In this document: positions 1 to 64,000 of the stretch, piece after piece
How the letters are laid out: every line of letters begins with the position of its first letter
How positions within the stretch are numbered: the stretch's first letter is position 1
Assembly: GCA_022821845.1 (NCBI GenBank)
Contig: JAJECT010000018.1
Coordinates: 20,306-84,305, forward strand
Reading direction: 5' to 3'
Origin: Rhodothermales bacterium
Lineage (GTDB): Bacteria; Bacteroidota; Rhodothermia; Rhodothermales; VXPQ01
Length of the DNA stretch: 64,000 nt
Translations under genes and position numbers: made by a program
Notes under the pieces: generated by a model
What the model saw: the letters and a program-made list of their open reading frames with translations, nothing else
Database searches by the model: none
What the model was told of the DNA's origin: nothing

Positions 1-1
1 G

Positions 2-496
2 GCGCCGGGTCTGCGGCGGCTCGACAAATGGGCGGTCCGGCTGGGCGGCGGCGCAAACCACCGGCTGGGCCTCGACGATATGTTTCTCATCAAGGATAAC
101 CACATCGCCGCCGCCGGGGGCGTGGCGAAAGCGTTGCGGGCGGCGGAGCGGTACCGGCGGACGCGCGGCCTGTCGATACCTATCGAGATCGAAACCCGCA
201 CGCTCGACGAAGTGCGGGAAGCGCTGCGGGCGGAAATGCTAAACGCCGGGCGCGGCGACCGCATTCTTCTGGACAATATGGTAGACCTGTCTGCGGACGG
301 CAAGCCGGACGTATCGCGTCTCCGGGAAGCCATGTCCCTCGTTGCCGGACAGATTCCCGCTGAAGTGTCCGGCAACGTAACCCTCGGCACGGTGCGGGCG
401 ATCGCCGAAACGGGCGTACAGTATATTTCCTGCGGCGCCCTGACCCATTCTGTCGAAGCCCTGGACCTTTCGCTGCAACTGCGCATCGCATCATGA
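2..496 (+). CDS. nadC: Nicotinate-nucleotide (quinolinate) pyrophosphorylase, C-terminal part; the 5' end lies outside the window
   Basis: The frame is open from base 2. The translation ...DKWAVRLGGGANHRLGLDDMFLIKDNHI...ILLDNM...EVSGNVTL...ISCGALTHS carries the conserved NadC C-terminal motifs. The ATG at 80 in the ORF track is therefore internal. Confidence 0.9.
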   Translation, partial: APGLRRLDKWAVRLGGGANHRLGLDDMFLIKDNHIAAAGGVAKALRAAERYRRTRGLSIPIEIETRTLDEVREALRAEMLNAGRGDRILLDNMVDLSADGKPDVSRLREAMSLVAGQIPAEVSGNVTLGTVRAIAETGVQYISCGALTHSVEALDLSLQLRIAS

Positions 497-550
497 TTAC
501 GCCGATCAAAGCCGTCTCGCTCTTGCGCGCCGAACAGACAACACGTTTGC

Positions 551-593
551 GTAATACGTTGTAACGACATTGTAATTACGTTGTAATGACATT
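551..593. promoter_or_regulatory. Tandem 21/22-bp direct repeat upstream of, and overlapping the first ATG of, the ROK kinase gene; candidate operator
   Basis: GTAATACGTTGTAACGACATT (551-571) is followed directly by GTAATTACGTTGTAATGACATT (572-593). It lies in the nadC-ROK intergenic region and is AT-rich relative to its surroundings. Confidence 0.4.
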
Positions 594-1575
594 AGCAATA
601 CGCCGCATGGACCAGACCGAAAGCACATTGGGGCGCAATGCGCCTGCCCGATATGGCGGCGTAGAAGCCGGCGGCACAAAGTTCGTATGCGCGATCGGGG
701 ACGCTTCGCTGACCTTGCTCGAACGGGTCGAATTTCCTACCACGACGCCCGACGAAACGCTCGACCGGACGATAGACTTTTTCCGGTCCCGGGCAGGAAA
801 CGGCGGATTGGCCGCCCTGGGCATCGGCTCCTTCGGACCGGTAGACCCCCGTCCCGACTCCCCGGCCTGGGGGTATATCACCACCACGCCGAAGGCTGGA
901 TGGCGCCACACGGATTTTGCGGGCCGCCTGCGGCGGGCGCTGGGCGTACCCGTCGGATTCGACACGGATACGAACGCCGCCGCCCTCGGCGAGGGTACGC
1001 TTGGCGCAGCACAGGGCTTGCATACGTTCGTCTACCTGACCATTGGGACAGGGGTAGGCGGCGGCGCGCTGGTCGGCGGCAAGCGCGTCCACGGCTTGTT
1101 GCACCCGGAAATGGGGCACATGCTGCTGCCGCGCGCCGAAGGCGACGATTTCGAGGGCGTGTGTCCCTTTCACGGCGATTGCCTCGAAGGCATGGTCTCC
1201 GGCCCTGCGCTGTACGCCCGCGCAGGGGCCCCGCCGAACCGCCTGCCCCCCGACCACGAAATATGGACCTATGTAACGCACTATCTCTCCGCCGCGCTGG
1301 TAAATATTACGTACGTCCTTTCCCCGCAACGCATTATCCTCGGCGGGGGCGTCATGCATCAGCGCCATTTGTTTCCGCGTATCCGGCAGGGCGTAGAGCG
1401 CCTCCTCGCCGGCTACCTGCAAAGCCCGGAAATCACTGCGCATCCGGAAACGTTCATTGTGCCTCCGGGACTGGGGGACAACGCCGGCGTGGTGGGTTCG
1501 CTGGCGCTGGCCCGCCTCGCCGCCGAACAAGCCGTCTCCCGGGAACAGAAACATTCCGCCAAAAGAACCATTTGA
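586..1575 (+). CDS. ROK-family sugar kinase (fructokinase/Mak-like)
   Basis: It has the N-terminal ATP-binding motif GGVEAGGTKF. It also has the ROK zinc motif region HPEMGH...CPFHGDCLEG. The true start may be the ATG at 607, because 586 lies inside the upstream repeat. Confidence 0.85.
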   Translation: MTLAIRRMDQTESTLGRNAPARYGGVEAGGTKFVCAIGDASLTLLERVEFPTTTPDETLDRTIDFFRSRAGNGGLAALGIGSFGPVDPRPDSPAWGYITTTPKAGWRHTDFAGRLRRALGVPVGFDTDTNAAALGEGTLGAAQGLHTFVYLTIGTGVGGGALVGGKRVHGLLHPEMGHMLLPRAEGDDFEGVCPFHGDCLEGMVSGPALYARAGAPPNRLPPDHEIWTYVTHYLSAALVNITYVLSPQRIILGGGVMHQRHLFPRIRQGVERLLAGYLQSPEITAHPETFIVPPGLGDNAGVVGSLALARLAAEQAVSREQKHSAKRTI

Positions 1576-1708
1576 TTCAGTATCCTTAACAAACGAACAG
1601 GCGGCGAACCCGCGCTCGCCTACTTTACGTCCTTCCCCTTTCAGAACCTCTTTGCATGCAGCGAGCGCTACGGCACCAGCATCTACAACGTAACGACGCA
1701 GCGTCTCC

Positions 1709-3118
1709 ATGTTACAAGAGCAAAGCCGGCTGTTTCAGCGCATCCTGTTCGCCGTCGATCTGGCCCTGATCGTCATCGGGTGGATTCTCGCTTGGTTCGT
1801 CCGTTTCGAAGTCCTTGCGTGGGCGAATTTCCTGCCGCCGGCCGGGGTGATTCCTCTTTCGCGGTATCTCGCCTTTCTGCCGTGGGTACTCATCGTCTCC
1901 ATGACCGTGTTCTGGTTTTCCGGTCTGTACGCCCCGGATCGCCTGCAACGCATGACGCATCTCGTGCTCAGCGTCACCAAGGCCGTCGTCATGGGCCTGA
2001 TCGTGGTCACGGCCTCGCTATCCTTCTACCGCGAGTTGTCCTTCTCGCGTCTGCACATGATGCTTTTTGGCGTCGCCACCCCGGCGCTGATGGTGTTTGC
2101 CCGCCTCGCTATGTATATGGCGCTCCGGCGCGCGCAGAAGCGAGGGATGCACCTGCGGCGCGTACTCATCCTGGGGGCGGGGGACGCCGGACGGAAACTG
2201 GGAGAAGCCTTGCGGCAGTATCCCTGGATCGGGTTCGAGGTTGCGGGCTTCCTTGACGACCACAAAAAAGACCAGGAAGACGTACTGGGCGGCGTTTCGG
2301 AGGCCGTGGCGGTCGTGGATCGTTTCCAGCGCGAAAATCGGCCCATACATTATGTCTATATCGCCCTTCCGCTCACGGTCCTGCATCGCATCGAGCCGGT
2401 CGTGAACGAACTGTCCACCCGGCTGGCGCACGTCTGCCTCGTCCCGGACCTGTTTCATTTCGACATTGTGAACAGCCGGGTCACCAGCGTGGAGGGCCTG
2501 CCGATCATCCATCTGATCGACGAAGCGCCGCTGGAATTCGCTCGCGTCACGAAGCGCATCGTGGACATGGTTTTCGCTACGGCGGCGCTTGTCTTGCTGT
2601 CCCCGCTCATGCTCTTGCTCGCCATCGGCGTGAAGTTGTCCTCGCCCGGCCCAGTGTTTTACAAACAGAGCCGGATGGGGCTGAACGGACGCACGTTCGA
2701 CATGCTGAAGTTCCGCTCCATGCCCGTGGACGCCGAAGCCGCTACCGGCGCCGTATGGGCGCAGCCGGGCGAGAAGCGAGCCACCCGACTCGGCGCGCTC
2801 ATGCGTCGCACCTCGCTCGACGAATTGCCGCAATTCATCAATGTGCTCAAGGGAGATATGTCCGTCGTGGGGCCGCGACCCGAACGGCCTGTGTTCATCG
2901 AGCAATTCCGGGGTCGCGTACCCCGCTACATGCTGCGGCACAAAATGAAGGCGGGTATTACAGGCTGGGCGCAAGTAAACGGGTGGCGAGGCGACACGTC
3001 CATTGAAAAGCGCATCGAATACGACCTGTACTATATCCGAAACTGGTCCCTCCGCCTGGACGTAAAGATCATGGTGATGACGCTCTGGTCCGGTTTCGTG
3101 AACAAGAATGCGTATTGA
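1709..3118 (+). CDS. Polyprenyl-phosphate hexose-1-phosphate transferase (WbaP/WcaJ-type bacterial sugar transferase)
   Basis: It has N-terminal TM helices. The C-terminal sugar-transferase domain shows SPGPVFYKQSRMG, FDMLKFRSM, LDELPQFINVLKGDMSVVGPRP and YDLYYIRNWSL. Confidence 0.9.
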   Translation: MLQEQSRLFQRILFAVDLALIVIGWILAWFVRFEVLAWANFLPPAGVIPLSRYLAFLPWVLIVSMTVFWFSGLYAPDRLQRMTHLVLSVTKAVVMGLIVVTASLSFYRELSFSRLHMMLFGVATPALMVFARLAMYMALRRAQKRGMHLRRVLILGAGDAGRKLGEALRQYPWIGFEVAGFLDDHKKDQEDVLGGVSEAVAVVDRFQRENRPIHYVYIALPLTVLHRIEPVVNELSTRLAHVCLVPDLFHFDIVNSRVTSVEGLPIIHLIDEAPLEFARVTKRIVDMVFATAALVLLSPLMLLLAIGVKLSSPGPVFYKQSRMGLNGRTFDMLKFRSMPVDAEAATGAVWAQPGEKRATRLGALMRRTSLDELPQFINVLKGDMSVVGPRPERPVFIEQFRGRVPRYMLRHKMKAGITGWAQVNGWRGDTSIEKRIEYDLYYIRNWSLRLDVKIMVMTLWSGFVNKNAY

Positions 3119-3129
3119 GGGGGGGGGGG
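3119..3129. repeat. Homopolymeric G11 tract immediately after the sugar-transferase stop codon
   Basis: Read directly: TGA (3116-3118) is followed by 11 consecutive G. Confidence 0.9.
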
Positions 3130-3217
3130 ATTCGGGCGCAGGTGCGCGGGGCGGACGAGGCAAAATAATGGAATGGAAGGCGGGCAGAGCCTGTGGTTGC
3201 GCGGCGGGGGCGTGGAC

Positions 3218-3242
3218 TTTTGTACAATTTATTTTGTACAAT
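3218..3242. promoter_or_regulatory. Two copies of TTTTGTACAAT, each containing the palindrome TTGTACAA, spaced 14 bp apart upstream of the helicase gene; candidate operator
   Basis: TTTTGTACAAT occurs at 3218-3228 and again at 3232-3242. TTGTACAA is self-complementary. The pair sits about 130 bp upstream of the TTG start at 3372 in an AT-rich patch. Confidence 0.35.
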
Positions 3243-3371
3243 ACGTAACGATTTGCAAGAAATGCGGAGACGTTATATTATTCGGGATAAGTCCAGGAGG
3301 CGACGCATGGGATTGCGGCGCCCTGGACGCCCTGATCGCCTTCCCCCACACGCGACCACCGCATAAAGACC

Positions 3372-6300
3372 TTGCCGGACAAGATTCTCAACATTGGCAT
3401 AGGGCATCTGTTTGCTACGTACAACCAGTCCGACCGAAACGCGATTTTTCATATCGCTGGAATGCGGTATTCAGAGGAAAGCGTACCTGAAGAAAAAGAC
3501 TGGATCACGGATCCGGGGCATCGCCTCACGCGGCGTCTCTACGAACAAAGCAGAATCGGCAAGGTCATCCTGGAGGGAAAGCCATCCTGGACAGAAGCAA
3601 AGCCAGACATCGTTGCCTTCTTCAGCGAATTGGACGTGCTTTTCCTGTACGACCGGGAAAACCAGAAGGAATGGTTCGAGCGCGTTGTCCTGAAAGATGC
3701 GCCCAAACCTCCTGTTTGCATTGATCTCCTTGAAATGCATCGCTTTTTCTGTCCAGACCGCGATCTTCCGGACAGAAAAAACCTGTCGGAGCCCAACCTT
3801 TCGGACGACGAAGCCCTGATCCGGCAATTCGTTTCGCAAGCGGAAATAAATCGCTCCGATCCCCGGCTGCCTTTCCTTGTGCGCAGCCTCGGCGGCGTAT
3901 TGCAGGATATCGTGTCCCGCATTCGCTCCGAATCGGAAGCACAGCAAGGAAAACACCTCGTGTACACCTTGCTCGGAAGGGCCCTGAACGCAGGAGAAGC
4001 CGCCACGCCGCCCCCTGCGTTTCGGGATTTCGAAGCCTTGTTTCAGGTGGCAGGCATGGCGCACCGGATCCAATGGAACAAGAATTCTCTTTTCGCCAAT
4101 CCCTATGGAGACGAGGCGCTCCAAATAATCCAGGACACGGATTTCTCGAAAGACCCCGCTATCGAAGGCGATACGCGCAAACAGAGAAATTGGCTGATCC
4201 AGGAATGGAGCAAGTTACTGGCCGAGGAAGCAAAGCAAGGCTATGAGGCCGTACCCCGCCGGAAACCAATCGATCCGAAAAATCCCCCTCGCGTGGCGAG
4301 GCCTGTCGTCCATGCCGAGCGCGTAGACGAGGCTTTTAACTGGCTGATCGAAAAAGAAAACTTAAAGCCTCGCAAAGAACAACAGGATTATGCCCGTTTC
4401 TGCACTGAGGCTATCAACCAAGGGGGATCGTACGCCATTGAGGCCGGAACCGGTACCGGCAAAACACTGGGCTATCTGATACCAGCCTCCGAATGCATCC
4501 GGCAAAGCCAGGCCATGGCCGCGGAGGACATGGAGGATGGCGAGGACGTGGAGGCCGGAAAGGTTATTATCGCCACCGCCACGAAAAACCTGCAGGACCA
4601 CCTTCTGGACAAGGAATGGCGGCGCCTTGCCCAAACCGGATCGCTTTATCAGGATTTCAAGGCGGCGCCGCTCAAAGGCAAAAACAACTTTCTGTGCATT
4701 ACCGCTGTGGCGGACATTTTTGGAGAAACATACACACCACGAGCCCGAAGAAATCATAAAAGTACTGAAAAGACATCCCCGGACGACGAAGCGCAAAAGC
4801 GGCTTGCCTGGTTATTGTTATTCCTTGTTCTGATACATAACCGAGGGGAAACAGAGAGCATTCCCCGGCGTTTTTTCCGATCCCGATTTCCTGATCTGGA
4901 CGATTTTCTAAGCGAAACGAAGGCGGACATAGCCTGTACGCCCGGCCTGTGCCGCATGGGCGCATCCTGTATCTATCCCCGACACCTGCAAGAAGCCCAA
5001 AAGGCAGATATTGTAGTCACGAATCACTACAAGCTTCCCCTTATGGATAGCCAGATACAGGCGCTGGGACATACATGCCTGATCGACGAGGCGGATCAAT
5101 TCCCGGACAATCTGCGCAATGCAGCCACCGTCGAATTTTCCAGTTACGACATTCGACGACATTTCCTGCAACGCATCCAGGGCTCCGCAAATCGTCGCGG
5201 ATTCGCAGATATCCTGGAAGATCGTTTCCTGAAAATGCAAGAATCCGGCAACGACGATATAAATAAAAAAGACATCGATAACGCGCTGGATCATATTCGA
5301 TCTATTCTTGTGTCCTGCGAGGCCATAGAACATTGCTCGAATACCATTGAAAATATATTGCAAAATAGCGGGAAATTTCAAAATAATAATACCGATGAAA
5401 AAAGATGGATTGAATTTGGAGATAATGTTGAAAAAACATTACAAAATAATCTTTCTGATTTGACTGAACATTGTAAAAAAGTTGCTCTGTGCTGGAATGA
5501 TATGTCAGAGATTAAAATATATGGAAATATTAATAATTCGCAACAAAAATATGAAAAAAATCGTATAATAAAATATATGCGTTATGCAAATGATTTATCA
5601 AACAAAGCCAATGAAATTAAAAATGATTACCCTTCTAATAATTATGTTCATGTTTGTTCTTGTAAATATTTTAAATATTCAGATTGGAAATTGAAAAAAA
5701 TTCCGTACAATCTATCTAAGATAGTTCAGACAACCTGTTGCGATCCATATCCTGCAACGATATTTACTTCGGCTACTTTATTCGTAGACGAAAAACTCGA
5801 TTTGTTTTCCACTGAGCTGGGCATTTCGTTTGGTGGAGATATGCGGCGACGCATTTCATCTCCTTTCGCATATGAGAAACAGGTCCAGGGATTCGTGACC
5901 ACTTCGGTTTCAATGGTTCCCAATTCCAAAGATGGTTACGAAAAAAGTATGCAATGGCGCAAAGAGGCCGCCTATGCTATCGCCCGCTTCGCCGTGGCGC
6001 TAAACGGACGTACCCTGGTCCTGTTCACCAACACAAAAGAAATGGCAAATATCTTTGAACAAGTGAAACCCACGCTCGAAAGATACGGTATCGAGCCTCT
6101 GCTACAGGACGGAAGCAGCCTTGCTGAAATAAATATTTTTCGCTCCACGAATCAAAGCGTACTTTTCGGCGTGAATCGATTCTGGACCGGGGTAGATTTC
6201 CCGGGATCTACCCTCTCTCAAGTGATCGTGGTACGCTTGCCTAATCCAAGATGGAAAGGCGATCCCCTGATAGATCACCGAAAATGTCATATGGAATATG

Positions 6301-6638
6301 ATGAATTTCTGGAAAAATATTACCGCCCCGTCTCCAAGTTACGATTGCGACAGGGCTTCGGACGCCTTATCCGCAAGGAAGATGACAAGGGTCTGTTCGT
6401 GGTGCTGGATCAGCGGATCTGGTCTAAAGAACACATGCGCGATATGCAAAACGCCGTGCCCATCCCCCTCCAGCGCCGTTCCACCGAACCGGACGCAATG
6501 GAGGACTGGTTTATCAAAGAGGGGCTGGCGCATTTGGGTTTGACACCAGAATTCAAGCAGCGCAATATTGACCTGCGAAACATAAAAATTACCAGCAAAC
6601 CACGCCCTGCCCCAAGGAGACCTGGCCAAAGAAGATGA
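3372..6638 (+). CDS. DinG/XPD (Rad3)-family Fe-S DNA helicase with an N-terminal extension of about 340 aa
   Basis: Walker A is AGTGTGKTLGYL and motif II is LIDEADQF. The Fe-S cysteines are FLC...IAC-x4-C-x5-C (CTPGLCRMGASC). The C-terminal motifs are TSATL, FWTGVDFPG and QGFGRLIRKEDDKG. The annotated start is TTG. Confidence 0.85.
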   Translation: MPDKILNIGIGHLFATYNQSDRNAIFHIAGMRYSEESVPEEKDWITDPGHRLTRRLYEQSRIGKVILEGKPSWTEAKPDIVAFFSELDVLFLYDRENQKEWFERVVLKDAPKPPVCIDLLEMHRFFCPDRDLPDRKNLSEPNLSDDEALIRQFVSQAEINRSDPRLPFLVRSLGGVLQDIVSRIRSESEAQQGKHLVYTLLGRALNAGEAATPPPAFRDFEALFQVAGMAHRIQWNKNSLFANPYGDEALQIIQDTDFSKDPAIEGDTRKQRNWLIQEWSKLLAEEAKQGYEAVPRRKPIDPKNPPRVARPVVHAERVDEAFNWLIEKENLKPRKEQQDYARFCTEAINQGGSYAIEAGTGTGKTLGYLIPASECIRQSQAMAAEDMEDGEDVEAGKVIIATATKNLQDHLLDKEWRRLAQTGSLYQDFKAAPLKGKNNFLCITAVADIFGETYTPRARRNHKSTEKTSPDDEAQKRLAWLLLFLVLIHNRGETESIPRRFFRSRFPDLDDFLSETKADIACTPGLCRMGASCIYPRHLQEAQKADIVVTNHYKLPLMDSQIQALGHTCLIDEADQFPDNLRNAATVEFSSYDIRRHFLQRIQGSANRRGFADILEDRFLKMQESGNDDINKKDIDNALDHIRSILVSCEAIEHCSNTIENILQNSGKFQNNNTDEKRWIEFGDNVEKTLQNNLSDLTEHCKKVALCWNDMSEIKIYGNINNSQQKYEKNRIIKYMRYANDLSNKANEIKNDYPSNNYVHVCSCKYFKYSDWKLKKIPYNLSKIVQTTCCDPYPATIFTSATLFVDEKLDLFSTELGISFGGDMRRRISSPFAYEKQVQGFVTTSVSMVPNSKDGYEKSMQWRKEAAYAIARFAVALNGRTLVLFTNTKEMANIFEQVKPTLERYGIEPLLQDGSSLAEINIFRSTNQSVLFGVNRFWTGVDFPGSTLSQVIVVRLPNPRWKGDPLIDHRKCHMEYDEFLEKYYRPVSKLRLRQGFGRLIRKEDDKGLFVVLDQRIWSKEHMRDMQNAVPIPLQRRSTEPDAMEDWFIKEGLAHLGLTPEFKQRNIDLRNIKITSKPRPAPRRPGQRR

Positions 6639-6714
6639 CCGGCAAGGGATATACCATAGCGAGACGCCCGCCGCGCCAACGCAGCCCGTACACTGAAGCC
6701 CATATCCCGTCGTC

Positions 6715-8388
6715 ATGAGCTGGGTAATTGGATTCGTTGGCAGCGCGCCGGACGCCGATGTAGCCGAAGCGCACGACGCTCCGCGATACGGCGTGCAGGA
6801 ATCCGGGGTGTACGCCCAGGCGGGTGGATTGGCGCTGACCTGTGCAGGCGGCGCCCTGCCGAACGGCGGTTCGTTTCTGATAACCGGGCTGGCGGCGGCA
6901 AACGGAACCGTACTGACGCGCGACGACTGGGCCGACCGGCTGAATCCTCCGAAACCCAACCTGCGCGATCTGGACGGTCACTTCGTAGCATTCCGTTGGC
7001 GTTCGGGCCGGGCGGAACTTTTCACCGACCCGCTGGGCGTCCGCACCGCGTACCTGAAGGCATGGCAGGGGGGTACGCTTTTTTGTACGCGCCTGGACTG
7101 GCTCGCAAACATCGTCGGCGGGCTGGACATCAACTTCGCAGCGTTCGGGGCGCACTGGCTTCTGCCGAAACAGCTCACCACGGAGAGTCAGGTACAAAAT
7201 GTCGTACGGCTCGGGCCGGGCGGGCACGCCGTCATAGAGCGCCGACACTTCCAAATGACGGAACAGCCGTGGGAAAGCGAAATCCGCCCCGCCGATCCCG
7301 ATGGCGACGTCTTCGCCGACGCCCTCTCCCAAGCCCTGCGCTGGAAAGGTCCGGTAGCCTGGAGCCTGGGGCTGTCCGGGGGGCTGGATTCGCGGTTGCT
7401 CCTGGCGCTGCATACGCCTGCCGCCGCGCATGTCTGGGGACCGTCGGACCATCCCGACGTGGACATTTCGCAGCGGATTGCCCAAAGCGAAGCCCTGCGT
7501 CACCATATTTTTGCGACCCCCGTTCCCAAAATAGACGAGTGCCTTTCGCTGCTCCGCAAGCACATAGCGCGCGCACAAGTCATTGCCCCTGCCTCGTCTG
7601 TCGCGAACCTTGATCACTATAGCCGATTGCACGCCATGGGCTTGGGCGTGATCGACGGGGGTTTTGGCGGAGTAGCCCGCAGGCAACTCATGAATCGCTT
7701 GCTGGCGCGAAGGGCATTTCGAGGACCCTGGCCCCTGATCATGCAACATTTGTCCATTGACCGAGGGAATATCTTCGCGCCCGAAATTTCAAAAATCATG
7801 CGGACGGGCGCGCTGGCGCAAATTGCAGAGCAGTGGGAGGCGATACCGGAGATAGTGGATCCTGAAAATGCCGTCGATCTTCTTTGTGTACGCATGCAAC
7901 TACCTAATTTTTTTGGATTTGAGCAAAATTATCTGGATGGGGAGGCGGCGTGTTACATGCCCTTTGCGCAGCCCTCGGTGTTAAAAGCGCTATTTCAGGT
8001 ACCGTTGGCGCAACGACGGAATGGGAAACTTTTCCGGCGACTCATAAAGCGTAACTGCGCATCTCTTTCGAGGCATCCGCTGGTCAAGGGAACAATCACC
8101 TATCCCTATGGATTGGGAACGTACGGGACCTATGCCATATCGACGCTCAAAAAGTGTTTGGGGCGGGCGTACAGCGATCCCAGACCGCATCAATTTCTGA
8201 ATGCGATGAAGCCATATGTCCTGGACCTGACCGGAAGCGCGGAGGTGCAAAACTATACGCCCTATGCGCATAAAGCGGTGCGGGCGCTTGCGGAAGCATA
8301 CTATAATGGAGACCTGCGACAGGCTTCCCGTCTGAACTGGTGGCTGACATTCGAAATATGGCGCCAGACGCTATCTGGCAAGCGCTAA
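6715..8388 (+). CDS. Asparagine-synthase-like PP-loop ATP pyrophosphatase without the N-terminal catalytic Cys
   Basis: It has the PP-loop SLGLSGGLDSRLLLAL. The N-terminal AsnB-like fold signature is DGHFVAF...LFTDPLGVRTAY. The N-terminus reads MSWVIGF rather than MCG. Confidence 0.8.
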   Translation: MSWVIGFVGSAPDADVAEAHDAPRYGVQESGVYAQAGGLALTCAGGALPNGGSFLITGLAAANGTVLTRDDWADRLNPPKPNLRDLDGHFVAFRWRSGRAELFTDPLGVRTAYLKAWQGGTLFCTRLDWLANIVGGLDINFAAFGAHWLLPKQLTTESQVQNVVRLGPGGHAVIERRHFQMTEQPWESEIRPADPDGDVFADALSQALRWKGPVAWSLGLSGGLDSRLLLALHTPAAAHVWGPSDHPDVDISQRIAQSEALRHHIFATPVPKIDECLSLLRKHIARAQVIAPASSVANLDHYSRLHAMGLGVIDGGFGGVARRQLMNRLLARRAFRGPWPLIMQHLSIDRGNIFAPEISKIMRTGALAQIAEQWEAIPEIVDPENAVDLLCVRMQLPNFFGFEQNYLDGEAACYMPFAQPSVLKALFQVPLAQRRNGKLFRRLIKRNCASLSRHPLVKGTITYPYGLGTYGTYAISTLKKCLGRAYSDPRPHQFLNAMKPYVLDLTGSAEVQNYTPYAHKAVRALAEAYYNGDLRQASRLNWWLTFEIWRQTLSGKR

Positions 8389-8418
8389 AGGATACGCTGA
8401 TTAAAACCACTACTACTC

Positions 8419-10017
8419 ATGCAACACATTCGCCTGCGCAATACCCCCAGCCCCGCTTTCAAGACAGCGATAGCCCTTGCGACGGCCGTCTTACTGGCGG
8501 CCTGTTCGCCCGAAGCGCCCAAACAGGGCGTAAACGTTGCGGCCGCTTCGCAAACGGAAACAGCGGCGGCGGACTCGCTTTTCCAGGAGGAACTGGCGCG
8601 AGATATCCGCACCATTGTTACGGGAGTAAAATCGCCCGCGCAACAAGAAGCGCTCGCGCAGGCCGCCCGCATCGCGCCGGGCCAAATGAACCACGACCTG
8701 CGCGAAATCCTCGTCGATGCGGCGACTTTTGTCAATTATTTAATGCTGCCTGCGTTGAAAGCCGACGATGCCCGTCTGGACAGCCTTTCCCAACTTCTGA
8801 CCCGCGCCTTGCAGCCTCAGTTTTCCCAGGAAGAATTGACGGCAGACATTCTGTCCATCGCATATCGTTTCCATGAAGAAAGCACCCCCCTTGAGCCAGT
8901 GCCTCAAGCGCGCCAGGAAACGGCGGCATGGGTGGCCATGCACATGTCTCCCGGAAAAATGGGAGAAGCATTACGACATGCTGTGATTGAAGGAATAGCA
9001 AGTATAGGCAACGAAAGTTATGGTATGTATACGACCAGGAGATTTCTTTTAGACGCATTGATAAATCAAACCCCCGGGGGCATGGAAACGCTGGCGGCAA
9101 ATCCGAAAGCAGTCGTTGGCCCCGGCATTCTTGACGAAGGTCGTATGTCTTCCTTTACATCTTTCGTCCGGCAAATATCAAGGCAGGGTACACCGGAACC
9201 ATATATCCCTCCGCCAACGCCAAAGCCAGAGATCACGCCCTTTCACGGACTTCTCGCGGCTATACAATCTATCTCGGCGGGCGAAAGGAGAGAACGACAA
9301 CTGGAAGCTGTACGGCATGTGGAAAAAATGGCGGAAGCGGATCCAACGCAGATAGGAGATACGCTACGCACGGCGATAGTAGACGCCTTTTTAGATATGC
9401 ACAACGCGGCAGCAAAGCCAACGTGGAGCAACCCGGGAGCCGAAGTCTACTATAGTTTACTGAACACGCTTGAGCGCCTTATCATAATCGTTGGAAATAC
9501 CCAAACAGTTGAACTTTTTACAGAACTTAATTTGTACGAATACGAATGCGTAGGGACCGTAAGCGAAGGTCTCTTCAAAAATTTTCCCGACCACAGCATT
9601 CCGTTGATCATTGAATCCACTGCTCAACCGCGAACGCTATCTGAAAAAACACCCGACGCACTGTATATTCTGGGCGAAATAATAATCGATTACAAACGAG
9701 GCAGGCTGGATATATCGCAGAATAACAGAGACCTGTTGATCGCCACAACCCGGCGTTTTCTGGAAGAAGACCTCTCGCTTGCGTGGAACACGCGAGGCGC
9801 ATCCAATTCGTATAGCGATTCGAACGTTCTGTCCGCAGCTATCCACTTGGCCATCGCGTTGGACGATCCGGACCTGATAGACATCTTGCAGGAATTGGCG
9901 ACGAATCCGGATAAAATAACCGTGCTCGGCCTTTCCGACGAACAGGTGGAAGATTTTCAGGAAGGCATAAAATGGCGTTTAGGCTGGCGGCCCTATATGG
10001 GACCTTCCGATTGTTAG
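8419..10017 (+). CDS. Large predicted lipoprotein of unknown function, predicted alpha-helical
   Basis: It has a signal peptide with a lipobox (AVLLAAC|SPE). It is a long uninterrupted ORF 31 nt downstream of the AsnB-like gene, and G+C drops towards its 3' end. Confidence 0.7.
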   Translation: MQHIRLRNTPSPAFKTAIALATAVLLAACSPEAPKQGVNVAAASQTETAAADSLFQEELARDIRTIVTGVKSPAQQEALAQAARIAPGQMNHDLREILVDAATFVNYLMLPALKADDARLDSLSQLLTRALQPQFSQEELTADILSIAYRFHEESTPLEPVPQARQETAAWVAMHMSPGKMGEALRHAVIEGIASIGNESYGMYTTRRFLLDALINQTPGGMETLAANPKAVVGPGILDEGRMSSFTSFVRQISRQGTPEPYIPPPTPKPEITPFHGLLAAIQSISAGERRERQLEAVRHVEKMAEADPTQIGDTLRTAIVDAFLDMHNAAAKPTWSNPGAEVYYSLLNTLERLIIIVGNTQTVELFTELNLYEYECVGTVSEGLFKNFPDHSIPLIIESTAQPRTLSEKTPDALYILGEIIIDYKRGRLDISQNNRDLLIATTRRFLEEDLSLAWNTRGASNSYSDSNVLSAAIHLAIALDDPDLIDILQELATNPDKITVLGLSDEQVEDFQEGIKWRLGWRPYMGPSDC

Positions 10018-10085
10018 ATAAATTTATATGAAATATGTTTATTTAAGTCTGTTATCAAAATTTATTAAGAACATTCAAACGCTCA

Positions 10086-11054
10086 CTATTCACTGCGATA
10101 CGGCATATCCAAAAGCCGCAAGGTATGATGGAATATTTCGTTTATGAATTTCGCCCATTCACGTTCAATGTGTAATATTTCTGCGAGAAGAAATACTTTT
10201 TCAATGTGCATGTTGTTGAGTTGATTGCGCATTTCTTTCGTCACCACGCCTGCGATCAGGAAATTTTTCGTTCTTGCAGAGGTTCGGTCAAAAGATTTTT
10301 TAACGGCGCCAAGCCGTTCCAGAGCTCCAGCCGGATCGGTGCCGCCCTTCACTTCAATCGTTGCTATCTCTTTCCAGGAACCGTCCGGCATTGCTTCTTC
10401 AAAGCGGATATCCGGTTCAGAGGCATATACCATACGGAAATGGTCTTGAGGACCCAGGTGCCATGCCGTCCGCGCTTCGTTGACCTGGCAGACAATACCC
10501 GACCGGTTTTCAAGCCATTCCGCGATTCTGTCTTTGACGGATCGTTCCGCTTCCTGCCCAATGATATTCCTGAGTGCGCCATCCTGCGTGATGCCGATAG
10601 TCGCAAGAATGTTACGATAGCCATTTTCGAGCGTCCAGTCTGTAGAACCTCGAATAATGGAAGATATAACGGCATTGTACAGACGAGCGACCCGGAGCGC
10701 CTTTTCTTCCGTAACGCGTACGGCTGCAGGCGCTTTTTCCCAACGATCTATGGCGCCAACAATATCTGCGACCCTCTTGCGGGAAAGCGTGGCGATTCCT
10801 CGATAATGCAAGGACGCATCCGGATGTATGCAGAGCAAATCAGGATGGGCAAAAACAAGCCTGGGCTTGGCGCCCGTTTCCTCAATATGTCGCCATGCTT
10901 CCATGTCAATCCCGAACTGCTCAGGCTTGTCCCATGGAAGATGTCCCGCAAATGCAAGTATCTTGTTGCGAACCGCTTCGTCCGTGCGGGCGCGAATCTT
11001 GTCCGAAATAATGCGTGCGCGTTGGCGCGCAGCCTCCAACTTATTCAGGTCCAT
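10086..11054 (-). CDS. Putative type II restriction endonuclease (PD-(D/E)xK candidate)
   Basis: Its ATG follows the methyltransferase stop codon directly (TAA ATG at 11057-11052 on the minus strand). A PD...ExK-like motif is present (ASEPDIRFEE...ATIEVKGG). Its G+C is lower than that of its neighbours. Confidence 0.55.
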   Translation of the reverse strand: MDLNKLEAARQRARIISDKIRARTDEAVRNKILAFAGHLPWDKPEQFGIDMEAWRHIEETGAKPRLVFAHPDLLCIHPDASLHYRGIATLSRKRVADIVGAIDRWEKAPAAVRVTEEKALRVARLYNAVISSIIRGSTDWTLENGYRNILATIGITQDGALRNIIGQEAERSVKDRIAEWLENRSGIVCQVNEARTAWHLGPQDHFRMVYASEPDIRFEEAMPDGSWKEIATIEVKGGTDPAGALERLGAVKKSFDRTSARTKNFLIAGVVTKEMRNQLNNMHIEKVFLLAEILHIEREWAKFINEIFHHTLRLLDMPYRSE

Positions 11055-12557
11055 TTACGTTCGCTGCCAGTGATATACGCATTTACGAATTTCCTGCCGA
11101 CCGAATCGCCCCATCTGCTGGCTGGAATTTCCCTTCCCCCTGGGTAGAGCCCAAATAGTATTGCAACGAAAACCTGACCGTTCGGCAAAATCGGAGAGGA
11201 TCAGATCCACAGGGGCCTCTTCGCCATGATAACGCACATTGTCGTTGACCATGAAAACATGCCCCCCAGGCGCCACGACGCGAGCAAGTTCTGTAATGAC
11301 AACCGCCATTTCCGTGAAATAGTGTAGAAGCAGGCCGATAACGTTACGATTGCCGAGCTCGTCCGCGTGCGCGCGAAGAATAGTCAGAACCTCTGCCAGC
11401 GCAGCATTGGCGTCCACCATCTCAAAAACGCGGCACAACGAGTCAGACGCCCCATATACCCTTGCGAGCTCGTCCCGCTTGGATCGATTTTCGACGGTCG
11501 CAGACAGCAACGCTTGTCGGAGCGTCTTGAACGCCTGTTCATCGTACCCCAGGAACGCCAATTCAAGCGCATACGTGCGGGTATAGTCATACCGATTCGC
11601 ATAAGGTGGCGACGTGACGACCGTATCGAACGACCTGTCGTCGAGATTTCGCAATTCGGTCAGACAGGAACCCCCTATCAACTCCGGCGATGGACCGCCA
11701 TACGTGCGCTTGACAACTGGAATATCCGCGATAATCTGATCCAGGCGGCGTTTCAGCGCGGAGCCGAGCGACGGCAATGGCCCCTTGTCGAGCCGGGTGC
11801 TGTTCGTTCGACCGGAACGAGGATCCCACCGAAGATACTGCCCGTCTTTCCGGGTGTAACTGACATCCTCAATAACCGTCATGCAAGCGAAGTTCAGAAC
11901 AGTCGCAAGGGACGCATCGGACAATCCGGCAAGGAATGTCCGCGCTCTTGCGATGTCTTCCTCAGCTTGCTGCGAAAAAGCCCCCCGCGTGATACGAACA
12001 TGCGGGAAACGCCGCTTTTCGTCCGCTTCGCCGGATTCGATATGCCGAAGCAATCTTGCCGAAGCGTCTGTCAATGTTCCGGGGGAAAGTCCGTTAGCAA
12101 CGGCGGCGATAGCGCCCGCAGCCAGGTTCCCGATCGGCATGATTTCGATACCCGTAGCGCGCTTGCCCATACGGCTGGCCGTCAACGCAGTAGTCCCGAT
12201 ACCGGAAAAGGGATCAAGAACGCGGTTTCCGCCGCCTGTATTCAACAGGCGTTCTACGAGCCGCGTGGAAAACCCTTCCTTGTATTTCATCCAGCGAAAA
12301 CCCGGAATGCTTTTGTTGCCCTGATAAGAAACAAGGCGCCGGGTCAGGTCATAGTCGATGCGGATCCGGCTTGCAAAGCGGGCAAGCAGTTCGCTGCGCG
12401 CGGAAGTTGGCCCGCCATTCGGCGACAGAGCAGGCCGGGAAGCAGGTTTGGCCGCCAGGGGCAACGTCGTCTGGATCACTTTTTTAGACCCTTGGGGGTG
12501 ACTGTGAGATTCGGATAAAGGTACGACAACAATGTGCATTGGTTCGCCGCAGGACAT
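11055..12557 (-). CDS. DNA methyltransferase (N4-cytosine or N6-adenine class)
   Basis: The AdoMet-binding motif is VLDPFSGIGTTALTA. The catalytic motif IV is VVTSPPYANRYDY. The start could instead be the ATG at 12539. Confidence 0.85.
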   Translation of the reverse strand: MSCGEPMHIVVVPLSESHSHPQGSKKVIQTTLPLAAKPASRPALSPNGGPTSARSELLARFASRIRIDYDLTRRLVSYQGNKSIPGFRWMKYKEGFSTRLVERLLNTGGGNRVLDPFSGIGTTALTASRMGKRATGIEIMPIGNLAAGAIAAVANGLSPGTLTDASARLLRHIESGEADEKRRFPHVRITRGAFSQQAEEDIARARTFLAGLSDASLATVLNFACMTVIEDVSYTRKDGQYLRWDPRSGRTNSTRLDKGPLPSLGSALKRRLDQIIADIPVVKRTYGGPSPELIGGSCLTELRNLDDRSFDTVVTSPPYANRYDYTRTYALELAFLGYDEQAFKTLRQALLSATVENRSKRDELARVYGASDSLCRVFEMVDANAALAEVLTILRAHADELGNRNVIGLLLHYFTEMAVVITELARVVAPGGHVFMVNDNVRYHGEEAPVDLILSDFAERSGFRCNTIWALPRGKGNSSQQMGRFGRQEIRKCVYHWQRT

Positions 12558-12573
12558 CGGAAAACCGCTTTTC

Positions 12574-14622
12574 CTACCCCTCCCTGCCCCCCACCTCCTC
12601 GCTCGCCATTGCCCACTGGGCGTACGCCGTATCGAGGTCTTCCTGCATCCGCTCGTATTCGGCGCGCAGCGTACGAATCAGGGCTCCGTTCCGATACGCG
12701 TCCGGGGCCGCCATCTGCTCCTGCATTTCCTGAAAAGCCTGCTCCTTTTCGGCGATTTCCCGTTCCAGGCGGTCGCAATACGCACGCAACTGATGGGTCG
12801 TCATCGCTTCGGGATCGACCGCACCGCCCTGCTTCATGGCCCGGTGCAGACGGTTGCGTTCTTCGGCTTCCCGCCGCTTCTGCTCCTTTGAGCGCGGCCC
12901 GCCGGAACCCTTCCCGGCCGTTTCGGACCGACGCTTTCGAGGCGCCTTTCCGCCCAGCCCCTTCAAAGCCTGCCCTTCCGGTTCGGAACGCGCGCCTCCA
13001 AACCCCATGCGCTCCCTGTTTTCGGAATAAGCGCCAATGAACGTACGCACCTGCCCCGCTGCGGCGTACCAGACGCGGTTGGCCACGCGGTCCAGAAAAT
13101 GCCGGTCGTGGCTGATGACGACAAACGCGCCGGAATACTGGCGCAACGCTTCGACCAGCACCGGAATCGACGCCGCGTCGAGATGGTTGGTCGGCTCGTC
13201 GAGGATCAGGAAATTGGACGGGCGGAGCAAGGTGCGGGCCAGCGTAACCCGGCTCTTTTCTCCCCCGGACAGCACCCGAATGCGCTTGAACACATCGTCC
13301 CCCGTAAACAGAAAGGCGCCCAGCACGGAGCGCAGTTCCCCATCCGTTTTGTCCCCGGCGGCCCGGCGCAGCGATTCGAGAATCGTGTCCGCCGGTTCCA
13401 GCATATCCGCCTGATGCTGGGCGAAAAAGGCATGCTCTACGCGGTAGCCCAACGTCCGCTCGCCCTCGAACGGCTCAGTCCCGTTGAGCATGCGCGCGAG
13501 GGTGGATTTGCCCGCCCCGTTCTTCCCGATCAGGGCAATTTTGTCCCCGCGTTCGACCGCAAGCGGCCCGGCGTTCTCGAAAACGCGAATATCGCCATCC
13601 TCGGTGCGATAGGCTTTGGAAAACGGGCTTAGTTCCAACGCCACGCGCCCGGACCTCGGCGGCTCCGGGAAACGAATGCGCACGGCGGCCTCCTCCGACG
13701 GGGCAGGAGGAATGCGCTTCAGCCGTTCGAGCATTTTCACGCGGCTCTGCACCTGTTTCGCCTTGGACGCCTTGTACCGAAACCGCTCGATGAACCGTTC
13801 CGTGGCGGCGATTTCCCGTTGCTGATTCTCGTGCGCAGCCTGCTGAAGGGCGCGCCGTTCAACGCGTTCCCGGAGATAAAAACTGTAGTTGCCGGCGTAG
13901 GAGTGAATGCGCCCCTGGGCCAGTTCGGCGATGGCCGTCACCATCCGATCCAGAAAATACCGGTCGTGGGAAACGATGACTACGGTCCCCTCGTAGCCTT
14001 TCAGGTGGTTCTCCAGCCAGTCGATACTTTCGATGTCGAGGTGATTGGTCGGCTCGTCAAGCAGCAAATAGTCCGGTTGCCGAAGCAGCAGCCGGGCCAG
14101 CATCGCCCGCATCCGCCACCCCCCGGAAAAAGACTTCACCGGGCGTTCCATATCTTCGGCGGCGAATCCGAGGCCGGCAAGCACCACTTCCGCCTTCGGG
14201 CGAATCATATGGGCCTCGCGCAGGGCCAGTGCCGCATGGACGCGGTCCAGCGCATGAAGCCGCCCGGCGTACTCGGCGCCCTCGTGGTTCTGCAACCCCT
14301 CCAGTTCGGAAACGAGTTGCGCTTCCTCGGCCTGAAGGTCCCGAATGTCCGAGAATCCTTTCAGCGCCTCGTCCAGAATAGACGCCTCGGAGTCGAGCGC
14401 CTGCACATCCTGCTCCAGATACCCGATAGATGTGCGAGCGCCCATGGCCAACCGCCCCTCGTCCGGCTCGATATGCCCTTCAACGAGGCGGAGCATGGTG
14501 GTTTTGCCCGCGCCGTTCTTCCCGATCAGCCCGATGCGTTCCCCGACAGGAATGCTCCACGACAAGCGGTCGAAAAGCACCTGATCGGCAAAACGGAGCG
14601 ATATGTCCTGGAACTGGATCAT
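12574..14622 (-). CDS. ABC-F family ATPase (Uup/YheS-like) with tandem ABC domains and a C-terminal coiled coil
   Basis: It has two Walker A motifs (GKNGAGKTT and GKNGAGKST). It has two signature motifs (FSGGWRMR and LSGGEKSR). It has no TM domain and ends in a basic, coiled-coil tail. Confidence 0.9.
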   Translation of the reverse strand: MIQFQDISLRFADQVLFDRLSWSIPVGERIGLIGKNGAGKTTMLRLVEGHIEPDEGRLAMGARTSIGYLEQDVQALDSEASILDEALKGFSDIRDLQAEEAQLVSELEGLQNHEGAEYAGRLHALDRVHAALALREAHMIRPKAEVVLAGLGFAAEDMERPVKSFSGGWRMRAMLARLLLRQPDYLLLDEPTNHLDIESIDWLENHLKGYEGTVVIVSHDRYFLDRMVTAIAELAQGRIHSYAGNYSFYLRERVERRALQQAAHENQQREIAATERFIERFRYKASKAKQVQSRVKMLERLKRIPPAPSEEAAVRIRFPEPPRSGRVALELSPFSKAYRTEDGDIRVFENAGPLAVERGDKIALIGKNGAGKSTLARMLNGTEPFEGERTLGYRVEHAFFAQHQADMLEPADTILESLRRAAGDKTDGELRSVLGAFLFTGDDVFKRIRVLSGGEKSRVTLARTLLRPSNFLILDEPTNHLDAASIPVLVEALRQYSGAFVVISHDRHFLDRVANRVWYAAAGQVRTFIGAYSENRERMGFGGARSEPEGQALKGLGGKAPRKRRSETAGKGSGGPRSKEQKRREAEERNRLHRAMKQGGAVDPEAMTTHQLRAYCDRLEREIAEKEQAFQEMQEQMAAPDAYRNGALIRTLRAEYERMQEDLDTAYAQWAMASEEVGGREG

Positions 14623-14743
14623 GGGGGACTGGCCCGCACTCGTAGAAGCCGCACACGCTACGAAAAATCACGGAGATGCGCCAGCCCGGCCCGTAAGAGA
14701 ATACGCCGCCTGGGGCCAAAACCTCCTCAACGAGGCCAAATCC

Positions 14744-15601
14744 TCAACTACCCCGGAAGCGTTCCAGCAATTCGTACCGCCTCCGTTCCAGGATGTGCGT
14801 AATCAGCCGAATCCAGCGCGCATGAAAAAGAAGGCCCGCCAGACCCAGCACGGCCATCGTCGGAAAAATTATTTCCCGGGTTTGCGAAAAGAAATACAAA
14901 GAAACGACGAACGCCATGCTCAAAACGGTCAATACCCAAAAAACGGGCACGATCCACCGGGACGGGATTGCGTCTTTGGAAACAGTATCTACGCGATACG
15001 GATCCCCGTGCCCCGCATCGCGAAATTTGAGATTCAGGTTCGTACGCGCGACCGGCTGAAAAGCGGTAACGGCGAACGCAAGCAGATAATTGCCGACGCC
15101 CAAAACATACAAGCCCGAAGCGCCTGTCATAAACACGTCGCCCCAATCTCCCCGAACCAGCGCGGATGCGACCACCAAGACGCCGAAAAAAAGCGCGGCG
15201 AATACGTGGAATGCGTATACGACGATCCAGGCAATGTGGCTTTCCGATACGGGCCTTGCCAGCAACCCGTCATAGAATCGGCTTCGGGAAATAAGCAAAA
15301 AAGAAGAAATCGGAACCGTTAGCATAAGGTACAGCACCAGGGAATACCCATCGGGAGAATGGCTCAATGCAGAAGCCAGTCCGACGAGTAGCACAAAGCC
15401 GAAAACCATAAGCGCCAGGCGAGGACGCCTGTTCCGCAACTGGAGCTTCCACTCCACGGAAAGAAGCGCCCATCGCAATCCCCGAACCGCTTGCGGGCGG
15501 TCAGCGCGTTGTCCCTTTTGCACAACCGATAAAGCCATAGCCAGTCCTCGCAAATAAACAGGCGACCGGTCGTCGCGCCTATACCGCCACCGACCGGGCA
15601 A
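14744..15601 (-). CDS. Multi-pass membrane protein, half-size paralog of the two upstream ABC-associated membrane proteins
   Basis: It shares the motifs EWKLQLRNRRPR and SRFYDGLLARPVS with the products of 16369-17895 and 17903-19387. The start may be the ATG at 15538. Confidence 0.7.
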   Translation of the reverse strand: MPGRWRYRRDDRSPVYLRGLAMALSVVQKGQRADRPQAVRGLRWALLSVEWKLQLRNRRPRLALMVFGFVLLVGLASALSHSPDGYSLVLYLMLTVPISSFLLISRSRFYDGLLARPVSESHIAWIVVYAFHVFAALFFGVLVVASALVRGDWGDVFMTGASGLYVLGVGNYLLAFAVTAFQPVARTNLNLKFRDAGHGDPYRVDTVSKDAIPSRWIVPVFWVLTVLSMAFVVSLYFFSQTREIIFPTMAVLGLAGLLFHARWIRLITHILERRRYELLERFRGS

Positions 15602-16289
15602 AGAATCGTTCCAGTTCCTTCAGGGTCTCGTCCGAAATCAGTTCGTCCCGCTCGATCCGCCCCTGATGCAGCAGCAGAATGCGCTCGCAAGCGTCCGTAA
15701 CGTGACCCAGATCATGGCTCGAAACCAGAATCGTCGCTTTCGTCTCCTGCGAAATTTCAGCCAGAATCTGCTGCAAGGCGTATTGCGACGTGGGGTCCAG
15801 GTTCGCGAACGGCTCGTCCAGCACCAGCACGGAAGGCTTCACCAGCAACGCCGCCAGCAGCCCCACTTTCTTTCGGTTGCCCGCCGAAAGGTCGCGGATC
15901 AACTTGCCCGTACCCAGCACCTCCTCCGTAAACAGGTTCGCGTACCGCCGCTCCCCCGCCTCGATCTCTTCCAGAGACATCCCGTACGCCTTCCCCACGA
16001 AACTGAAATACTCCTCCGCATTCAGAAAATCGATCAGGAAACCTTCGTCGAGATAGGAACCCGTGTGCGACTTCCAGCCGGTCGTCTTGTCCACGCGCTC
16101 GCCGCCAAGCGACACATGCCCCTTCGTAGCCTGAACCAGGTCCAGCACCAGCCGGAGCATCGTGGTCTTGCCCGCTCCGTTGTTCCCCACGAGGCCCACC
16201 ACCTGACCGTCGGGTATCTCCAGATGCGGAACGTCTACGGCGACCACATCGCCGTACTCCTTGACAAGGTCTTTCAGAATGATCTCCAT
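15579..16289 (-). CDS. ABC transporter ATP-binding protein
   Basis: It starts MEIILKDLVKEYGD. Walker A is GNNGAGKTT, the signature is LSAGNRKK and Walker B is LVLDEPF. The ORF-track N-terminal extension is rejected. Confidence 0.9.
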   Translation of the reverse strand: MEIILKDLVKEYGDVVAVDVPHLEIPDGQVVGLVGNNGAGKTTMLRLVLDLVQATKGHVSLGGERVDKTTGWKSHTGSYLDEGFLIDFLNAEEYFSFVGKAYGMSLEEIEAGERRYANLFTEEVLGTGKLIRDLSAGNRKKVGLLAALLVKPSVLVLDEPFANLDPTSQYALQQILAEISQETKATILVSSHDLGHVTDACERILLLHQGRIERDELISDETLKELERFFARSVAV

Positions 16290-16368
16290 GGCGCAGCGCG
16301 GGACAAAGGGACAAAAAGTTTCACCTGGGAAAAAACCAGACGCAAAACCTGCCTTCAGGTTCCCCGCG

Positions 16369-17895
16369 TTATACCCGAAACCGCCCCAGGACAACGTACC
16401 GACGCGCGCGCAGGCGGCGAGCAAGGCGTTTGGTCAGCCATGGCTGGAAACAAAGTCCCACCAAGCCCAACGCGCCCAGCGATAGCCCAAGCCATACTCT
16501 GGATACGGACTGCAAAAGCGCTAAAATGCCAGGCAATGCAAGAATAAGGATAAAAAAGCAATTCATGAGTATCGCCTGTGTATTTACAACGAATATCAAT
16601 GAAATATTGGGTTCCATCACATTGGCATTGGGCGGACGCGGAACAGGAAACAAAATATTTAAAAATAATGCCGTATAATTTATAATTCCCATGCTAAATA
16701 ATAAAATACCATGTACAAAAATCCATTCAAAATAAATTATTTTATAAAATAACATATTAATTGATATAATGGAGAATATAAAAATAATTACAATTGTCAA
16801 AATTCCTCGATGAGATATCGATAAAAGAATTCGCAGTAATGTATTTTCGGATATTGGCCACACATTCATGCCATCGTAAAAAGAGTGTCTGAAATCCAAT
16901 GCAGAAGCAAAATACATTAATGAATACAGAATCAAATATAATAGATTTAATTCAATAAAAGGAATATTTATAAAATCCATCTCATTGCCAAGCGCAGTGA
17001 TCATAAAAATAACAAAAAACATCATCCCCATAGAAGCCATCGCTATCACGCGGGGCTGCCTGTTTCTCAGTATGAGCTTCCATTCGCAAGAACGCAATTC
17101 TGCCGTCAGGTTCCGAGCGTTGCGTTTGGTTCTGAACACCCTTTTCTTGCCCATGAAACCGGACGCAGCCGAATAGTCCATATACAGACTCTGGCGCACG
17201 CTCCGCACAGCCCCGTAAAACAGACCGCCTCCCAGGATGGCCAGAAGCATTGACGGCCAGGCCGCCCCTGTTTCGGCGGCGTGGAAAAGCGTGGCGGAAG
17301 CGACAGACAACATGCGCGTCTCGTACCCCCATTCAAGCGCCGCCAACGCTGCAACGCAAAGCCATATCCCCAGCAGCGGCAGATACCCTCTTCCTCGCCA
17401 GAAACGAAGGATATTCGCCGCAAAGTGCATGCATGCATACGCCAGACACAGAACCAGCAGCCAGTTCCAAGCGAAAGCCACATCCCGGAGATACAGATTT
17501 TTGACCCAAAACCCCGTTATGAACGTCAATGCGAACAGGTTAAACTTGCCGCACAGCATAACGATCTGATAAAACAACGCCAACTTCTGTCTGGCCGTTG
17601 GGGTAGCGAGATACGGGAAAAGCGGTACGTGCGCCCTGCGACGAAGCAGCATGCCATCGACAAGGCCGCCTATGATAAGCGCCGGGGCCAAAACCGGATT
17701 CACGCGAGCAAGCAAATCGACGGAAGGGTCGATCTCCAGAAATCGCACGACGGAAAAACCCATATAAAAGGCATAGAGCAAGACAGGCGCCCAAAAGCAA
17801 AGCGCCATAAGCACATTGCCCCCCAAAATCCACGTTCCAAACGGAGACCGCAGGGTCCGCTTCAGATAATGCGAGACCAGAGAATGGACAAGCAT
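16369..17895 (-). CDS. ABC-associated multi-pass membrane protein (putative permease, uncharacterised family)
   Basis: It has about 12 hydrophobic segments. It is a paralog of 17903-19387: MLVHSLVSHYLKR vs MLIRSLASNYLKS, CEWKLILRNRQPR vs FEWKLIWRNKRPR, and FRHSFYDGMNVWPIS vs FRSTFYDGLMSRPVS. Confidence 0.8.
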   Translation of the reverse strand: MLVHSLVSHYLKRTLRSPFGTWILGGNVLMALCFWAPVLLYAFYMGFSVVRFLEIDPSVDLLARVNPVLAPALIIGGLVDGMLLRRRAHVPLFPYLATPTARQKLALFYQIVMLCGKFNLFALTFITGFWVKNLYLRDVAFAWNWLLVLCLAYACMHFAANILRFWRGRGYLPLLGIWLCVAALAALEWGYETRMLSVASATLFHAAETGAAWPSMLLAILGGGLFYGAVRSVRQSLYMDYSAASGFMGKKRVFRTKRNARNLTAELRSCEWKLILRNRQPRVIAMASMGMMFFVIFMITALGNEMDFINIPFIELNLLYLILYSLMYFASALDFRHSFYDGMNVWPISENTLLRILLSISHRGILTIVIIFIFSIISINMLFYKIIYFEWIFVHGILLFSMGIINYTALFLNILFPVPRPPNANVMEPNISLIFVVNTQAILMNCFFILILALPGILALLQSVSRVWLGLSLGALGLVGLCFQPWLTKRLARRLRARRYVVLGRFRV

Positions 17896-17902
17896 AGCCC
17901 CC

Positions 17903-19387
17903 TCACCGCTTCCGAAACTCCTCCATAATCAAGTAGTGCTTCCGCTCAAGCCTTTTTACGGCCCCGTCGATCCACTTGCGGCGCCAAAGCAGCCCCGCCA
18001 GTCCCAGCAACGCGATCGCTATGCTGCCCCAATACATACCCGGCAGGAGCAATACGAGTAAAAAGGGAATGAGTATCCCCGGCAGCACCCAAAGGCCCGT
18101 AATCCACGAATTCTTATCCCACCGAGCGGCAACGACGCCAAAAACCTGGCCGTTGAGTTCAAGCCGCCTGGCGTCCAGAACCCATGTGTAGGGCACAGTA
18201 TATTTCAACGCTAAACCATACAAAAGCATACACCCGACAAAAAACAGCGATCCGAATCCTTTTATAATAACAAAAATGATTGCAATAAGACCAAGCGTTC
18301 CAAATAATGCTATGTTGGCAATAGAAAAACTGCTTGTCAATATCGAATGGATAGATACGGGTCGAGACATCAGGCCATCATAGAATGTGCTTCGAAAATT
18401 AAAAGCGCCCATCATAAACTGCAAACAGCCCAAAACAGGCATCAACAAGCCCATGGTCATCTCCGTAGGAGATACATCCGACAAACTGGACATGCCAATG
18501 GCGATCCAGCCGCCGAATACTACGAAATAGACGCTCAGGAACATCAGCATCCGGGGGCGCTTGTTCCGCCAGATCAACTTCCACTCGAAAGCCAGCATCC
18601 CGTCGGCGAACGAATGCCTCAGTCCCTTCCCGACCGCCTTGGCGCGCGAGCGGGACAGGATACTGTTGTCCACGTAAAGCGACCGAATCACCTGCCCGGT
18701 GGATACGTACAGCGCCGCCCCGCTTGCGACGAGCGCCGCGGCCAAAGGCCAGAAAGCCCCCTCCAACATCGCCCCGAACAACGCCATGGAAAGGCCAGAC
18801 AAGGTCGAAATGTCGTACCGCCACTCTATCGCCGCCAGCCCCGCGACGACAAGAAGCGTACAAATAACAGGCAGGTAGCGCCGCGCAAGCGACATCCGCA
18901 GCAGGTTCGCCAGAAAATGAAACCCGGCGGATAACGTCAGGAAAAGCAGCATCCAGCCCCAGGCATAGGGAACGCCCGCCACAAGAAAATTGCTGATCCA
19001 GAAAAATAAAACGAACAAAAACGGCAATAAATTAAATTGCCCGAAAACGCTTATCGCCTGATAAAAAAGCGCGACTTTCCCCCGACCGATCGGAGTGGGC
19101 AGGTACGGAAACAGCGGAAGGGCTATCTGGGGCCGAAAAAGAATATCCAGGGCGCCCCATACAATGAAAAAATACAAGGCGAACCGGCTGGCGAGGACCG
19201 CCATGTCCACGTCGAAAAAGAGTTCCCTCGCCAGCAAGCCGCCAAACAACCCGCCCGCCATCGCGTACAGATACAGCGGCATCCATACGAACAGGATGGT
19301 AAGCGCCTTCATCGCCAGTTTCATCTCCCCGAAACGGGAGCGGCGAATGCTTTTCAGGTAATTCGAGGCAAGGGAACGAATCAGCAC
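17903..19387 (-). CDS. ABC-associated multi-pass membrane protein (putative permease, uncharacterised family)
   Basis: It is the paralog of the previous gene and the first gene of the minus-strand cluster. The gap to the next gene is 7 nt. Confidence 0.8.
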   Translation of the reverse strand: MLIRSLASNYLKSIRRSRFGEMKLAMKALTILFVWMPLYLYAMAGGLFGGLLARELFFDVDMAVLASRFALYFFIVWGALDILFRPQIALPLFPYLPTPIGRGKVALFYQAISVFGQFNLLPFLFVLFFWISNFLVAGVPYAWGWMLLFLTLSAGFHFLANLLRMSLARRYLPVICTLLVVAGLAAIEWRYDISTLSGLSMALFGAMLEGAFWPLAAALVASGAALYVSTGQVIRSLYVDNSILSRSRAKAVGKGLRHSFADGMLAFEWKLIWRNKRPRMLMFLSVYFVVFGGWIAIGMSSLSDVSPTEMTMGLLMPVLGCLQFMMGAFNFRSTFYDGLMSRPVSIHSILTSSFSIANIALFGTLGLIAIIFVIIKGFGSLFFVGCMLLYGLALKYTVPYTWVLDARRLELNGQVFGVVAARWDKNSWITGLWVLPGILIPFLLVLLLPGMYWGSIAIALLGLAGLLWRRKWIDGAVKRLERKHYLIMEEFRKR

Positions 19388-19510
19388 GAGACAAGGACAA
19401 ACAGGTTAACGCTTTGGGCTACAGCCGGAATTCGAAGGCCCGTGCCCGCCGCACAGGTACGATAAATCACTTCATGCGCCATAGACAAAACCAACCCGCA
19501 AAAGCGATTT

Positions 19511-22414
19511 TCAGTTCCGCCCGAGTTCGCTTTCCCGCCCTCGGTTGTCCGCTTCCCCGGACGCCTCCGAATCCGCCGACGCCTCCGGGTACAACACGAA
19601 TTTTGCGTACTGGTCCTCGCGCAAGTACCGGTTCGCAGCTTCCTGCACCTGCTGCGCCGTCCACCCATCGATCAGGTCATAGGAAGGGATCGTCCGCAGG
19701 TCGCGCCCTTGCTCATCCATGCCTTCCATCCGGCCAAGCCAGTAGCCGTTTTCGCGCAGGTTCGTCTCCTTTGCGCGCCGCTGCGATTCGCGCACCTTGT
19801 CCACGGTTTCCGCATCGGGCCCCTCGGTCCTGATCCGCGCGATTTCCTCGAATACGACTTCCGCCAATTCCTCGGCCCGCTCCGGAGCCGAACCGAAATT
19901 GATCGTTACGGAATATTCCTCGTCCGGGCGATACGACAGCGAACCTCCCACGCCTACGCCGTACGTCCCGCCCAAATCCTCGCGCAACAGTTCGCGAAGA
20001 CGAATTTCCAGTATGCTGGCCAGCGCGCCCAGCGCAATCGATTCTTCGGGGGAGTACGCCCCTTCGCCCGCAAACACGATCTGCGTCTGGCTTTGCGGCT
20101 CCATGCCCTTGTACACGGCCTTTTCGATCACGCCGGACGGCGGGTCCACGCCCAGATCGCGCCAGGTTTCCTCGCGCCCAAGGTTCGGCAACGCCCCAAG
20201 ATATTGCTCGACCAGCGGGCGAATGCCCTCCAGATCGAACGCGCCCACGAAATAGAAGGTAAAATCGCTTGCATCCGCAAAACGGTCCTGGTAAAAAGCG
20301 AAGGCCCGGTCCAGATCCAGCTCCGCAAGGCGTTCCCGGGTAAACGGCTGCGACGCCCGCGGATGCCCCTGCGTCATCGTGGCCCGGATCGTATCCGAGA
20401 ACGCCACATTCGGGTTGGCCTCCCGATTCGCCAGCACCCCGTCCATAAACGCCTTGTACGCCTCGAACGCCATTTCGTCCTTGCGCGGCGCCGTGAAGTA
20501 CAAATATACCAGTTGGAACGCTGTTTCCAGGTCTTTGGGCGATGCAAACCCGCTGATCACCTCGCTCAGCGAACCCAACCCAGGGGAAACGCCCGCCACC
20601 TTGCCCGACAGTTTCTTTTGCAGCGCCGTATCGTCGAACGCGCCCACGCCGGAGCGAAGCACAAAGGCAGCCGCCCGATTCGTGCTTGGATAATGTTCGT
20701 CGGGCCCCAGCGACGAGCCTCCCGGACTGCTTGCCGAAAACAGCACCTCGTCGTCCTTGAAGTCGGTGGGCTTCAGCAATACGCGCACGCCATTCTCCAG
20801 CGTCCAGGTCGTAATGTCCACCTCTTCCACGGTCTCTTGGGCCACCACCGGAGACCCCTCCGGCAACGTCGGCACAAGCGGCGCGTCGACTACCGCGTCG
20901 TCGTACGGTTCGACGTCCGCCGCAGCCACCGCCTCGAACAGCGCGGTCAGGTCGTCCTCTCCGGGCGTCTCGACGCCTTCCTTTTCGGGGCCGCTCGCCA
21001 GCACCACGCGCCCCTCTTCCGCCAGCCATTGTCCGGCGAATACATTCGTTTCCTCCAGCGTAATCCCGGGCAACAGGGCACGGACGATCTCCACCTCCGT
21101 TTCAATGTCCGGATACGGATAGCCATGCAGGAACACCTGCGCGTATCCGCCGGCCAGCGCGCCCGACTCCCGATTTTCGCGCTCCGCAAGGCCCTGCTCG
21201 TAGCCCCGGAGCAAATCGACTTTCTGTCGCTCGAATTCGGTGACCGTAAACCCGTGCCGCACCACCCGCTCCGCCTCGGTAAGCAGCGCGCGCAGGCCCG
21301 CCTCCACGCCGCCCTCCGAAACAATGGCCACAAGTTGATACGCGTCAATGACCCGAACGAACCCGCCTTGCCCGGAAAACGCGAACAAAAACGGCGGATC
21401 CGCCTGCTGGGTCAGTTCCTGCAAGCGGGCGTTCAGCATGCCCGAATACAGACTCTGAACAAGCCCCCGCCGAAAGTCCCCAACGGTCCCGTGCGGCGCG
21501 CGCGGCTGCTTGTACAAGACGCCCGCCTGAGACATTTGCGCCTCCTCGTCCGTCGCAATCGCCACCAGCGGAGGATGATCCAGGGGCACGTCGGCAAACG
21601 TCCGGGGCCGGGGATCGTCCGGCCCGGTCAAATCCCCGAACGTATCGCGTATCGTCGCCTCGATTGCGTCCCCGTCGAAATCCCCCACCGCCACGACGCC
21701 CATCAGGTCCGGCCGGTACCAGTCGCGGTAAAACCGCCGCAGCGTCTCCGCCGGGACATGCTCAATAATTTCCGGCAACCCGATGGGCAAACGCTCCGCG
21801 TACAACGAACCGTGCAACATCACCGGGAGCTGCTTGTCCTGCATCCGCGCCGCCGCGCCGCGCCGCAGCCGCCACTCCTCGATCACCACGCCCCGTTCCT
21901 TCTCCACTTCCTCGTCCTCGAAAAGCACGCCCCCCGCCCAGTCCCGGAGAATCCGAAAGCCGGTCGCAAGCGCCTCGGGATCGTCCAGCGGCACTTGCAG
22001 CATGTAGACCGTTTCGTCGAAACTCGTATAGGCGTTCAGATCGGGGCCGAACTGCATGCCGATCGACTCCAGATAATCGACCAGTTCCTGCTTTTCGAAG
22101 CGTTCGGTGCCGTTGAACGCCATGTGCTCCACGAAATGGGCCAGCCCGCGCTGGTCCTCGTCCTCGACGATAGACCCCGCATTCACGATGAGGCGCAATT
22201 CGGCCCGATTCTCCGGCCTGTCGTTCTCCTGAACGAAGTAACGCAGTCCATTGTCCAGCTGACCGACCGCGACCGAGGAATCCGGCGGAATGGGGTCCTC
22301 CGGCGACCACGTCTGCGCCGCCGCATCGGTCCGGGGGGCAAAAAACAACAGGCCGGCGCACAAGAATGCAACAAAGCGAGCGACCGCTGCCCGGGAACGC
22401 AAGAAATACGTCAT
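19511..22414 (-). CDS. M16 (pitrilysin/insulinase) family zinc peptidase, double-length and secreted
   Basis: The HxxEH zinc motif appears as GLAHFVEHMAFNGT. A signal peptide is present if the start is MTYFLRS (ATG at 22414). The two halves are M16-like. Confidence 0.9.
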   Translation of the reverse strand: MTYFLRSRAAVARFVAFLCAGLLFFAPRTDAAAQTWSPEDPIPPDSSVAVGQLDNGLRYFVQENDRPENRAELRLIVNAGSIVEDEDQRGLAHFVEHMAFNGTERFEKQELVDYLESIGMQFGPDLNAYTSFDETVYMLQVPLDDPEALATGFRILRDWAGGVLFEDEEVEKERGVVIEEWRLRRGAAARMQDKQLPVMLHGSLYAERLPIGLPEIIEHVPAETLRRFYRDWYRPDLMGVVAVGDFDGDAIEATIRDTFGDLTGPDDPRPRTFADVPLDHPPLVAIATDEEAQMSQAGVLYKQPRAPHGTVGDFRRGLVQSLYSGMLNARLQELTQQADPPFLFAFSGQGGFVRVIDAYQLVAIVSEGGVEAGLRALLTEAERVVRHGFTVTEFERQKVDLLRGYEQGLAERENRESGALAGGYAQVFLHGYPYPDIETEVEIVRALLPGITLEETNVFAGQWLAEEGRVVLASGPEKEGVETPGEDDLTALFEAVAAADVEPYDDAVVDAPLVPTLPEGSPVVAQETVEEVDITTWTLENGVRVLLKPTDFKDDEVLFSASSPGGSSLGPDEHYPSTNRAAAFVLRSGVGAFDDTALQKKLSGKVAGVSPGLGSLSEVISGFASPKDLETAFQLVYLYFTAPRKDEMAFEAYKAFMDGVLANREANPNVAFSDTIRATMTQGHPRASQPFTRERLAELDLDRAFAFYQDRFADASDFTFYFVGAFDLEGIRPLVEQYLGALPNLGREETWRDLGVDPPSGVIEKAVYKGMEPQSQTQIVFAGEGAYSPEESIALGALASILEIRLRELLREDLGGTYGVGVGGSLSYRPDEEYSVTINFGSAPERAEELAEVVFEEIARIRTEGPDAETVDKVRESQRRAKETNLRENGYWLGRMEGMDEQGRDLRTIPSYDLIDGWTAQQVQEAANRYLREDQYAKFVLYPEASADSEASGEADNRGRESELGRN

Positions 22415-22424
22415 GGCTACTGCG

Positions 22425-22790
22425 CTATTCCGCCGCCGCAGGCGGATCATTGCGAAAACTCTCGGCGGCCGCCGATACCGAATCGTAGGCGGTAAACACC
22501 GGGCCAAGCAAACGGGTCATCATAAACAGATTGCGAACGCGCTTCTCCATATTGGCCAGCCGCACCTCGCCGCCCGCCTTGCGCATGGTCGTCAACCCGC
22601 CGATCAGCGCGCCGATGCCGGAAGAATCCATAAACTCCGTTTCTCCCAGGTCGATGACCACGTTGACCTTGCCGGATTCCTTGAGTTGGTCCAGCGCGTC
22701 CTTGAGTTCGGAGCCGTGCACGCTGCCGAGAAACTTGCCCTTGATCTGGACAATGGACGCCTGGTACTGATCTTGAACGCTGATGCTCAT
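22425..22790 (-). CDS. STAS-domain anti-sigma-factor antagonist
   Basis: The sequence MSISVQDQYQ...VVIDLGETEFMDSSGIGALIG...RLANMEKRVRNLFMMTRL is typical of SpoIIAA-like proteins. The start is set at the ATG at 22790. Confidence 0.85.
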   Translation of the reverse strand: MSISVQDQYQASIVQIKGKFLGSVHGSELKDALDQLKESGKVNVVIDLGETEFMDSSGIGALIGGLTTMRKAGGEVRLANMEKRVRNLFMMTRLLGPVFTAYDSVSAAAESFRNDPPAAAE

Positions 22791-22934
22791 GTCGAAAAGA
22801 GTTTTCGCGCGCCCTTGCATGGCGCAATGAAACAAAGCGATGCGGCGCGCGAGACGGAAATTCCGCCGCCGCGCACATCTCCGCACCCTGTGCGTATGTT
22901 ATAGGGCGTAAGGTACGTAAAACCGTAAACATTT

Positions 22935-25013
22935 ATGCAGCATATCGCAGAAACCGGCTCCGCGTTTCGTCTAACGTCGCCTTTTCGGCCCACGGGCGAC
23001 CAGCCCCGGGCCATCGACGAACTGACCGAAGGCGTACTGCGCGGCGATCCCGCCCAGGTCCTCCTGGGCGCCACGGGCACGGGCAAAACATTCTCCATGG
23101 CGCATGTGATCCAGCGCGTCGAGCGGCCCACCCTGATCATGAGCCACAACAAAACGCTCGCCGCGCAATTGTACGCGGAACTCAAGTCCTTCTTCCCGGA
23201 CAACGCCGTCGAATTCTTCATCTCCTATTACGACTACTACCAGCCCGAAGCCTATATCGTACCGACGGATACGTACATCGAAAAAGACATGTCGATCAAC
23301 GACCGGATCGACCGCCTCCGCCTGCGCGCCACCAGTTCGCTCGTCTCGGGGCGCAGCGACGTGATCGTCGTAGCCAGCGTGTCCTGCATCTACGGCCTTG
23401 GCTCGCCCGAAGAATACCGCTCGGAAATCGTGCAGGTCAAGCGGGGGGAGGACGTCCCCCGCAACGACCTGCTGCGCCGCCTCGTTCATATCTACTATGC
23501 GCGAAACGACGTGGAATTCGCGCCGGGCGTCTTCCGGGTGCGCGGCGACGTGGTGGAAATCTGGCCGGCTTATTCGGAAGAGACCGCCTGCCGGATCGAG
23601 TTCTGGGGAGACGAAGTGGAAAAAATCACCTGGTTCGAGGCCCGAACGGGAAGCGCGCTGCGGGAAGAAAACTATCTCACCATCTATCCGGCCAAACTTT
23701 TCGTCACCCCGAAAGAAAAAATGGCGGGGATCGTCGCCGGGATCGAGGACGAATTGCGGTGGCGCCTGAGCGTGCTCCGCGCCGAGGGGCGGCTCCTTGA
23801 AGCGCAGCGCCTCGAACAACGCACCCGGTTCGACCTCGAAATGATGAAGGAAGTCGGGTACTGCTCCGGCGTCGAAAACTATTCGCGGCACCTGTCGGGG
23901 CGCGAACCAGGCCAGCGTCCGTACTGCCTGTTCGATTATTTCCCGGACGACATGCTCCTTGTCATCGACGAGAGCCATGTAACCATCCCGCAGGTGCGGG
24001 CCATGTACAATGGGGACCGCGCCCGCAAACTAGTCCTCGTGGAGCACGGATTCCGGCTGCCTTCCGCCCTGGACAACCGGCCCATGACGTTCGAGGAATT
24101 CGAGGCGGAAAGCCCGCAAGCCATTTACGTCAGCGCGACGCCAAGCGACTACGAAATGGAAAAAAGCGAGGGCGTATTCGTGGAGCAAATCATCCGGCCC
24201 ACCGGCATTCCCGACCCCGAAGTGGACGTGCGGCCCTCGGAAAACCAGATCGACGACCTGCTCGAAGAAATTCGCAAGCGAACGCAGGCAAAGGAACGGA
24301 CGCTCGTAACCACGCTCACGAAGCGCATGGCCGAAGACCTCAGCGACTACCTGGCCTCGCACGGCGTGGCCGTGCGCTACATGCATTCGGACATCGACGC
24401 GCTGGAGCGGGTGGAGATTTTGCGCGACTTGCGCCTGGGCGCATTCGACGTGCTGGTGGGCGTGAACCTGCTCCGGGAGGGACTCGACCTGCCCGAAGTT
24501 TCGCTCGTGGCCATCATCGACGCGGACAAGGAGGGGTTCCTGCGCAGCGAACGCTCCCTGATTCAGACCGCAGGGCGCGCGGCCCGCAACGCGAACGGCG
24601 CCATTGTGATGTACGCGGACAGAATCACGGGCTCCATGCAAAAAATGATGAACGAAACCGAGCGGCGGCGCAAAATCCAGCTTGCCTGGAACAAGCGACG
24701 CCAAATCACGCCGGAAACCATCTACAAATCGCACGAAGAGATTCGCAAGGGAACGATCATCGCCGAAGAGCGGGCGACCTACGAAGTGCAGCCGGAGCGC
24801 TACTATAGCGGCCCGAAACAGCTCGGAGGCGTCGTGGACCCGGTCGTAAAGCATCTCGACGACGACCAGAGGCGCGATCTCGCAGACCAGATGCGCAAGG
24901 AGATGCGGCGCGCCGCCGAGGCGCTGGATTTCGAAAAGGCCGCCCGGCTACGCGACGAAATAGAACAAATCGAGGCCCTGCTGAACCCGAAAAAGGAAAC
25001 CGCCGCCCGATAA
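22935..25013 (+). CDS. uvrB: Excinuclease ABC subunit B
   Basis: It shows the [18 protein letters not shown]-terminus, GATGTGKTF, the beta-hairpin region [10 protein letters not shown], and the C-terminal UVR motif [10 protein letters not shown]. Confidence 0.97.
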
Positions 25014-25172
25014 CGCGACGGAACCGGCCTGGCCCTCGCGCGTTGACCGTCCGCTGTTTTTGTGGTTACCCGCGATATGCACGCGATTATCTGCGCGGTC
25101 CCGATACCCGGCGCGTACCGCCTCTGCGATACCCTCTACAATACCCTTTACAAGATTCGCCCGCCGCTTGCG

Positions 25173-25406
25173 ATGAAAAAAGATATACACCCCGCGTACA
25201 AGAAACTCAAGGTCCAGCTGGCCAACGGCGACACCTTCGAAACGCGCTCGACCATGGCGAGCGACCTGCACAAATCCGAGGTCGATTCGACGAACCATCC
25301 CTTCTACACGGGCCGGCGGCAATACGTGGACACCGCCGGACGCGTCGAAAAATTCCGGCGGCGCTATGGCGTGAAGGCAAACCCCGAAGAAGCCGAAACC
25401 GCCTGA
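25173..25406 (+). CDS. rpmE: 50S ribosomal protein L31
   Basis: MKKDIHPAYKKLKV...STNHPFYTGRRQYVDTAGRVEKFRRRYG. The start is set at the ATG at 25173. Confidence 0.95.
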   Translation: MKKDIHPAYKKLKVQLANGDTFETRSTMASDLHKSEVDSTNHPFYTGRRQYVDTAGRVEKFRRRYGVKANPEEAETA

Positions 25407-25493
25407 TTTCCCGGAGGCCGCGACGCCGCGCTGGATTGCCGCGATTGCGCGCCCGCATACTCGTATTGCGACAGCCCCGGAACGCCTGTTCGT

Positions 25494-26132
25494 ATGTCGC
25501 GAAAAGGTCGTAGCATGAACGCCCTGCGTCCGGGAATGAGCGTCGAGGAGTTCGACGACGGCTACTACTACGCCGCCGACCTGAAGGCTTTCGCTCGCGA
25601 GGTTGGTATCCCCACGGGCAACTTCCGCAAGTTCGAACTGGAGGCGTTGATCCGGGATTTCCTGCGGACGGGCAAAGTCCCGGACTGCAAACCGGTCCTG
25701 CCGCGCAAGGCGGGCGCCGCGCGCGACGCGCTGCAACCTGATGCGGTCGTAACCAACTATGTCGGGGACAAGAAGACCAAGGCCTTCCTGCTGGCGCTGG
25801 TCCACGCCGACGCGCCAGCGCTCGCCCGCAAGTCGGGGCAGTGGTACTGGCTCAACGACTGGCGGCGCAAGAAGCAGGAAGCGCAGGCGCGCTTCACCTA
25901 TCGCGACCTGGCCAACCATCTGCGCGCGCTAATGCAGACCGAAGGCCGCCTGCCCCGGATTCCCTCCGCCCGCATGAACAACTTCCTCTCCGATTTCCGG
26001 GCGGATCCGGCCCATGCGGGCGTTTCGAGAGAAGAGGCGCTCAAGGCGTGGCATTGGCTGAAGGCGCAGCCAGGACCCAAAACCTACGCCGCGTATCGCC
26101 GGCTAACCTCTCCCGAAGCGGCGGAATACTAA
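25494..26132 (+). CDS. Hypothetical protein
   Basis: It is a 212-aa ORF with protein-like composition and sits upstream of the PspA-family gene. I recognise no motif with confidence. Confidence 0.55.
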   Translation: MSRKGRSMNALRPGMSVEEFDDGYYYAADLKAFAREVGIPTGNFRKFELEALIRDFLRTGKVPDCKPVLPRKAGAARDALQPDAVVTNYVGDKKTKAFLLALVHADAPALARKSGQWYWLNDWRRKKQEAQARFTYRDLANHLRALMQTEGRLPRIPSARMNNFLSDFRADPAHAGVSREEALKAWHWLKAQPGPKTYAAYRRLTSPEAAEY

Positions 26133-26257
26133 AGATACCCAAGGACGATAGCGGCGTCCGGTTCGACGAATCCTTCCGAGACGCTTTTCGTAACATCCCT
26201 GACGAATTCGTTATATTTTATCAATTCGCCCGCTCCCATAAGCAAACCCTGCGCGTC

Positions 26258-27019
26258 ATGTCTGTCTGGTCCCGGTTCACCCGCTTCATCAAATCCATTT
26301 TCGGGGGAGCCATTTCCGCAATGGAGAATCCCCGCCTCATTCTGGAGCAGAATATTCGGGAATTGAACGATCAAGTGCCGAAAATGAACGAGAACATCGC
26401 CAGCGTCAAGGCGAATGTGATTCTGCTGCAAAAGCACCTGAAACGGGCGGAAAGCGAGGTCGCCGGACTGGTGGCCAAGGTAAAAGCCGGCATCCAGGCA
26501 GGACGCGACGACATCGCGCAGCGCTATGCGTTGCAGCTCGAAAAGGCCCGGGAATCCGCCACAAGCACCAAGGAACAACTCGTGCACGCCTCGGCGGCCT
26601 ACGACAAGGCGCTCCAGGTCAAGAAAGCCTTCATGCGGGAAAAAGATCGCAAGATACAGGAGGCGAAACATGCCCTGCGAGAGCACGAGCGGGCGCAATG
26701 GCAGTCGAAGATCGCCGATACGCTGGAGCAATTCGAGGTGACAGGCATCGACCATACCCACGACGAAATGCTCCAGCGCCTGCAGGAAGACACGGCCCAC
26801 AGCGAAGCGCGGCTGGAAATGGCCCTCGACTCCGCGGACCAGGACGCGCTGCGGATCGAGGAGGACGCCGAAGAAATTCGCGCCTCGGAAATCGTCAAGC
26901 AACTCAAGGCGGAAATGGGCATGGCGGAAATCGCCGGGGACAGCGAGGGGGAAGCGGCGGACGAGGAAGCGATAAAATCAGCGAAAACCATCGGCAAACA
27001 ACGCGCAGGCGGGGCATAG
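26258..27019 (+). CDS. pspA: PspA/IM30 (Vipp1) family membrane-stress protein
   Basis: MSVWSRFTRFIKSIFGGAISAMENPRLILEQNIRELNDQ... is the canonical PspA N-terminal amphipathic helix. It is followed by a long coiled coil. The start is set at the ATG at 26258. Confidence 0.9.
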   Translation: MSVWSRFTRFIKSIFGGAISAMENPRLILEQNIRELNDQVPKMNENIASVKANVILLQKHLKRAESEVAGLVAKVKAGIQAGRDDIAQRYALQLEKARESATSTKEQLVHASAAYDKALQVKKAFMREKDRKIQEAKHALREHERAQWQSKIADTLEQFEVTGIDHTHDEMLQRLQEDTAHSEARLEMALDSADQDALRIEEDAEEIRASEIVKQLKAEMGMAEIAGDSEGEAADEEAIKSAKTIGKQRAGGA

Positions 27020-27094
27020 GCCACCCGGCGGCTATCCTGCGCGGACCGCATACGGAACCCCGCCTCGCCGCAGGCGAAGACCGAGGAGCATGAC

Positions 27095-27961
27095 GTGAGT
27101 TATCAGGAAATAAATTACACGAAAGAGGCGTTTCTGAATCCGCTCAATCTCGGATTCCTGATCGCAGCCATGCTCACGGCATTTTTCCTGAGCGACGCGG
27201 GGGGAATGGTTTTCGACGTCGCGCTGATCATGAGTTTCGCGGCGGAACTCATCTATCTCGGCGCCATGCCTCGCAACAAGCGCTTTCGCCGAAGCGTCCG
27301 GGCGCGTCGCGCCGCCGAACACGCCAAACCACCCTCCACCAAGGAGATGTTTCGCCTGCTGACCAAATCCAGTCAGCGGCGTTACGTACGCCTTCGGAAA
27401 CTCGAAAAAGAGATTTCCGCCCATTACCGCAAGCTGAGCTACGCAACGCAGGGCCTGCTGGAAAGCCACCTCAGGAAGATCGACGGGCTGCTGAATTCGT
27501 ACCTGAACATGCTGTACCAGAAGCAGCGGTACGAACTTTCGACGCACAGCAGCCGGGAACGGGAAGTGGTCCAGTCCATTGCGCACCTTCGCACCGACAT
27601 GCTGGACGATTCCGAAAAGGTGCGGGCCATCAAGAAACGCCGCCTCCGGGTGCTGGAACAGCGCTTGCAGCGTTTCAAGAAAGGCGTGGAGCAGCTGGAG
27701 GTCCTCGATGCGCAAATCGAGACGATCGAGGACGTCGTCAAGTATATTCACGAACAATCCCTGACGCTCCGCAATCCGGAGGAGATCACGTTCCAGCTCG
27801 ACACGCTTCTGCAGGAAGTAGGGGAAACGGAGGCCGCCATCTCTGAAATCGAGGACATCTTCGCGCCCACCGCAAACCTGCTGGACGACATGGCCAGCTT
27901 CCAGCCGGAAGAGGACGCCGGCGACGCGCTCCATTCCAGCGTCTCGCGCACAAGAACCTGA
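27095..27961 (+). CDS. Hypothetical membrane-anchored coiled-coil protein
   Basis: It has two N-terminal hydrophobic helices followed by charged heptad-like sequence. It is tightly linked between the PspA-like and CNNM-type genes. Confidence 0.6.
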   Translation: MSYQEINYTKEAFLNPLNLGFLIAAMLTAFFLSDAGGMVFDVALIMSFAAELIYLGAMPRNKRFRRSVRARRAAEHAKPPSTKEMFRLLTKSSQRRYVRLRKLEKEISAHYRKLSYATQGLLESHLRKIDGLLNSYLNMLYQKQRYELSTHSSREREVVQSIAHLRTDMLDDSEKVRAIKKRRLRVLEQRLQRFKKGVEQLEVLDAQIETIEDVVKYIHEQSLTLRNPEEITFQLDTLLQEVGETEAAISEIEDIFAPTANLLDDMASFQPEEDAGDALHSSVSRTRT

Positions 27962-27966
27962 CGCGA

Positions 27967-29238
27967 ATGACGTTCGCGATCGCGATCATTTTCCTGATGC
28001 TCGCCCTGAGCGCGTTTTTCTCGGGTTCCGAAATCGCTTTCGTGGTTGCGAACCGCCTGCGCGTGGAGGTGCTTGCGCGCCGACGCGGCGTCGTGGGCCG
28101 CATCGTAAGCGACTTCATCCAGACCCCCTCCGCGTTCCTGACCACCACCCTGGTCGGCAACAACATTTCGCTCGTCGTCTTTTCCACGCTCACCGCATTT
28201 TACCTGGACCCGCCGCTCCATCGCCTCTGGGACGCCTCCGGGCTGGGCAGTTCGGGCGTCGAGGCCGCCGTACTGATTACCCAAACGCTCGCGGCCAGCG
28301 CCCTCGTGCTCGTATTCGGCGAGATTCTCCCGAAATCCATCATGCGGGAAGCCGCGAACCGGGCGGTGTTCCTGCTGGCCATCCCCCTGCGCATATCGTA
28401 TTACCTGTTGCTCCCGCTCGTCAAAACGGCCGCCGGGGCCGCCACGCTGCTCATGCGCCTCTTTCGCGTCGAGGCGGATACGTTCGTCGGGTTCATGCGG
28501 CGAGACTTCGAAGCCATCATCCAGGAAAGCCGGGAAAGCGGCGAACTCGATCTCGACGAAGAAGAAACCGAGATGCTTTCGAACGTTTTTGCGATGAACG
28601 CGCTGCGCGTGAAGGAGTCGATGGCGCCGCGGACGGAAATAGAAGCCGTCGAGGAGCACACCCCGGTCGATGCGTTGCTGCGCCGCTTCATTGAAACGGG
28701 ACATTCCAAATTGCCCGTCTACCAGCGCAATATCGACCATATCGTGGGGATGGTCTTTGCGTACGACCTGTTCCACGGCCCCGAAACCATGCAGGAAATC
28801 ATGCGCCCGGTGCAATTCGTCCCGGCGGCCAAGCGGTCGAAAGATTTGCTGCGGGAATTTCTCGAAACCAATACGTCCGTCGCCATCGTAATCGACGAAT
28901 ACGGCGGCACGGCAGGCCTGGTAACGCGCGAGGATTTGCTGGAGGAGCTTTTCGGCGACATCCAGGACGAATTCGACACCGAGCAGGAAGTCCTCCGGCA
29001 AGTGGGCGAGAACCGGTACATCGCCGCGGGGCGGGCGGAAATCGACGAACTGGCGGATCGGTTCGGGATTGCGCTGCCCGAAGGGGACTACGAAACGCTG
29101 GCGGGCTATTTGCTGGACCGGATCGGCTCCATCCCCGCGCCGCAGGAGCATTTCGCCTTCGACGGCTACCGGTTCGACGTCCTGAAAGCCGAAGCCAACC
29201 GGATCGAACTGGTCCGCCTCTCCAAACGCGACGCCTGA
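27967..29238 (+). CDS. CNNM/TlyC-type (DUF21-CBS-CorC_HlyC) transporter-associated protein
   Basis: It has the N-terminal DUF21 TM region (LSAFFSGSEIAF). It has a CBS pair region. The C-terminal CorC/HlyC domain reads GEILP...LPEGDYETLAGYLLDRIGSIP. Confidence 0.9.
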   Translation: MTFAIAIIFLMLALSAFFSGSEIAFVVANRLRVEVLARRRGVVGRIVSDFIQTPSAFLTTTLVGNNISLVVFSTLTAFYLDPPLHRLWDASGLGSSGVEAAVLITQTLAASALVLVFGEILPKSIMREAANRAVFLLAIPLRISYYLLLPLVKTAAGAATLLMRLFRVEADTFVGFMRRDFEAIIQESRESGELDLDEEETEMLSNVFAMNALRVKESMAPRTEIEAVEEHTPVDALLRRFIETGHSKLPVYQRNIDHIVGMVFAYDLFHGPETMQEIMRPVQFVPAAKRSKDLLREFLETNTSVAIVIDEYGGTAGLVTREDLLEELFGDIQDEFDTEQEVLRQVGENRYIAAGRAEIDELADRFGIALPEGDYETLAGYLLDRIGSIPAPQEHFAFDGYRFDVLKAEANRIELVRLSKRDA

Positions 29239-29268
29239 CAAGGCCCCTCGGGCAACCGGCGCGGCGGA

Positions 29269-29832
29269 TTACGAATTCGGCGCGGCGCTTCGCTCCGACA
29301 ACGCGGCGCTCCGGCAATACGCCCCCACCACCCGGAGGTGCGCGCCCAGCGCCGGCGCAAGCCCCATCTTGCGCAGCCTTTCGGACGGCGTGTCAGGCAA
29401 TTTGGGCGGACTGATGCGGCCCATCCAGAATTCCATTCCGTTTACGAGCGCCTCCTCCCCGGGAAACGCGGCTTCGGCGAACTGCCCTTCATAGAATTGC
29501 TGCTTGCGCCGCAATCGGGCGTCCACCGCTTCGACCGCCGCCGGATCGGCGAGGGACGGGTCGTTGCGGTCAAGCATTTCGAGGCCCGTGAGATAGCGCC
29601 GGTACGCAAACGGCAACGACGACAGGGCAGGCCCCGCAGCCGCCGCGCCCGCTGGCCATTCCCGAAGCCCCGCCTGCGCCGCCCGCAACGTAACGACGGA
29701 CACAAGGCACAGCGTTTCCTCCGCCACCAGATCGGGGTCCGCGTCCGCTATGTCCCGAAGGATGGCGCCCGCCAGTTCCTGCGCAACGTTCAGCGCGCCC
29801 AGCGAGCAAAAAGCCACCGTACGGGTAATCAT
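29269..29832 (-). CDS. Hypothetical protein
   Basis: It is a 187-aa ORF downstream of floA on the same strand. No motif recognised. Confidence 0.45.
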   Translation of the reverse strand: MITRTVAFCSLGALNVAQELAGAILRDIADADPDLVAEETLCLVSVVTLRAAQAGLREWPAGAAAAGPALSSLPFAYRRYLTGLEMLDRNDPSLADPAAVEAVDARLRRKQQFYEGQFAEAAFPGEEALVNGMEFWMGRISPPKLPDTPSERLRKMGLAPALGAHLRVVGAYCRSAALSERSAAPNS

Positions 29833-29860
29833 CGCGTGATCCGGTCAGGGTCGCCGGCGC

Positions 29861-30850
29861 CTATTTCTTCTTGTCGGCGACGTCTTCTCGCCCGATGGAA
29901 TCCCGCATGCGCGTGTCCGCCTCCACATTCCGCAGCGTGTAGAAATCCATGGCGCCGATGTTGCCGTTGCGCAGCGCGTCCGCCAGCGCCTTGGGCACCT
30001 CCGCCTCGGCGGAAACCACCTTGGCGCGCTGTTCCTGCACGGCGGCGCGCATTTCCTGCTCCCGGGCCACCGCCGAGGCGCGGCGTTCTTCGGCTTTGGC
30101 GCGGGCCACTTGCAGGTCGGCCTCCGCCTGATCGGTCTGCAACTTGGCGCCGATATTCTCGCCCACGTCCACGTCGGCGATATCGATAGAGAGAATTTCG
30201 AACGCCGTCCCGGAATCAAGGCCCTTGGACAACACCACCTTGGAAATAGAATCGGGATTTTCCAGAACCAGCGCATGCGTTTCGGAAGAGCCGATGGTGG
30301 ACACGATTCCCTCGCCCACCCGCGCAATAATCGTTTCCTCGCCGGCCCCGCCCACCAGGCGCTCGATATTGGCCCGCACCGTAACGCGGGCGATGGCGCG
30401 TACCTGAATGCCGTCCTTGGCCACGGCGGACACGGCGGGGGTTTCGATCACTTTGGGGTTCACGGACACCTGCACGGCCTCGAATACGTCCCGTCCCGCC
30501 AGGTCGATGGCCGTTGCGCGCTCGAACGCAAGATCAATGCTGGCCTTGTCCGCCGAAATCAGCGCGTTCACCACCTTTTGCACATTCCCCTGGGCCAGAT
30601 AATGCGCTTCGAGTTGCGGGGTATCCACATAGATGCCTGCCTTGTGCGCGGTGATGAGCGGCTTGACGATGCGAACGGGGGGCACCTTCCGCAGCCGCAT
30701 CCCCACCAGGTCGCGGAACAGTTTGAGCCGGACGCCGGAGAAATAGGCCGTTACCCACAGCCCGAGCGGCACGAAATACAGCAGAAAAACGAAAAAAAGA
30801 ACGATCAGCGCGATAACCAGCAAGCCGAGCGTGGTGAAAAGGCTTTCCAT
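29861..30850 (-). CDS. floA: Flotillin-like protein FloA (SPFH/UPF0365 family)
   Basis: It matches remembered Bacillus FloA/YqfA closely along its length: [77 protein letters not shown]. The start is set at MESLFTT (30850). Confidence 0.92.
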
Positions 30851-30926
30851 GCGAAGGGAGGAATCTCGTGAAAAAATAAAGACAGCAAACAGCCGTACGG
30901 GAGTATACGACAAAACCGCCGGATGG

Positions 30927-31445
30927 TTACGGCGGGTCCGAATCCGAAGCGCGTTCGTACCGCCCGCTTGCGCCGCCCTCCTTGGCCAGCAACCGGATAT
31001 CCGAAATGAGAATATCTTTCGAAATCCCCTTGCACATGTCGTACAGGGCAAGGCACGCCACGGACGCGGCGGTCAGTGCCTCCATCTCGACGCCCGTCTG
31101 GCCCACGGTGCGGACGCGGGCGCGCACGGCGATCGAAAAGTCTTCTTCGCGGGCGTCGAACGTAACCTCCACGCCCGCCAGCGCCACATTGTGGCACAGG
31201 GGAATGAGTTCGGACGCGCGCTTGGCCGCCTGGATGCCCGCCAGTTGCGCCGTACACAACACATTGCCTTTGGGCGCGGCGCCGGAAAGCGCGGCGCGAA
31301 ACGCTTCCTCGCCCAAATGCACCCGCCCCGCCGCCGTCGCCATGCGGGCCGAATCGGGCTTGGCGCCCACGTCCACCATACGCACGCCGCCCTCGGGATG
31401 CAGATGGGTCAGGGAAGAAGCGTCGTCTGGCATGGCGGCGGGCAA
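30927..31445 (-). CDS. moaC: Cyclic pyranopterin monophosphate synthase
   Basis: LTHL...MVDVGAKP...ELIPLCHN...[25 protein letters not shown] are MoaC signatures. Confidence 0.92.
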
Positions 31446-31491
31446 GGAAAGGGAAGTGGATGGCGGACGAAAAACGGCCCGGACGTGCAGC

Positions 31492-31580
31492 CCGGAAAAC
31501 GCCGCGGGTACGGCGGCAAGGGGAATATAGGGAAAAGCGGGGCGGGGCGGCCTCGTTTTATCGCGGGCTGTCGGGGAAAT
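31492..31580. repeat. Left copy of an 88/89-bp direct repeat (island boundary), in the moaC 5' leader
   Basis: Manual alignment with 36596-36683 gives 7 substitutions plus one 1-nt indel over 89 positions. Confidence 0.9.
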
Positions 31581-31660
31581 GTTGAAACTGTAGCAAAGTG
31601 AATCCTATTTATAATATACGAAATTATGGAACCAAAGTAAAACAATAAGCAAATTAAAAT

Positions 31661-31981
31661 CTACGTCTTTTTAGGCAAGTTTTCGAGGCGTTCCGGATAT
31701 TTTTTTCCCGTTAGTTTCTGCAATCGCTCCAGTTCTTGCCTATACATTTTAGCTTTTTGTCGTTCCACAATGTAACGAGTAGAAAAAAACCAAAGTATTA
31801 TACTAATAGAAGGTGTTAAAAACAAAATCAAATTTGGTGTTTCTCCTTGTACATTTAATATTTGAATTACATTATATAGGTTATATAAAATAAAAATTGT
31901 AGTGATCGCAAAGATAACCCATGCAATAATTTGGGCTTTAATGATTTTATCACTATTTTTATTCATTGCACTATCCTCCAT
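31661..31981 (-). CDS. Small two-TM membrane protein with a basic C-terminal tail (AT-rich gene)
   Basis: The sequence MEDSAMNKNSDKIIKAQIIAWVIFAITTIFILY...LILFLTPSISIILWFF... shows the two hydrophobic helices. Its codon usage is strongly A/T-biased, unlike the host genes. The start is uncertain (31981 or 31966). Confidence 0.5.
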   Translation of the reverse strand: MEDSAMNKNSDKIIKAQIIAWVIFAITTIFILYNLYNVIQILNVQGETPNLILFLTPSISIILWFFSTRYIVERQKAKMYRQELERLQKLTGKKYPERLENLPKKT

Positions 31982-32513
31982 GTGGGCTTCTTTTATTGCA
32001 ATGTGTCTTATAACATTCCCGGAGCCGGTGGATAGCATAAGTACTTCCAACCCCGCCTAACACGACCGAAGTCCAAGCCAACCACCCCGCGGGCCCCGAG
32101 GCAATAGCAGTCCCAACACTACCTATCCCCACACCAAGCATAAGCGCATCCATATCACATTGCCTAACCCCCATATCGCAACGGCCATTCCGGGTTACCA
32201 TCTGGATATTTTCGGCGCATCGCTCATAGGGAGTCTGTGTTTTATACTGCCCTGCCATATTTGAAGGCGCATATGGATTAATTTTCGGACGTGAAGCGGG
32301 TTGACCTATCAAATGCCCACAGTACCGTTGTAAATCCGATGTAGCATTTCCAGATAATTGTATCTTCATAATAGGTACGGCTGTATTATTATACGCCATA
32401 TCTCGTTTATGGCTTCGCCATATAACAAAGATTATCATAAACATTGATAATGATATACAAAACCAAAAAAATAATTTTTGATCCCGTTTACTTTTGAATT
32501 TAATTAAAGGCAT
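31971..32513 (-). CDS. Cys-rich membrane-anchored protein with a C-terminal glycine-zipper-like segment (AT-rich gene)
   Basis: The N-terminal TM is LFFWFCISLSMFMIIFVIW. Eight Cys lie in the soluble part. The C-terminal segment is GVGIGSVGTAIASGPAGWLAWTSVVLGGVGS. Confidence 0.5.
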   Translation of the reverse strand: MPLIKFKSKRDQKLFFWFCISLSMFMIIFVIWRSHKRDMAYNNTAVPIMKIQLSGNATSDLQRYCGHLIGQPASRPKINPYAPSNMAGQYKTQTPYERCAENIQMVTRNGRCDMGVRQCDMDALMLGVGIGSVGTAIASGPAGWLAWTSVVLGGVGSTYAIHRLRECYKTHCNKRSPHGG

Positions 32514-33120
32514 GATATTAACCTGTGTTAGTTACGATGTAGTACAGCAGAACCCGGCCAGAACCGAGCACCGATTCCCCGAAAGCGGGCGCGTATCCAT
32601 AGTCTAACGCCCCGCCTGGACAATGTCAAGCCCTTGTCTGAATTTTTTTTCGGGCCGCTTCCCTGTGGGGTTCGTGGATTCCTTCGTACTCTTCGACGAG
32701 GCGTTCCGTTCGGCAAAGGTAGCATATCCATTCCGCCCGCCATACGCCTTTCTTCGCCTTCGAGGCCCAAAGCATAACGCCGCCTTTCTCTTCGCGCACA
32801 GGGTACAGGGGAAAGGATTCGGGATTTTGACGCGGAACCCGCCTGCGGTTTCAATGCAGTTCGGTTCGGGATCGGTTCGTTTCATGGGTTCGGTACGTGT
32901 AAGGGGTTCGCAGGCGTTGGCCGCTTTCTTTGCGCAGGAAGGCGAAACCGTTTCGCGCCTTCGCAAGCGTTCCGCATCGCGCCGTAAACGCGCCCAGAAC
33001 GCCCGCAAGGCCGCGCATCGAGGCCGAAAGAACCCGTAACGCGGCGGAAACCGTGCGGAAACAGCGCGTAAACGCGGCGTATCTACCAGAGGCGCGGCAA
33101 AATCACCGTGTAACAACCCT

Positions 33121-33178
33121 AAATTAGCCGTAAAACCGCTAAAAACAGCTGAAAACAGTAGTAAAACGCAAAAACCCC
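33121..33178. repeat. Phased A-tract / iteron-like array
   Basis: The sequence is AAATTAGCCG TAAAACCGC TAAAAACAGC TGAAAACAGTAG TAAAACGC AAAAACCCC. Six A4-5 tracts recur at spacings of about 8-12 bp, just upstream of the wHTH ORF. Confidence 0.6.
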
Positions 33179-33197
33179 GAAGCATTAGGCGGCAAGC

Positions 33198-33614
33198 ATG
33201 GCACATCCAAGGGATCCGCGGCGCGGCCTGCCGGGCAAACGCCCGGTTTACTGGGTTCTTACGCCGGAGTTTAAGGGGCGCGAAGGCACGGAACGGGTTC
33301 TCGCGCAAGCCCGCAGGGCGCGAATGGCAGCCAGCGCGTGGCACGTTTTCGCGTTTTTGCACGCGGCGGCGGCGCGGGGAGACTACGGCGGCCTATCGCA
33401 GGACGAGATTGGGCGCGATACGGGATATTCTCCGCCTTCGGTTTCCGTCGCCGTCCACATGCTCGCGGATTGGGGCGCGATAGCCAACGCGCGGGACTTC
33501 GAGGACGTGGAAGAACTGGAGCCGGAACCCGCGTCACATATTAAATCAGTTTATCGAGATGTATCAAGCGCGTCGCGTTCCTGCATATACTGCTCGCAGG
33601 GGACATGTCGGTAA
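33198..33614 (+). CDS. Small winged-helix/HTH DNA-binding protein (MarR/Rep-like), possibly truncated
   Basis: The HTH-like segment is LSQDEIGRDTGYSPPSVSVAVHMLADWGAI. A likelier start is the ATG at 33324 (MAASAWHVF). The 3' end overlaps the convergent gene by 64 nt. Confidence 0.45.
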   Translation: MAHPRDPRRGLPGKRPVYWVLTPEFKGREGTERVLAQARRARMAASAWHVFAFLHAAAARGDYGGLSQDEIGRDTGYSPPSVSVAVHMLADWGAIANARDFEDVEELEPEPASHIKSVYRDVSSASRSCIYCSQGTCR

Positions 33615-34411
33615 GGTTCGCGAATACCCGACACGGCTTCAGATACAGTCTGTTGAAGATAGTTTACATCCCAATCATCGGTAATGCGACGCTTGTAAAG
33701 TTCGTCCTCATCATTAGCTATAGCCTCTGCCATTGCGATAAGTTCGATATCTCTAATCGCAGAAGCGAGTTTAATAGCGGGCATTAACAAGAACCATTCG
33801 CCGAGATCATCCTCGTTAGAAATATAGCGCAGGGCTATCTCTCTGAGTTGTTCCTGCTCGGCGGAGTTAAAAGCGTCCAGGCCCCAGTGATCGACCATCA
33901 TTGTAAGAACATGTAATCCTCCATTCATGGCCCCTTCATTTACAGGTTCGTTCGCGTAAACGAATTGCAGAACAGGTCGTATAGCTTCCTGTCCCATATC
34001 GATCCAGTCAGGATAACCACCGCAGCAAAGCCAGGGAAGAAGCACGTCGATATACGCAGGATCGAACATACGCATCACTTCGCCAGACAAAGTAAGGCCT
34101 ATAGCATCGTCGGGACCGAGCGCCCAGTGAGGACCTTCGCCAAGAAGATATTTTCTTCTGCGCTCGTTCTCTATCGCAAGCGCATCGACGAGCGCGGCGC
34201 GGAGCTGAGGCGTTCGATCTTCTTCAGATACGCGCAGGTATTCTTCGAACGCAGAAGCCATGACGGCGCGATCACTACTGACAAGATCCATCGAAACGGC
34301 TTGCTGAGAACGCGTGGAAACGCTCGCCTTTTGTTGAGCGAACAGAGGAAAAGGGGCCAACCAGATAGCCAGAAGCGCGAAAAACGAAACAGAGCGCAAG
34401 ATCGAAGTCAT
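33551..34411 (-). CDS. Secreted protein of unknown function, predicted alpha-helical; candidate partner or immunity protein of the upstream peptidase
   Basis: The signal peptide is MTSILRSVSFFALLAIWLAPFPLFAQQ. It lies 45 nt downstream of the LAS-peptidase lipoprotein gene on the same strand. Confidence 0.7.
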   Translation of the reverse strand: MTSILRSVSFFALLAIWLAPFPLFAQQKASVSTRSQQAVSMDLVSSDRAVMASAFEEYLRVSEEDRTPQLRAALVDALAIENERRRKYLLGEGPHWALGPDDAIGLTLSGEVMRMFDPAYIDVLLPWLCCGGYPDWIDMGQEAIRPVLQFVYANEPVNEGAMNGGLHVLTMMVDHWGLDAFNSAEQEQLREIALRYISNEDDLGEWFLLMPAIKLASAIRDIELIAMAEAIANDEDELYKRRITDDWDVNYLQQTVSEAVSGIREPYRHVPCEQYMQERDALDTSR

Positions 34412-34456
34412 GAGGGACTTAAAGGATTCGGGTTAGAGGGATGGGAAGAAGCGATT

Positions 34457-35827
<1,371 letters not shown>

Positions 35828-35923
35828 GATCGAGGGAATACAGGAGTGGTCCGTAAAAACTGGACAGGTTTGCGGGATTCGTTTTAGGTGCAGCTTTGCG
35901 GTGGGTTCTGCCGCCTGCGCCAG

Positions 35924-36091
35924 CGGATCATACCTGTAGTATACGTCATCGAGCGTGAGGTTGTCAAGGCCCTGGTGCGGGCGTTCTTCGTTGAAGTAGC
36001 GGACGTAGGCGGCGTAAACCACAGCAATTTTATACCTAAACTCCTGTCCAGTTTTTACGAACCACTTCTCCCGGCGATCCCTAACCCCCAA
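35924..36091 (-). pseudogene. Remnant of a transposase (C-terminal end of an rve/DDE integrase-core domain)
   Basis: The translation KWFVKTGQEFRYKIAVVYAAYVRYFNEERPHQGLDNLTLDDVYYR resembles the conserved IS3/IS481-type C-terminus (Y.N..RPH..L...TP...Y). No catalytic core lies upstream. Confidence 0.6.
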
Positions 36092-36644
36092 CGTTTATCA
36101 GTGAGATGAGCAGAGCCTGCAAGAAAGCCGCCAGTGCTCCACCCTCCAGACCGCCCCTGAGCAATTCTGTGTTGAGCCCAGCTTCAATGGCGATAAACAC
36201 AGCACCAAGCGAGAGCATTAAGAGCCACTGTATCCAAGGAGCCGTCGCATCATTATCACCAGGCCGCGACACAGCCGATACAGCTTTGATTTCCGATTGC
36301 TGGACCTGCGTGGAAGCATCGTTCCCGTCGTTCCCGCCATTCCGCGACGCCAGCCCGTCCGGCGATTGGCCGAACTTCCGGCACAACGCCAACTGCTCCA
36401 GCTCCGCCTCGGTGCTACGAACCAATTCGTCGGGACCCTGGGACTGGCTGGAACCGCCCGGCCCGAGCGGATCGCTCAACTTGGCCCGGAGGTTGCTCAA
36501 ACTCAGGTTGACATAGTCCTGAAGATCAAGCCGCAAGCTGGCCAGGAGGCTTTGGTGGGCCGACTGCCACAATCCGCCCGGCTTGGACGCACAGTCCGGA
36601 AAACGCAGCGGGTACGGCGGCAAGGAGAATATAGGGAAAAGCAC
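36081..36644 (-). CDS. Hypothetical ORF, possibly a gene truncated by the adjacent IS remnant
   Basis: This 187-aa ORF has its N-terminus encoded by the right copy of the direct repeat. It ends in hydrophobic helices that abut the transposase fragment. Coding status is doubtful. Confidence 0.3.
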   Translation of the reverse strand: MLFPIFSLPPYPLRFPDCASKPGGLWQSAHQSLLASLRLDLQDYVNLSLSNLRAKLSDPLGPGGSSQSQGPDELVRSTEAELEQLALCRKFGQSPDGLASRNGGNDGNDASTQVQQSEIKAVSAVSRPGDNDATAPWIQWLLMLSLGAVFIAIEAGLNTELLRGGLEGGALAAFLQALLISLINVGG

Positions 36645-36683
36645 GGCGGGCGGCCTCTTTTTATCGCGGCCTGTCAGGGAAAT
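36596..36683. repeat. Right copy of the 88/89-bp direct repeat (island boundary)
   Basis: See 31492-31580. Both copies are in the same orientation. Confidence 0.9.
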
Positions 36684-36807
36684 CAGGCCCCGAATCCGCT
36701 AAAAAAGCGTGCCTATCCGCCTCATTTCCGTACATTGCCTGTAACCGTTCGGGGTTATCGAGCGTATAATGATACTGTGCCCCGTTTCTACAAAGCAGTC
36801 CCCTTAC

Positions 36808-37098
36808 ATGGAAATGATTGCGCTCATAACGACAAGCGGTATAGGATTGGCTGGCGTTGTCGTCGCCATCCTCGCGCTTGTGTCCAGAAAAAAGGAAGTC
36901 CGCAAGAGCCATCGGCGAGAAGAAGAACTCTTGTTTCGCCAGAACGTCGATTCGAGATTCTCCGATATGAATAGCAATATGGAGAACCGGTTTTCGGAGA
37001 TTCGACAAGAAATGAGAGAGGATAAAAAGGAGATCCGGCAAGCAATGGACAAGGGGTTCGAATCCGTGCGAGAGGATATTCGCTCCCTCCGCCCGTAG
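36808..37098 (+). CDS. Small membrane-anchored coiled-coil protein
   Basis: MEMIALITTSGIGLAGVVVAILALV is followed by a charged, repetitive helix (RFSDMNSNMENRFSEIRQEMREDKKEIRQAMDKGFESVREDIRSL). Confidence 0.5.
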   Translation: MEMIALITTSGIGLAGVVVAILALVSRKKEVRKSHRREEELLFRQNVDSRFSDMNSNMENRFSEIRQEMREDKKEIRQAMDKGFESVREDIRSLRP

Positions 37099-37183
37099 GC
37101 GGATTATTGCCCAATAACGTCGAATGAGGCAGATATGCCGGTTTTTTAAAGGAAATACTGAAGCTGTACACCCCGCAAAGCCC

Positions 37184-37633
37184 TCATTCCCCCCGCCGTT
37201 CCACCCAGAGCGTCACGGGACCGTCGTTCGCGAGGCGCACCTGCATCATGGCGCCGAACACGCCCGTCTGGACCGGGGCGGCCAGTTGCGCGGACAGCCG
37301 CTCGACGAACGCATCGTACAGGGCTTCGGCCTGTTCGGGAGGCGCGGCGTCCACGAAAGAAGGCCGGTTGCCCCGCCGCGCGTCCCCGTACAAGGTGAAT
37401 TGCGACACCACGAGCGCTTCGCCCCCCGCCTCGGCGAGCGACCGGTTCATTTTGCCTTCCTCGTCGGAAAAGATGCGCAGGCGGGCGCACTTTCGGACCA
37501 GCCAGTCCAGTTCCGCGTCCGTATCCGCGCGGTGCGCGCCAAAAAGAACAAGCATGCCGGGGCCTATGCGCCCGACTTCCTTCCCCTCGACTTCGACTGA
37601 GGCTTCCGTTACCCGTTGAATCAATGCAACCAT
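37184..37633 (-). CDS. dtd: D-aminoacyl-tRNA deacylase
   Basis: [15 protein letters not shown]...[18 protein letters not shown]...[16 protein letters not shown] are canonical Dtd motifs. Confidence 0.93.
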
Positions 37634-37637
37634 GTCG

Positions 37638-38225
37638 TTATTCCAATAAACTCCGAAGATACCCGGCCAGCTGCCGGAGCGCCGCGCCGCGGTGGCTTAT
37701 CGCGTTCTTTTCGCGGGCGGTCAATTCCGCAAAGGCCCGGCCTGCGCCGTCCGGCGCGAAAATACGATCATAGCCGAACCCCATGCTCCCCCGCTCTTCG
37801 GCGAGAATCGCGCCCTCGCACGTCCCCTCGAAAAAGCGAACGCCCGTCTCGTCCGCAAAGGCAATCACCGTGCGAAACCGGGCAGAGCGGTCCCGAACGC
37901 CCTGCATGTCGGCAAGCAGTTTCCGGCGGTTCGCCGCATCGTCCGCAGCGGGGCCCGCGAACCGGGCCGAACGTACGCCGGGCAAACCGCCCAGCGCATC
38001 CACTTCCAGCCCCGTATCGTCCGCCAGCGCAGGCAATCCGCCGAAGGCATGCAACGTTTCCGCCTTCTTGCGCGCATTGCCTTCGAGCGTGTCGGCGTCC
38101 TCCTCGACGAGCGGCGCACCGGCCATTTCCGACGCCGGACGGAGCGCAATCGGTAGATCCGACAGGACGAGGCGCATCTCCGCAACCTTGCCCGGATTCC
38201 TGGTGGAAAGAAGAAGCGTCATCAT
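37638..38225 (-). CDS. rdgB: dITP/XTP pyrophosphatase (Ham1/RdgB family)
   Basis: [12 protein letters not shown]..., [36 protein letters not shown] and GFGYD.IF.P are the family motifs. Confidence 0.9.
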
Positions 38226-38351
38226 GCAGGAACAATTCGTTCGCAGCGTTCGTTTTAGTAGACTACCGTAAAAAACGGTTCATCCGCCCGGCGCGTTCGC
38301 CCGCCCCCGACGAGCCCGCCGGCCACCATCCGATACGCAAGGAGAATCATT

Positions 38352-38546
38352 TTGTCCGTAGGAGTCAAGGTTAGAGACAGCGAATCCATCGATCGCACCC
38401 TGCGCCGTTTCAAGCGGGCCGTGAATCGTAGCCGCGTACTGCGCATCTACCGCGCGAATATGGCTTTCACGAAGCCTTCCGAAGAGCGGCGGCTCGCCCG
38501 CGAGAAATCGCATCGCATGTCCAGAAAACATTCCAGAAGGCACTAA
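38352..38546 (+). CDS. rpsU: 30S ribosomal protein S21
   Basis: VKVRDSESIDRTLRRFKRAVNRSRVLRIYRANMAFTKPSEERR. It has a TTG start preceded by AAGGAG. Confidence 0.93.
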   Translation: MSVGVKVRDSESIDRTLRRFKRAVNRSRVLRIYRANMAFTKPSEERRLAREKSHRMSRKHSRRH

Positions 38547-38567
38547 ACCCGACCAGCGCGCGGGTTT
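38545..38567. terminator. Candidate bidirectional hairpin between the convergent rpsU and sucA/kgd genes
   Basis: AAACCCG (38545-38551) pairs with CGGGTTT (38561-38567), giving a 7-bp stem with a 9-nt loop. T-rich sequence follows on the plus strand. Confidence 0.35.
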
Positions 38568-38574
38568 CGGGCGT

Positions 38575-41500
38575 TTACCGAAACGGCTCCCAGGCAGGCA
38601 GGCGGGATCTTCCCAGCACCGCGCCAAGGATATGTTCGGTTTCGGCTTTGTGCATTTCCGCGCTGCCCGTCGCGGGGCTTGCGCTGCCCGGACGTCCGAC
38701 ATAGGCCGTGCGTCCGTGCCCCACGCGGCTTACCTTGGCGAGCAAGGCATCCAGGCGGGACTGCATGTACGTCCAGGCGCCCATATTGGCGGGCTCTTCC
38801 TGCACCCAGCACACCTCGGCGGCGTCTCCGTACCGCACCAGTTCGGTCAATACCTCTTCTTCGGGGAATGGATAGTGCTGCTCGATGCGGGTAATGGCGA
38901 TGGACGTATCCTCTTTCTTGCGCAGCGCCTGGATCAGGTCGTAATACACCTTGCCTGTGCATAATACGTGCCGCCGCACGGCATGCGGGTCGGCGGCGGA
39001 CGGAATCACCTTCCGAAATCCCCCCTCGACGAGTTCCGACGCGGAAGAAACGAAAAGCGGATGGCGAAGCAAACTCTTCGGCGCCATCACAATGAGCGGT
39101 TTGCGGTCGGACCAGTGCGCCTGCCGCCGGAGCGCATGGAAATAATTGGCCGGGGTCGTAATGTTGCATACGATCATGTTCTCCTCGGCGCACATCTGCA
39201 AAAAACGCTCGAGGCGCGCAGACGAGTGCTCGGGACCCTGCCCTTCCCATCCATGCGGAAGCAGCGCGACCAGGCTGCTCTGCTGCGCCCATTTCGCCTC
39301 CGCCGCCGCAAGGAACTGATCGAACACGATCTGGGCGCCGTTGGCGAAATCTCCAAACTGCGCTTCCCAGATCACAAGCGCGGAAGGATCGGCCACGGAA
39401 TAGCCGTATTCAAAACCGAGCACGGCGTATTCGGAGAGGAGCGAATCGTAAATACGGAGTTTGGCCTGGCCGTCCCGGATGTTGTTCAGCGGAATGTATT
39501 CCCGCCCCGTTTGCTGGTCGTACAGCACCGCATGACGCTGACTGAACGTGGCCCGGCACGAATCCTGGCCGCTTAGCCGGACCGTCGTCCCCTCCAGAAG
39601 CAACGACCCGAAAGCCAGCGCCTCGGCGTACGCCCAGCCGACTTGCTGTTTTTCGAGGTACAGCCCCTTGTTTCGCTGGAACTGGCGCACGAGTTTCTTG
39701 TGCACCCGCACGTTGTCGGGGAAATCCGCCATGGCGTGGGCCACGGCGTGCAAGTCTTCTTCCGACGCTGCGGTCTCTGGCTCCTCGACCGACAGCGGCG
39801 CGGGCGCGGCCAGCGCGGCAGCGAGGTTCTTGGCCCGCGCAGCGTCCATGGAAGTCGTGCGGTCAAAGGCGTCCTGCAACCGGTCCCGATAGTCCCGCAA
39901 AATCTCTTCCGCTTCTTCGGGGTTCATTTCCCCTCGGCGCAGCAGCAGTTCCGTATACAATTTTCGGGGGGACCGTTTCTCCTCGATCTTCCGATAGAGC
40001 AGCGGCTGGGTGTAGGTCGGTTCGTCGCCCTCGTTGTGTCCGCGCACCCGATAGCACAACATGTCGATGACGACATCCTTGTTGAACGCGTTGCGGTATT
40101 CGAGCGCCAGCTTCACCACCCGTACGCACGCCTCCGGGTCGTCCCCGTTCACATGAAAAATGGGGGCCTGAATGGTGCGCGCCGTATCCGTGGCGTACGT
40201 GGAACTGCGGGCGTCCGCGGGAGACGTGGTGAAGCCAATCTGGTTGTTGATCACGATATGAATCGTGCCGCCGGTCTTGTATCCGGCCAGTTGGCTCAGA
40301 TTGAGCGTTTCGGTTACTACGCCTTGTCCGGCGAACGCCGCGTCGCCATGGATCAGCAGCGGAATAACCACGTCGCGAGACTCCGCTTCGAGCAAACCCG
40401 CAGCGCCGTATTGCAGAAGGTCCTGCCGGGCGCGCACCATCCCTTCGACGATCGGATTGACCGCCTCCAGGTGGCTGGGATTGGAGGCCAGCATGAGTTG
40501 CACGGTGGCCCCTGCGGGCGAGGTATGCTCCCCGTGCGCCCCCACATGGTACTTTACGTCGCCCGAACCCTGCGTCGTGGAAGGATCGATGTTCCCCTCG
40601 AATTCGGAGAAAATGGCTTCGTAGGGCTTGTTGAGAATGTTCGCAAGAATGTTCAGTCGGCCCCGATGCGCCATGCCAATCACCACCTCCTGCACGTCGT
40701 GGTCCGCCGCTTCGGACAACATGGCGTCGATCATCGGAATGACCGACTCGGCTCCCTCCAGCGAAAAGCGCTTGTGGCCTATGTATTTCGTATGCAGAAA
40801 CCGCTCGAACGCCTCCGCCGCGTTCAGTTTCTGGAGAATGCGCCGCTTGGCGTCGGGGCTTACCGGCTCCTCGCGTCCAGTGGGTTCGAGCCGGTCCTGA
40901 AGCCACCGCTTTTCGGTGGGGCTCGATATGTGCATATACTCGATGCCGATCTTGCGGCAATAGGTGGTCCGCACGATCTCCACGATATCGCGAAGCGGCA
41001 ATACGTCCTGGCCGCCCAGCCCGCCCGTCAGGAATTCCCGGTCCAGGTCCCAGATGGTCAATTCGTACCAGAAAGGGTCCAGTTCGGGATGATACATCCA
41101 GTTGTAGCCCAGCGGGTTGATGTCCGCCTGCAAATGTCCGCGCACCCGATGCTCCCGAATAAATTGCAGCACGCGCCCCTGCTTGTGCACCATATCGACG
41201 CGATCCTCGGGGCCGCCTCCGCCAATCTGCGGCGTCGTATCCGTCGAAAGTTCGTACGGCTGATAGGGTATGTTCAGCTGTTCGAAAATCTGCTGGTAGA
41301 ATCCGTGCTTGCCAAGCAACGTGTCTGCGACATACAGCAGAAACGCGCCGCTTTCGGCGCCCTGGATAATGCGGTGATCGTACGTGGAGCTAAGGTTCAT
41401 CACCGGAGAAATGCCCGCCTTGCTCACCGCTTCGGGCGGATAGGAATGGTATTCCGGGGGATACCCGATGGCGCCCGCGCCGATGATCACGCCCTGTCCC

Positions 41501-42270
41501 GGCATAAGCCGCGCCACGCTCATGTTGGTGCCGATCATACCCGGATTGGTGAGCGTGGCGGTCGTGCCTTCGAAATCCGCGACGCCGAGCTTGCCCTTCC
41601 GCGCGCGGCGAATAATATCGTTGTAGATGCCCATCAACTGGGGAAAACTCATGCGTTCCGCTCCCTTGATGTTGGGCACGAGCAAGGTCCGCTTGCCTCT
41701 CCGCTCTATGTCGATGGCAAGCCCCAGATTGACCTGTTCCGGGGCAATGTGCCGGGAAACCCCGTCTTCCCGCAGAAAGGTCGTATTCATGTTGGGGAAC
41801 CGGGCCAGCGCCTTGACGAGCGCCCACATGATCAGGTGGGTAAACGACACCTTCTCCCCGCCCTGGTGCTGCTGGTACGCATTGATCAGCAAGCGATTCT
41901 CGATCATCAATTTGACCGGAACGGTCCGCACGGACGTAGCCGTGGGAATGCCCAGGCTCGCCTCCATGTTCTCGACGATCTTCGCTTGCGAACCCCGAAT
42001 AGCGTCTTTGGGCGCCTTCGGCCGGTCCGGAGCGGGCGGCGCTTCCGAGGCGGGCGCAGCCCCGTCTCCCTGTTCGGGCGTCGGTTCCACAACCACCTCC
42101 TCGTGGGAAGGCGACGAAACCTGCCGGGCCGCGGCCACCGCCCGAAACGGCTCGTCGGGGGTGTAGTCGGCAAAGAATTCCCGCCAGGTCTCGGAAACGC
42201 TTTCCGGATCTTCAAGAAATTGGTGGTACAGGTTCTCGATGTATCCCGTATTGAATCCGAGCGCGCTCAT
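38575..42270 (-). CDS. sucA: 2-oxoglutarate dehydrogenase E1 fused to an N-terminal E2-like acyltransferase domain (Kgd/OdhA architecture)
   Basis: At about 1230 aa it is much longer than a plain E1o. The N-terminal part carries the 2-oxoacid dehydrogenase acyltransferase catalytic motif SSTYDHRIIQGAESGAFL. The remainder is typical E1o (RGHL.A..NPL, GMAHRGRLN, HGDAAFAGQG, GHNE.DEP). The start is set at MSALGFN (42270). Confidence 0.92.
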   Translation of the reverse strand: MSALGFNTGYIENLYHQFLEDPESVSETWREFFADYTPDEPFRAVAAARQVSSPSHEEVVVEPTPEQGDGAAPASEAPPAPDRPKAPKDAIRGSQAKIVENMEASLGIPTATSVRTVPVKLMIENRLLINAYQQHQGGEKVSFTHLIMWALVKALARFPNMNTTFLREDGVSRHIAPEQVNLGLAIDIERRGKRTLLVPNIKGAERMSFPQLMGIYNDIIRRARKGKLGVADFEGTTATLTNPGMIGTNMSVARLMPGQGVIIGAGAIGYPPEYHSYPPEAVSKAGISPVMNLSSTYDHRIIQGAESGAFLLYVADTLLGKHGFYQQIFEQLNIPYQPYELSTDTTPQIGGGGPEDRVDMVHKQGRVLQFIREHRVRGHLQADINPLGYNWMYHPELDPFWYELTIWDLDREFLTGGLGGQDVLPLRDIVEIVRTTYCRKIGIEYMHISSPTEKRWLQDRLEPTGREEPVSPDAKRRILQKLNAAEAFERFLHTKYIGHKRFSLEGAESVIPMIDAMLSEAADHDVQEVVIGMAHRGRLNILANILNKPYEAIFSEFEGNIDPSTTQGSGDVKYHVGAHGEHTSPAGATVQLMLASNPSHLEAVNPIVEGMVRARQDLLQYGAAGLLEAESRDVVIPLLIHGDAAFAGQGVVTETLNLSQLAGYKTGGTIHIVINNQIGFTTSPADARSSTYATDTARTIQAPIFHVNGDDPEACVRVVKLALEYRNAFNKDVVIDMLCYRVRGHNEGDEPTYTQPLLYRKIEEKRSPRKLYTELLLRRGEMNPEEAEEILRDYRDRLQDAFDRTTSMDAARAKNLAAALAAPAPLSVEEPETAASEEDLHAVAHAMADFPDNVRVHKKLVRQFQRNKGLYLEKQQVGWAYAEALAFGSLLLEGTTVRLSGQDSCRATFSQRHAVLYDQQTGREYIPLNNIRDGQAKLRIYDSLLSEYAVLGFEYGYSVADPSALVIWEAQFGDFANGAQIVFDQFLAAAEAKWAQQSSLVALLPHGWEGQGPEHSSARLERFLQMCAEENMIVCNITTPANYFHALRRQAHWSDRKPLIVMAPKSLLRHPLFVSSASELVEGGFRKVIPSAADPHAVRRHVLCTGKVYYDLIQALRKKEDTSIAITRIEQHYPFPEEEVLTELVRYGDAAEVCWVQEEPANMGAWTYMQSRLDALLAKVSRVGHGRTAYVGRPGSASPATGSAEMHKAETEHILGAVLGRSRLPAWEPFR

Positions 42271-42369
42271 AATGTTGGGTCGTTGACCAAGTTTGGCGAG
42301 AATCTGGCCTTCCATACCGTCAACGATACCGCCTGAAATCGGTTCTCTGTGCGGCGACGGAAGGGGTTC

Positions 42370-43398
42370 CTATGTTCTTGACGCTTGTCCTTTGCGGTCG
42401 CCGCGTCGCTTGCCAGGCGGCAACCATCCCTGCGCGCGATACCACGCGATCGTATCCGCAACCCCCTCCTGCAACGACAGGGCGGGACGGTAGCCGAGCA
42501 GCCGGCGGGCCTTGTCTATGGAGCACATCTTGCAAGCATACCGAATTTCCCGCGCCTTTTCCCGGTGAAAAGGCGGAAGCGCCCCCCACAACCGGAAAAC
42601 CCCTTCCGTCACGGCGCCCGACAGGCTCACAAGCGGCGGCGGCACGGATACGGTCAGGGCGTTTCGGCCCAGCGCCGCCGCCGAGGCTTCCTTGAGATCG
42701 CGCCACGAATAATGCGCCTCGCCGCCGAGAAAAAATGTTTCGCCCGCCGCGTCCGGCGCCTCCGCCGCAGCGATCATCCCGCGCACCAGGTCGCGGGCGT
42801 GGACCAGGCTCATCGCGGGGGCGCGGGCGTCGCCGACGACCGGGCACAAACCCATGTTCGCCATCCGGAAAAATGCATACAGGTCCGCTTCCCTTGGCCC
42901 GTACACCGTGGAGGGCCGCACGATGACGAGCGGGAGGCGGTCCCGCCATGCAGCAAGGGCTTCCTCCATGCGCGCTTTGCTCGCGCCATACCGACTGAGC
43001 GGGCGCATGGCGCTTTCTTCCGTGGCTACGGGGTCTTCGCAGCGCCCGATTACCGCAAGCGAACTGGTGACCACCACGCGGCGGACGCCCGGATTCACGC
43101 GGGCAAGAACTTCCATCAAGCGCAGCGTCGCCTCGACGTTTCCCTCTTCGAGCGCCGCATCCTCCCGGGCGCGCGTAACGCCCCCGTTATGATACACATA
43201 GTCCACGTCGCGCACGGCGTCGGCGACAAGCGCCTCGTCGAACAAATCGCCGCGCGCCTCGCGGATCGGGAGGCCCTCCAGCCACTTGCGGCGGGTGCGC
43301 ACCAGACATCGCACCTCGCCAAGCCCCCGCTGGAGCAGCGCCTCGACGAGATGGCTTCCTATAAACCCTGTGCCGCCGGTAACGAATGCTTTTTCCAT
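42370..43398 (-). CDS. NAD-dependent epimerase/dehydratase (extended SDR) family protein
   Basis: The N-terminal Rossmann motif is VTGGTGFIGSHLVEAL. The catalytic YGASK motif is present. Confidence 0.85.
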   Translation of the reverse strand: MEKAFVTGGTGFIGSHLVEALLQRGLGEVRCLVRTRRKWLEGLPIREARGDLFDEALVADAVRDVDYVYHNGGVTRAREDAALEEGNVEATLRLMEVLARVNPGVRRVVVTSSLAVIGRCEDPVATEESAMRPLSRYGASKARMEEALAAWRDRLPLVIVRPSTVYGPREADLYAFFRMANMGLCPVVGDARAPAMSLVHARDLVRGMIAAAEAPDAAGETFFLGGEAHYSWRDLKEASAAALGRNALTVSVPPPLVSLSGAVTEGVFRLWGALPPFHREKAREIRYACKMCSIDKARRLLGYRPALSLQEGVADTIAWYRAQGWLPPGKRRGDRKGQASRT

Positions 43399-43429
43399 AC
43401 GACAGAATACGCAATCCGTAACGATAAAA

Positions 43430-43684
43430 GGATACTCTGATCAAATCCGCTTCGCTCAGCGCGTCACTATTGCCCGCAAAGACCGTCCTGCCCGGATCAT
43501 TGAAATCAGCAGAAAATACAGTAGATTCGGTACGTTGCGTCCGTGACGCGCCCTTCGGGAGGCTGCGAGCGGCACGCTGGCTGTGTCATTCCTCATTATG
43601 TGGGACCTGCCACATTGCTTCGTCATTCCTTGCCAGCGCACCCCTCGCATGCCTCTGAGCTTCGCGGATTTAATCAGAGTATCC
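43430..43684. mobile_element. MITE-like element, copy A (~255 bp) with ~21-bp terminal inverted repeats
   Basis: The left end is GGATACTCTGATCAAATCCGC. The reverse complement of the right end is GGATACTCTGATTAAATCCGC (20/21 match). It is homologous along its length to 45199-45452. Confidence 0.75.
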
Positions 43685-43699
43685 TAAAGAATACGCAGG

Positions 43700-45103
43700 T
43701 TACGTTTTTCTGCGCAGTTTGACCACGTTCTCAACGTGGGGCGTGTGCGGAAACAGGTCCACGGGCTGCGCCGCCTCGATGCGATACGCGTCCCGCAACA
43801 AACCCAGGTCGCGCGCCTGCGTCCTCGGATTGCAACTTGCGTACACGAACCGCCGGGGACCCGACGCGGCGATCTGCTCGACTACTTTCGGGTGCAGGCC
43901 GGCCCGCGGCGGATCGACGAGGAGCACGTCCGCCGCGCCATGCCGCGTCGCGAAATCGGGACCGAACATGGTCGCCACATCTCCCTGCACGAAGGTGCAA
44001 TTGTCCACGCCGCTCGCCCGGGCGTTCGCGCGCGCGTTCCGAACCGCCTCTTCTATAAGTTCCACGCCCGTCACGCAGCGTACGGCGTCCGCCACAAAGA
44101 TGGATATGGTCCCCGCCCCGCAGTACAAATCGTAGACCCTGTCCTCCGATTGCAGTTCGGCGAACGCGCGCACCGTCTCGTACAGCCGCTCCGCCTGGGC
44201 CGTATTGGTCTGAAAAAAGGAATTGGCCGCAATCTCGAACGTATGCGGCCCGATCCGGTCGCGAATGACGCCGGGGCCAAACACGGTTTCGATCCGTTCG
44301 CCGAACGCCGTTTGCGCCTTCCCCGTATGAATCGTATTGACGAACGTGGTTACGTTGAGGAAATCCTGTCGCAGGAAGGCGGCCAGCTCGCCCATGCGCT
44401 CCGCATCGAATCCGTTTGTCACCAGATTGACCATGACGTCGCCCGTGCGTTCGCCGGTCCGGATGGCCAGATGCCGCAAAAAGCCGGTGTGCTTGCGTAT
44501 GTTCCAGGGCGCCCAACACTTCTCCCGAACAAAATCCCGAATCCGGTTCACCATGTCGGCGCTCGCCGTCGATTGGAGATGGCATTCGTGGACGTCGAGC
44601 ACCTTGTCGAAATGCCCCGGAACGTGCAAGCCCAGCGCAAAACGGGTGTCGAAGCGCCCGCCCGAATCGATTTCCGCGCGCGTCAGCCAGCGATTCGCGC
44701 TGAACGAAAATTCCATCTTGTTGCGGTAGAAATAGCGCTTCTCCGACCCGATGGCCGGGCGCACCGAAACCTCCGGGAACCCGCCGACGCGCGCGAGGGC
44801 GTCCCGTACGCTTTCCGTCTTGGCGTCAAGCTGGGCCTGGTATTCCACATGCTGCCACCGGCATCCGCCGCACGTCCCGAAATAGGCGCACGCCGGCGGC
44901 ACGCGCAGCGCGCTCGGCGACAACACCTCCTCTATCGCCGCCTCGGCATAGCCCTTTTTCTTCTTGTACACGCGGGCGCGCACGCGATCCCCCGGCACCG
45001 CCCAGGGCACGAAAACCACGAACCCGTCCACGCGGGCAAGCGACCGTCCGCCGTCGGCGAATTTTTCAATGGGTATTTCGATATGCTCGCCGCGCGCTAC
45101 CAT
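43700..45103 (-). CDS. rlmD: 23S rRNA (uracil-C5)-methyltransferase, RumA/RlmD family (TRAM + Fe-S + SAM methyltransferase)
   Basis: It has a TRAM domain (GGRSLARVDGFVVFVPWAVPGDRV). The Fe-S cysteines are CAYFGTCGGCRWQH. The SAM motif is DLYCGAGTISIF and the C-terminal motif is YASCNP.T.ARD. The start may be 45103 or 45160. Confidence 0.9.
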   Translation of the reverse strand: MVARGEHIEIPIEKFADGGRSLARVDGFVVFVPWAVPGDRVRARVYKKKKGYAEAAIEEVLSPSALRVPPACAYFGTCGGCRWQHVEYQAQLDAKTESVRDALARVGGFPEVSVRPAIGSEKRYFYRNKMEFSFSANRWLTRAEIDSGGRFDTRFALGLHVPGHFDKVLDVHECHLQSTASADMVNRIRDFVREKCWAPWNIRKHTGFLRHLAIRTGERTGDVMVNLVTNGFDAERMGELAAFLRQDFLNVTTFVNTIHTGKAQTAFGERIETVFGPGVIRDRIGPHTFEIAANSFFQTNTAQAERLYETVRAFAELQSEDRVYDLYCGAGTISIFVADAVRCVTGVELIEEAVRNARANARASGVDNCTFVQGDVATMFGPDFATRHGAADVLLVDPPRAGLHPKVVEQIAASGPRRFVYASCNPRTQARDLGLLRDAYRIEAAQPVDLFPHTPHVENVVKLRRKT

Positions 45104-45147
45104 GCGGTCGCCTCCCTGTCGATAAAAAATGCGTTGCCGAAAGCCAA

Positions 45148-45203
45148 TGTCCTGAAACAAAGGTCTTAAAACCAGTGTCCTGAAAAGCGTGTCCTAAAGG
45201 ATA
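45148..45203. repeat. Four tandem units of a 14-bp repeat (TGTCCTGAAAnnnn)
   Basis: The units are TGTCCTGAAACAAA, GGTCTTAAAACCAG, TGTCCTGAAAAGCG and TGTCCTAAAGGATA. They start at 45148, 45162, 45176 and 45190, an exact 14-bp phasing. The last unit runs into the left end of MITE copy B. Confidence 0.7.
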
Positions 45204-45452
45204 CTCTGATCAAAACCACTTCGCTCAGCGCGTCGCTATCCCCGCCAAAAAACGTCATACCCGAATCATGGACATCAGCAAGAAACACCGTAGATTCGGT
45301 ATGTCGTGGACGCGACGCGCCCTTCGGGAGGCTGCGAGGGGCACGCTGGCTGCGTCATTCCTCATTACGTGGGGCCTGCCACGCTGCTTCGTCATTCCTT
45401 GCCAGCGCACCCCTCGCAGCCTCTGAGCTTCGTGGATTGAATCAGAGTATCC
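45199..45452. mobile_element. MITE-like element, copy B (~254 bp), same orientation as copy A
   Basis: The left end is GGATACTCTGATCAAAACCAC. The reverse complement of the right end is GGATACTCTGATTCAATCCAC. The right ~145 bp are nearly identical to copy A and the left ~110 bp are more diverged. Its last base overlaps the bamA stop codon. Confidence 0.75.
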
Positions 45453-48034
45453 TAAAAAGCATGTCCCAAACTCAAACGGTGCCATTTCCAGGCGCGAAAA
45501 TCGTCTGGAAACACGCCCAGGTCGGGACGACGCGGGTCGTACACCTTCATGGCTATATCGGACCGAATAATCAGATAACGAAAATCCAGCCGGAGCCCAA
45601 AACCGGACCCGACGCCCAACTGGCGATAAAACGAATCGACGCGAAATCGGCCGTCCCGCTTCGCAGGCGCGTCGCCGCCGAACCCGGGATTGCGCGGACC
45701 GAACCACACATTGCCCGCGTCCGCAAAGACGACGCCGATCCAGTCCATGCCAAAGAGGCGGAAAAGGCGCTGGCGCAATTCCACGGAGGCTTCCAGTTTG
45801 ATGTCTCCGCCCAGAATGTTCGCGCCTTCCCCGGCGTCCTGCACAGACTGAAACTGCGCGCCGCCGGGACCCAGTTCATGCCAGTCCCAGCCCCGGACGC
45901 TGGATATGCCGCCTATGTAGAAGCGCTGTCCGAACGGCACCAGCCCCGCGTCGCCAAGAGGATGCGCAATGCCTCCGATAAACTTCAGTCCCAGCGTGGA
46001 AGAAGCGTCGATTGCATGGTACAACCGCAAATCGCTCGCGAAGCGCACGTATCGGCGGTACAAAAGCCGGTCGGACGAGCGCCCGGAAAACAGGCCCGGA
46101 AGATATCCGCTCACGTCGCCCGGAGAATACGCGAAACGGTCCAGCAAATACGGAAGATGGTTGCCCAGCGCGATCGAACCCTCGATGCTATGCCCCCGAT
46201 CACGGCGCAGCGGATTCACATTGGTCGAACGCAACGTATACCGAAGGGCCGTATTGATTTGCGGCACCGTGTAATCCTCGAGAATCTGCGCCTGCTGCAC
46301 CGGGTCCGAAACCGGATCGAGCAGGTTGTTCAGCACGTCGTTTCGGAAATTCCGCAACGTATCGGGATTGCTCAGGCTCACGTCCAGCACGTCCAGGAAC
46401 GACGTGAGCGTGGCGTTATGATCCAGTTCGATGCGGTAACGGGCATTGCCGCGCGCCCGGATAATGAGTCCGAAATCGTCGCGGCGCGCCTTGAGCAGGC
46501 TCAGGGACAGGCGCGTCCTGACGTCGTACAGCGGAAGCGCCCCGTCCAGTCCGCGAAACGGACGCATGAGATACGGCAGCGTAAGGGAGGTCGCAACCTC
46601 CGCCTGCGAGGCGGTCAAGCGGCTGAAATCGTCGAAATCCGTCGATATGGAGCCGGATGTTCGGACAAGGAAGGTCTCGCCGCGGCCCAGGAGGTTGGCG
46701 TTCTCGTAGGTTACGGCAACGCCCGCGCCCAATTCCTTGTCCGAATTATTGAAGGGGTCCACACGCTGCAGCACGGACGGCTCGAAACGAATCTGATGCC
46801 GGTCGCGCGTACGCAGCGCGATGCGATGGAAGAGGGTCGGCGCGGCGGGCGCGAAGCGCGGGGCGGACGCTTCCGGGACAATGTCGGTAAACAGAAACAC
46901 GCCCGTGCCTTCGAGCCTCCGTCGCGTAGCCAGCACCTTCGATTGCGAGTACCAATCCCCCGGAGCAAACTGAAGCGTACGGACCAGCAAGCCGGAGGAC
47001 AGTTTCTTTTCGTTCCGAAACCGGAAAGACGCGGTCCCGCTGGCGACAGAATCCGAAGACGCTTCAAGCGGACGGGTTTCGGAGCGCTCCGCCACTTGGG
47101 GTTCGGGCCCCGTTACGTCGAACGCAACGTCTCCAAAGCGATACCGCGACCCGGTTCCGATTTCGAAGCGCACGTCCAGGCTGTCCGACGTCGCCGAAAA
47201 AATCACGGCGCGGATAGAATCCCGGGTAGCGGAAGCGTAGCCCTCGTCTCGCAGAAAAGTCAGGATGCGCCTTGCCTCGCTATGCAGCGTCGTTTCGGAA
47301 TACCGTTGTCTGCGCGCCCGCAGACGCAGGGGGCGGTCCGGATCGACGGGCGCGACGCGCAGAACGGCGGCCCGCGCCAGCCGCGTATGCTGGTCGGGCG
47401 CCAGGTGGTCGATCCCGGCGTACTCCACGTTCCGTATGTACGTGGGCGGGCCGGGCGCGACGCGGAAAACGACCGCGACTTTCTTCGCCGAGAGCGTATC
47501 GATCCGGGCAATTACCTCGGCTTCGAAGAACCCTTCCTGCCGATACAAAAGACGCAGGCGGTCCAGGTCCGCCTGGAGCACGTCCATGTCGAGCACGGCA
47601 AGCGGCTCGCCGCCCGCGATCAGCGAATTGCTCAGCCGTTCCCCAAGGGCGCCGGACTGTCCGAGGCGGTGAAACCACAGCCAAACGGTCATCCCCGGAA
47701 TTTTGGCCAGCCGGCGATTCGGCTTCGTGCGGACCCGGCGGGCCAGGACGGACTTGCCAAACGCATCGTCGCCCTCGAAAACAACGCGGCGCACGACAAG
47801 CGTATCCATATACGCCTCTTCGGGGGAGATTCCCGGAGAAGCGGCTGTTCCCGCATCCTGGGCGACCGCCGCGCCGACCAGCGCGAACGCGAAGGCCAAC
47901 CAGACGATCCGGGGAAGAAAAACGCGATACGAGCGTCCGCCACGCAACGGGTTACTCTTCCTCGAAATAAAAATCGTCGTCCGCCGTCGGATAATCCGGC
48001 CAAACTTCTTCAATGCTTTCGTACGGCTCGCCAT
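45452..48034 (-). CDS. bamA: Outer membrane protein assembly factor BamA (Omp85 family)
   Basis: It has POTRA-like repeats (VVRRVVFEGDDAF, IRNVEYAGIDHL). The C-terminal beta-barrel carries RFYIGGISSVRGW and a terminal aromatic residue (...SLGHAF). The start is uncertain because the 5' 83 nt overlap the upstream gene. Confidence 0.88.
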   Translation of the reverse strand: MASRTKALKKFGRIIRRRTTIFISRKSNPLRGGRSYRVFLPRIVWLAFAFALVGAAVAQDAGTAASPGISPEEAYMDTLVVRRVVFEGDDAFGKSVLARRVRTKPNRRLAKIPGMTVWLWFHRLGQSGALGERLSNSLIAGGEPLAVLDMDVLQADLDRLRLLYRQEGFFEAEVIARIDTLSAKKVAVVFRVAPGPPTYIRNVEYAGIDHLAPDQHTRLARAAVLRVAPVDPDRPLRLRARRQRYSETTLHSEARRILTFLRDEGYASATRDSIRAVIFSATSDSLDVRFEIGTGSRYRFGDVAFDVTGPEPQVAERSETRPLEASSDSVASGTASFRFRNEKKLSSGLLVRTLQFAPGDWYSQSKVLATRRRLEGTGVFLFTDIVPEASAPRFAPAAPTLFHRIALRTRDRHQIRFEPSVLQRVDPFNNSDKELGAGVAVTYENANLLGRGETFLVRTSGSISTDFDDFSRLTASQAEVATSLTLPYLMRPFRGLDGALPLYDVRTRLSLSLLKARRDDFGLIIRARGNARYRIELDHNATLTSFLDVLDVSLSNPDTLRNFRNDVLNNLLDPVSDPVQQAQILEDYTVPQINTALRYTLRSTNVNPLRRDRGHSIEGSIALGNHLPYLLDRFAYSPGDVSGYLPGLFSGRSSDRLLYRRYVRFASDLRLYHAIDASSTLGLKFIGGIAHPLGDAGLVPFGQRFYIGGISSVRGWDWHELGPGGAQFQSVQDAGEGANILGGDIKLEASVELRQRLFRLFGMDWIGVVFADAGNVWFGPRNPGFGGDAPAKRDGRFRVDSFYRQLGVGSGFGLRLDFRYLIIRSDIAMKVYDPRRPDLGVFPDDFRAWKWHRLSLGHAF

Positions 48035-48170
48035 CGTCCTCCATCTCTTCGAGATTTTCTATAACCTCTCGCGGAGCGCCCGTACGCTCTGCATAATCGA
48101 TGAGTTCGCCTTTCGTTGCAGGCCAAGGTGCATCTTCAAGGTACGACGCCAGTTCAAGACTCCAATACAT
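47952..48170 (-). CDS. Small acidic protein (DUF2795-like)
   Basis: LEDAPWPATKGELIDYAERTGAPREVIENLEEM matches what I recall of the DUF2795 motif. This was not verified by a search. Confidence 0.7.
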   Translation of the reverse strand: MYWSLELASYLEDAPWPATKGELIDYAERTGAPREVIENLEEMEDDGEPYESIEEVWPDYPTADDDFYFEEE

Positions 48171-48370
48171 CGGGTGCGCATTTGTTGAGGGGGGCGGTGC
48201 AACCGGCGCACACGCAGCCGGTCTTGCGTATTTGAGGAGGCACTATAATTTCCCCAAAGGATAAAAGCAAGCAATAAATGCCATTGCCCCGAAGATATGC
48301 GTGAAATTATGGCGAGGACGCCGCTCGCCAGCCGCAAAAAAGCCCTGCGCGCCCCTGTGACGCGACCCGA

Positions 48371-49336
48371 TCAATAATCGAACGCCCGCGTCATCCGTTC
48401 CGAATCCGCCTTTAATTTTTCGTACTCCGCAGGCGTCATGGAAGGGGACATATATAAAATCGGGTTTGTGGCGCTGCCGCCCGTGGCCCGAACCTCGAAA
48501 TGCACGTGCGGCCCCACCGAACGGCCCGTGTTGCCGCTAAGGCCAATGCGCTCGCCCCGCTTGACGCTGCGTCCGGGACGCGCCGAATCGTCTATTTCGG
48601 AAAGATGCGCGTACAGCGTCTCGGTTTCGGATGCCGGGTGCGCAATAATCACATAGTTCCCGTAACTGGCGTTGAACCCCCGCTTGAGTATCCGGCCGGC
48701 GGCGGACGCGACAACCGGGGTGCCCTCTCGTACGGAAATATCCACGCCGTAATGCATTTTCGGCACGCCGAGAATCGGATCTTGCCGTATGCCGAAGCCG
48801 GACACGACCGGGCCGGAAGCCGGAAGAATCGCTGGCGTCTGCTCGTGCCGATCCTCTTGCTCGTCCGCAAGCGTCAGCAAATCCCGCAAACTTGCGCTCT
48901 GGAACTGGATGCGGCTTTCCAGTTGATCCAGCTGCTCCGACGTTTCCCGTAACAGCATGTCCGTAGGCGGTCCCAGCCGATCGAATTCCTCGTACGGATC
49001 GGAACCACCCACGCCCAGGCGGCGAACATCCTCGGAAACCGGCTCTATGCCGAACACCGTGCGGTACAACTGCTGATCCGATTCCTCAAGCGCATCCAGC
49101 TGCTCCGAGTACGCACTCATCCGGTCGCCAAAGCCCGCAATCTCTTCCTGCAAGATCGCTTTCTCGGTTTTCAGGGCTATTTCCTCAGGGGTTTCACCCA
49201 TCCGGTCAACGACCCACGACAGCAAAAAAGCCAGCACGAGGCCCAATCCCAGTACAGACAATACAAACCGCCCAACCCATTTTTCCTCCACGTACGTGCA
49301 GGATTTATGGTCGTAGTTGTAACGTTTTTTAAGCAT
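48371..49336 (-). CDS. M23 (LytM-type) peptidoglycan DD-endopeptidase with an N-terminal TM anchor and coiled coil
   Basis: HYGVDISVREGTPVVA...GNYVIIAHP...YAHLS...GNTGRSVGPHVHFEV shows the HxxxD and HxH motifs. Confidence 0.9.
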   Translation of the reverse strand: MLKKRYNYDHKSCTYVEEKWVGRFVLSVLGLGLVLAFLLSWVVDRMGETPEEIALKTEKAILQEEIAGFGDRMSAYSEQLDALEESDQQLYRTVFGIEPVSEDVRRLGVGGSDPYEEFDRLGPPTDMLLRETSEQLDQLESRIQFQSASLRDLLTLADEQEDRHEQTPAILPASGPVVSGFGIRQDPILGVPKMHYGVDISVREGTPVVASAAGRILKRGFNASYGNYVIIAHPASETETLYAHLSEIDDSARPGRSVKRGERIGLSGNTGRSVGPHVHFEVRATGGSATNPILYMSPSMTPAEYEKLKADSERMTRAFDY

Positions 49337-49515
49337 GCGAATGCGCGGTTGCGTGTACGTGCGTCAGGGGGATAGCGCCTGATTCGGCGGGCGCGACGGG
49401 CATGCCGCAACGCCTTCGCCCTCCGCATCAGAGGCTAAAATTTGGCCATTAAAGAGTAAGATAATCATTTTCCGGCAATTTGTCAAGGGGTGCGACCCGA
49501 AAGGGCTACGCGGCG

Positions 49516-50532
49516 CTATTCGTAATCCCGCTCCAGGCGCTCGACCGCAGGGGCTGGCAGGTCGGAGCCTTTGGCGCGAATGCGGTCGCCAAGCCGCTTT
49601 GCAAACACCTCCGCAGGGTCGTACCCCGCGTTGCGAAGCAGGTGGTTCATAGCGATCACTTCGCAGATCACCGTAATGTTTTTGCCCGGGGTCACCGGAA
49701 TCTTCACCATGGGCAGATCCACGCCCAGCGCGCGGTAGGTATCGCTCACCATGCCGAGGCGGGTGTATTCTTCTTCGGGATCCCACAGTTCCATGTGCAC
49801 CACAATCTCGACGCGCTTGCGAAAACGAATGGCGCGTATCCCGAACATGGCGCGAATATCGACCAGGCCGAGCCCCCGAACCTCCATAAAGTGCTGGGCC
49901 AACTCCGTGCCGGCGCCCATCAATACGTGCTCGTCCTTGCGCGTTACGACCACGACGTCGTCGGCCACCAGGCGGTGCCCCCGCTCCACCAGGTCCAGCG
50001 CCACCTCGCTCTTGCCAATGCCGGATTTTCCGACCAGAAGCAGGCCGATGCCGTATACCGCGACCAGGGAGCCGTGAATCGTTTGCTGCAACGCAAACTG
50101 GTCGTTCAGGAAATCCCGCAGAATCGCCATGAAGTCGATGGATTGCAAGGACGTCCGAAAAACAGGTACGCCCTGCCGGGTCGCCATGGCCGCCATTTCA
50201 TCGTCCAGCGTATTGTTGACCGTGAGCACAATACACGGGACCGGAAAGGACACAAGAGTTTCGAACGCCTTGTGGCGAACCTCCGCCGGCTGATGCCGCA
50301 AAAACTTGTTTTCCGTATTCCCCAGAATCTGCACGCGCTGATGGGTGAACAAGTCGGTGTATCCGGCCAGCACCAGCCCCGGACGATGCAAATCCACCTC
50401 GGTAACCAGTCGATCCTCGGCGGAAACATCGTTTACGGACGCGATATCGACGTTGGCCATCGCCCGTAATTTTTCCACCATGAAGGCCACGGTGATGGAT
50501 TCTTTCTTGAAGGCTTTCGTCGCGTCGGGCAT
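49516..50532 (-). CDS. hprK: HPr kinase/phosphorylase
   Basis: HGSLVAVYGIGLLLVGKSGIGKSEVALDLVERGHRLVADDVV is followed by the MEVRGLG.V signature. Confidence 0.92.
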   Translation of the reverse strand: MPDATKAFKKESITVAFMVEKLRAMANVDIASVNDVSAEDRLVTEVDLHRPGLVLAGYTDLFTHQRVQILGNTENKFLRHQPAEVRHKAFETLVSFPVPCIVLTVNNTLDDEMAAMATRQGVPVFRTSLQSIDFMAILRDFLNDQFALQQTIHGSLVAVYGIGLLLVGKSGIGKSEVALDLVERGHRLVADDVVVVTRKDEHVLMGAGTELAQHFMEVRGLGLVDIRAMFGIRAIRFRKRVEIVVHMELWDPEEEYTRLGMVSDTYRALGVDLPMVKIPVTPGKNITVICEVIAMNHLLRNAGYDPAEVFAKRLGDRIRAKGSDLPAPAVERLERDYE

Positions 50533-50595
50533 GGCGTGGGGCCGGATTCGATCAAGGATATCGGGGGCGTATGGAGGAGCCCCCTTCGAGAACCG

Positions 50596-51576
50596 CTACG
50601 GAACTTCTACGGTTTCAAGAATCTGCTGCACCAGATCGTCGCTGGTCACTTCTTCCGCCTCGGCTTCGTACGATACCGCAATGCGGTGCCGCATCACGTC
50701 CGGGGCCAGCATGCGGACGTCCTCCGGGGTAACATAGGCTCGCCGCTGCAAAAAAGCATGCGCGCGCGCGGCAAGGTTCAGGTTGATGGTCGCGCGCGGC
50801 GACGCCCCGAATTCAATGAGCGCCGCAATGTCGGACAGGCGATACTCCGCCGGGCGCCGCGACGCCATCACCAGGTCCACCATATACTTCTCGACGCGCT
50901 CGTCCATATACAATTCGTTCAGCACCGCCCGCGCCGAAAGAATATCCTCCGGCCCGACCACCTCGCGCACTGCTTCTTTCTGGCCGGTGCGGGCCATGCG
51001 GCGCATGATTTCCAGTTCCTCCTCGCGGGTCGGATAATCCACCCGAATCTTCAGCATGAACCGATCCACCTGCGCCTCTGGAAGCGGGTAGGTCCCTTCC
51101 TGCTCGATCGGATTCTGCGTAGCCAGCACCAGAAACGGTTCTTCGAGCGGAAACGTGGTCTCGCCGATGGTGACCTGCCGCTCCTGCATGCTTTCGAGCA
51201 ACGCGCTCTGGACCTTGGCCGGAGACCGGTTGATCTCGTCGGCCAGAATGACATTGGCGAAAACAGGTCCCTTTTTGATCGAAAAGGACCCTTCTTTCTG
51301 GTTGTATACAAGCGTACCCAGCAAGTCGGCGGGGAGCAAATCCGGCGTGAACTGGATGCGCTGGAACCGGGTCCCGATGGCGCGGGCAAGCGAACTGACC
51401 GTGAGGGTTTTAGCCAGGCCCGGCACGCCTTCGAGCAGCACATGTCCATCGGCGAGCAACCCGATCAACAGGCGCTCTATCATGGATTGCTGCCCGACGA
51501 CGACGCGGCCTACTTCGCCAAGCAACGAGTCTACGAACGCGCTTTCGGCGCGAATGCGCTCGCTGACCTGGACCAT
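50596..51576 (-). CDS. MoxR-family AAA+ ATPase
   Basis: Walker A is GHVLLEGVPGLAKT and Walker B is ILADEINR. QNPIEQEGTYPLPEAQ.DRF is typical of the AAA_3/MoxR family. The start is set at MVQVSERI (51576). Confidence 0.88.
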   Translation of the reverse strand: MVQVSERIRAESAFVDSLLGEVGRVVVGQQSMIERLLIGLLADGHVLLEGVPGLAKTLTVSSLARAIGTRFQRIQFTPDLLPADLLGTLVYNQKEGSFSIKKGPVFANVILADEINRSPAKVQSALLESMQERQVTIGETTFPLEEPFLVLATQNPIEQEGTYPLPEAQVDRFMLKIRVDYPTREEELEIMRRMARTGQKEAVREVVGPEDILSARAVLNELYMDERVEKYMVDLVMASRRPAEYRLSDIAALIEFGASPRATINLNLAARAHAFLQRRAYVTPEDVRMLAPDVMRHRIAVSYEAEAEEVTSDDLVQQILETVEVP

Positions 51577-51681
51577 GTCAAAGTTTGTTGCGGTTTCCAC
51601 TGGACAGAAAAACGGATGAATAAAGGAGTGTTGCAATAAGGCGCGAGGACGCAAAACGCAGCATGCGGAATGCGAAGGCCG

Positions 51682-52917
51682 TCACAAGAGCGTAACGCGC
51701 GCGTCCATGTCGAATTTTTCCCGAATCCCTGATTGTACGCGATGCAGGCAACGAGGGACGGCAAAGGGCTGTCCCGCCATGATCGCCGCGCGCCCCCGAT
51801 GTACGGGATACGCTCCGTACATGCCGTCCAGCGTCATGGCGTCCACGGCGTCTACGATGTTTTCCGAAACGTTCGTCGTGCCGCCCCAGTCCTTGCGCGT
51901 CACGGCGTCGGACATGAGCAACAGGGCGCCAAAGAGCTGCCAGTCTTTACGTTGCACCGCGCCTACCAGTTTCGGAACGCGCTGATTCTCTTTGACCAGC
52001 CAGCGCAGGGCAGGCCGCAACCGGAAAGGCAGGATATCGCTCGCCGCCTGCAAATCGCGGTGTTCGAGATCGCGCAGCGACGTCACCTCTGCGAATTCCT
52101 TTTTGCGCAAAACAGCCGCGGCCTCGTCCGCCATTTTGCGTTTTCGCGGCACGGCGCCGGGATCGAAGAACGTATGGCCTTCCGTTTCCACCAACCCGAA
52201 CGCCAGGGCGTCTTCCGGGGCCGCGTCGAGCAACATGCATTCGCGCGTTTCGGCGTCTACGAAAGCATACTGCTCGGGGCGCCCTTGCTCCGCTGCGACA
52301 CAGAACGCGGGACTGAAAGAACGGCCCAGGCTCGCCTCGATGGCTGCGCGCGCCGTGTCGCATATGCGGCGGTCTGCTTCGGCGGGCGCAAAGACCTGCG
52401 CGCACGCCCGCGCCGTCGCCACGGCAAGCGTAGCCAAATAGGCGTCGGCGCAAGAAGAAGGCACGGCGTTCGCCACCGCGATATCCGCCTGCGCCGTTTC
52501 GGGCGCCAGGCGACGGAACGTTTCGAAAACGACCCGCACCGGGGCGGGCGCCGTATCGGGCAGCGGGGAATCCGGGGCCTGCGTCCAGACGCGGTCGTCG
52601 TGGCCAAAGGCGAGGCGGGACGCGGGGCCCGACCGGGCGCGCAGGGCCGCCGCCGTGCCGGACGGCAAGGAAAAAAACAGCGCAAAGCCGTTGAAATAAT
52701 GCGTGTGCTCCGCAATCAACCCCATGCTTCCGTGGGCAAAGCCGATTCCGGGGCTGCTCTTTTCCGCGCCGAAATGTTTTTCGAGCGTAGTCCGGGCGCG
52801 CTCCATGAGGAGAGACGGCTCTTCGAACGAACGTTCGGGGATTTCCTGCGGCCCCCGCACCACGGAGGCGAGAAGCGGCGACGCCCCGGCGCGATCACGA
52901 ATGGAGTCGGACGACAT
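51682..52917 (-). CDS. Galactokinase-like (GHMP superfamily) protein with an apparently degenerate phosphate-binding motif
   Basis: The N-terminal signature GSMGLIAEHTHYFNG is GalK-like (cf. GRVNLIGEHTDY). At the position of the GHMP PxGxGLxSSA loop the sequence reads NAVPSSCADAYLA. The start is set at MSSDSIRD (52917). Confidence 0.7.
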   Translation of the reverse strand: MSSDSIRDRAGASPLLASVVRGPQEIPERSFEEPSLLMERARTTLEKHFGAEKSSPGIGFAHGSMGLIAEHTHYFNGFALFFSLPSGTAAALRARSGPASRLAFGHDDRVWTQAPDSPLPDTAPAPVRVVFETFRRLAPETAQADIAVANAVPSSCADAYLATLAVATARACAQVFAPAEADRRICDTARAAIEASLGRSFSPAFCVAAEQGRPEQYAFVDAETRECMLLDAAPEDALAFGLVETEGHTFFDPGAVPRKRKMADEAAAVLRKKEFAEVTSLRDLEHRDLQAASDILPFRLRPALRWLVKENQRVPKLVGAVQRKDWQLFGALLLMSDAVTRKDWGGTTNVSENIVDAVDAMTLDGMYGAYPVHRGRAAIMAGQPFAVPRCLHRVQSGIREKFDMDARVTLL

Positions 52918-52939
52918 AATGCATTCCCCTATGGATACT

Positions 52940-53878
52940 CTATTCGAACAAGTGGCCCGCGGGCAGCGCATGCCCCCGGAGAAAATCCATGGCCGGAAGC
53001 CGCCTGCGGCCTTCCGCTTGCAACTCCAGCAACTCCACGGCCCCTTCGCCGCACGCCACGACGAGCCGATCCGAGGCGCGCAGCGTCTGGCCCGGCAGGG
53101 CTTGCGCGCCGCCCGTACGCCCCGCATCCGCAAGGCGCGTCCGGTAGACCTTGACCATGCTTTCGCCGTCGCGGGTCCAGGCGCCGGGACGCGGGGACAA
53201 TCCCCGTATCTGGTTGTGCACCTCGCGCGCGGACCGACGCCATGCAATGCGCGCGTCCTCCTTCTGAATCCGCGGGGCCGGCGTAGCCGCTTCGTGGTTC
53301 TGGGGATGCGCCTGCGCCTCGCCGCGCTGGATGCGACGCACCGTTTCCACGACGGCTTCGGCGCCAAGCGCCCTCATCCGGTCATGCACTTCGCCCGCTG
53401 TTTCGTCCAGGCCGATCCGCATGGTTTTTTGCAAAATAACGTTTCCCGTATCCACGGCTTCTTTCAGAAAAAACGTGCTCACGCCCGTTTCGGTCTCCCC
53501 CGCCATGATGGCGCGGCGGATGGGGGCCGCCCCCCGGTACTTCGGAAGCAACGAGCCGTGCAAGTTGAAAGCCCCCTTACGCGCGATCTCGAACACCTCC
53601 GGGGGTAGAATGCGAAACGCAACCACCACAATCAAGTCCGGCGTCAACTCGCGCACCGATTCCGCAAAAACCGGGTCGCGAAGCGACGACGGCTGCAAAA
53701 TCCGGCGGATACCCAGCCTTTCGGCTTCCTGCTTCACAGGCGTCGGAGACATGCGGCGCCCGCGCCCGCGCGGCTTGTCCGGCCCCGTCGCCACGGCGAC
53801 CGGCGCATACCCCGCCTCGGCGAGCCGCCGCAGCGAGGGCACGGCGAAATCCGGCGTACCCATAAAAACAATTCGCAT
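52940..53878 (-). CDS. fmt: Methionyl-tRNA formyltransferase
   Basis: MRIVFMGTPDFAVPSL..., FNLHGSLLPKYRGAAPI..AI..G. and the C-terminal domain are all present. The start is set at 53878. Confidence 0.93.
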   Translation of the reverse strand: MRIVFMGTPDFAVPSLRRLAEAGYAPVAVATGPDKPRGRGRRMSPTPVKQEAERLGIRRILQPSSLRDPVFAESVRELTPDLIVVVAFRILPPEVFEIARKGAFNLHGSLLPKYRGAAPIRRAIMAGETETGVSTFFLKEAVDTGNVILQKTMRIGLDETAGEVHDRMRALGAEAVVETVRRIQRGEAQAHPQNHEAATPAPRIQKEDARIAWRRSAREVHNQIRGLSPRPGAWTRDGESMVKVYRTRLADAGRTGGAQALPGQTLRASDRLVVACGEGAVELLELQAEGRRRLPAMDFLRGHALPAGHLFE

Positions 53879-53924
53879 ATCCTGCATGGGAAGCTCCGCG
53901 AAACAGATGGCGAGGATCAAGGCG

Positions 53925-54893
53925 TCAACCGAACAGCGCGTCCACAAACGCCCGCCGATCAAACACTTCCAGGTCTTTGATGCGCTCCCCAACGCCTATG
54001 TATTTGACTGGAATCCGAAAATCGCTGGAAATACCGATGACGACGCCCCCTTTGGCCGTGCCGTCCAGCTTGGTTACTGCAATGCCCGTCACCTCGACGC
54101 TTCGGGCGAATTCCTCGGCCTGGCGCAAGGCGTTCTGGCCCGTAGAAGCATCCAGCACAAGCAGCACCTCGTGCGGCGCGCCAGCGACGCACTTGGCCAT
54201 CGCCCGGCGAATCTTCGCCAGTTCGTCCATCAGCCCCCCGCGCGTATGCAGGCGGCCCGCCGTGTCCACGATGGCCACGTCCGTATTCCGCGCCCGGGCC
54301 GAGGCGACCGTATCGTACGCCACCGAGGCCGGATCGCTCCCCTGCGCCTGCCGAACAAGCGGCGCGTCGGCGCGCTCCGCCCAGATCGACAACTGCTCCG
54401 CGGCGGCGGCGCGAAACGTATCGCCCGCGCCCAGCAAGACGGATTTGCCCGCATCCCTGTACCGCCGCGCCATCTTCCCGATGGTGGTGGTTTTGCCCAC
54501 GCCGTTCACGCCCACCACCATAATGACATGCGGACGGTTTGGCAAGGGCGCGTCGAATCCGGCGGGGCGCTCCGGGGCGTTCTCCAGCAGCAACGAAGCA
54601 ATCTCGTCCCGAATCAGGCCTTGCAGCTCCTCCGACGACACGTAGCGTTCTTCGGCTACCCGCTCCCGAATGCGGTCAATGATTTTCAGGGTCGCCGCAA
54701 CGCCTGCGTCGCTGGCGATCAGGGCTTCTTCCAGGGCGTCCAGCACATCGTCGTCCACGGTCTTCTTTCCGCGCACGGCCCGGCGAATCTTGCCGAGAAA
54801 TCCTGTTCGGGTCTTGTCCAGCCCCCTGTCGAGCCCCTTGTCCATGCCCGGAGACGGCGCTTCGCCCGTTTTGAAACGATCCCGTAAACCCAT
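53925..54893 (-). CDS. ftsY: Signal recognition particle receptor FtsY
   Basis: VIMVVGVNGVGKTTTIGKMA, DTFRAAA.EQL, DTAGRLH and TKLDGTAKGG are present. Confidence 0.93.
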   Translation of the reverse strand: MGLRDRFKTGEAPSPGMDKGLDRGLDKTRTGFLGKIRRAVRGKKTVDDDVLDALEEALIASDAGVAATLKIIDRIRERVAEERYVSSEELQGLIRDEIASLLLENAPERPAGFDAPLPNRPHVIMVVGVNGVGKTTTIGKMARRYRDAGKSVLLGAGDTFRAAAAEQLSIWAERADAPLVRQAQGSDPASVAYDTVASARARNTDVAIVDTAGRLHTRGGLMDELAKIRRAMAKCVAGAPHEVLLVLDASTGQNALRQAEEFARSVEVTGIAVTKLDGTAKGGVVIGISSDFRIPVKYIGVGERIKDLEVFDRRAFVDALFG

Positions 54894-54914
54894 TGCTATA
54901 CGCGCAAATAATTG

Positions 54915-55532
54915 CTAATCCGACGGGTTGCGGTCTTCTTGCCCGGGGGCGTCCGCCCGTGGCGCCTTGCTTCGCTTCGTCAACAGAACGTACCGGACGA
55001 CGTACGCCGCAAAAGAACCGATCATCAATATCGTAGCCGCAATCAAACAGAATCGCATGACCGGCTCGTCGGCCCGCAGCAGCGCCGCAAACACCGTCAC
55101 CGCCACCGCCCCCGTGGCCGCCTTGCCCAGCCAGACGCTCATTTCCACGCTTCCCGTACGATGCGCAAGGACGCCCGACCCCAGGAGGATAAGCAGGTCG
55201 CGCGCAATCAGCGCCGCCAGAAACCACAAAGGCAGCAGGCCCCGCAGCGCCAGCGACGCGGCAATGACCACCCCCGCGACCTTGTCGGCCAGCGGGTCCA
55301 GCACCTTCCCCCATGCCGAAACATTGCCCGACCAGCGCGCAATGCGCCCGTCAAGCCAGTCGCTCGCAATGATCACGGCAAGCAACGAAAACATCCAGCG
55401 GAGCGACCCGTCCACGAGAATAAGCCAGGCGACCGGAACCGCCAAAAGCGCCCGCGTCACGCTCAGCGCGTTCGGAACGGTCCAGAAATTCCCGTCGGGG
55501 CGAAAGCGCCCGAACCTACGGGGTAGCGTCAT
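54915..55532 (-). CDS. CDP-alcohol phosphatidyltransferase (PgsA-like)
   Basis: The motif D-G-x2-A-R-x8-G-x3-D-x3-D appears as DWLDGRIARWSGNVSAWGKVLDPLADK. The start is set at MTLPRRF (55532) and overlaps the ispG stop by 17 nt. Confidence 0.85.
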   Translation of the reverse strand: MTLPRRFGRFRPDGNFWTVPNALSVTRALLAVPVAWLILVDGSLRWMFSLLAVIIASDWLDGRIARWSGNVSAWGKVLDPLADKVAGVVIAASLALRGLLPLWFLAALIARDLLILLGSGVLAHRTGSVEMSVWLGKAATGAVAVTVFAALLRADEPVMRFCLIAATILMIGSFAAYVVRYVLLTKRSKAPRADAPGQEDRNPSD

Positions 55533-56604
55533 CGTCTTCTTCCTCCCAGGCGTCAATGGCTTCCAGGACCGCTTCCACGATGTTTTCGGACGGCACGGTG
55601 CCCACCACTTTGCCGCGCTTGAAAAGGTGCGCCCGTCCGCGGCCAAGCGAAATCCCCAGGTCCGCGCCCGCCGCTTCGCCGGGTCCGTTCACCGCGCAGC
55701 CCATCAGCGCCACGTTAAGGTCCTTCTCGAAGCGGGCTTCCTTGACCGCCGCCTCCACCTCTTCCACGATGGAGAACAAATCGCCTTCCATGCGACCGCA
55801 CGTAGGGCACGCGATGACGTTGACGCCCGGACGGCCCAGCCGAAGCGATTTCAGGATGCGGTGGCCCACCTCCACTTCCCGCAAGGAGGGCGTCGCCAGC
55901 GACACCCGGATCGTATCCCCGATGCCGGCGGCGAGGAGCGCCCCGATGCCTATCGAACTCTTGACGGAGCCGCTGTCGAAGGCGCCCGACTCGGTGACCC
56001 CGAGGTGCAACGGAAAGTCGGTCTTTTCCGCCAGCAGCCGATAGGACCGGATCATAAAAAACACGTCCGAATGCTTCACAGAAATAACGAGGTCCTCGAA
56101 CCCGTGGCGCTGGCATATCTCTACGTGCCGCATGGCGCTTTCGAAAAGGGCTTCGGGTTGCGGATAGCCATACTTGTCCAGCAGGTCCTTCTCCAGCGAC
56201 CCGGAATTGACCCCGATCCGAATGGGGATGCCCGCCTCCTTCGCGGCAAGCAGCACTTCCCGCTCCCATTCTTCCTTGCCTATGTTGCCGGGGTTGATGC
56301 GCACCTTGGCCACCTTCGATTCGATGGCCTTCAGGGCATACTGGTAATTAAAATGTATGTCGGCCACGATCGGGACGGACGCGCCCTGGACGATATCCGC
56401 CAGCGCGTCCGCGTCTTCCGGGCGCGGAACAGCCACGCGCACGATATCGGCCCCCGCCTCGGCAAGCTCGCGAATTTCGTCGAGGGACGTCGCCACGTCA
56501 TGCGTTTTGGAGGTGGTCATCGACTGCACGGAAATCGGCGCGCCGCCGCCGATTTGCACGGAGCCCACGTGTACGGGCCGCGAGGCCCTGCGAAATCGTT
56601 CCAT
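55516..56604 (-). CDS. ispG: 4-hydroxy-3-methylbut-2-en-1-yl diphosphate synthase
   Basis: VGSVQIGGGAPISVQSMT, RINPGNIG and IACPTCGR...VALMGC.VNGPGE are present. The start is set at MERFRR (56604). Confidence 0.93.
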   Translation of the reverse strand: MERFRRASRPVHVGSVQIGGGAPISVQSMTTSKTHDVATSLDEIRELAEAGADIVRVAVPRPEDADALADIVQGASVPIVADIHFNYQYALKAIESKVAKVRINPGNIGKEEWEREVLLAAKEAGIPIRIGVNSGSLEKDLLDKYGYPQPEALFESAMRHVEICQRHGFEDLVISVKHSDVFFMIRSYRLLAEKTDFPLHLGVTESGAFDSGSVKSSIGIGALLAAGIGDTIRVSLATPSLREVEVGHRILKSLRLGRPGVNVIACPTCGRMEGDLFSIVEEVEAAVKEARFEKDLNVALMGCAVNGPGEAAGADLGISLGRGRAHLFKRGKVVGTVPSENIVEAVLEAIDAWEEEDDDATP

Positions 56605-56693
56605 GATCGCTCGTGGAAATGGTGAACGGGAATTTCTTTCTAACGAAACAGCAAGGGCTTGTGTTGCACGGCCCGGAGACGCCTGCGAATCCC

Positions 56694-57776
56694 TCAGTCC
56701 CGGGGCAAGCGCAGGGCCACCACAAGCGGCAAATGGTCGGAAACGCGCGCTTTGGGCACCCGGGCGGAAACCACCTCCCACTCCTCGCTCACGAATACAT
56801 AATCTATCCGCACCGCAGGCAACCGGGCATGATAGGTCATTCCCCATCCCTCGCCCGCCTCCGCAAACGCGTCGCGCATTCGGGAAGACAGCGTACGGTA
56901 CACCCGGTTGTTCGGGGCGCTGTTCATGTCTCCGAACAGGATGACGGGCAAGGTTTCCTCGGCGAGCAGCGCCACGATGCGCTCTGTTTCCCGGGCGCGA
57001 ATCCGATACGCCGCGCGATACTGCCGCACATAGCGCATGACGTTTCCCGCGCCGAATGTGGACGGGCCTATGTCCTCCCAGGGCTTCCTTTCTCCGAACG
57101 TGCGAAGGTGCGCGTTATATACTATAAAATCCCTCCCTTGCCATCGTATGCGGGCCCGGATCGCATGCGACGGACGACGCCCGCCCGTATGCAGGGGCAC
57201 GCGGGTTACTTGCACGACCTGGGGCTTGCTCAGCACGGGCTGTTGCGTCCAGGCAGCGTTTTCCGGTCGCATGGACGAATAACCCAGCGAGTCCAGCAAG
57301 ATCGATACGTAGGCGTCGGACCGGACAAAAGGCTCCTCGTCGTACCAGGCAAGAGATGCCTCTTGCAGCCCGATGACGTCCGGGCGAATTTCCTTGACGA
57401 GGCGAGCCATGCGTTCGGGCCGGTCCGGCGGGGCGGCGGGCCAGACGGCGGGCGCGTTCAGGGTTAGCAACGTCAGCGTATCGCCCGGCGCGTCCAGCGC
57501 GTCCGGGACAGCGCCCGGGGGGGCGAACGGGTTTGCGCGCAACAGGAACAGCGCCAGCAGCGCGCCATTGAGCGCAAGCATGCGGCGAGGTCCTGTCAAC
57601 GCCAGCGCTACCGCCATGCCCGCAAGGGCCAGCGCCATGTACGGCAGAAACACGGCGGCCAGTTCGAACCACCAGAATGCGCCGAAAGGCACGTAGTACG
57701 CAAGGTACCCGGCCAGAAAAAGCAGGGCGGCGAGGAGATTCGCCGCCGCAAACAGGATGCGAACAAACCGCTTCAT
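56694..57776 (-). CDS. Membrane-anchored endonuclease/exonuclease/phosphatase (EEP) family protein
   Basis: It has N-terminal TM helices. The EEP motifs are VIGLQE, NAHL, FGDMNS and the C-terminal SDHLPLV. Confidence 0.8.
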   Translation of the reverse strand: MKRFVRILFAAANLLAALLFLAGYLAYYVPFGAFWWFELAAVFLPYMALALAGMAVALALTGPRRMLALNGALLALFLLRANPFAPPGAVPDALDAPGDTLTLLTLNAPAVWPAAPPDRPERMARLVKEIRPDVIGLQEASLAWYDEEPFVRSDAYVSILLDSLGYSSMRPENAAWTQQPVLSKPQVVQVTRVPLHTGGRRPSHAIRARIRWQGRDFIVYNAHLRTFGERKPWEDIGPSTFGAGNVMRYVRQYRAAYRIRARETERIVALLAEETLPVILFGDMNSAPNNRVYRTLSSRMRDAFAEAGEGWGMTYHARLPAVRIDYVFVSEEWEVVSARVPKARVSDHLPLVVALRLPRD

Positions 57777-57785
57777 CGACGAGAC

Positions 57786-58448
57786 TTATCGATACGTCGT
57801 TTGGCCGGGCCGCAGCGGGAGTTTCCCCCGCCAGTACTGTATCAGCAGGAACCCGAACAACATGCCGCCAAGGTGAGCGAAATTGGCCACGCCCGGCTGG
57901 CTGCCCGACGCCGCGGCCCACAATTCAAGCAGGCCATACAGGATCACGAACCACTTCGCCTTGATGGGGAACAGAAAATAAAGGTAAATGGGCTGGTTCG
58001 GAAACATCATGCCAAAGGCGAGCAGGATGCCGAAAATTCCGCCGGACGCGCCTACGGTCGGATAAATAACGCCTTCGGAGGAAGCCACGACGAGTTGAAT
58101 CAGCGCGGCCCCGACGACGCAAACGAAATAAAACACGGCGAACCGGCGACTGCCCCAGGTGTTTTCGATCTGTACGCCAAAGAGCCACAGCGCGAACATA
58201 TTGAACAACAAGTGCGTGAAGCCACCGTGCAAAAAGGAATAGGTCGCAAGCTGCCATGGCATAAACCCGGCAAACCCTGCAATCCTCGACGCGCCAAGCG
58301 GCCACAGCGCAAACCACTGCATAAGCGCCGAGCCCAGAACCGGGGTCATCCCGGCGAGAAACGCCAACCCGTTCAGAATCAGCAGATTCTTGATGACGGG
58401 GGGGAACATCGAAAATTGCGTGGGGGGGCGGTAAGAATGCTGGTACAT
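57786..58448 (-). CDS. Rhomboid-family intramembrane serine protease
   Basis: FLHGGFTHLLFNMFALW and the catalytic GASGGIFG are present, with a His-containing helix AHLGG. The start is set at 58448. Confidence 0.88.
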   Translation of the reverse strand: MYQHSYRPPTQFSMFPPVIKNLLILNGLAFLAGMTPVLGSALMQWFALWPLGASRIAGFAGFMPWQLATYSFLHGGFTHLLFNMFALWLFGVQIENTWGSRRFAVFYFVCVVGAALIQLVVASSEGVIYPTVGASGGIFGILLAFGMMFPNQPIYLYFLFPIKAKWFVILYGLLELWAAASGSQPGVANFAHLGGMLFGFLLIQYWRGKLPLRPGQTTYR

Positions 58449-58597
58449 CGTCCGATGCGTATGCAATAAAAGGCGTTTTGCCGTGGCTATATGGATATAC
58501 CCTCTCTTAGCGATAAAAGCCGGTAAAGTTGCGTTTTCCTTCGGAACGAACGCCCGAAATCCGGCATTCAAGAATATTTTACCCCTTTTGGGCGCCC

Positions 58598-60925
58598 ATG
58601 TCAGACTCGCGATATTCCAAAGAAGAACTGGAACGCTACTTCAGCGACCCTTCCGCTCGGCGAAGCGGGCGCGGCAGGCCTGCCGCCGGCGCAAAGCGAG
58701 GGTATGTACGCCGCCTTTTCCGCAACGAAAATCAGGCGCAGGCGGCGTTCCCGCTTTTCCTCGTCGGGGGCGGTTTCCTTGCCTTTGCCCTCTTCCTCGG
58801 AGGATGGGCATTGCTGCTCTCGGACGAATTGCCGGATTTTCGGCAACTGGACAATCCTGATTTGCAACTGGCGACGGTCGCCTACACCACCGACGGCAAG
58901 GAACTTGCGCGCTACGCCTTCCAGAATCGCTCCTGGACCAGCTACGACGATATTTCCCCTCATGCCGTCAACGCGCTGGTCGCTACGGAGGACCGACGAT
59001 TCCATAGTCATTGGGGCATCGATCCGCGCGGCATGGTCGCCGCCGCCGTAGACGTGATTCGGAAGGGCGAACTGCGCGGCGCCTCGACCATTACGCAACA
59101 GCTGGCCCGCAACCTGTACAATCAGGATATCGGGTTCGAGGTATCCGTTTCCCGCAAACTCAAGGAAATGATTACGGCGGTGCTGCTGGAGCGGCGCTAC
59201 ACCAAGCGGGAAATCATCGAAATGTATCTGAATACGGTGCCTTTCAGCAACAACGCCTACGGAATCGAGGCGGCGGCCCGCACCTATTTCAGCAAATCGG
59301 CGAAGGAGCTGTCCGCGCTGGAGGGCGCTACGCTCGTCGGGATGCTGAAAGCGAATACGTATTACAACCCCTACCGCAATCCCGAAAACGCGCGGCGCAG
59401 ACGCAACGTGGTCCTGCGCCAAATGGCGAGCCAGGGCTTCGTTTCGCAGGCGTTCTACGACGAACACCAGGCCGATTCGGTCCGCACCGAGTACAACCCG
59501 TCTTCGGAAGTGACCGCCGCCCTGGCGCCCTACTTCGCCGAGCAAGTACGCCTGTGGATGCGGGAATGGGCCGCGGAAAACGGGCATAATCTGTACCGGG
59601 ACGGCTTGCGCGTCCACACGCCGCTGGACTCGCGAATGCAGGAAATCGCGCAACAGGCCGTGGACGAAAACATGGAGGGCCTGCAGGCCGTCGTGGATTA
59701 CGAATGGAGTTACGGAGGCAGGTTCTGGCCCGAACTCGAACCGTATCTGGAGCAAACCGACTACGAACCCTGGGCTCGTTACTGGCGCAACAATCCCGCA
59801 ACGCTCCGGTCCTTCGTTCGGGGCACGGAGCGCTACCGCGCGCTTCGCCGCCAGCGCGACATATCGCCGGAGGACGCCGTAGCCCAACTCAGCGAAAACG
59901 CCGCCTTCATGGATTCGCTCAAAACGGCCAAGACGCGGCTTCAGGCAGGGCTTGTATCCATCGACCCGCATAACGGGCACGTCAAGGCCTGGGTAGGCGG
60001 GCGCAACCTCAAGACCGAGTGGTACGACCATGTCAACAAGGCGGCGCGGCAACCCGGCTCGACGTTCAAGCCGTTCGTCTACACGGCGGCCATCGACAAC
60101 GGATGGGCGCCCTGGCATCAACTGCCGGATAGCGCGTTCTCCTATGTGGACCCGGTCACCCGCGTGCAATGGCGACCGCAAAACGCGGATGATCGGGCGT
60201 CGGGACGGATGATGAGCCTGGCCGAAGGGTTGGCCCAGTCGAAGAACACCATTACGGCCCGCGTGATCACCGAGCTGGTGAATCCGGAGGAGGTGGCGAA
60301 ATACGCGCAGCGAATGGGCATACGAAGCGAGCTGGACGCCGTCCCTGCGCTGGCGCTCGGCACCAGCGACATTACCTTGCTCGAACTGGCGACGGCGTTC
60401 GGCACGCTGGCAAGCGGCGGATTGCATCGCGAGCCGGTCCTGGTTACGCGCATCGAGGATCGCTACGGAAATATATTGTACGAGCATACCGACTCGCCAA
60501 GAGAGGCGCTCTCCCAGCAGACCGCGTACGCCGTCGTGAACATGATGCGGCGCGTGATTACCGACGGCACGGGGCGGCGCATCCGGGGTCAATTCGGGCT
60601 GTACGAATACGACCTGGCGGGCAAGACGGGGACCACGCAGAACAATGCGGACGGCTGGTTCGGCATGATGCACCCCGAACTGGTTACCGGCGCATGGGTG
60701 GGCTTCAACGACCGGCGCGTGGCCTTTCGCACGTTCTGGTGGGGACAGGGCGCGCACAATGCGCTGTTTCTGGTGGGGTCCTATTTCCGGGGCCTTGTCG
60801 ATTCCGAAGAAATCGAGGTGAGCCGGGACCCGTTCCCCAGCCCGGAAGAGGCGGGCTGGACGTACGACGCGCCCGGCGAAGAAGCGCAGGAAGTAAACGC
60901 CGGCGCGCGCAGCGTCGATTGGTAA
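58598..60925 (+). CDS. mrcA: Penicillin-binding protein 1A (bifunctional transglycosylase/transpeptidase)
   Basis: The GT51 motifs are EDRRFHSHWGIDP, GASTITQQLARN and RKLKEM. The transpeptidase motifs are GSTFKP (SxxK) and AGKTGTT. The start is set at MSDSRYS (58598). Confidence 0.92.
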   Translation: MSDSRYSKEELERYFSDPSARRSGRGRPAAGAKRGYVRRLFRNENQAQAAFPLFLVGGGFLAFALFLGGWALLLSDELPDFRQLDNPDLQLATVAYTTDGKELARYAFQNRSWTSYDDISPHAVNALVATEDRRFHSHWGIDPRGMVAAAVDVIRKGELRGASTITQQLARNLYNQDIGFEVSVSRKLKEMITAVLLERRYTKREIIEMYLNTVPFSNNAYGIEAAARTYFSKSAKELSALEGATLVGMLKANTYYNPYRNPENARRRRNVVLRQMASQGFVSQAFYDEHQADSVRTEYNPSSEVTAALAPYFAEQVRLWMREWAAENGHNLYRDGLRVHTPLDSRMQEIAQQAVDENMEGLQAVVDYEWSYGGRFWPELEPYLEQTDYEPWARYWRNNPATLRSFVRGTERYRALRRQRDISPEDAVAQLSENAAFMDSLKTAKTRLQAGLVSIDPHNGHVKAWVGGRNLKTEWYDHVNKAARQPGSTFKPFVYTAAIDNGWAPWHQLPDSAFSYVDPVTRVQWRPQNADDRASGRMMSLAEGLAQSKNTITARVITELVNPEEVAKYAQRMGIRSELDAVPALALGTSDITLLELATAFGTLASGGLHREPVLVTRIEDRYGNILYEHTDSPREALSQQTAYAVVNMMRRVITDGTGRRIRGQFGLYEYDLAGKTGTTQNNADGWFGMMHPELVTGAWVGFNDRRVAFRTFWWGQGAHNALFLVGSYFRGLVDSEEIEVSRDPFPSPEEAGWTYDAPGEEAQEVNAGARSVDW

Positions 60926-60937
60926 CCGCGAAAAAGG

Positions 60938-61861
60938 CTATTCGCCGCCCGCCCGTCCCCGCCAGGTTCGGCAACCGGATCGACGGAGGCGCTCCTCCGC
61001 TTCGGCGGCTTGCGTTGCGTCCTCGAACGCGCCGTACACCGCCGCGCCCGAACCAGACAGCGACGCATACGCGGCTCCCGTCTCTTTGAGGACGGCTTTC
61101 GCCGCAGCGATTCGAGGGTGCCGGGGCAATATGACCTGCTCGAAATCGTTCGTCAGTTCTGCGCGCCAGCGGTCGGGGTCGGCGGACAAGAGCGCCGCGC
61201 GCACGTCCGGGCGACGCCGGTCGTTCGGCTCGATGAGCGCATACGCGGCGGCGGTCGAAACCTGTACGGGCGGCGCCGCCACGACAAGGATATACGGAAA
61301 AACGTACGGCGCGCCGCCCTCGAAAAGCGGCGTCAGCGCGTCGCCGCGCCCGGCGCCAAACGCCGCCCCGTGGCCCGCCGCGAAGAACGCGGCGTCCGCG
61401 CCGACGGAGGCTGCGATGCGGACGAGTTCTTCCCGGGGACGGGCCAATTGCCACAATTCGTTGAGCAAATGCAGGGCCGTCGCGGCGTCGCTCGACCCAC
61501 CCCCCAGCCCGGCGCCCACGGGAATGGTTTTGCGCAAGGCGACCGTCGCGCCCTTGTCCGGGTCCAGGCGGCGGGCGGCGCGCCAGACCAGGTTGTCGGG
61601 ACCGGAGGGTACCTGGAGCAACGCATCGGCGGGCGCCGCGCCTTCCGCCGGGGTCACGTGCAGGGGGCCGGAAAACGGCGCCCCTTCGGCTCCCGGACGG
61701 CGGGCAGGCGGCTGCACAGACACTTCGTCGGCCCAGCCGATCCGCAAAAAGACGGTTTCAATGTCGCGATAGCCGTCGGGGCGCTTGCGAAGCACCTGCA
61801 AACCGAGATTGATCTTGGCGGGCGCGGCCTTGCGAAGCGTCGTGGCGCAGGAAGGAGGCAT
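60938..61861 (-). CDS. ispE: 4-diphosphocytidyl-2-C-methyl-D-erythritol kinase
   Basis: APAKINLGLQVLRKRPDGY and the GHMP loop IPVGAGLGGGSSDAA are present. The start is set at MPPSCAT (61861). Confidence 0.9.
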   Translation of the reverse strand: MPPSCATTLRKAAPAKINLGLQVLRKRPDGYRDIETVFLRIGWADEVSVQPPARRPGAEGAPFSGPLHVTPAEGAAPADALLQVPSGPDNLVWRAARRLDPDKGATVALRKTIPVGAGLGGGSSDAATALHLLNELWQLARPREELVRIAASVGADAAFFAAGHGAAFGAGRGDALTPLFEGGAPYVFPYILVVAAPPVQVSTAAAYALIEPNDRRRPDVRAALLSADPDRWRAELTNDFEQVILPRHPRIAAAKAVLKETGAAYASLSGSGAAVYGAFEDATQAAEAEERLRRSGCRTWRGRAGGE

Positions 61862-62162
61862 CGTATTTCCACAAAATGCGCGGTTCGCGGGCGCGATGGC
61901 GGACGGGAAAAAAGCGGACGGCGACGCGGAATGTTCGGGGAACCCGGCGACGCGCCGCGGGTTGCAGTGTTTTGCGCTACCCCTTGAAACCCCCGGAAAA
62001 AAGCCGTATTTTATCAAGATACGCATTTTGTTGACTTCTGCCGTCGCCCTTTCGCCTTTCCCGGTCGAGCCTGCCCGCATATCGTTACAGAATTCTCTCG
62101 TACTTCCATAATCCGAATGCTCCGAGGGCGGCTTCGCGCTTTTCGGCATCCCGGCAGACGGC

Positions 62163-63968
62163 ATGACAGGCCGAATCTTGTTTTTTTCGTTGCACAGGCG
62201 CTGCGCCATCTGGCGCGTTTCGGCGTGGACGATCCTCGCAATGTGCCTGCTGGCCCCAAGGGCGGCGCAAGCCCAGTTCGATTCCCCGTTGGGCAACGCG
62301 GCGTCTCCGGCGACCATCGGCCCGGAAACGAACCCGCTCCAGGACCAGCTCACCCGCTTTCAGGGCGCAGGGGGCGTCATTCCTCTGGAGGGAACGGTGG
62401 ATGCAGCACAATATATCGTGGGGCCGGGGGACCTCTTCGAAATATCCGTAGGCGGCCCGCAACCCCTCATGGCGCCAACCGCCGTATCTGCGGACGGGTA
62501 TTTGATTTTGCCGGAGGCCGGCGCGGTGCAGGTGGGCGGGCATTCCCTGCATGAAGCGCGCAGCCGGGCGAAAGCAGCGTTGCAGGAATCGTTCCGAAAC
62601 GTGCGCGTGGAAATCGCGCTGGCGCAACCGAGGCAGTTCTACGTGCATGTGTCGGGGGCCGTGCCTTTCCCCGGACGCTACCTGGCGACGCCCGTGGGGC
62701 GCGTGGCGGGCGTGTTGAGCCTGGCGTACGCGGATACGACCCGGGCGCCGACCGGAAATACGCGGTTTCGTCCCGCCTTGCGCAATGTCCTGCTGACCCA
62801 TACGGACGGAACGCAGGAAACGGTGGACCTGTTGCGGTATCATGCGACCGGCAGCACGGATCATAACCCGTACCTGCGGGACGGGGACGTCGTGTCCGTG
62901 CCTGCGTTCGATCCCGATTACGGCGCGGTTTTCGTATCGGGCAACGTGGCTTTTCCGGGGATATACGACCACCGGCCGGACGATACGCTTGCGGACCTGC
63001 TTGCCTTGGCCACCGGAGAAGAAACGCCCCGTCCTTCGCAACGCGTTCGCCTCTCCCGGGTACTGGAGGACGGCTCTGCGGAGGCCGAAATATACGAGGC
63101 GGACGCGCTGCAGGGCGAGGCGGGCGTTCCGGTGCTGGCGCGGGACCAGGTGCATGTGCTGGCTGAAGACATGGTGCGCGGCGTAGTCGAAATCGACGGG
63201 TGGGTGCAGTACCCCGGCGCGTATCCTATCCTGTCCGGCGAAACGACCCTGCAAGGCCTCGTAGCGCTTGCCGGCGGTTTGCGGCCGGGGGCGCTGGCGC
63301 GGGCGGCGCACCTCAAGCGGTCGCCCCTGCCCCTGCCCGAACCGGACTACGAAGCCCGCTTCGGCGCGCTTGCGGGCTTGCCCGACGCGGTTCCGGCAGA
63401 CACGCTGGCGCTCATGCAAGCGACTCGCCTGGCGGACATGGACTTCTTCGACAACGCGTATCTGAAGCATGACCTGCGGATGCAGAGCAGCGTACCCATC
63501 GATTTGACCGTGGCGCTCGACGAGGGGGCCGCCCCGATTCTTCTTCAGGATGGGGACAAGGTGTATGTGCCGCGCGACAACAACCAGGTTTTCGTTTTCG
63601 GACAGGTGAATCGGCCGGGATACGTCCCGCACCGGCCTGGCATGTCGCTACAGGAATATGTGCGCGCAGCAAGCGGACCGGGAGAAAACGCCGGAACATC
63701 CTACGTCATCAAGGCCGGGACCAATCGCTTCGCGGCGGCTTCCGAAACAACCATCGAATCGGGAGACCGCATCTTCGTGAATCGGGAAAACATGTTTGCG
63801 GACACGGAAGAATTGCAACGGCTCCTTACCGAAGGCGAGCGCCTGGACCTGGAAAACGAGCGGATGGGTTTAGAGAAACGATCCTTCACCTTCCAGACCA
63901 TTCTGACGACGGTTGGAACCATCACGGGCTTCGTCACCACGTACTTGCTGATCCAGCAACAGGAATAA
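62163..63968 (+). CDS. Polysaccharide export protein (Wza-like; Poly_export plus repeated SLBB-like modules) with a C-terminal TM helix
   Basis: It has a signal peptide. The Poly_export-like segment is YIVGPGDLFEISV...DGYLILPEAGAVQVGG. SLBB-like modules recur (V.G.V..PG.Y....T), and the C-terminal helix is hydrophobic. Confidence 0.8.
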   Translation: MTGRILFFSLHRRCAIWRVSAWTILAMCLLAPRAAQAQFDSPLGNAASPATIGPETNPLQDQLTRFQGAGGVIPLEGTVDAAQYIVGPGDLFEISVGGPQPLMAPTAVSADGYLILPEAGAVQVGGHSLHEARSRAKAALQESFRNVRVEIALAQPRQFYVHVSGAVPFPGRYLATPVGRVAGVLSLAYADTTRAPTGNTRFRPALRNVLLTHTDGTQETVDLLRYHATGSTDHNPYLRDGDVVSVPAFDPDYGAVFVSGNVAFPGIYDHRPDDTLADLLALATGEETPRPSQRVRLSRVLEDGSAEAEIYEADALQGEAGVPVLARDQVHVLAEDMVRGVVEIDGWVQYPGAYPILSGETTLQGLVALAGGLRPGALARAAHLKRSPLPLPEPDYEARFGALAGLPDAVPADTLALMQATRLADMDFFDNAYLKHDLRMQSSVPIDLTVALDEGAAPILLQDGDKVYVPRDNNQVFVFGQVNRPGYVPHRPGMSLQEYVRAASGPGENAGTSYVIKAGTNRFAAASETTIESGDRIFVNRENMFADTEELQRLLTEGERLDLENERMGLEKRSFTFQTILTTVGTITGFVTTYLLIQQQE

Positions 63969-64000
63969 GCGTAATGACCTCCGAAACCTTGCTCCCGCCA

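Follow-up and report, generated by a model that had tools for sequence, protein, structure and literature searches.

A helicase gene of a Rhodothermales bacterium contains, between helicase motifs II and III, a stretch of coding DNA with a GC content far below that of its flanks. The question is whether this stretch was imported, as the original prediction suggested when it described a cassette, perhaps from a low-GC donor, replacing the Arch-domain region, or whether it belongs to the gene by descent. Using the 64-kb window around the gene, that is, the whole stretch of DNA that was analysed, together with related loci and a structure model, we arrive at the second answer. With a probability of about 75%, the AT-rich stretch is the vertically inherited Arch of a DinG/XPD-family helicase, in which the low GC has arisen in place.

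The helicase gene and its product

Helicases of the DinG/XPD type consist of two motor domains, a four-cysteine Fe-S domain and an Arch domain, the latter two both being inserted in motor domain 1 (PMC6300356, PMC11981726). Judged by its motifs and profile matches, the gene product is a DinG/XPD-family (SF2) iron-sulfur helicase of a Rhodothermales bacterium. Pfam matches comprise Helicase_C_2 (5.7e-28) and DEAD (4e-06, above its cut-off), and the best solved relatives are S. aureus DinG and E. coli DinG. ATP-dependent 5'-3' unwinding is predicted for the protein as a trait of the family. The gene and its parts are the following:

3372..6638, + strand: complete DinG/XPD-family helicase gene, an open reading frame of 1088 aa starting at TTG 3372
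3372..4331, + strand: N-terminal extension of ~320 aa (upstream conservation, Foldseek alignment)
4443..4466, + strand: Walker A / motif I, AGTGTGKT, aa 358-365, invariant across 18 homologues
4695..4970, + strand: predicted Fe-S cluster domain with the conserved cysteines C442, C522, C527 and C533
5079..5102, + strand: motif II, LIDEADQF, aa 570-577 (alignment), of which IDEADQF (aa 571-577) is invariant in 18 homologues
5232..5801, + strand: AT-rich segment, the Arch-domain coding region, aa 621-810 (composition, AlphaFold2 model, motif position)
5352-5711, + strand: core of the AT-rich segment, GC 0.20-0.28 (composition)
5766..5780, + strand: motif III, TSATL, aa 799-803, where the chain re-enters helicase domain 1 (alignment)
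5988..6461, + strand: helicase domain 2, Helicase_C_2, aa 873-1030 (PF13307, 5.7e-28, 98.5 bits against a cut-off of 25.3)

The four cysteines lie between motifs Ia and II, as is characteristic of the 4Fe-4S cluster of the family, and a cluster is predicted here as well. All four are unchanged throughout an alignment of 18 sequences (A1), and in one of 55 sequences (A2) each is either invariant or at least 90% conserved.

In close orthologues, automatic callers place the start at the equivalent of ATG 3462. The alignment shows that the first 30 amino acids (IGIGHLFAT...), which lie upstream of this ATG, are kept in distant homologues. The N-terminal extension may represent an exonuclease-like or pseudo-exonuclease-like domain that has degenerated. 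The Foldseek alignment of the helicase to the S. aureus ExoDinG protein spans 1055 columns, while the extension gave no Pfam RNase_T match, and residues 1-300 of the structure model, which leaves out the 30 conserved first residues, contain just two short strands. The Exo I acidic residues appear to be absent, the position of the D-x-E motif reading G-H-L-F by eye.

Composition of the AT-rich segment

The stretch 5340-5740 has a GC content of 0.249 and is the lowest 400-nt stretch among those sampled in the 64-kb window, where 400-nt windows have a mean of 0.590 and a standard deviation of 0.072 (z = -4.8). The 200-nt minimum, 0.205, lies at 5501-5700. We could reproduce the counts of 11 G+C in the 60-nt line at 5521 and of 42 in the line at 6781, and both peptides quoted in the original prediction are in frame (nt 5382-5453 and 5517-5711). 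The collapse in composition is thus real, but the dip is somewhat wider than the 5340-5740 first given for it; it extends over about nt 5232-5801 (aa 621-810), with shoulders ~20-30 codons wide. As had been claimed, the reading frame remains open: 5232-5801 has 0 stops in the coding frame and 7-28 in the five others, while shuffles of the segment have a mean of 16.5 stops and none of 2000 was stop-free.

The gene had been described as GC-rich. Outside the dip it has ~52-53% GC, which is below the ~60% of its surroundings, and its GC3 of ~0.52-0.58 compares with 0.72-0.80 in the adjoining genes. The gene is thus not strongly GC-rich. The reported shift in both codon choice and amino-acid content was borne out: GC1/GC2/GC3 are 0.36/0.28/0.25 in the segment and 0.60/0.40/0.58 in the rest of the gene. 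Lysine is encoded by AAA in 20 of 21 cases, asparagine by AAT in 21 of 24 and isoleucine by ATT or ATA in 16 of 17. AT-ending codons are rare in this genome, where typical GC3 is 0.65-0.79.

An RNA embedded in the tract was rejected, since the search of Rfam at E <= 1 returned a single noise match of 17.5 bits. As to repeats and low complexity, trivial A-rich 14-22-mers alone were found. Sigma-70-like matches cluster in the tract as expected of any AT-rich DNA, and neither a conserved Bacteroidota-type TAnnTTTG (-7 motif) nor a block of conserved nucleotides is present in it, which led us to reject an embedded promoter. A gene for a DUF5687 membrane protein in the same window has the same kind of dip, and the DUF5687 dips of paralogues and orthologues coincide in relative position.

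The segment encodes the family's own Arch domain

The region between motifs II and III is where XPD/DinG helicases carry the Arch, and the assignment of the segment to this domain is supported by both alignment and model. The segment aligns to the inter-motif II-III region of S. aureus and E. coli DinG. In the AlphaFold2 model (mean pLDDT 83.5), aa ~630-792 form three long helices and a beta-hairpin between the two motifs, with helices at aa 632-665, 684-712 and 723-751, the hairpin at 758-778 and block pLDDT values of 76-96. Foldseek matches of the whole model are DinG, XPD and CasDinG proteins, with DinG proteins the best.

In the 18-sequence alignment, the segment pairs with orthologues whose GC in this region is a normal 50-67%, with length differences of just 3-8 residues inside it. 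R678, W679, L694, Y735, S755, V759, W772 and K776 are invariant and shared with the GC-normal orthologues. This alignment shows residue-by-residue orthology between the AT-rich segment and the Arch of GC-normal relatives. An intein had already been argued against, and the segment indeed adds no length relative to orthologues; an intein or mobile insertion was rejected, as there is neither a domain-size insertion nor a terminal repeat. Across the whole helicase family the Arch is the most variable domain, the ratio of segment to flank identity being ~0.5-0.65.

Descent of the segment among relatives

In codon-aligned comparisons, the GC content of the segment is 0.20-0.30 in the window and in four close relatives (L001, L002, L003 and L007), 0.23-0.45 in L004, 0.20-0.37 in L010, 0.31-0.39 in L011, 0.39-0.54 in L013 and 0.45-0.68 in L005, L006, L009 and L012. 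At least three clades carry AT-type segments, whose sequence is clade-specific, and in separate clades the dip begins at one shared codon, about aa 621. In L011 and L013, sister lineages, the dips are graded and segment and flank identity are equal. Since the dips are graded from deep to none at the same domain in several clades, the shift appears to have arisen in place.

The gene order GT2-accA-nadC-ROK-Bac_transf-helicase is kept in genomes with and without the dip. The helicase gene is syntenic, was found in all related loci examined and evolves far faster than its neighbours. It adjoins a variable island bearing a restriction-modification system. We found no cas genes around the gene, either in the window or at twelve related loci, and no conserved defence partners adjoin it in the neighbourhoods compared.

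A neighbour-joining (NJ) tree of the segment agrees with the flank tree at clade level, although NJ trees on 160 columns are of low resolution. AT-type segments are nearest to their own clade: P0018 and P0019 share 0.71 identity in both segment and flank, and P0014 has 0.43 to P0011 against 0.41 to the window. After Dayhoff-6 recoding, segment and flank identities between the window and P0011 are 0.60 and 0.80 (ratio 0.75), and pairs of GC-type proteins behave alike (P0011-P0018, 0.57/0.76; P0011-P0023, 0.57/0.72). On these aligned sequences, the segment and the remaining gene have the same phylogeny, and the composition-neutral divergence of the segment relative to the flanks is, as far as recoded identity measures it, the norm of the family.

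It had been proposed to search with the cassette alone and with the flanks, to see whether their best matches come from different phyla. An exhaustive phmmer search with 190 aa against 1.84 billion representatives led instead to the same helicase family at the same position. Ten of its 12 matches lie at the equivalent position in Helicase_C_2/DEAD proteins, belong to family members identified before or are short fragments; the remainder are one short fragment without family assignment and one low-complexity artefact. The top match is the GC-normal orthologue P0012 (residues 626-803). None of the 120 full-length homologues listed is more identical in the segment than in the flanks, and no phage or plasmid DNA matched the segment.

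The proposed replacement of the Arch by a cassette from a low-GC donor is contradicted by these data: the segment is the family's own Arch with its invariant residues, the trees agree and the cassette search returns the same family. Moreover, the observation named in advance as speaking against a swap was made, in that close relatives carry the same AT-rich segment with the phylogeny of the flanks. We therefore rejected a foreign cassette or cross-phylum swap, given congruent trees, the lack of a donor-like homologue and a segment that is present in four close relatives and graded beyond them. Neither another copy or template of the segment nor another DinG-like gene is present in the 64-kb window; a target of a diversity-generating retroelement and gene conversion from a paralogue were rejected on this ground.

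Selection and direction of substitution

Four of five pairs of close relatives have a segment dN/dS of 0.20-0.40, and that of the flanks is 0.20-0.45. The exception, window against L002, has a segment value of 0.97 at a dS of just 0.027, which leaves too few differences for a meaningful ratio. Members of the GC-normal clade share 83-91% identity in the segment, which is at least as well conserved as the flanks there. Going by these substitution rates, the segment is still under ordinary purifying selection. The suggestion of a highly divergent, fast-evolving specificity module accordingly holds in so far as the Arch is the most variable domain family-wide, but within clades dN/dS matches the flanks and the recoded divergence (0.75) is the norm.

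In comparison with L005, synonymous differences at identical residues run 27 AT-ward and 5 GC-ward, and replacements at codon positions 1-2 run 60 AT-ward and 18 GC-ward. In this lineage, directional GC-to-AT substitution has thus lowered the GC of the Arch in place, as both kinds of sites show, with replacements such as D->N, V/L->I and R/E/Q->K. At 0.57-0.59, the Arch has a transition fraction no higher than that of the flanks (0.63-0.67), and a cytosine-deamination signature was rejected for this reason.

Polarised substitutions within the AT clade, given as GC-to-AT/AT-to-GC, are 174/109 in the N-terminal part, 148/92 in the C-terminal part and 81/95 in the Arch. They imply an equilibrium GC of 0.34-0.50 throughout the helicase gene and of ~0.35 in the Arch, although parsimony polarisation is biased to common-to-rare change, so that the equilibria are approximate and the slightly higher AT-to-GC count of the Arch may not be genuine. 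The adjoining Bac_transf gene has a GC3 of 0.80 and an implied equilibrium of 0.71. As a whole, the helicase gene has a lower GC content than its neighbours and, with an implied equilibrium of ~0.35-0.5, it is still moving AT-ward. From this and its low GC3 we infer that in the affected lineages the gene evolves under conditions in which GC has ceased to be maintained at the level of the genome. By analogy with solved DinG structures, the Arch would be a peripheral helical accessory domain inserted in motor domain 1. It may tolerate helices rich in Lys, Asn, Ile and Tyr and may therefore have run furthest to the AT-rich equilibrium.

A general rule by which the least-constrained region drifts to AT was rejected. 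The linker at aa 241-270 has 13% identity between L003 and L005 and still a GC3 of 0.63, and the coupling of GC12 and GC3 within genes across the window is weak (r = 0.15). Moreover, the C-terminal half, which differs among close relatives as much as the Arch does (dS 0.5-0.8), has a normal GC. Weak protein constraint alone does not explain why the collapse is restricted to the Arch.

Alternative explanations

This restriction speaks for selection at the DNA or RNA level, in which the segment would still be a vertical Arch but its AT-richness would serve as a nucleoid silencer patch, an internal or antisense promoter, or a rare-codon throttle or pause. The dip is limited to one domain, starts at the same codon in separate clades and is graded, not random; low protein constraint elsewhere in the gene (aa 241-270) gives no dip; sigma-70-like matches cluster in the tract, though this is expected from its composition. 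With AT-ending codons as rare as they are (GC3 0.65-0.79), the DUF5687 dips at matching relative positions in paralogues and orthologues are as expected of position-specific rare-codon clusters. However, synonymous diversity (piS) in the Arch is 0.35-0.58, as high as elsewhere in the gene and without a trough, and we saw neither a conserved nucleotide block or -7 motif of the Bacteroidota type nor notable repeats or an Rfam match above noise. The orthologues in L005, L006, L009 and L012 manage without a dip, and codon selection alone needs no shift in amino acids. A selected nucleic-acid device of this kind (throttle, silencer patch or folding pause), one that emerged or grew deeper separately in three or more clades, is in our view unlikely, though the most serious competitor; if true, the same device would act in other genes of these genomes, e.g. 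those of DUF5687 membrane proteins.

Allelic replacement, by which the ancestor of the AT clade would have recombined in the Arch region of a low-GC relative's orthologue with the motif II and III regions as anchors, appears improbable to us, although an ancient exchange with a close low-GC lineage that is unsampled keeps a small probability. The gene is indeed mosaic (L001 and L007 share 93% in the C-terminal part and 79% in the Arch, the window and L003 93% in the N-terminal and 83% in the C-terminal part), synonymous diversity at aa 430-1000 is 2-4 times that of the N-terminal third, and the gene lies at the border of the variable island with dip edges that adjoin conserved motifs. Yet no candidate donor was found, either among the 1.84 billion representatives or among the 120 full-length homologues listed, and the segment tree and composition-neutral distances are as vertical descent predicts. 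The edges of the dip are shoulders of 20-30 codons instead of steps, the low-GC outgroup L008 is not nearer to the window segment than to that of L005 (0.26 vs 0.23), and the graded dips of the sister lineages L011 and L013, as well as at least three clades with sequences of their own, argue against replacement. Still less probable is an Arch that acts as a specificity module under diversifying selection, e.g. in an arms race with phage inhibitors, with composition as a by-product of turnover. It would fit the family-wide divergence of the domain (ratio ~0.5-0.65), the strong PADLOC match to a CasDinG-type profile (7.8e-84), the adjoining island with its restriction-modification system and the high allelic diversity among close relatives. 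The dN/dS of 0.20-0.40 in four of five pairs, however, indicates purifying selection like that on the flanks, the segment of the GC-normal clade is at least as conserved as its flanks, no cas genes or other conserved defence partners lie beside the gene, and fast protein evolution leaves a GC3 of 0.13-0.25 unexplained. To an assembly chimera, an AT-rich piece mis-joined from another organism in the metagenome, we give next to no credence. Only the composition itself favours it, while the reading frame runs through without a break, the segment shares homology with the Arch of the family and four other independent assemblies (ENA, two Logan runs and an NCBI MAG) carry the segment at 74-97% nucleotide identity.

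Comparison with known systems

The helicase resembles E. coli DinG (PDB 6FWR/6FWS) and the XPD family in its four-domain plan, Walker A, DEAD/DEAH-type motif II, motif III and Helicase_C_2 domain, and E. coli DinG matches it in Foldseek with E = 4e-27 and a target TM-score of 0.70. It differs in having only ~20% identity, an extra N-terminal domain of ~320 aa and Arch DNA of 20-30% GC. The best solved match overall is ExoDinG (S. aureus DinG, PDB 8ZEF/9II8; Foldseek 2e-29, phmmer 2.4e-16), and a long N-terminal domain ahead of the helicase core is shared with both ExoDinG and pExoDinG. A review describes that pExoDinG (pseudo-exonuclease DinG) keeps the four Fe-S cysteines and two acidic residues (PMC11981726). 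Our helicase also keeps the four cysteines, but its N-terminal domain would be at best degenerate, beyond the reviewed pExoDinG with its two acidic residues.

The scores against NCBIfam equivalogs are under the cut-offs for DinG (PRK11747, 175 vs 598), YoaA (242 vs 680) and ExoDinG (PRK08074, 245 vs 789; TIGR01407, 195 vs 548). Because all of them fall below, the helicase is placed, on profile scores, in a separate subfamily of DinG-like proteins. CasDinG (Csf4) of type IV CRISPR is similar in that its PADLOC profile matches residues 328-1039 (7.8e-84) and Foldseek gives 3e-19. CasDinG has a vestigial Fe-S domain (PMC10450177), whereas the helicase studied here keeps the four Fe-S cysteines and scores 72 against a cut-off of 400 for TIGR03117. 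We rejected an identity with CasDinG, since cas genes are lacking at this gene and at twelve related loci, the Fe-S cysteines are intact and TIGR03117 is below its cut-off.

The AT-rich block has features in common with mosaic genes formed by homologous import and subsequent amelioration, namely a sharp local departure in GC and codons inside an intact gene that is mosaic among close relatives. It differs in that the block shares the phylogeny of the flanks and is graded among relatives. There is also no strong drift back to host GC, as amelioration would involve; the implied equilibrium is ~0.35 and not 0.6. In the literature on intragenic AT-rich patches in GC-rich genomes, we found nothing directly relevant.

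Implications

Overall, our data bring to notice a Rhodothermales subfamily of DinG-like helicases, for which we met no name or family assignment in a literature search that was not aimed at the subfamily. They also advise caution with composition-based calls of horizontal gene transfer (HGT), as a block of 570 nt that is 25-30 GC points off its flanks and has foreign-looking codons may nevertheless be vertical. The finding raises the question of whether GC in the rest of the gene is kept up by codon selection, by biased gene conversion or in another way. It is a modest curiosity, and the working mechanism of the helicase as known stays unchanged. What it shows is that the domains of a single gene can part company in base composition, in graded steps from one relative to another, even as the protein stays under purifying selection.

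A DinG-like helicase with an AT-rich domain

By sequence, the top solved relatives of the helicase are S. aureus DinG, E. coli DinG and XPD. An AlphaFold2 model based on a 55-sequence alignment (mean pLDDT 83.5, pTM 0.82) gave S. aureus DinG (2e-29) and E. coli DinG (4e-27) as top Foldseek matches, followed by XPD and CasDinG. The protein falls below the NCBIfam cut-offs for DinG, YoaA, ExoDinG and Csf4 and thus belongs to a separate DinG-like subfamily. Among named genomes, a Rhodothermales MAG comes closest (77% identity). Over the same genome pairs, protein identity is 55-65% for the helicase vs 89% for a neighbouring gene, and the helicase evolves much faster than this neighbour.

Features of the helicase
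3372-6638, + strand: DinG-like helicase ORF, 1088 aa
aa 358-365: Walker A, conserved
C442, C522, C527, C533: four conserved cysteines
aa 570-577: motif II, conserved
aa 632-665, 684-712, 723-751: helices predicted in the AlphaFold2 model
aa 758-778: predicted hairpin (same model)
aa 795-800: chain back to the motif III strand (same model)
aa 799-803: motif III, conserved
aa 873-1030: Helicase_C_2 (Pfam, 5.7e-28)
Within the ORF: DEAD (Pfam match)

The 30 codons (3372-3461) that precede the ATG used by gene callers in the closest relatives encode a peptide with the consensus IGIGHLFATG..RD.IFHIA. Since these codons are conserved in distant homologues, the true start is probably the TTG at 3372 or close by. 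This peptide looks like a DnaQ-type Exo I motif stripped of its acidic residues, so the N-terminus may hold a pseudo-exonuclease domain.

The composition collapse described in the original prediction was reproduced exactly: G+C is 11 in the 60-nt line at 5521 and 42 in that at 6781, and 5340-5740 has a GC content of 0.249, the lowest among the sampled 400-nt stretches of the window (mean 0.590, sd 0.072). The lowest 200-nt value, 0.205, lies at 5501-5700. The limits of 5340-5740 were slightly too narrow; by codon GC the dip extends over ~5232-5801 (aa 621-810) and has shoulders 20-30 codons wide. The frame stays open as predicted, with no stop in 5232-5801 (7-28 in the remaining five frames), while shuffled segments contained 16.5 stops on average and 0 of 2000 were stop-free. 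Codon choice and amino-acid content have both shifted, as had also been proposed: GC1/GC2/GC3 are 0.36/0.28/0.25 in the segment vs 0.60/0.40/0.58 in the remainder of the gene, and AAA encodes 20 of 21 Lys, AAT 21 of 24 Asn, and ATT or ATA 16 of 17 Ile.

In DinG/XPD proteins the helical Arch domain is located between motifs II and III (PMC6300356, PMC11981726), and the AT-rich segment occupies this place in the helicase. Judged by the predicted helices, the hairpin and the return to the motif III strand (block pLDDT 76-96 across the region), dip and Arch domain share the same edges. The proposed Arch position is correct, but replacement by a cassette is not supported: the AT-rich stretch encodes the Arch domain native to this gene, whose base composition has changed in place.

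The segment is native to the gene

A swap from a low-GC donor had been suggested. We found the segment to be alignable end to end with its orthologues in an 18-sequence alignment, in which R678, W679, L694, Y735, S755, V759, W772 and K776 are invariant. DNA was recovered for thirteen relatives, and the upstream order GT2-accA-nadC-ROK-Bac_transf-helicase is common to the window and nine of them, as far as the contigs reach. Close relatives carry the same AT-rich segment, an outcome named beforehand as refuting a swap, and the codon position at which the dip starts is identical across separate clades.

GC of the segment, codon-aligned
Window and close AT-type loci L001, L002, L003, L007: 0.20-0.30
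Relative L004: 0.23-0.45
Relative L010: 0.20-0.37
Relative L011: 0.31-0.39
Relative L013: 0.39-0.54
GC-normal loci L005, L006, L009, L012: 0.45-0.68

Neighbour-joining (NJ) trees of segment and flanks agree at clade level, and AT-type segments are each nearest to their own clade. The homologous proteins P0018 and P0019 are 0.71 identical in both segment and flank, and the segment of homologue P0014 is 0.43 identical to GC-normal P0011 vs 0.41 to the window. After Dayhoff-6 recoding, which takes out changes of the K/R, I/V and N/D type, the segment/flank identity ratio between window and P0011 is 0.75, the same as for GC-normal pairs. No homologue with greater similarity in the segment than in the flanks was found. 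When the 190-aa cassette was used on its own in an exhaustive phmmer search of 1.84 billion representatives, 12 matches emerged. Ten of them were the equivalent position in Helicase_C_2/DEAD helicases, known family members or short fragments; the others were a short fragment without family assignment and a low-complexity artefact. The GC-normal orthologue P0012 was the top match, and a blastn comparison of the cassette with collections of phage and plasmid DNA gave no matches. With congruent trees, a recoded ratio of 0.75 and no donor in either search, the swap is not supported. A mis-join in assembly was ruled out because four other independent assemblies carry the segment.

The alternative of a fast-evolving module is weakly supported. 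The Arch is the most variable domain family-wide at depth, but in this lineage its rate is not exceptional when composition is discounted, the ratio of 0.75 being that of GC-normal pairs. Among close relatives dN/dS is 0.20-0.40 in the segment and 0.20-0.45 in the flanks; an outlier of 0.97 (segment, window vs L002) is not meaningful, because dS is only 0.027 there, with too few differences. Members of the GC-normal clade share 83-91% identity in the segment, which is as conserved there as the flanks. By these comparisons the Arch is functional and constrained.

Direction and cause of the shift

At residues shared with the GC-normal L005, synonymous differences run AT-ward in 27 cases and GC-ward in 5. 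Replacements at codon positions 1-2 show 60 and 18, respectively, dominated by D to N, V or L to I and changes to K. Substitutions inside the AT clade were polarised by parsimony with L004 as outgroup.

Polarised substitutions in the helicase gene
N-terminal part: GC-to-AT 174, AT-to-GC 109
Arch: GC-to-AT 81, AT-to-GC 95
C-terminal part: GC-to-AT 148, AT-to-GC 92

The implied equilibrium GC is 0.34-0.50 across the whole helicase gene and 0.71 in the adjoining Bac_transf gene, both rough values since parsimony inflates common-to-rare changes. GC3 of Bac_transf is 0.78-0.82 in every lineage; neighbouring genes have 0.72-0.80, the helicase 0.65 in L005 and 0.52 in the AT-type L003. Whole-gene GC lies 0.07-0.12 below that of flanking DNA in dip lineages vs 0-0.02 in lineages without the dip. 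In our reading, an AT-ward regime would act on the whole helicase gene in the dip lineages, and the Arch would be the part already at the AT floor.

Selection for AT-richness itself, at the nucleic-acid level, seems unlikely to us as a reason why only the Arch is affected: synonymous diversity has no trough across the domain, and the segment yielded no block of conserved nucleotides, no promoter motif of the Bacteroidota type, no Rfam family, no meaningful repeats and, within the 64-kb window, no second copy. Weak protein constraint alone was rejected as cause; L003 and L005 share 13% identity in the linker at aa 241-270, and its GC3 is still 0.63. Across the window, GC12 and GC3 are weakly coupled within genes (r = 0.15), and the C-terminal half has normal GC at a divergence among close relatives equal to that of the Arch. 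There is no deamination signature, since the transition fraction in the Arch is not elevated.

A mosaic gene beside a variable island

For the pair L001 and L007, identity is 89% over the N-terminal part, falls to 79% in the Arch and reaches 93% over the C-terminal part, and segment-wise identities are discordant between pairs of close relatives. Among four close relatives, synonymous diversity is 0.3-0.58 at aa 430-1000 (window ~4660-6400), 2-4 times that in the N-terminal third (0.04-0.2 in most of it). The gene is a mosaic made by recombination, and its central and 3' parts carry old alleles. A variable island lies directly downstream.

The island and its boundary
6715-12557: variable island
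First part of the island: two proteins of 557 and 532 aa without Pfam match
10086-11054, - strand: XcyI-like restriction endonuclease
11055-12557, - strand: N6/N4 DNA methyltransferase
12574-14622, - strand: conserved ABC-F gene, island boundary

Island content differs in relatives (GT2, IS1595 and IS4-type transposases, other unknown proteins), and in L006 the island is empty. In the distant low-GC relative L008, genes for a Peptidase_M78 (ImmA/IrrE-like) and a DUF4411 protein come after the helicase (9516-11185), a defence- or toxin-antitoxin-like neighbourhood without the Rhodothermales synteny.

AT-rich dips in other genes

Further low-GC runs (200-nt minima 0.24-0.31) occur at 9881-10300, covering the ends at which ORF 8419-10017 and the restriction-enzyme gene converge, and at 31551-32080 and 32241-32620, which comprise a 180-aa ORF without Pfam match (31971-32513, - strand) and its surroundings. 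The gene at 34457-36091 (- strand, 544 aa) has a GC3 of 0.38, with bins as low as 0.07. Its product carries an rve_3 integrase-core fragment at the N-terminus, a long Gly stretch with a Glu stretch behind it, and Peptidase_M15_3 at the C-terminus; the gene is probably foreign or fused with an IS remnant.

An intact gene for a DUF5687 polytopic membrane protein (16369-17895, - strand) has an AT dip at ~16481-17120. Its codons 301-420 have a GC of 0.17-0.38 (GC3 0.13-0.37) vs 0.5-0.63 in its other codons. The tandem paralogue (17903-19387, - strand) and two L006 homologues (12542-14017 and 11195-11722) dip less strongly at the corresponding relative position. Because these genes dip too, the helicase is not a special case: domain-limited AT dips recur in these genomes, and the composition history of the helicase is unusual, yet not unprecedented.

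Follow-up and report, generated by a model that had tools for sequence, protein, structure and literature searches.

Gene content and composition of the locus

Five predicted genes lie between positions 3372 and 12557 of the window, the 64,000-nucleotide stretch of Rhodothermales DNA that was analyzed here, and each open reading frame is confirmed where the original prediction had placed it. Three of them are on the forward strand and encode a helicase, an AsnB-like enzyme and a lipoprotein. The other two, which are on the reverse strand and convergent with the first three, encode a restriction endonuclease and a methyltransferase. The gaps between the forward-strand genes had been described as short, and they are, although the values given (77 and 31 nt) were start-minus-stop differences and the intergenic distances are 76 and 30 nt. 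No convincing terminator was found between these three genes, which, together with their short gaps and common orientation, suggests that they may be co-transcribed in the window.

The five genes are bordered by two locus anchors. On the left is a polyprenyl-phosphate sugar transferase gene (1709..3118, + strand) with Pfam matches to Bac_transf and CoA_binding_3 (233.9 and 94.6 bits). It lies directly 5' of the helicase gene, with 88–98% protein identity, in relatives L001, L006, L007, L008, L009, L089 and L090. On the right is a gene for an ABC-F ATPase (12574..14622, - strand), recognized by Pfam and NCBIfam, whose position is constant in all relatives (85–97% identity). The remainder of the window is ordinary chromosome, encoding proteins such as UvrB, an M16 peptidase and 2-oxoglutarate dehydrogenase.

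As predicted, the region has a lower GC content than its flanks (0.527, compared with 0.601 in the remainder of the window); it is the third lowest among 220 windows of the same size. The low GC is unevenly distributed, with values of 0.486 for the helicase gene, 0.526 for the lipoprotein gene, 0.509 for the endonuclease gene and 0.565 for the methyltransferase gene; the AsnB-like gene, at 0.595, is typical of the genome. An AT-rich spacer seen on reading the sequence (10018..10085) separates the convergent stops of the lipoprotein and endonuclease genes and marks the left edge of the restriction-modification (R-M) insert.

A DinG-family helicase with a mosaic gene

The first gene (3372..6638, + strand) encodes a DinG-family Fe-S helicase of 1088 aa with a degenerate N-terminal DnaQ-like domain, as recognized with Pfam, NCBIfam and PADLOC models. 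Its Pfam scores are 98.5 bits for Helicase_C_2 (PF13307) and 27.1 bits for DEAD, and the best solved relatives are the DinG proteins of S. aureus (8zef) and E. coli (6fwr). Alignments with homologues begin at residue 3, in support of a TTG start at position 3372. Across 12 homologues, the Walker A motif AGTGTGKT, the DEAD box, motif VI (QGFGRLxR) and four cysteines (C442, C522, C527 and C533) are invariant. These features place the protein in the DinG/XPD-like Fe-S family and support the original description as Fe-S DinG-like, and binding of an iron-sulfur cluster is predicted. The protein nonetheless scores far below every NCBIfam equivalog cut-off, with 245, 241.6 and 175 bits versus 789, 680 and 598 as a candidate equivalog of E. 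coli DinG, YoaA or Bacillus DinG, and with a further score of 195 versus 548.

The N-terminal domain of about 330 aa (3372..4361, + strand) is related by descent to the N-terminus that carries the exonuclease in relatives. Residues 3–240 share 37% identity with the N-terminus of one such relative, P0150, which carries the exonuclease domain PF00929, but Pfam detects no PF00929 match in the window helicase. DnaQ-type exonucleases (DEDD motif) have D-x-E-T-T-G at the ExoI position. Here that position reads G-H-L-F-A-T-G, and the replacement of the acidic D-x-E by H-L-F suggests that exonuclease activity has probably been lost. The DnaQ-like domain is degenerate and probably inactive.

A divergent allele tract was observed inside the gene (4600..6500, + strand), with 66–84% identity to the orthologue in L008 compared with 92–98% in the flanks. 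The dS is 0.68 for codons 411–1076, compared with 0.14 for codons 1–410 and 0.10–0.21 for neighboring genes, and dN/dS is 0.31. A dS of 0.68 versus about 0.13, combined with this dN/dS, points to imported older divergence and not to positive selection in place. Judged by these substitution patterns, the 3' two-thirds of the helicase gene is an older, divergent allele brought in by recombination.

The AT-rich cassette of the original prediction is also found here. It is indeed AT-rich (5300..5720, + strand; GC 0.20–0.37, GC3 about 0.2), but it is an in-frame part of the helicase gene and not a separate cassette. The window, L008, L001 and L088 alleles have this stretch in common, and those of L006, L007, L009, L089 and L090 lack it. 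Across all homologues, conservation of the helicase is lowest in this segment, which is probably an arch-like insertion.

By analogy with DinG, the stand-alone helicase would most likely work in DNA repair or replication conflicts. Its subfamily is nearly confined to Rhodothermales; beyond the clade it is patchy, with about 43 close clusters in varied gene contexts, and this makes an accessory or conflict-related role possible. Among individual neighborhoods, one homologue adjoins CBASS-like genes and another is found beside IS66 fragments and an M78/DUF4411 pair.

A Cys-less enzyme of the AsnB superfamily

The second gene (6715..8388, + strand) encodes a 557-aa PP-loop enzyme of an unannotated family, assigned by profile, motif and structure model. 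Among 32 homologues, the PP-loop SGGLDS is invariant, and 31 begin with M-S-W (some with M-G-W), the remaining one being N-terminally truncated. Residue 2 is Ser or Gly and never Cys, so that the protein lacks the N-terminal nucleophile (Cys2 of the precursor) of class II (Ntn) glutamine amidotransferases and asparagine synthetase B. A search with the family profile recovers AsnB, CarA and TsnB9 at E about 1e-6, and QueC only at E 0.056. The protein itself scores 17.6 bits on PF00733, under the gathering score of 21. In Foldseek, its AF2 model (pLDDT 92.7) is closest to TsnB9, beta-lactam synthetase, CarA and AsnB, with E 2e-16 to 1e-12. The PP-loop and the modeled two-domain AsnB fold thus place the protein in the AsnB superfamily, in agreement with the description of a Cys-less AsnB-like enzyme. 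Comparison with beta-lactam synthetase, CarA and TsnB9 suggests that the enzyme probably activates a carboxylate by adenylation and makes an amide, with no hydrolysis of glutamine. Assignment as a lasso-peptide or macrolactam cyclase was considered and is not supported, given a score of 40.6 bits versus a cut-off of 300 for NF033561 and conserved neighbors that encode pyruvate phosphate dikinase (PPDK), TopA and acyl-CoA dehydrogenase.

Relatives of this enzyme occur in at least 151 genome loci from Rhodothermales, Ignavibacteria, Calditrichia and related groups. Of the best 80 of these 151 loci, 30–32 have PPDK directly upstream on the same strand, including that of the nearest outgroup, L012 (69% identity), and the family lies beside PPDK and topA in most Rhodothermales. 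No biosynthetic cluster was found around the gene, which in Rhodothermales is conserved as a single gene beside PPDK. Among the loci scanned, each of the two complete genomes of the clade appears with one AsnB-like locus, and the gene is probably present as a single copy. The helicase and AsnB-like genes are about 3 Mb apart in one 3.71 Mb genome. The ancestral place of the AsnB-like gene in Rhodothermales would be directly after PPDK. The Cys-less AsnB-like proteins are a conserved, uncharacterized enzyme family. Two further neighborhoods were recorded: in L050 the gene again adjoins a Bac_transf gene, and a KSB1 locus has one flippase-like neighbor, its sequence judged by eye.

A clade-restricted lipoprotein family

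The third gene (8419..10017, + strand) encodes a clade-restricted lipoprotein of 532 aa, identified by its lipobox and AF2 model, with a predicted alpha-solenoid fold. A predicted signal peptide ends in the lipobox LLAAC(29)S, in which A28 and C29 are invariant among 19 homologues, and this upholds the original lipoprotein assignment. Cys377 and a C-terminal RPYMGxxDC motif are also invariant. No Pfam, NCBIfam or PADLOC family matches the protein, and its all-alpha model (pLDDT 80.9) yields generic ARM/HEAT matches only, with TM about 0.2. Only 18 and 35 representatives of the family exist in sets of 1.84 billion and 5.8 billion proteins, respectively. It is almost confined to the slot between the helicase and ABC-F genes, where its copy number in relatives varies from 0 to 3, and its dN/dS (0.41) is the highest in the locus. 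The lipoprotein is a member of a tiny, fast-evolving, clade-specific family. In L092, an extra paralogue is located beyond the ABC-F gene on the other strand.

A type II restriction-modification pair

The two reverse-strand genes abut at 11054/11055 and form the convergent R-M pair that had been predicted. The first (10086..11054, - strand) encodes a type II restriction endonuclease of the XcyI family (322 aa), with 56.2 bits on PF09571 (RE_XcyI; cut-off 25), a PADLOC REase_II match at E 6e-7 and a weak BsoBI-family match of 23.1 bits, which is under its cut-off. Nostoc has a distant homologue that carries the annotation 'XcyI family restriction endonuclease'. The protein is 96% identical in L008 and 86% identical in L089, and is missing from other relatives. 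The second gene (11055..12557, - strand) encodes an N4/N6 DNA methyltransferase of 500 aa, with 43.4 bits on PF01555 (N6_N4_Mtase; cut-off 26.7) and a match to the PADLOC model MTase_II (PDLC03224) at E 5.6e-118. Its motif I precedes an SPPY motif IV, a form typical of N4-cytosine methylases. Codon 25 of the extended reading frame is an in-frame stop in the L008 orthologue, and the L091 match starts at residue 25; together these suggest that the true start is likely near 12479, downstream of 12557.

Among relatives, the pair is complete, reduced to the methylase, truncated or absent. The lipoprotein and ABC-F genes abut in L001, indicating that 10018–12573 in the window is extra DNA. Judged by its sequence matches, the pair is an ordinary type II module with predicted cleavage and methylation activities, and it is the only recognizable defense module in the stretch. 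The hexamer CCCGGG is only mildly depleted, occurring 27 times versus 42.5 expected, and other GC-rich palindromes are depleted too, so that these counts do not point to a recognition site.

A variable slot between conserved anchors

Comparison with relatives reveals a constant clade gene order of Bac_transf, helicase, variable content and ABC-F, with the helicase between the sugar-transferase and ABC-F genes in every clade relative examined. The content of the slot differs considerably. In L007 it is empty, with the helicase lacking both lipoprotein and AsnB-like genes. L088 and L090 contain two lipoprotein genes, L089 two followed by endonuclease and methyltransferase, and L091 three followed by a methyltransferase without an endonuclease; in all four, the AsnB-like gene is absent. 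L001 and L010 have the AsnB-like gene and then one lipoprotein gene, and L006 and L011 have a 104-aa ORF, two IS transposases, the AsnB-like gene and an 826-aa lipoprotein. In L009, the AsnB-like gene is followed by a truncated methyltransferase, with no lipoprotein. The window and L008 share the AsnB-like gene, one lipoprotein gene and the complete R-M pair. The region had been called an accessory cluster, and this description holds for the R-M pair, the copy number of the lipoprotein and the position of the AsnB-like gene, but not for the helicase, which is fixed in the clade.

These observations make it likely that the stretch is a composite, a variable chromosomal slot between the Bac_transf and ABC-F anchors and not a single system. 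The helicase would have been kept vertically at its position throughout the clade, while the single copy of the AsnB-like gene would have relocated between the helicase and lipoprotein genes in one small subclade. The lipoprotein family would grow and shrink within the slot, and the R-M module would have been inserted exactly between the convergent stops of the lipoprotein and ABC-F genes, to be gained, lost or degraded among relatives.

Alternative interpretations

An alternative that we regard as unlikely is that the helicase and the copy-variable lipoproteins form a clade-specific module, possibly conflict-related, with alleles exchanged by recombination and the AsnB-like gene an unrelated insertion. 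One to three paralogues lie directly 3' of the helicase in L088–L091, with gaps of about 10–30 nt, and the lipoproteins (top of the locus in dN/dS) and the 3' part of the helicase diverge faster than their neighbors. The lipoprotein family, almost restricted to the slot, also adjoins the helicase in most clade genomes, which could reflect function and not synteny alone. However, adjacency inside one genus-level clade is weak evidence; the helicases of L007 and L009 have no accompanying lipoprotein, the distant homologues in L005 and L094–L096 lack such a neighbor, and the L092 paralogue is outside the slot. The two proteins would also be expected in different cell compartments. Somewhat less likely again is the more specific proposal that a helicase with a dead exonuclease domain and alpha-solenoid lipoproteins act as a clade-specific phage or plasmid conflict module, its alleles and copy numbers shuffled by recombination. 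If this were true, the slot between the helicase and ABC-F genes would be a small defense hotspot that also captures R-M modules.

We consider it very unlikely that the AsnB-like enzyme works together with the lipoprotein encoded 3' of it, for example by amidating or cyclizing the lipoprotein or a cell-envelope component. The 30-nt gap, the same gene order in the window, L008, L001 and L006, and the L050 and KSB1 neighbors described above are consistent with such a pair. In contrast, more than 70 AsnB-like loci have no lipoprotein homologue nearby, the lipoprotein genes of L088–L091 have no AsnB-like neighbor, and no lipoprotein accompanies the AsnB-like gene in L009.

The original prediction had raised the possibility that the helicase, AsnB-like enzyme and lipoprotein form one new defense or DNA-modification system. 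In such a system, the PP-loop enzyme would modify DNA or a nucleotide and the helicase would act on it, with the R-M pair alongside in a defense island. Lack of co-conservation had been named beforehand as refuting this idea, and the three genes are indeed not co-conserved, leaving it only a slight chance of being correct. The genes are co-oriented with short gaps, the slot also takes in an R-M module and IS elements, and the helicase scores 280 bits on the PADLOC model 'typeIV_DinG'. Yet the complete trio is restricted to the window and its closest relatives, each gene is present without the others in close relatives, and the helicase lies within 10 kb of the AsnB-like gene in just 4 of 80 species loci (the best of the 151 genome loci), all of them close relatives. 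The AsnB-like family, of native GC, belongs beside PPDK and topA in most Rhodothermales. PADLOC (PADLOC-DB 2.0, E up to 0.01), whose models take in known and candidate defense systems, matches neither the AsnB-like protein nor the lipoprotein to any family, and it is improbable that a cytoplasmic DNA enzyme would act together with a periplasmic or surface lipoprotein.

Finally, we see almost no chance that the helicase is a type IV-A CRISPR-associated DinG (Csf4), or what is left of such a system, despite matches of the helicase to PADLOC typeIV_DinG models (best E 7.8e-84), since NCBIfam cas_csf4 (TIGR03117) gives 72.4 bits versus a cut-off of 400 while DinG and YoaA models give about 240, neither a CRISPR-like repeat array nor any Rfam match, CRISPR or other, occurs in the 64-kb window, and the neighbors are the sugar transferase, AsnB-like and ABC-F genes with no csf genes.

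Comparison with known systems

With the PP-loop-containing defense systems Dnd, Ssp, Dpd and QatABCD, the AsnB-like protein shares only an ATP-pyrophosphatase-type PP-loop; its modeled fold is AsnB-type and neither QueC-like nor PAPS-reductase-like, and no partner genes of these systems were found among the genes scanned. The protein is more similar to beta-lactam synthetase (1jgt), CarA (1q15), TsnB9 (7ylz) and lasso-peptide cyclases, with which it shares an Ntn-like N domain joined to a PP-loop synthetase domain, the SGGLDS motif and the lack of an N-terminal Cys, although identity to structures of the 1jgt, 1q15 and 7ylz type is only 12–15%.

The helicase corresponds to the DnaQ-family exonuclease-DinG family helicase architecture (TIGR01407) in its XPD-like core, Walker A motif, DEAD box, four Fe-S cysteines and Helicase_C_2 domain, and in an N-terminal domain that shares ancestry with the exonuclease domain found in relatives. 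It differs from DinG in its long, hypervariable, partly AT-rich arch-like segment, in having H-L-F instead of D-x-E at ExoI, and in scoring far under the equivalog cut-offs. The R-M pair, an XcyI-family endonuclease gene abutting an N4/N6 methyltransferase gene on one strand, is like type II systems of the XcyI, Cfr9I and XmaI kind.

Layout and composition of the locus

When open reading frames were read across the window, all five genes of the original prediction were recovered at their predicted positions. Three lie on the plus strand and encode a helicase (3372-6638, 1088 aa), an AsnB-like enzyme (6715-8388, 557 aa) and a lipoprotein (8419-10017, 532 aa); two lie on the minus strand and encode a restriction endonuclease (REase; 10086-11054, 322 aa) and a methyltransferase (MTase; 11055-12557, 500 aa). 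By Pfam and NCBIfam, one flank is a polyprenyl-phosphate sugar transferase gene (Bac_transf; 1709-3118, plus strand) and the other an ABC-F ATPase gene (12574-14622, minus strand). The remainder of the window is ordinary chromosome, including UvrB, an M16 peptidase, a DUF5687/ABC transporter set and 2-oxoglutarate dehydrogenase. No Rfam family is matched across the 64 kb, and thus no tRNA is present; no CRISPR-like array was found within the window.

The lower GC content that had been predicted for this region is also borne out (0.527, versus 0.601 for the rest of the window; third lowest of 220 equal-size windows). The depression is patchy, since the AsnB-like gene is at genome level (0.595) and the helicase gene is at 0.486, the latter lowered partly by an in-frame stretch at approximately 5300-5720 with a GC content of 0.20-0.37. 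Judged by its homologues, the source organism belongs to Rhodothermales.

Several other features of the window were recorded. Near its left end are a 22-nt tandem repeat (551-602), a plus-strand ORF (586-1575) alignable to a gene annotated as a ROK-family protein in the relative L001, and a 372-aa minus-strand ORF (592-1710) that matches no family and is probably spurious. Collinearity with L008, the locus of the closest species representative, stops at the ABC-F start (~14627), and at least the next 2.4 kb show only 36-57% alignable identity; a sharp GC dip to 0.30 is seen at 16501-17000, within the DUF5687 gene (16369-17895). The interval 14627-17000 looks like a second variable patch, in the DUF5687/ABC-transporter cluster. 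A second low-GC block (32604-36091, GC 0.46-0.52) includes two minus-strand ORFs without a Pfam family (32604-33362 and 33551-34411) and the minus-strand gene for a 544-aa Peptidase_M15-domain protein (34457-36091), inside which lies a GC-rich tandem repeat (34961-35026).

Gene content of the locus in relatives

Loci of the clade all keep one gene order (Bac_transf, helicase, slot, ABC-F); what differs is the content of the slot, the interval between the helicase and ABC-F genes. The slot is empty at L007, holds two lipoprotein paralogues at L088 and L090, two followed by REase and MTase genes at L089, and three followed by an MTase gene only at L091. Elsewhere it contains the AsnB-like gene, followed by one lipoprotein gene at L001/L010, by a 5'-truncated MTase gene at L009, and by one lipoprotein gene and then the REase and MTase genes in the window and at L008. 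At L006/L011, a small ORF and two IS transposases precede the AsnB-like gene, which is followed by the gene for an 826-aa lipoprotein.

Relatives of the AsnB-like enzyme were sought in one genome per species, and at least 151 genome loci were found to encode one. Neighbours were assessed by tblastn over the best 80 of these 151 loci, each with 10 kb on both sides. The helicase occurs within 10 kb of the AsnB-like gene in only four of the best 80 loci (L008-L011, the nearest relatives, with 76-89% AsnB-like identity), and the lipoprotein in three. In a complete 3.71-Mb genome, the helicase (L005) and AsnB-like (L016) genes are ~3 Mb apart. Since slot content is variable and the AsnB-like gene mostly lacks a helicase nearby, the three genes are not co-conserved, and their proposed status as one unit does not survive the comparison, which is the co-conservation test that the original prediction itself put forward. 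The truly variable content of the slot is the lipoprotein family and the R-M pair.

A DinG-family helicase with a recombined allele

The helicase is always found between Bac_transf and the slot within the clade, with ABC-F beyond the slot, and is a resident gene of the locus. Its predicted identity as an Fe-S DinG-like helicase is supported by sequence. Pfam identifies Helicase_C_2 and DEAD domains, and the closest solved structures are S. aureus DinG (8zef) and E. coli DinG (6fwr). The NCBIfam models DinG, YoaA and dinG_rel match strongly, yet far under their equivalog cut-offs. Across 12 aligned homologues there is no variation in Walker A, in the DEAD box, in motif VI or at four cysteines (C442, C522, C527 and C533). 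The N-terminal ~330 residues align with the N-terminus of a homologue, P0150, that bears an RNase_T exonuclease domain (PF00929). At the ExoI position, the window helicase and its relatives have H-L-F-A-T-G instead of D-x-E-T-T-G, and Pfam detects no exonuclease domain in the window protein, indicating that this Fe-S helicase of the DinG family carries a degenerate DnaQ-like domain. Such a protein would be expected to act alone as a DinG-like 5'-3' helicase in repair or replication conflicts, without exonuclease activity.

Distant homologues of the helicase were found in diverse settings: among housekeeping-like genes (L094), in a Peptidase_S24/SprT region (L095), among IS66 fragments and an M78/DUF4411 pair (L005), and just downstream of CBASS-like genes encoding an E2-CBASS protein, ThiF and a Prok-E2/ThiF/JAB/patatin fusion (L096:1-7475, 34% identity). 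No recurring partner and no clear defence enrichment was seen across these four loci. The helicase may have an accessory role.

Over 1-14627 the window is collinear with L008 and 92-98% identical to it, save for one tract inside the helicase gene (~4600-6500) where identity falls to 66-84%. In this tract dS is 0.68, compared with 0.14 in the 5' third of the gene and 0.10-0.21 in neighbouring genes, and dN/dS is 0.31. Positive selection in place is ruled out as the source of this divergence because dS itself is raised about five-fold (against ~0.13 elsewhere) and dN/dS is only 0.31; the tract is an older divergent allele brought in by recombination. That a DinG-subfamily gene has been partly swapped for a divergent allele, when the strains share ~95% identity over the rest of the locus, is of specialist interest.

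The AT-rich stretch at 5300-5720 sits inside the recombined tract. Its GC3 is ~0.2, and it encodes many Asn, Lys and Ile residues. The alleles of the window, L008, L001 and L088 have it in common, and it is missing in those of L006, L007, L009, L089 and L090. A foreign cassette or insertion is ruled out, as the stretch keeps the reading frame and aligns with every homologue. The identity ranking of relatives within it equals the ranking in its flanks, and it is simply the family's most variable segment. Promoter-like hexamers cluster here on both strands, an effect that AT-richness by itself would produce.

An AsnB-like enzyme native to the genome

The description of the second gene product as a Cys-less AsnB-like PP-loop enzyme holds at the level of motif, profile and fold. 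The SGGLDS PP-loop is invariant among homologues, and their N-terminus is M-S-W or M-G-W, never Cys. A single-sequence PDB search yielded no matches; only the family profile and fold searches succeeded. The profile matches TsnB9, AsnB, human ASNS and CarA at E ~1e-6, and Foldseek with an AF2 model (pLDDT 92.7) matches TsnB9, beta-lactam synthetase, CarA and AsnB (E 2e-16 to 1e-12). Following the Cys-less members of the superfamily, the enzyme would adenylate a carboxylate (ATP to AMP and PPi) and then form an amide with ammonia, another amine or an intramolecular amine, with no glutamine hydrolysis.

The best 80 of the 151 loci come from Rhodothermales, Ignavibacteria, Calditrichia, Kapaibacteria, Chlorobiota, KSB1, Cloacimonadota and WOR-3. 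In 30 of these 80, pyruvate phosphate dikinase (PPDK) is the immediate same-strand upstream neighbour (loci cited with this link: L012-L033, L043, L048, L049, L055, L062, L063, L076 and L087), and the closest outgroup, L012 (69% AsnB-like identity), is among the PPDK-adjoining loci. The conserved Rhodothermales block reads topA, PPDK, AsnB-like, acyl-CoA dehydrogenase, with a PPDK to AsnB-like gap of ~10 nt where gene calls were read. No steady neighbour was found outside Rhodothermales, where the adjoining genes, inspected by eye, resemble those for an M61-type peptidase, a TonB-dependent receptor, a flippase, TruA and a response regulator. The AsnB-like locus appears once in each of the two complete clade genomes in the scan. 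This, together with its native GC content, indicates a native gene that was relocated into the slot. The family will interest specialists as an unannotated AsnB-superfamily enzyme without the glutaminase Cys, conserved in Rhodothermales, Ignavibacteria, Calditrichia and related groups, and tightly PPDK-linked in Rhodothermales.

A separate arrangement was seen in a distant relative, at L050:6185-12625 (35% AsnB-like identity), where the AsnB-like gene lies between a ROK-like gene (identified by eye) and Bac_transf, with ABC-F next door and the helicase absent. This is a second, different placement of the AsnB-like gene in the same conserved neighbourhood.

A small, lineage-restricted lipoprotein family

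The lipobox is invariant among lipoprotein homologues. The window protein matches no family in Pfam, NCBIfam or PADLOC, and a single-sequence PDB search again returned nothing. AF2 models it as an all-alpha solenoid whose resemblance to armadillo/HEAT proteins is no more than generic; it is probably an envelope alpha-solenoid, possibly a binding scaffold. The family is very small, with only 18 representatives among 1.84 billion proteins (exhaustive HMMER search), 35 among 5.8 billion (indexed search) and three further loci in a metagenome scan. Members, among them those of the window and L088-L092, fall into two size forms, ~500 aa and ~770 aa; judged by eye from the alignment, the "ALDDPDLI..LATNPDK" repeat region seems to be duplicated within the larger form. 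Retained throughout the family are Cys29 of the lipobox, Cys377 and a C-terminal RPYMGxxDC, whose Cys is the very last residue. Nearly all located copies lie in the slot. This lineage restriction, the invariant C-terminal Asp-Cys and the presence of zero to three tandem copies at one locus are of specialist interest.

The restriction-modification pair

The predicted R-M pair beside the three genes is confirmed, with PADLOC type II models matching both members. The REase belongs to the XcyI family (a single-sequence PDB search with it gave no matches) and the MTase is of N4/N6 type with an SPPY motif IV. The pair would restrict unmethylated incoming DNA, with protection probably by m4C. At L001, the 3' ends of the lipoprotein and ABC-F genes adjoin directly, and the extra DNA of the window (10018-12573) falls exactly between the convergent stop codons of these two genes. 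Identity of the R-M pair to the window is 96% at L008 and 86-92% at the more distant L089, and remnants persist as the lone MTase of L091 and the truncated MTase of L009. R-M modules are typically gained, lost and degraded in this manner. As possible integration marks, flanking repeats and tRNAs were sought for both the R-M pair and the AsnB-like gene; the window has no convincing repeats of this kind and no tRNA.

The annotated MTase ATG at 12557 is probably not the true start, because codon 25 of the extension is an in-frame stop in the L008 orthologue and the L091 match begins at residue 25; the first ~25 codons (12479-12557) are thus probably untranslated.

Site avoidance was considered as a pointer to R-M specificity. 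CCCGGG occurs 27 times in the window (42.5 expected) and CTCGAG twice (20 expected), but other GC-rich palindromes, CGGCCG (13 versus 38) and GGGCCC (9 versus 27), are depleted too. Because GC-rich palindromes are depleted broadly, these counts are uninformative and the approach was rejected. The broad depletion suggests long-term exposure to several R-M specificities.

Comparison with known defence systems

Beyond the R-M genes, PADLOC assigns the helicase to its typeIV_DinG models and has no match for the AsnB-like protein. A type IV-A CRISPR (Csf4) helicase is ruled out by an NCBIfam score of 72, where the cut-off is 400, and by the lack of an array and csf genes. A literature search for a defence system combining DinG and asparagine synthetase found nothing relevant. 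The suggestion of a possible defence island is upheld in part: the locus is variable and carries an R-M module, but the helicase, AsnB-like and lipoprotein genes are not a system. The sole defence element here is the conventional type II R-M pair. As a defence-system candidate the locus carries low weight, since the three-gene "system" falls apart on comparison with relatives, and it serves as a caution that low GC content and tight spacing beside an R-M pair are insufficient to make an operon a system. All of its components are of known kinds; the orphan lipoprotein and unannotated AsnB-like families add new members to these kinds and do not constitute new categories.

Follow-up and report, generated by a model that had tools for sequence, protein, structure and literature searches.

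An in-frame G+C valley coincides with a probable hypervariable, recombination-swapped core in a DUF5687 membrane protein gene of a Rhodothermales bacterium

The 64,000-nucleotide stretch of Rhodothermales DNA analysed in the current work (referred to as the window) carries, within an intact gene for a membrane protein of the DUF5687 family (gene A), a sharply delimited AT-rich segment which, judging from its comparison with related loci, appears to represent the hypervariable, recombination-swapped core (or "cassette") of this protein. In this Rhodothermales lineage the core is enclosed by two constant arms, the first being composed of the predicted first domain and the EWKL..RN helix, and the second of the last helix and the tail. 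The core occurs as discrete, deeply diverged classes between these constant arms, and cassette classes move between backgrounds by homologous recombination with crossovers located in the arms. Cassette and G+C valley occupy the same place and are inherited together, in orthologues as well as in paralogues, while paralogues with a non-variable second domain have no valley. The most probable explanation for the composition of this segment is that a hypervariable, recombining cassette has become AT-rich through escape from a recombination-linked force that favours G and C.

Gene A is part of a tandem array that also includes the paralogous genes B and C (Table 1). Gene A matches Pfam profile PF18940 (DUF5687, gathering cutoff of 33 bits) above this cutoff over profile positions 3-482 of 484, while the score obtained for gene C lies below it. 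Gene C is of about 264 aa when read from Met22 of its 285-aa ORF, has a GC3 of 0.47-0.73 and shows no marked dip in this genome. Its position and that of gene A are separated by the gene for an ABC transporter ATP-binding subunit, which follows immediately after gene A, both here and in each of the nine related loci whose sequence reaches past the gene (the contig of locus L011 ends before any ATPase position and is outside this count), with one ATPase gene per 2-6 tandem DUF5687 genes in the window and the related loci. The best NCBIfam similarities of this ATPase are to DrrA, GldA and lantibiotic-protection ATPases, all of them below cutoff. DUF5687 is likely to act together with a small ABC ATPase as its membrane partner, and to consist of two fused transmembrane domains, with a putative role in transport. 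A literature search retrieved no paper mentioning DUF5687, a family profile of 23 sequences gave no match at E <= 1 when compared to all PDB chains (solved ABC permeases included), and the products of genes A, B and C match none of the PADLOC defence models, the ATPase showing only generic ABC/AAA similarities in that search. An AlphaFold model based on 23 sequences, which is of low confidence (pLDDT 51), is all-helical with two bundles, a basic amphipathic helix being placed ahead of each predicted bundle (MLxxSLxSxYLK and EWKLILRNRQPR, respectively); within the second bundle, the same low-confidence model assigns the AT-rich part to predicted TM7-TM11. The N-terminal arm of gene A, consisting of the first transmembrane domain, a basic linker and the EWKLILRNRQPR helix, is 93% identical at amino acid level and 95% at nucleotide level to that of a sister strain (L004), and 66% identical at amino acid level to those of loci L005 and L006. 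The C-terminal arm is 91% identical to that of L004 at amino acid level.

Table 1 Features of the DUF5687 array (positions refer to the window)
Feature	Position	Strand	Remarks
Gene A, DUF5687 membrane protein, 508 aa, predicted fused double transmembrane domain	16369..17895	-	PF18940 59.6 bits
Gene A, constant N-terminal arm, aa 1-284	17044..17895	-	G+C ~0.55, GC3 0.65
Gene A, hypervariable AT-rich cassette, aa 285-468, predicted TM7-TM11 and FYDG loop	16492..17043	-	G+C 0.31, GC3 0.30
Block most diverged from sister strain L004, aa 289-359	16822..17031	-	maximum chi-square
Gene A, constant C-terminal arm, last predicted TM helix and basic tail	16369..16491	-	G+C 0.61
Gene B, DUF5687 paralogue, 494 aa	17903..19387	-	PF18940 136 bits; 31% aa identity to A
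Gene B, variable cassette, aa 282-440	18068..18544	-	G+C dip proper 18181-18450
ABC transporter ATP-binding subunit, 236 aa, directly downstream of gene A	15579..16289	-	PF00005, 6e-21
Gene C, half-size DUF5687 paralogue, second-domain type only	14744..15538	-	PF18940 positions 256-482, 29.1 bits

The segment between positions 16550 and 17030 has a G+C content of 0.283, as compared to a mean of 0.59 for the window, a value matched or undercut by no more than 0.2% of 480-nt windows. A scan of the whole window identified nine stretches below 42% G+C, of which this segment is among the two deepest, with 120-nt windows within the valley going down to 18% G+C. For the variable region as a whole (16492-17043) the value is 0.308, versus 0.564 for the remainder of gene A. 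The first-pass annotation of this DNA, which had drawn attention to the low G+C content from line counts (8 G/C in 60 nt from position 16741, 37 in 60 from position 17581) and to a frame that stays open through it, was exact in its counts and correct as to the frame: the 508-codon frame is intact and continues across 184 AT-rich codons, for which the probability of being open by chance is ~3e-6, and the other five frames contain 5-17 stops each over the same codons. The valley begins directly after the EWKLILRNRQPR motif and the shift in G+C content touches all three codon positions. The codon-level analysis that had been proposed at the same time took its expectations from the codon preferences of four conserved window genes (encoding UvrB, an M16 peptidase, an ABC-F protein and the ABC ATPase). 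It confirmed a fall of GC3 to 0.13-0.30 where ~0.76 is expected, the cassette having a GC3 of 0.30 (core 0.19, minimum 0.13) as compared to 0.75-0.77 expected from the same amino acids. The leucine codon TTA is used 10 times in the stretch and not once among 254 occasions in the four reference genes. The combined share of F, Y, M, I, N and K among the residues is 47% in the AT-rich stretch versus 24% in the N-terminal half of the protein; nevertheless, amino acid composition alone is ruled out as the cause of the dip by the GC3 value (0.30 against ~0.77 expected). A check of strand skew revealed nothing special about the valley, and searches of the valley for Rfam families, repeats and nested or alternative ORFs were all negative.

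A milder dip had also been noted in the neighbouring paralogue. This dip is real and located at the homologous position of gene B (18181-18450, G+C 0.35-0.40, GC3 down to 0.27), the gene B cassette as a whole having a G+C content of 0.46 (core 0.38) and a GC3 of 0.53 (core 0.37) as compared to an expected 0.79-0.81. The earlier placement of both dips just after a shared FYDG motif (residue 335 in B, 339 in A) holds for gene B, where the dip lies around and after this motif, but not for gene A, in which the valley starts approximately 55 codons ahead of it.

Considering that the source is a metagenome scaffold, the contig might be chimeric, with reads of a low-GC organism joined into a high-GC gene, and the first-pass annotation had allowed for this. 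Such an artefact is now extremely improbable. The exact gene A protein is present both on ENA scaffold KELL22-1_SAMN22237337 (186.9 kb) and in a separate Logan assembly, with identical DNA in the two, the frame is open and the family motifs are in register. Furthermore, sister strain L004, which was obtained from another sample and shares 96.3% identity along 15.3 kb, has this valley too, in an allele that has diverged (85% nucleotide identity), and the same architecture is seen in the long-read assemblies L005, L006 and L012-L014. Because relatives show the same composition dip at the same place, it is neither an assembly error nor a recent foreign insert. The relatives include a Rhodothermales MAG chromosome (L003), a HiFi assembly (L005) and a long-read assembly (L006); one related locus was retrieved from a scan of genome collections and four from a scan of metagenomes, the sampling thus being centred on this lineage, with the family outside it scarcely covered.

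All A orthologues in L004, L003, L005, L007 and L006 (88, 61, 58, 57 and 54% identity, respectively) possess the valley, with G+C and GC3 minima at residues ~285-455, and the orthologue of L003, which contains a frameshift inside the AT-rich part, was left out of the codon analyses. A valley at the homologous place is also present in most paralogues, namely B, p2, p3 and one class of C: the gene C class of the window, L003 and L004 is without a dip, while that of L005 and L007 has one. The p1-type paralogues (L006, L008 and L009) have no valley, with a GC3 of 0.6-0.8 throughout, and conservation in their second half equals that in the first (pairwise identity 0.67-0.87). The depth of the valley in B varies, the minimum GC3 being 0.27 here versus 0.50 in L003. 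It had been considered that the dip might prove universal for this protein family at the codon level; it does recur in composition-matched homologues, but not in every paralogue class. The stretch lies at the same site in all relatives and no donor was found, so that it lacks the marks of a recent foreign island, and recent import from a low-GC organism finds no support in the sequences compared.

Alignments A1-A4 show strong conservation over the N-terminal 284 residues and over the final ~40, but not over residues ~285-468, the latter region (285-468) being the least conserved part of alignments A1-A3. Across 11 codon-aligned genes, windowed conservation correlates with GC3 (Spearman rho 0.59, p = 2e-4). 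Within the variable region GC3 does not recover even at FYDG, a conserved motif, and the low G+C content therefore belongs to the block rather than to individual unconstrained sites. Pairwise comparison of 25 B-type proteins gave a median identity of 84% for the N-terminal arm and 43% for the cassette; their cassettes fall into seven classes, and 26 of the 43 pairs with an arm identity of at least 88% have a cassette identity of 50% or less. The A-type cassettes form three classes (that of the window and L004, that of L005 and L007, and class iii, which comprises L006, L011 and L014) with 50-62% nucleotide identity between classes, while the arms of L005, L006, L007, L011 and L014 are 88-98% identical to one another. 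For the A- and B-types overall, cassettes that share 36-62% identity are found between arms that share 84-98%.

The involvement of recombination is most directly visible in L011, whose A gene is 92-100% identical to that of L005 at nucleotide level up to alignment column 280, then 90-98% identical to that of L006 and only 50-70% to that of L005 between columns ~281 and ~465, and again L005-like in its final 120 nt. An analysis of homologue alignments for recombination breakpoints, as advocated in the first-pass annotation, hence identified a double crossover with breakpoints at columns ~281 and ~465, i.e. at the edges of the valley, the 3' crossover being at the place homologous to the C-terminal arm of gene A. 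L011 is a short-read metagenome contig that ends 136 nt past the gene and was seen in three samples; a chimera is formally possible, and would need two switches to produce the mosaic. At protein level, P0007 and P0011 are 98% identical in the N-terminal arm, 38% in the cassette and 93% in the tail, and the corresponding values for P0010 and P0011 are 85%, 93% and 88%. Likewise, L005 and L007 share 94.5% identity in the arms and 99.8% in the cassette, and in class iii the cassettes (94-96% identity) are more alike than the arms that carry them (88-93%).

Exchange also takes place between neighbouring genes. The arms of p2 and p3 show 91% nucleotide identity within a genome versus 85-87% for orthologues of different genomes, while the p2 and p3 cassettes follow orthology (85% identity between genomes versus 60-67% within a genome). 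That arms are closer within a genome while cassettes track orthology indicates gene conversion of the arms, and the arms of tandem paralogues are thus homogenised within a genome (concerted evolution). No significant direct or inverted repeats were detected in 14500-19500, no recombinase is present among the called genes of the array, and the neighbouring genes include no reverse transcriptase, nor was a repeat of the variable region found. A shufflon, invertible or silent-cassette system is ruled out by the absence of repeats, silent copies and a recombinase, and a diversity-generating retroelement target by the absence of a template repeat and a reverse transcriptase. The suggestion that the composition shifts reflect segmental recombination with low-GC homologues was accordingly borne out with respect to recombination, as seen from the L011 mosaic and from cassette classes that are discordant with their arms, but not with respect to the partners, which are related Rhodothermales alleles and are themselves AT-rich; a search of 1.84 billion representative proteins and of phages, plasmids and viral contigs revealed no low-GC donor lineage.

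The comparison with sister strain L004 allows the divergence of the cassette to be set against that of its surroundings. Within 15 kb the gene A cassette is the most diverged coding stretch, with 71-89% identity as compared to 95-99% elsewhere, and a maximum chi-square analysis delimits aa 289-359 as a block with 26% mismatches inside versus 6% outside, a contrast reached by none of 200 permutations. The dS relative to L004 is 0.12 in the N-terminal arm, 0.39 in the cassette and 0.84 in the first third of the cassette (aa 285-345). Both dS and dN are elevated ~3.4-fold in the cassette, with a dN/dS of 0.31 in arm and cassette; this joint rise at an unchanged ratio points to an older or imported allele and not merely to relaxed constraint. 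At 40 sites of the A cassette the window has A or T and L004 has G or C, and at 23 sites the reverse applies.

This high divergence, together with the fact that the window allele is the AT-richer of the two, is what would be expected if localised hypermutation, caused for example by deamination or error-prone repair, drove the segment towards AT, a process that had also been put forward in the first-pass annotation. However, the other valleys do not behave in this manner. The helicase valley (5221-5820), which is equally AT-rich, is 96-100% identical between the strains (mostly 99-100%), the gene B cassette shows background divergence (3-4%, i.e. 96-97% identity), and in p2 orthologues dS is uniform across arms and cassette (0.27 in the cassette versus 0.35 in the N-terminal arm). 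The valley is moreover without special strand skew, and the cassette classes are discrete and form no continuum. With B and helicase valleys no more diverged than their flanks, localised hypermutation is very unlikely to account for the composition of these segments. The helicase valley is absent from the more distant orthologue of L006 (G+C there of 0.53-0.66, with 5-13 of 30 residues identical), which weakens the link by which helicase and array genes had initially been regarded as one recurrent phenomenon.

The reading that is favoured here, namely exclusion of the cassette from GC-favouring conversion or selection, is preferred over the existence of an AT-rich cassette pool. Mutation is generally regarded as universally AT-biased. 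The interior of the cassette may be too diverged between classes for heteroduplex to be formed, and it would consequently escape the recombination-linked force (GC-biased conversion or selection) that would keep the G+C content of its surroundings (arms, spacers and adjacent genes) at 55-70%. Mutation biased towards AT would then act unopposed on old, long-lived allele lineages and might cause a drift towards Ile, Phe, Asn, Tyr and Lys, which could be tolerated since lipid-facing helices tolerate such change. Diversity, in turn, would be maintained by frequency-dependent selection on the membrane-exposed surface, exerted for example by toxins or phages. The G+C content of bacterial genes has been positively linked to recombination, independent of codon selection (Lassalle et al. 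2015, PMC4450053).

Exclusion from such a force fits with the coincidence of compositional borders and crossover points, with the lack of a valley in conserved paralogues, and with the GC3 of 0.83-0.93 in B-type arms beside the border, as compared to 0.78 in the reference genes. Two observations stand against it. The G+C content of the valley (0.16-0.31) is far below that of core-region spacers (0.51-0.72), so that simple neutral decay would require the same recombination-linked force to sustain the G+C content of the spacers; and the B cassette, which differs from that of L004 by no more than 3-4% and could recombine with other members of its class, shows a dip all the same. Polarised singletons, for which the counts are small, are of opposite sign in different cassettes: for the p3 cassettes they give an equilibrium GC of 0.54-0.68, above the current 0.40, while for A class iii they give 0.11-0.29, below the current 0.36.

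These numbers bear on the main competing explanation, according to which the cassettes and the helicase segment would be repeatedly imported via the arms from an outside AT-rich pool, for example low-GC organisms or mobile DNA, and would subsequently ameliorate. A foreign-like composition, with a G+C content of 0.16-0.31 that is below every core spacer and a TTA codon that is otherwise unused, agrees with this scenario, as does the excess of AT-to-GC changes among p3-class singletons, whose equilibrium exceeds the current 0.40. Cassette import by double crossover does happen, and the lack of the helicase valley in the L006 orthologue provides some support. The singletons of A class iii, on the other hand, go the opposite way, and every class in every lineage examined is AT-rich. 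AT-rich pairs have furthermore co-diverged with their arms, as is evident from the aforementioned p2 values and from B versus L003_B (dS of 0.71 in the cassette versus 0.61 in the N-terminal arm). An exhaustive HMMER search with the cassette alone against 1.84 billion representative proteins recovered only two family members (31-32% identity), and nothing was found by a scan of viral contigs or by blastn against phage and plasmid sequences, so that this search space holds no viral, phage or plasmid relatives. Since homologous exchange needs arms that are conserved at DNA level, donors would be limited to close relatives. Given the opposite signs of the singleton results and the other counterpoints, an ameliorating AT-rich pool is still a live rival to exclusion, although we rate it as rather unlikely.

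Selection may alternatively act on the nucleic acid itself, in that rare codons ending in A or T would throttle expression or delay translation while the second domain inserts into the membrane, or in that the AT-rich stretch would form a binding or silencing site or provide an internal promoter for the downstream ATPase gene. The position of the valley is kept across the family, ten TTA codons that the reference genes never use are present, and sigma-70-like hexamer pairs are concentrated in the valley, with nine in 14500-19600 as compared to 3.4 expected. These promoter-like matches are, however, mostly antisense and expected from AT content alone, and were set aside as evidence. No RNA family or repeat was found in the valley, and its depth varies widely between orthologues. 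Furthermore, p1-type paralogues and gene C of the window have the same helix layout and no valley, from which it follows that the fold does not need one, and by which the idea of a translational pause is weakened. Selection at this level is accordingly considered improbable as the origin of the valley, and exclusion from a GC-favouring force is retained as the preferred explanation.

The architecture described here would, by analogy, work like that of other mosaic genes with exchangeable modules. In HsdS of type I restriction systems, target-recognition domains are variable segments situated between conserved arms and swapped by homologous recombination. As in HsdS, constant arms flank discrete and deeply diverged segments, the relationships of arms and segments disagree, and the variable part is lower in G+C than the conserved part; in DUF5687, however, the variable part is the predicted transmembrane helix bundle of a putative ABC-transporter membrane subunit and not a DNA-binding domain, and in contrast to HsdS-type mosaics no invertase, inverted repeats or silent copies are present, the variants being complete tandem paralogues. 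A second parallel is offered by the wzx and wzy genes for surface polysaccharides, which are low-GC genes for polytopic membrane proteins in higher-GC genomes. Their products, too, are diverse inner-membrane proteins rich in Ile, Phe, Leu and Asn and in rare AT-rich codons, with a G+C content far below that of the genome and inheritance by recombination in conserved flanks. In their case, though, the whole gene and locus are low in G+C and neighbouring genes serve as arms, whereas the compositional boundary in DUF5687 lies inside one frame after a conserved motif, with no polysaccharide genes adjacent. With ABC-2-type exporters the array shares the adjacent small DrrA/GldA-like ATPase, the predicted all-helical polytopic partner and the basic amphipathic helix before each predicted helix bundle; it differs in having no sequence match to a solved ABC permease, in domains that are fused with one of them hypervariable, and in one ATPase gene per 2-6 tandem permease genes. 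The work of Lassalle et al. (PMC4450053) presents a likeness in composition, in that synonymous sites are GC-rich in segments that recombine or are conserved and AT-rich in the segment that does not convert, independent of codon selection; whole genes were compared there, while the corresponding contrast here would lie within a gene at a scale of ~500 nt. What is new in the current case would be the carrier, being the predicted second transmembrane domain of an ABC partner that is itself uncharacterised and occurs in tandem, with 2-6 copies for each ATPase gene, and the sharpness of the in-frame compositional border.

A more far-reaching interpretation, which is offered as speculation, is that tandem DUF5687 arrays represent a cassette-polymorphic inner-membrane ABC system under frequency-dependent selection, in which the second domain would act as a specificity module and the valley would be a read-out of exclusion from GC-biased conversion. 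Such a system might, for example, provide immunity to, or evasion of, membrane-targeting toxins or phages, with the module being traded among related symbiont or environmental Rhodothermales. If this were true, the array would be a natural system for measuring the disputed GC-biased conversion in bacteria, and if the contrast is due to exclusion from GC-biased conversion, such loci would permit within-gene tests. For annotation and binning, the results call for caution, valleys of this kind being neither chimeras nor proof of recent foreign DNA. In these genomes a sharp in-frame G+C valley is instead a landmark of a recombining hypervariable module, and the DUF5687 array is flagged as a variable locus that collects defence genes too. 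For the family itself, a conserved first domain and ATPase interface combined with an exchangeable second domain may be regarded as a first functional hint for DUF5687.

The gene in which the helicase valley (a local dip in G+C and GC3) is located encodes a protein with DEAD and Helicase_C_2 domains, for which typeIV_DinG was the top anti-phage defence model in PADLOC (7.8e-84). Across this valley the contig of the sister strain (L004, derived from another sample) is 96-100%, mostly 99-100%, identical to the window, whereas the orthologue present in L006, a long-read assembly of a relative, is devoid of the valley, having a G+C of 0.53-0.66 at that position with just 5-13 of 30 residues being identical. 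Considering that the valley is retained in L004 and missing from the L006 orthologue, it looks like a lineage-specific segment replacement, in contrast to the family-wide valley of the DUF5687 genes (ABC-transporter-associated membrane proteins).

Coordinates of the features discussed (in the window unless a relative's locus is named)
Feature	Position	Strand	Remark
Helicase valley	5221-5820, inside gene 3372-6638	+	Deep; GC3 0.07-0.30
Type II restriction-modification pair and neighbour gene	8419-12557		Counterpart region L004 15397-17691
XcyI-like endonuclease	10086-11054		Part of the pair
N4/N6 methylase	11055-12557		Part of the pair
Peptidase_M15_3-matching gene	34457-36091	-	Mid-gene GC3 down to 0.03-0.20
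AbiEi/AbiEii and defence-gene stretches	L005 3102-4679; L011 6399-7988; L014 1-4667 and 8677-10266

Additional low-GC valleys are found at 31531-32580 and 34441-35550. The Peptidase_M15_3-matching gene also shows weak similarity to a fragment of the rve_3 integrase, and may represent a mobile-element remnant. The restriction-modification region harbours low-GC patches at 9451-9630 and 9901-10290, the spacer at 10018-10085 having a G+C of 19%. In L004, the restriction-modification pair and the adjoining 532-aa gene, to which no function was assigned, are replaced by a single 764-aa gene.

Two further local divergence peaks relative to L004 (25346-25570 and 26021-26245, 77-86% identity) are not low in G+C, and one of them falls at or beside the gene for ribosomal protein L31, whose predicted product has 109 aa in the window versus 79 aa in L004.

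Concerning the orthologue of DUF5687 gene A in L003 (OZ220686.1), a Rhodothermales MAG chromosome, the reading frame is lost within the AT-rich part (at ≈7050) and the ORF stops after 358 codons, reflecting either a sequencing error in this homopolymer-rich stretch or a pseudogene.

When the 183-aa cassette (the hypervariable AT-rich core of gene A) was the query, a word-indexed search of proteins yielded 250 candidates without any match and missed the source protein itself; negatives from this tool for AT-coded, hydrophobic segments are not to be relied upon. The gene B homologue P0034 originates from ‘Bacteroidetes bacterium SB0662_bin_6’, the remaining relatives being metagenome proteins, and this branch of the family seems limited to one uncultured Rhodothermales-like lineage.

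The DUF5687 array encompasses ≈2.5 copies in the window versus 5-6 in L005 (a HiFi assembly) and L006. AbiEi/AbiEii modules have been inserted between DUF5687 paralogues in three relatives (L005, the short-read metagenome contig L011 and the long-read assembly L014), with GmrSD and a type I HsdR also being present immediately upstream in L014. The DUF5687 locus behaves as a variable hotspot which collects defence genes.

Follow-up and report, generated by a model that had tools for sequence, protein, structure and literature searches.

The two elements that flank an rlmD-like gene in the 64-kb stretch of Rhodothermales DNA analyzed here (the window) are, with a probability that we put at about 90%, copies of a noncoding MITE mobilized in trans by the IS5-family DDE transposase (DUF772 plus DDE_Tnp_1) of a 1,171-bp insertion sequence (IS). 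The original prediction had called the element MITE-like, and that reading is borne out by a dispersed multicopy family, terminal inverted repeats (TIRs), 4-bp target-site duplications (TSDs), an IS5-family partner whose ends match, and orthologous sites that are empty in relatives. Judging from the family, the transposase would recognize the two TIRs of ~18 to 21 bp, would then cut out or copy the MITE, and would insert it at 4-bp A/T targets, which would be duplicated; the long internal stems would be part of the palindromic architecture of the MITE. The transposase partner is assumed to be resident in the source genome. For the host, the MITE copies are most likely neutral passengers.

Two copies around an rlmD-like gene

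Copies A and B (Table 1) lie on the same strand and are 87% identical in a gap-free comparison and 91% identical by MAFFT mean column identity, in agreement with the predicted pair of homologous ~255-bp copies in the same orientation. The right portion had been described as nearly identical and the left as more diverged; in plus-strand coordinates, the two are 93% and 78% identical, respectively. The predicted TIRs with covarying ends were also recovered, with matches at 20 of 21 positions in copy A (GGATACTCTGATCAAATCCGC and GGATACTCTGATTAAATCCGC) and at 18 of 21 in copy B, and with CCGC/GCGG at the termini of copy A and CCAC/GTGG at those of copy B. The flanks are A/T rich and TAAA-like, as had been noted, and the target duplication suggested at that time is complete in copy B (TAAA on both sides, 4/4), which inserted at a TTTA target overlapping the bamA-like stop codon. 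The left flank of copy A, AAAA, is a decayed TSD, because it fits TAAA at three of four bases. Both copies were said to start 0 to 15 nt from the stops of minus-strand genes; indeed, copy B has one base in common with the TAG stop (45452-45454) of the Omp85/BamA-like gene, and copy A lies ~11 to 15 nt from the TAA stop (43700-43702) of the rlmD-like gene.

Table 1. Positions of the MITE copies, their parts, and neighboring features in the window
Feature	Position	Strand	Details
MITE copy A	43430..43684	-	255 bp; between rlmD-like stop and epimerase start; IRL-like end at 43684, IRR-like end at 43430; nhmmer model 1-254, E 2e-79
MITE copy B	45199..45452	-	254 bp; between Omp85/BamA-like stop and rlmD-like start; nhmmer E 1.5e-76
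Copy A TIR, IRR-like	43430..43450	+	GGATACTCTGATCAAATCCGC
Copy A TIR, IRL-like	43664..43684	-	GGATACTCTGATTAAATCCGC
Copy B TIR, IRR-like	45199..45219	+	GGATACTCTGATCAAAACCAC
Copy B TIR, IRL-like	45432..45452	-	GGATACTCTGATTCAATCCAC; final base doubles as the G in the TAG stop codon of the bamA-like gene
Copy A left flank	43426..43429	.	AAAA; 3/4 match with right flank TAAA
Copy A right flank	43685..43688	.	TAAA
Copy B TSD, left	45195..45198	.	TAAA; partner 45453-45456
Copy B TSD, right	45453..45456	.	TAAA; 4/4 match with left
Copy A hairpin 1	43559..43655	-	23-bp stem; arms 43559-43581 and 43632-43655
Copy A hairpin 2	43459..43551	-	Stem GCGCGTCAC 43459-43467 / GTGACGCGC 43543-43551; interior variable
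Copy B hairpin 1	45328..45423	-	Arms 45328-45350 and 45401-45423, 21/23 complementary
Copy B hairpin 2	45228..45320	-	Stem 45228-45236 / 45312-45320; interior variable
Solo terminal fragment, same MITE family	8390..8439	-	21-nt TIR GGATACGCTGATTAAAACCAC plus ~30 nt; nhmmer model 205-254, E 0.012
NAD-dependent epimerase gene	42370..43398	-	Downstream of copy A
TRAM + U5-methyltransferase (RlmD-like) gene	43700..45103	-	Bracketed by copies A and B
Omp85/POTRA (BamA-like) gene	45452..48034	-	Upstream of copy B

The 16-nt terminal motif has six matches in the window, compared with 0.06 expected, and a solo terminal fragment of the family is located between the ORF 6715-8388 stop codon and an ATG at 8419. 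A weak motif match at 52933 was without support from the profile search and was dropped. The only ORFs in the 254 to 255 bp of the MITE are 62 to 64 codons long; a conserved small ORF (64 codons, 43456-43650, minus strand) was ruled out by frame-breaking indels and internal deletions among the copies.

In the closest relatives, in which rlmD is 91, 88, and 85% identical, both window insertion sites are empty. The gene order M23-bamA-rlmD-epimerase-OGDH is retained, with short spacers, in four genomes (L110, L111, L112, and L113), and a search of the orthologous spacers with the MITE profile gave no match. Since both sites are empty despite the conserved gene order, the insertions are recent and independent: they are two separate events that postdate the split from relatives with rlmD 85 to 91% identical. 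This was the comparison for presence or absence that had been proposed with the original prediction.

A dispersed family and its IS5-family partner

Counting the copies, as had also been proposed, revealed a dispersed multicopy family. The terminal motif plus core was found at at least 304 distinct loci (nhmmer instances with distinct flank clusters), which come from two metagenomes and from MAGs of about 10 Rhodothermales species. The 21-nt terminal pattern matched more than 107 genome stretches, nearly all of them in ~10 Rhodothermales MAGs, and the core pattern matched more than 120 metagenome stretches; at least 98 distinct copies are full length. One 2.69-Mb chromosome carries at least 32 MITE instances in 21 blocks. 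Short-read assemblies of one and the same organism are interrupted within MITE copies.

Full-length members measure ~254 bp, internally deleted ones 117 to 190 bp, and the minimal, TIR-only hairpins ~40 bp. A 187- to 190-bp class without the hairpin 2 interior, a ~130- to 164-bp class without hairpin 1, and 37- to 60-bp forms that consist of the TIRs only all recur, often with TSDs. The MITE can spread without either internal hairpin, because derivatives that have lost hairpin 1, hairpin 2, or both are found, with TSDs, at several loci.

Among 52 elements, the flanking 4-mers are identical in 13 (4.3 expected) and at most one base apart in 34 (16.5 expected). Other TSD lengths were without comparable enrichment (3-mers, 0/52; 2-mers, 10/52, with 3.6 expected), the 2-mer excess arising largely from 4-mers that repeat themselves, such as TATA. 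The commonest target is TTAA, followed by TTTA, TATA, and CTAA.

The search for a cognate transposase with matching TIRs led to an IS5-family IS in L073, L114, L115, and L116. This autonomous partner is 1,171 bp long, has the same terminal 12 to 18 nt as the MITE (common sequence, GGATACTCTGATY.AA..CC), and is flanked by TTAA or TTTA duplications; four copies were found. The copy at L073:6424-7594 reads TTAA-GGATACTCTGATCAATCC...GGATTAAATCAGAGTATCC-TTAA and encodes, in a single ORF, a 315-amino-acid DDE_Tnp_1 transposase (PF01609, 1.9e-30) with an N-terminal DUF772 domain (PF05598, 9.4e-21), an arrangement that fits the IS5 group within this family. The partner transposase is ~60% identical to proteins annotated InsH/IS5. 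The transposases of the other copies are 93% (L114, TTAA TSD), 79% (L115, nested in a MITE arm), and 68% (L116, TTTA TSD) identical to it.

Several observations count against mobilization by this IS. No IS5-type transposase gene lies within the 64-kb window, and no similarity was found between the MITE interior and the IS interior. Furthermore, IS5 in Escherichia coli generates 4-bp YTAR duplications, TTAA and CTAA included (PMC5009759); TTAA (L073 and L114) falls within this motif, whereas TTTA (L116 and window copy B) and TATA lie outside its strict form.

Internal hairpins and alternative roles

Folding, another of the checks proposed earlier, gave a very stable Y-shaped structure for each of copies A and B (-111 to -137 kcal/mol; z-scores, -7.9 to -10.7). 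The 23-nt arm described for copy B pairs with its counterpart at 21 of 23 positions, and the repeat that it was said to enclose, GTCATTCCT, is present twice per copy (43585 and 43622 in copy A; 45354 and 45391 in copy B). In copy A, the stem of hairpin 1 encloses a small hairpin at the tip and a purine-rich internal loop that carries the GGAATGAC motif twice on the minus strand. Across 38 copies, 97.9% of the cells in helix 1 (the TIR) and 93.7% of those in all helices are paired, and 21 base pairs show compensatory changes, compared with 10.4 ± 1.7 in shuffles. Conservation is uneven along the MITE: the hairpin 2 interior is variable, the hairpin 1 loops and the CCGAAG junction are near-invariant (entropy, 0.00 to 0.20), and the stems vary with compensation. 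Both the uneven conservation and the compensatory changes count against the MITE explanation; the 21 compensated pairs, which a purely "junk" model leaves unexplained, hint at some constraint on the source copies. The frequency of private substitutions per column is roughly uniform from region to region of the MITE (0.25 to 0.70), which speaks for neutral decay of the single copies, and with this uniformity, purifying selection at the level of individual copies was dropped as an interpretation.

The stable folds, the extent of pairing, and the compensated pairs also speak for a cis-acting RNA selected by the host, in which the hairpin at the 3' end terminates transcription or protects or processes the mRNA, as in REP/BIME, ERIC, and Correia elements. 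Both window copies are sense to codirectional genes, 0 to 15 nt past their stop codons, and the gene-sense strand is the more stable one in 33 of 38 copies. However, tandem-gene contexts in the family show no sense bias (39 sense versus 69 antisense copies; 16 versus 26 among full-length copies), and other copies have divergent (42) or convergent (31) genes on their two sides. The sites in close relatives are empty, and private mutations are not depleted in the conserved parts. No stem-plus-U-tract terminator is present in the copies, the only site inside one of them in a terminator scan being a weak 6-bp stem (45302-45285; two sites in the region versus 2.6 in shuffles). Rfam gave no match in the whole window at the gathering threshold, and in the MITE region at the E-value threshold, the best subthreshold hit was MIR533, with 19 bits versus a threshold of 80. 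The original prediction of a selected 3'-untranslated-region terminator or stabilizer thus finds no support as a property of the family, with orientation, terminator structure, and private mutations all against it, and we regard a host-selected cis-acting role as quite unlikely. As a separate observation, the antisense excess relative to genes, if there is any, is driven by fragments. The original prediction had also raised a small RNA, and a MITE with its own promoter could be imagined to encode a small structured RNA, hairpin 1 and its invariant GGAATGAC loops being the core and the TIRs serving to spread the gene. The near-invariant loops and junction between compensating stems would fit such a gene, as would five ancestral G·U positions versus one A·C position on the transposase-sense strand, but it matches no Rfam family, a promoter consensus scan found nothing convincing (its one candidate, weak and sigma-70-like, lies on the opposite strand), derivatives without hairpin 1 propagate too, private mutations are uniform, and the strand asymmetry is absent from a larger sample. 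On that asymmetry, a first count based on RNAalifold pairs gave 247 G·U versus 11 A·C cells (22 versus 1 positions), an excess that was inflated by the way in which RNAalifold drops A·C positions from its pairs; when the helices were treated symmetrically, it fell to 24 versus 11 positions (P = 0.04), and in 60 independent further copies, it was 32 versus 25, which is not significant. The cell-level excess comes from ~5 ancestral wobble positions, one of which, position 13, is simply an IRL/IRR difference that is also seen in the IS. Selection at the RNA level was therefore dropped as a reading of this asymmetry, given the biased count and the loss of the effect in the 60 further copies, and a small RNA gene seems very unlikely.

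It is somewhat less improbable, although still doubtful, that hairpin 1, with its 23-bp stem, two invariant GGAATGAC motifs, and CCGAAG junction, is a nucleic acid module selected in the source copies; if so, it would be a host-factor or transposase site that boosts mobilization or a small RNA from the transposase-sense strand. Finally, two same-orientation copies around a single gene could be read as a composite transposon with which rlmD arrived here, but the order bamA-rlmD-epimerase-OGDH is kept in four relatives without the MITE, and copies A and B are each flanked by 4-mers of their own; this origin of rlmD is refuted by the conserved synteny, and its probability is close to nil.

Known relatives and consequences for the host

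In Porphyromonas gingivalis, MITEs derived from the IS5 family include BrickBuilt, MITE293, and MITE700, and Neisseria has the ATR element, with ISNme1 (PMC4596501). Like these, the Rhodothermales MITE is short and noncoding, has TIRs that match an IS5-family IS and an interior unrelated to it, and occurs as full, partial, and nested copies; P. gingivalis is also a member of the Bacteroidota, and the Rhodothermales MAGs are labeled "Bacteroidetes/Bacteroidota bacterium" by NCBI. Unlike them, it has TIRs of the form GGATACTCTGAT... rather than GAGACCTTTGCA..., a clean 4-bp TTAA-type TSD, no internal minisatellites, a two-hairpin Y-shaped interior, and hosts in another clade. The partner IS resembles E. 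coli IS5 in its single DUF772 plus DDE_Tnp_1 transposase, its size of ~1.2 kb, its ends, which begin with GG, and, in part, its duplication of 4 bp at targets of the TTAA/CTAA type (YTAR; PMC5009759), whereas the MITE, unlike IS5, encodes no protein, TTTA and TATA targets are also used, and the TIR is group specific. In Geobacter uraniireducens, the Chunjie MITE (Chen et al. 2008, summarized in PMC10969869) is ~235 bp long and is inserted between genes of an operon. It too has many partial copies and occurs in size variants (178 to 235 bp) whose TIRs and direct repeats are conserved, but its sequence is unrelated to that of the Rhodothermales MITE, and its host is different.

Correia elements in Neisseria and ERIC elements in Enterobacteria form RNA hairpins, which RNase III cleaves or which affect the access of RNase E (PMC10969869). 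If cotranscribed, the paired TIRs of the Rhodothermales MITE would likewise form long RNA hairpins, and by analogy, the window copies could be processed in the same way. Correia elements are ~100 to 155 bp long, have TIRs of 26 bp, and duplicate a TA target, and the present MITE differs in size, TIR sequence, and TSD (4 bp). REPs are imperfect palindromes of 20 to 40 nt that are not known to have TIRs or TSDs and are spread by RAYT (Y1) transposases. The earlier comparison with REP/BIME captures the intergenic, palindromic, and multicopy nature of the Rhodothermales MITE but not its kind, since this unit of 254 bp has TIRs and TSDs, and a DDE partner accounts for its ends.

If bamA, rlmD, and the epimerase gene are cotranscribed, each copy would add a hairpin of approximately -133 to -137 kcal/mol to the mRNA, and as long hairpins, the window copies may have a local side effect. 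Furthermore, because two direct copies bracket rlmD, the gene could be deleted by homologous recombination.

The element is of an ordinary kind, because it is very probably mobilized by the IS5 family and is common in a group of Rhodothermales. A literature search for a described Rhodothermales MITE found no earlier description, so that an abundant MITE family and its IS5-type partner are newly documented in this uncultured clade, as a further case of IS5-derived MITEs at A/T-rich stop codon neighborhoods in GC-rich genomes. The family explains why short-read assemblies of such genomes break at MITE sites, and the insertion polymorphism provides markers for strain tracking.

Structure and gene setting of the two copies

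The two repeats around rlmD (copies A and B) align over their entire length, with a mean column identity of 91% and a gap-free identity of 87%. The original prediction, made from the sequence alone, gave their coordinates correctly and held that conservation is higher in the right part (plus-strand coordinates) than in the left, which agrees with identities of 93% and 78% between the copies. The other structural details that it described were also recovered: 21-nt terminal inverted repeats (TIRs; 20/21 matches in A and 18/21 in B), termini that covary between the copies (CCGC/GCGG in A, CCAC/GTGG in B), a 23-nt arm at 45328-45350 that is complementary to 45401-45423 over 21 of its 23 nt, two GTCATTCCT repeats in each copy, and TAAA-type flanks, perfect at B (TAAA/TAAA) and AAAA/TAAA at A. 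Both copies adjoin stop codons, as claimed; the TAG of the bamA-like gene shares its G with copy B, and 15 nt separate the TAA of the rlmD-like gene from copy A. Chance does not account for the repeats: a 16-nt end motif has six matches in the window (0.06 expected) and each copy, on either strand, folds far better than its shuffles (z-scores of -7.9 to -10.7). The fold is Y shaped, with a 21-bp terminal stem and a short second stem followed by two long hairpins (hairpins 1 and 2). All genes that neighbor the copies are on the minus strand.

Coordinates of the repeats, neighboring genes, and partner insertion sequence
Feature	Position	Strand	Remarks
Copy A	43430-43684	minus	255 bp
Copy B	45199-45452	minus	254 bp
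Omp85/POTRA (BamA-like) ORF	48034..45452	minus	
TRAM + U5-methyltransferase (RlmD-like) ORF	45103..43700	minus	
NAD-dependent epimerase	43398..42370	minus	
Solo TIR (21 nt) plus ~30 nt of the family	8390-8439		between stop 8386-8388 and ATG 8419
Partner IS	L073:6424-7594		1171 bp; TTAA-GGATACTCTGATCAATCC...GGATTAAATCAGAGTATCC-TTAA

The stretch that separates copy B from the rlmD ribosome-binding site (45107-45198, minus strand) contains four loosely tandem TTTCAGGACA-like motifs, and the relative with the most similar rlmD (91% identical) has pyrimidine-rich CCCTTTTC repeats at this position; these repeats possibly represent element ends that have decayed, or else a regulatory region. Elsewhere in the window, direct repeats of ~105 bp (31475-31580 and 36579-36685; 88% identical) surround a ~5-kb segment of low GC content (31.55-36.58 kb; 0.36-0.56, compared to ~0.63 in the surroundings) with five minus-strand ORFs, the sole Pfam match being Peptidase_M15_3; the segment resembles an island gained by horizontal transfer, and its bracketing repeats are att-like. 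The 2-oxoglutarate dehydrogenase E1 ORF (38575-42315) has an N-terminal 2-oxoacid acyltransferase (E2-like) domain, an OdhA/Kgd-type fusion of the kind best known from Actinobacteria.

A dispersed family with an IS5-type partner

Further copies, which the prediction had proposed to count, were found in number. In two more assemblies of this organism the contigs end precisely within the copies, a usual outcome with multicopy repeats. Scanning one genome per species with GGATACKCTGATYNAAWCCRC returned more than 107 stretches, and among the matches listed nearly all came from ~10 Rhodothermales species known from metagenome-assembled genomes; the approximately one dozen listed from other taxa are of chance order (~17 expected by our own estimate). 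A core-motif scan of JGI metagenomes added more than 120 stretches among the matches listed. When the collected DNA was searched with a profile of 38 full-length copies, at least 331 instances were found in at least 304 distinct flank clusters, including at least 98 distinct full-length copies. The modal size is ~250-256 bp; recurrent 187-190-bp forms lack the hairpin-2 interior, ~130-164-bp classes lack hairpin 1, and forms of 37-60 bp are merely two TIRs joined. In two copies (L012:2112-2365 and L105:5657-5910) the hairpin-2 interior is inverted relative to all others, pointing to recombination between stem arms.

The short target duplication that had been thought possible proved to be 4 bp. 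Of 52 elements retaining both ends, 13 had identical 4-mers on the two sides and 34 had 4-mers within one mismatch, compared to 4.3 and 16.5 expected from mismatched left/right pairs, and no other length was comparably enriched: 3-mers matched in 0/52 and 2-mers in 10/52 (3.6 expected), the latter mostly explained by self-repeating 4-mers such as TATA, which give a 2-nt match as well. The most frequent flank is TTAA, followed by TATA, TTTA, ATAA, and CTAA. Exact nonpalindromic pairs (CTAA/CTAA, CATA/CATA, and TTTA/TTTA) show direct duplication rather than extension of the inverted repeat.

When TIRs in inverted orientation and separated by more than 700 bp were searched for, a candidate for the cognate transposase that had been sought was obtained, within the autonomous partner IS. 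The single ORF of this IS (315 aa) carries DUF772 (9e-21) and DDE_Tnp_1 (2e-30), the IS5/InsH architecture, and a protein search returned thousands of relatives named IS5 family transposase at source, InsH of IS5 among them. Three closer homologues were compared. The L114 element (transposase 93% identical) shares the ends of the partner IS and is flanked by a TTAA duplication; the L116 element (68%) has the ends GGAAACTCTGATTAATCC and GGAAGCTCTGATCAATCC, with a TTTA duplication. The L115 element (79%) interrupts a MITE arm at its TTAA, and that MITE lies within another copy. The two ends of the IS differ, with GATT.. on the upstream side of the transposase gene and GATC.. on the downstream side, and the repeats have the same polarity. 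The 64-kb window itself contains no IS5-type transposase. E. coli IS5 duplicates 4 bp at YTAR, which includes TTAA and CTAA (PMC5009759).

Additional MITE or IS copies insert at the TTAA in the MITE's own arm (GATTAAG / GATTTAATC), which accounts for many truncated ends. Nested insertions are seen at L115:100-240, L083:2955-2984, and L073:6399-6424, and solo ends like that in the window are common in related genomes.

Insertion sites in relatives

Contigs with homologues of the rlmD-like protein show that the gene order M23 peptidase, bamA, rlmD, epimerase, and 2-oxoglutarate dehydrogenase is conserved in four relatives (rlmD 91, 88, 85, and 70% identical). The presence/absence comparison that had been suggested found both sites empty, with no match to the MITE profile in the four rlmD loci. 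The bamA-rlmD spacer is 114 nt, 13 nt (TAA stop to ATG), and 184 nt in the 91, 88, and 85% relatives, and in the fourth a cNMP-binding gene separates the two genes; rlmD-epimerase spacers are 64, 42, and 93 nt in three of the four. Site B reads GCTTT[TTTA]-MITE-[TTTA]GGACACGC on the minus strand, compared to GCTTTTTAA.. in relatives, and the bamA-like stop is intact. Judged from these sequences, the window insertions are evidently recent and independent. An unrelated AT-rich segment of ~1.5 kb in the 88% relative (L111:1664-3234) occupies copy A's intergenic site; this spacer between rlmD and the epimerase thus looks like a hotspot for insertions.

RNA role and classification

It had also been postulated that the copies act as terminators, stabilizers, or small RNAs, but the tests directed at such an RNA role did not support it. 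The structure is conserved: 93.7% of helix cells are paired, with 21 compensatory pairs, compared to 10.4±1.7 in shuffles and 5-10 with slid partners. In 33/38 copies, the strand that is gene sense in the window folds more stably than its complement (by a mean of -8.7 kcal/mol), and G·U greatly exceeds A·C on RNAalifold pairs, although that count is biased because A·C positions are left unpaired. On symmetric helices the excess was 24 versus 11 positions (P = 0.04), and in 60 further copies it was not significant (32 versus 25); strand asymmetry was therefore rejected as evidence. The residue is ~5 ancestral wobble positions versus one A·C, and one of these wobbles is a difference between the left and right TIRs that the IS shares. 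Orientation, scored against the transposase-sense strand with a codon-log-odds gene caller that reproduces the window's gene map, did not bear out such a role: tandem-gene contexts held 39 sense and 69 antisense elements (P = 0.005; 304 flank clusters), an excess due mainly to fragments (16 versus 26 full-length copies, not significant), and 42 elements lay between genes that diverge and 31 between genes that converge. Substitutions private to a copy are spread approximately evenly along the element (0.25-0.70 per column), nearly invariant hairpin-1 loops included; therefore, individual copies decay neutrally. Derivatives without hairpin 1 or without hairpin 2 are still recurrent. The copies contain no U-tract terminator and match no Rfam family. 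Terminator and known-RNA identities were rejected, as were REP/BIME and Correia identities. Subfamily divergence is uneven (entropy of 0.0-0.2 in the loop and junction versus 0.87 in the hairpin-2 interior), and together with the compensatory changes it possibly reflects constraint acting on the source copies or conversion between the arms of palindromes; a reading of hairpin 1 as a functional module is improbable.

In conclusion, the two repeats are very probably a MITE with an IS5-family partner (probability, approximately 0.9). At the sequence level, the element has all of the features that define MITEs, and the partner IS has the transposase architecture and length of the IS5 group and a TTAA duplication that fits YTAR, although TTTA and TATA do not strictly agree with that motif. 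MITEs matched to the IS5 family are already known from Bacteroidota and Neisseria (PMC4596501); our literature search found no description of Rhodothermales MITEs. By analogy, the element, where transcribed, may act as a Correia or ERIC element does (PMC10969869).
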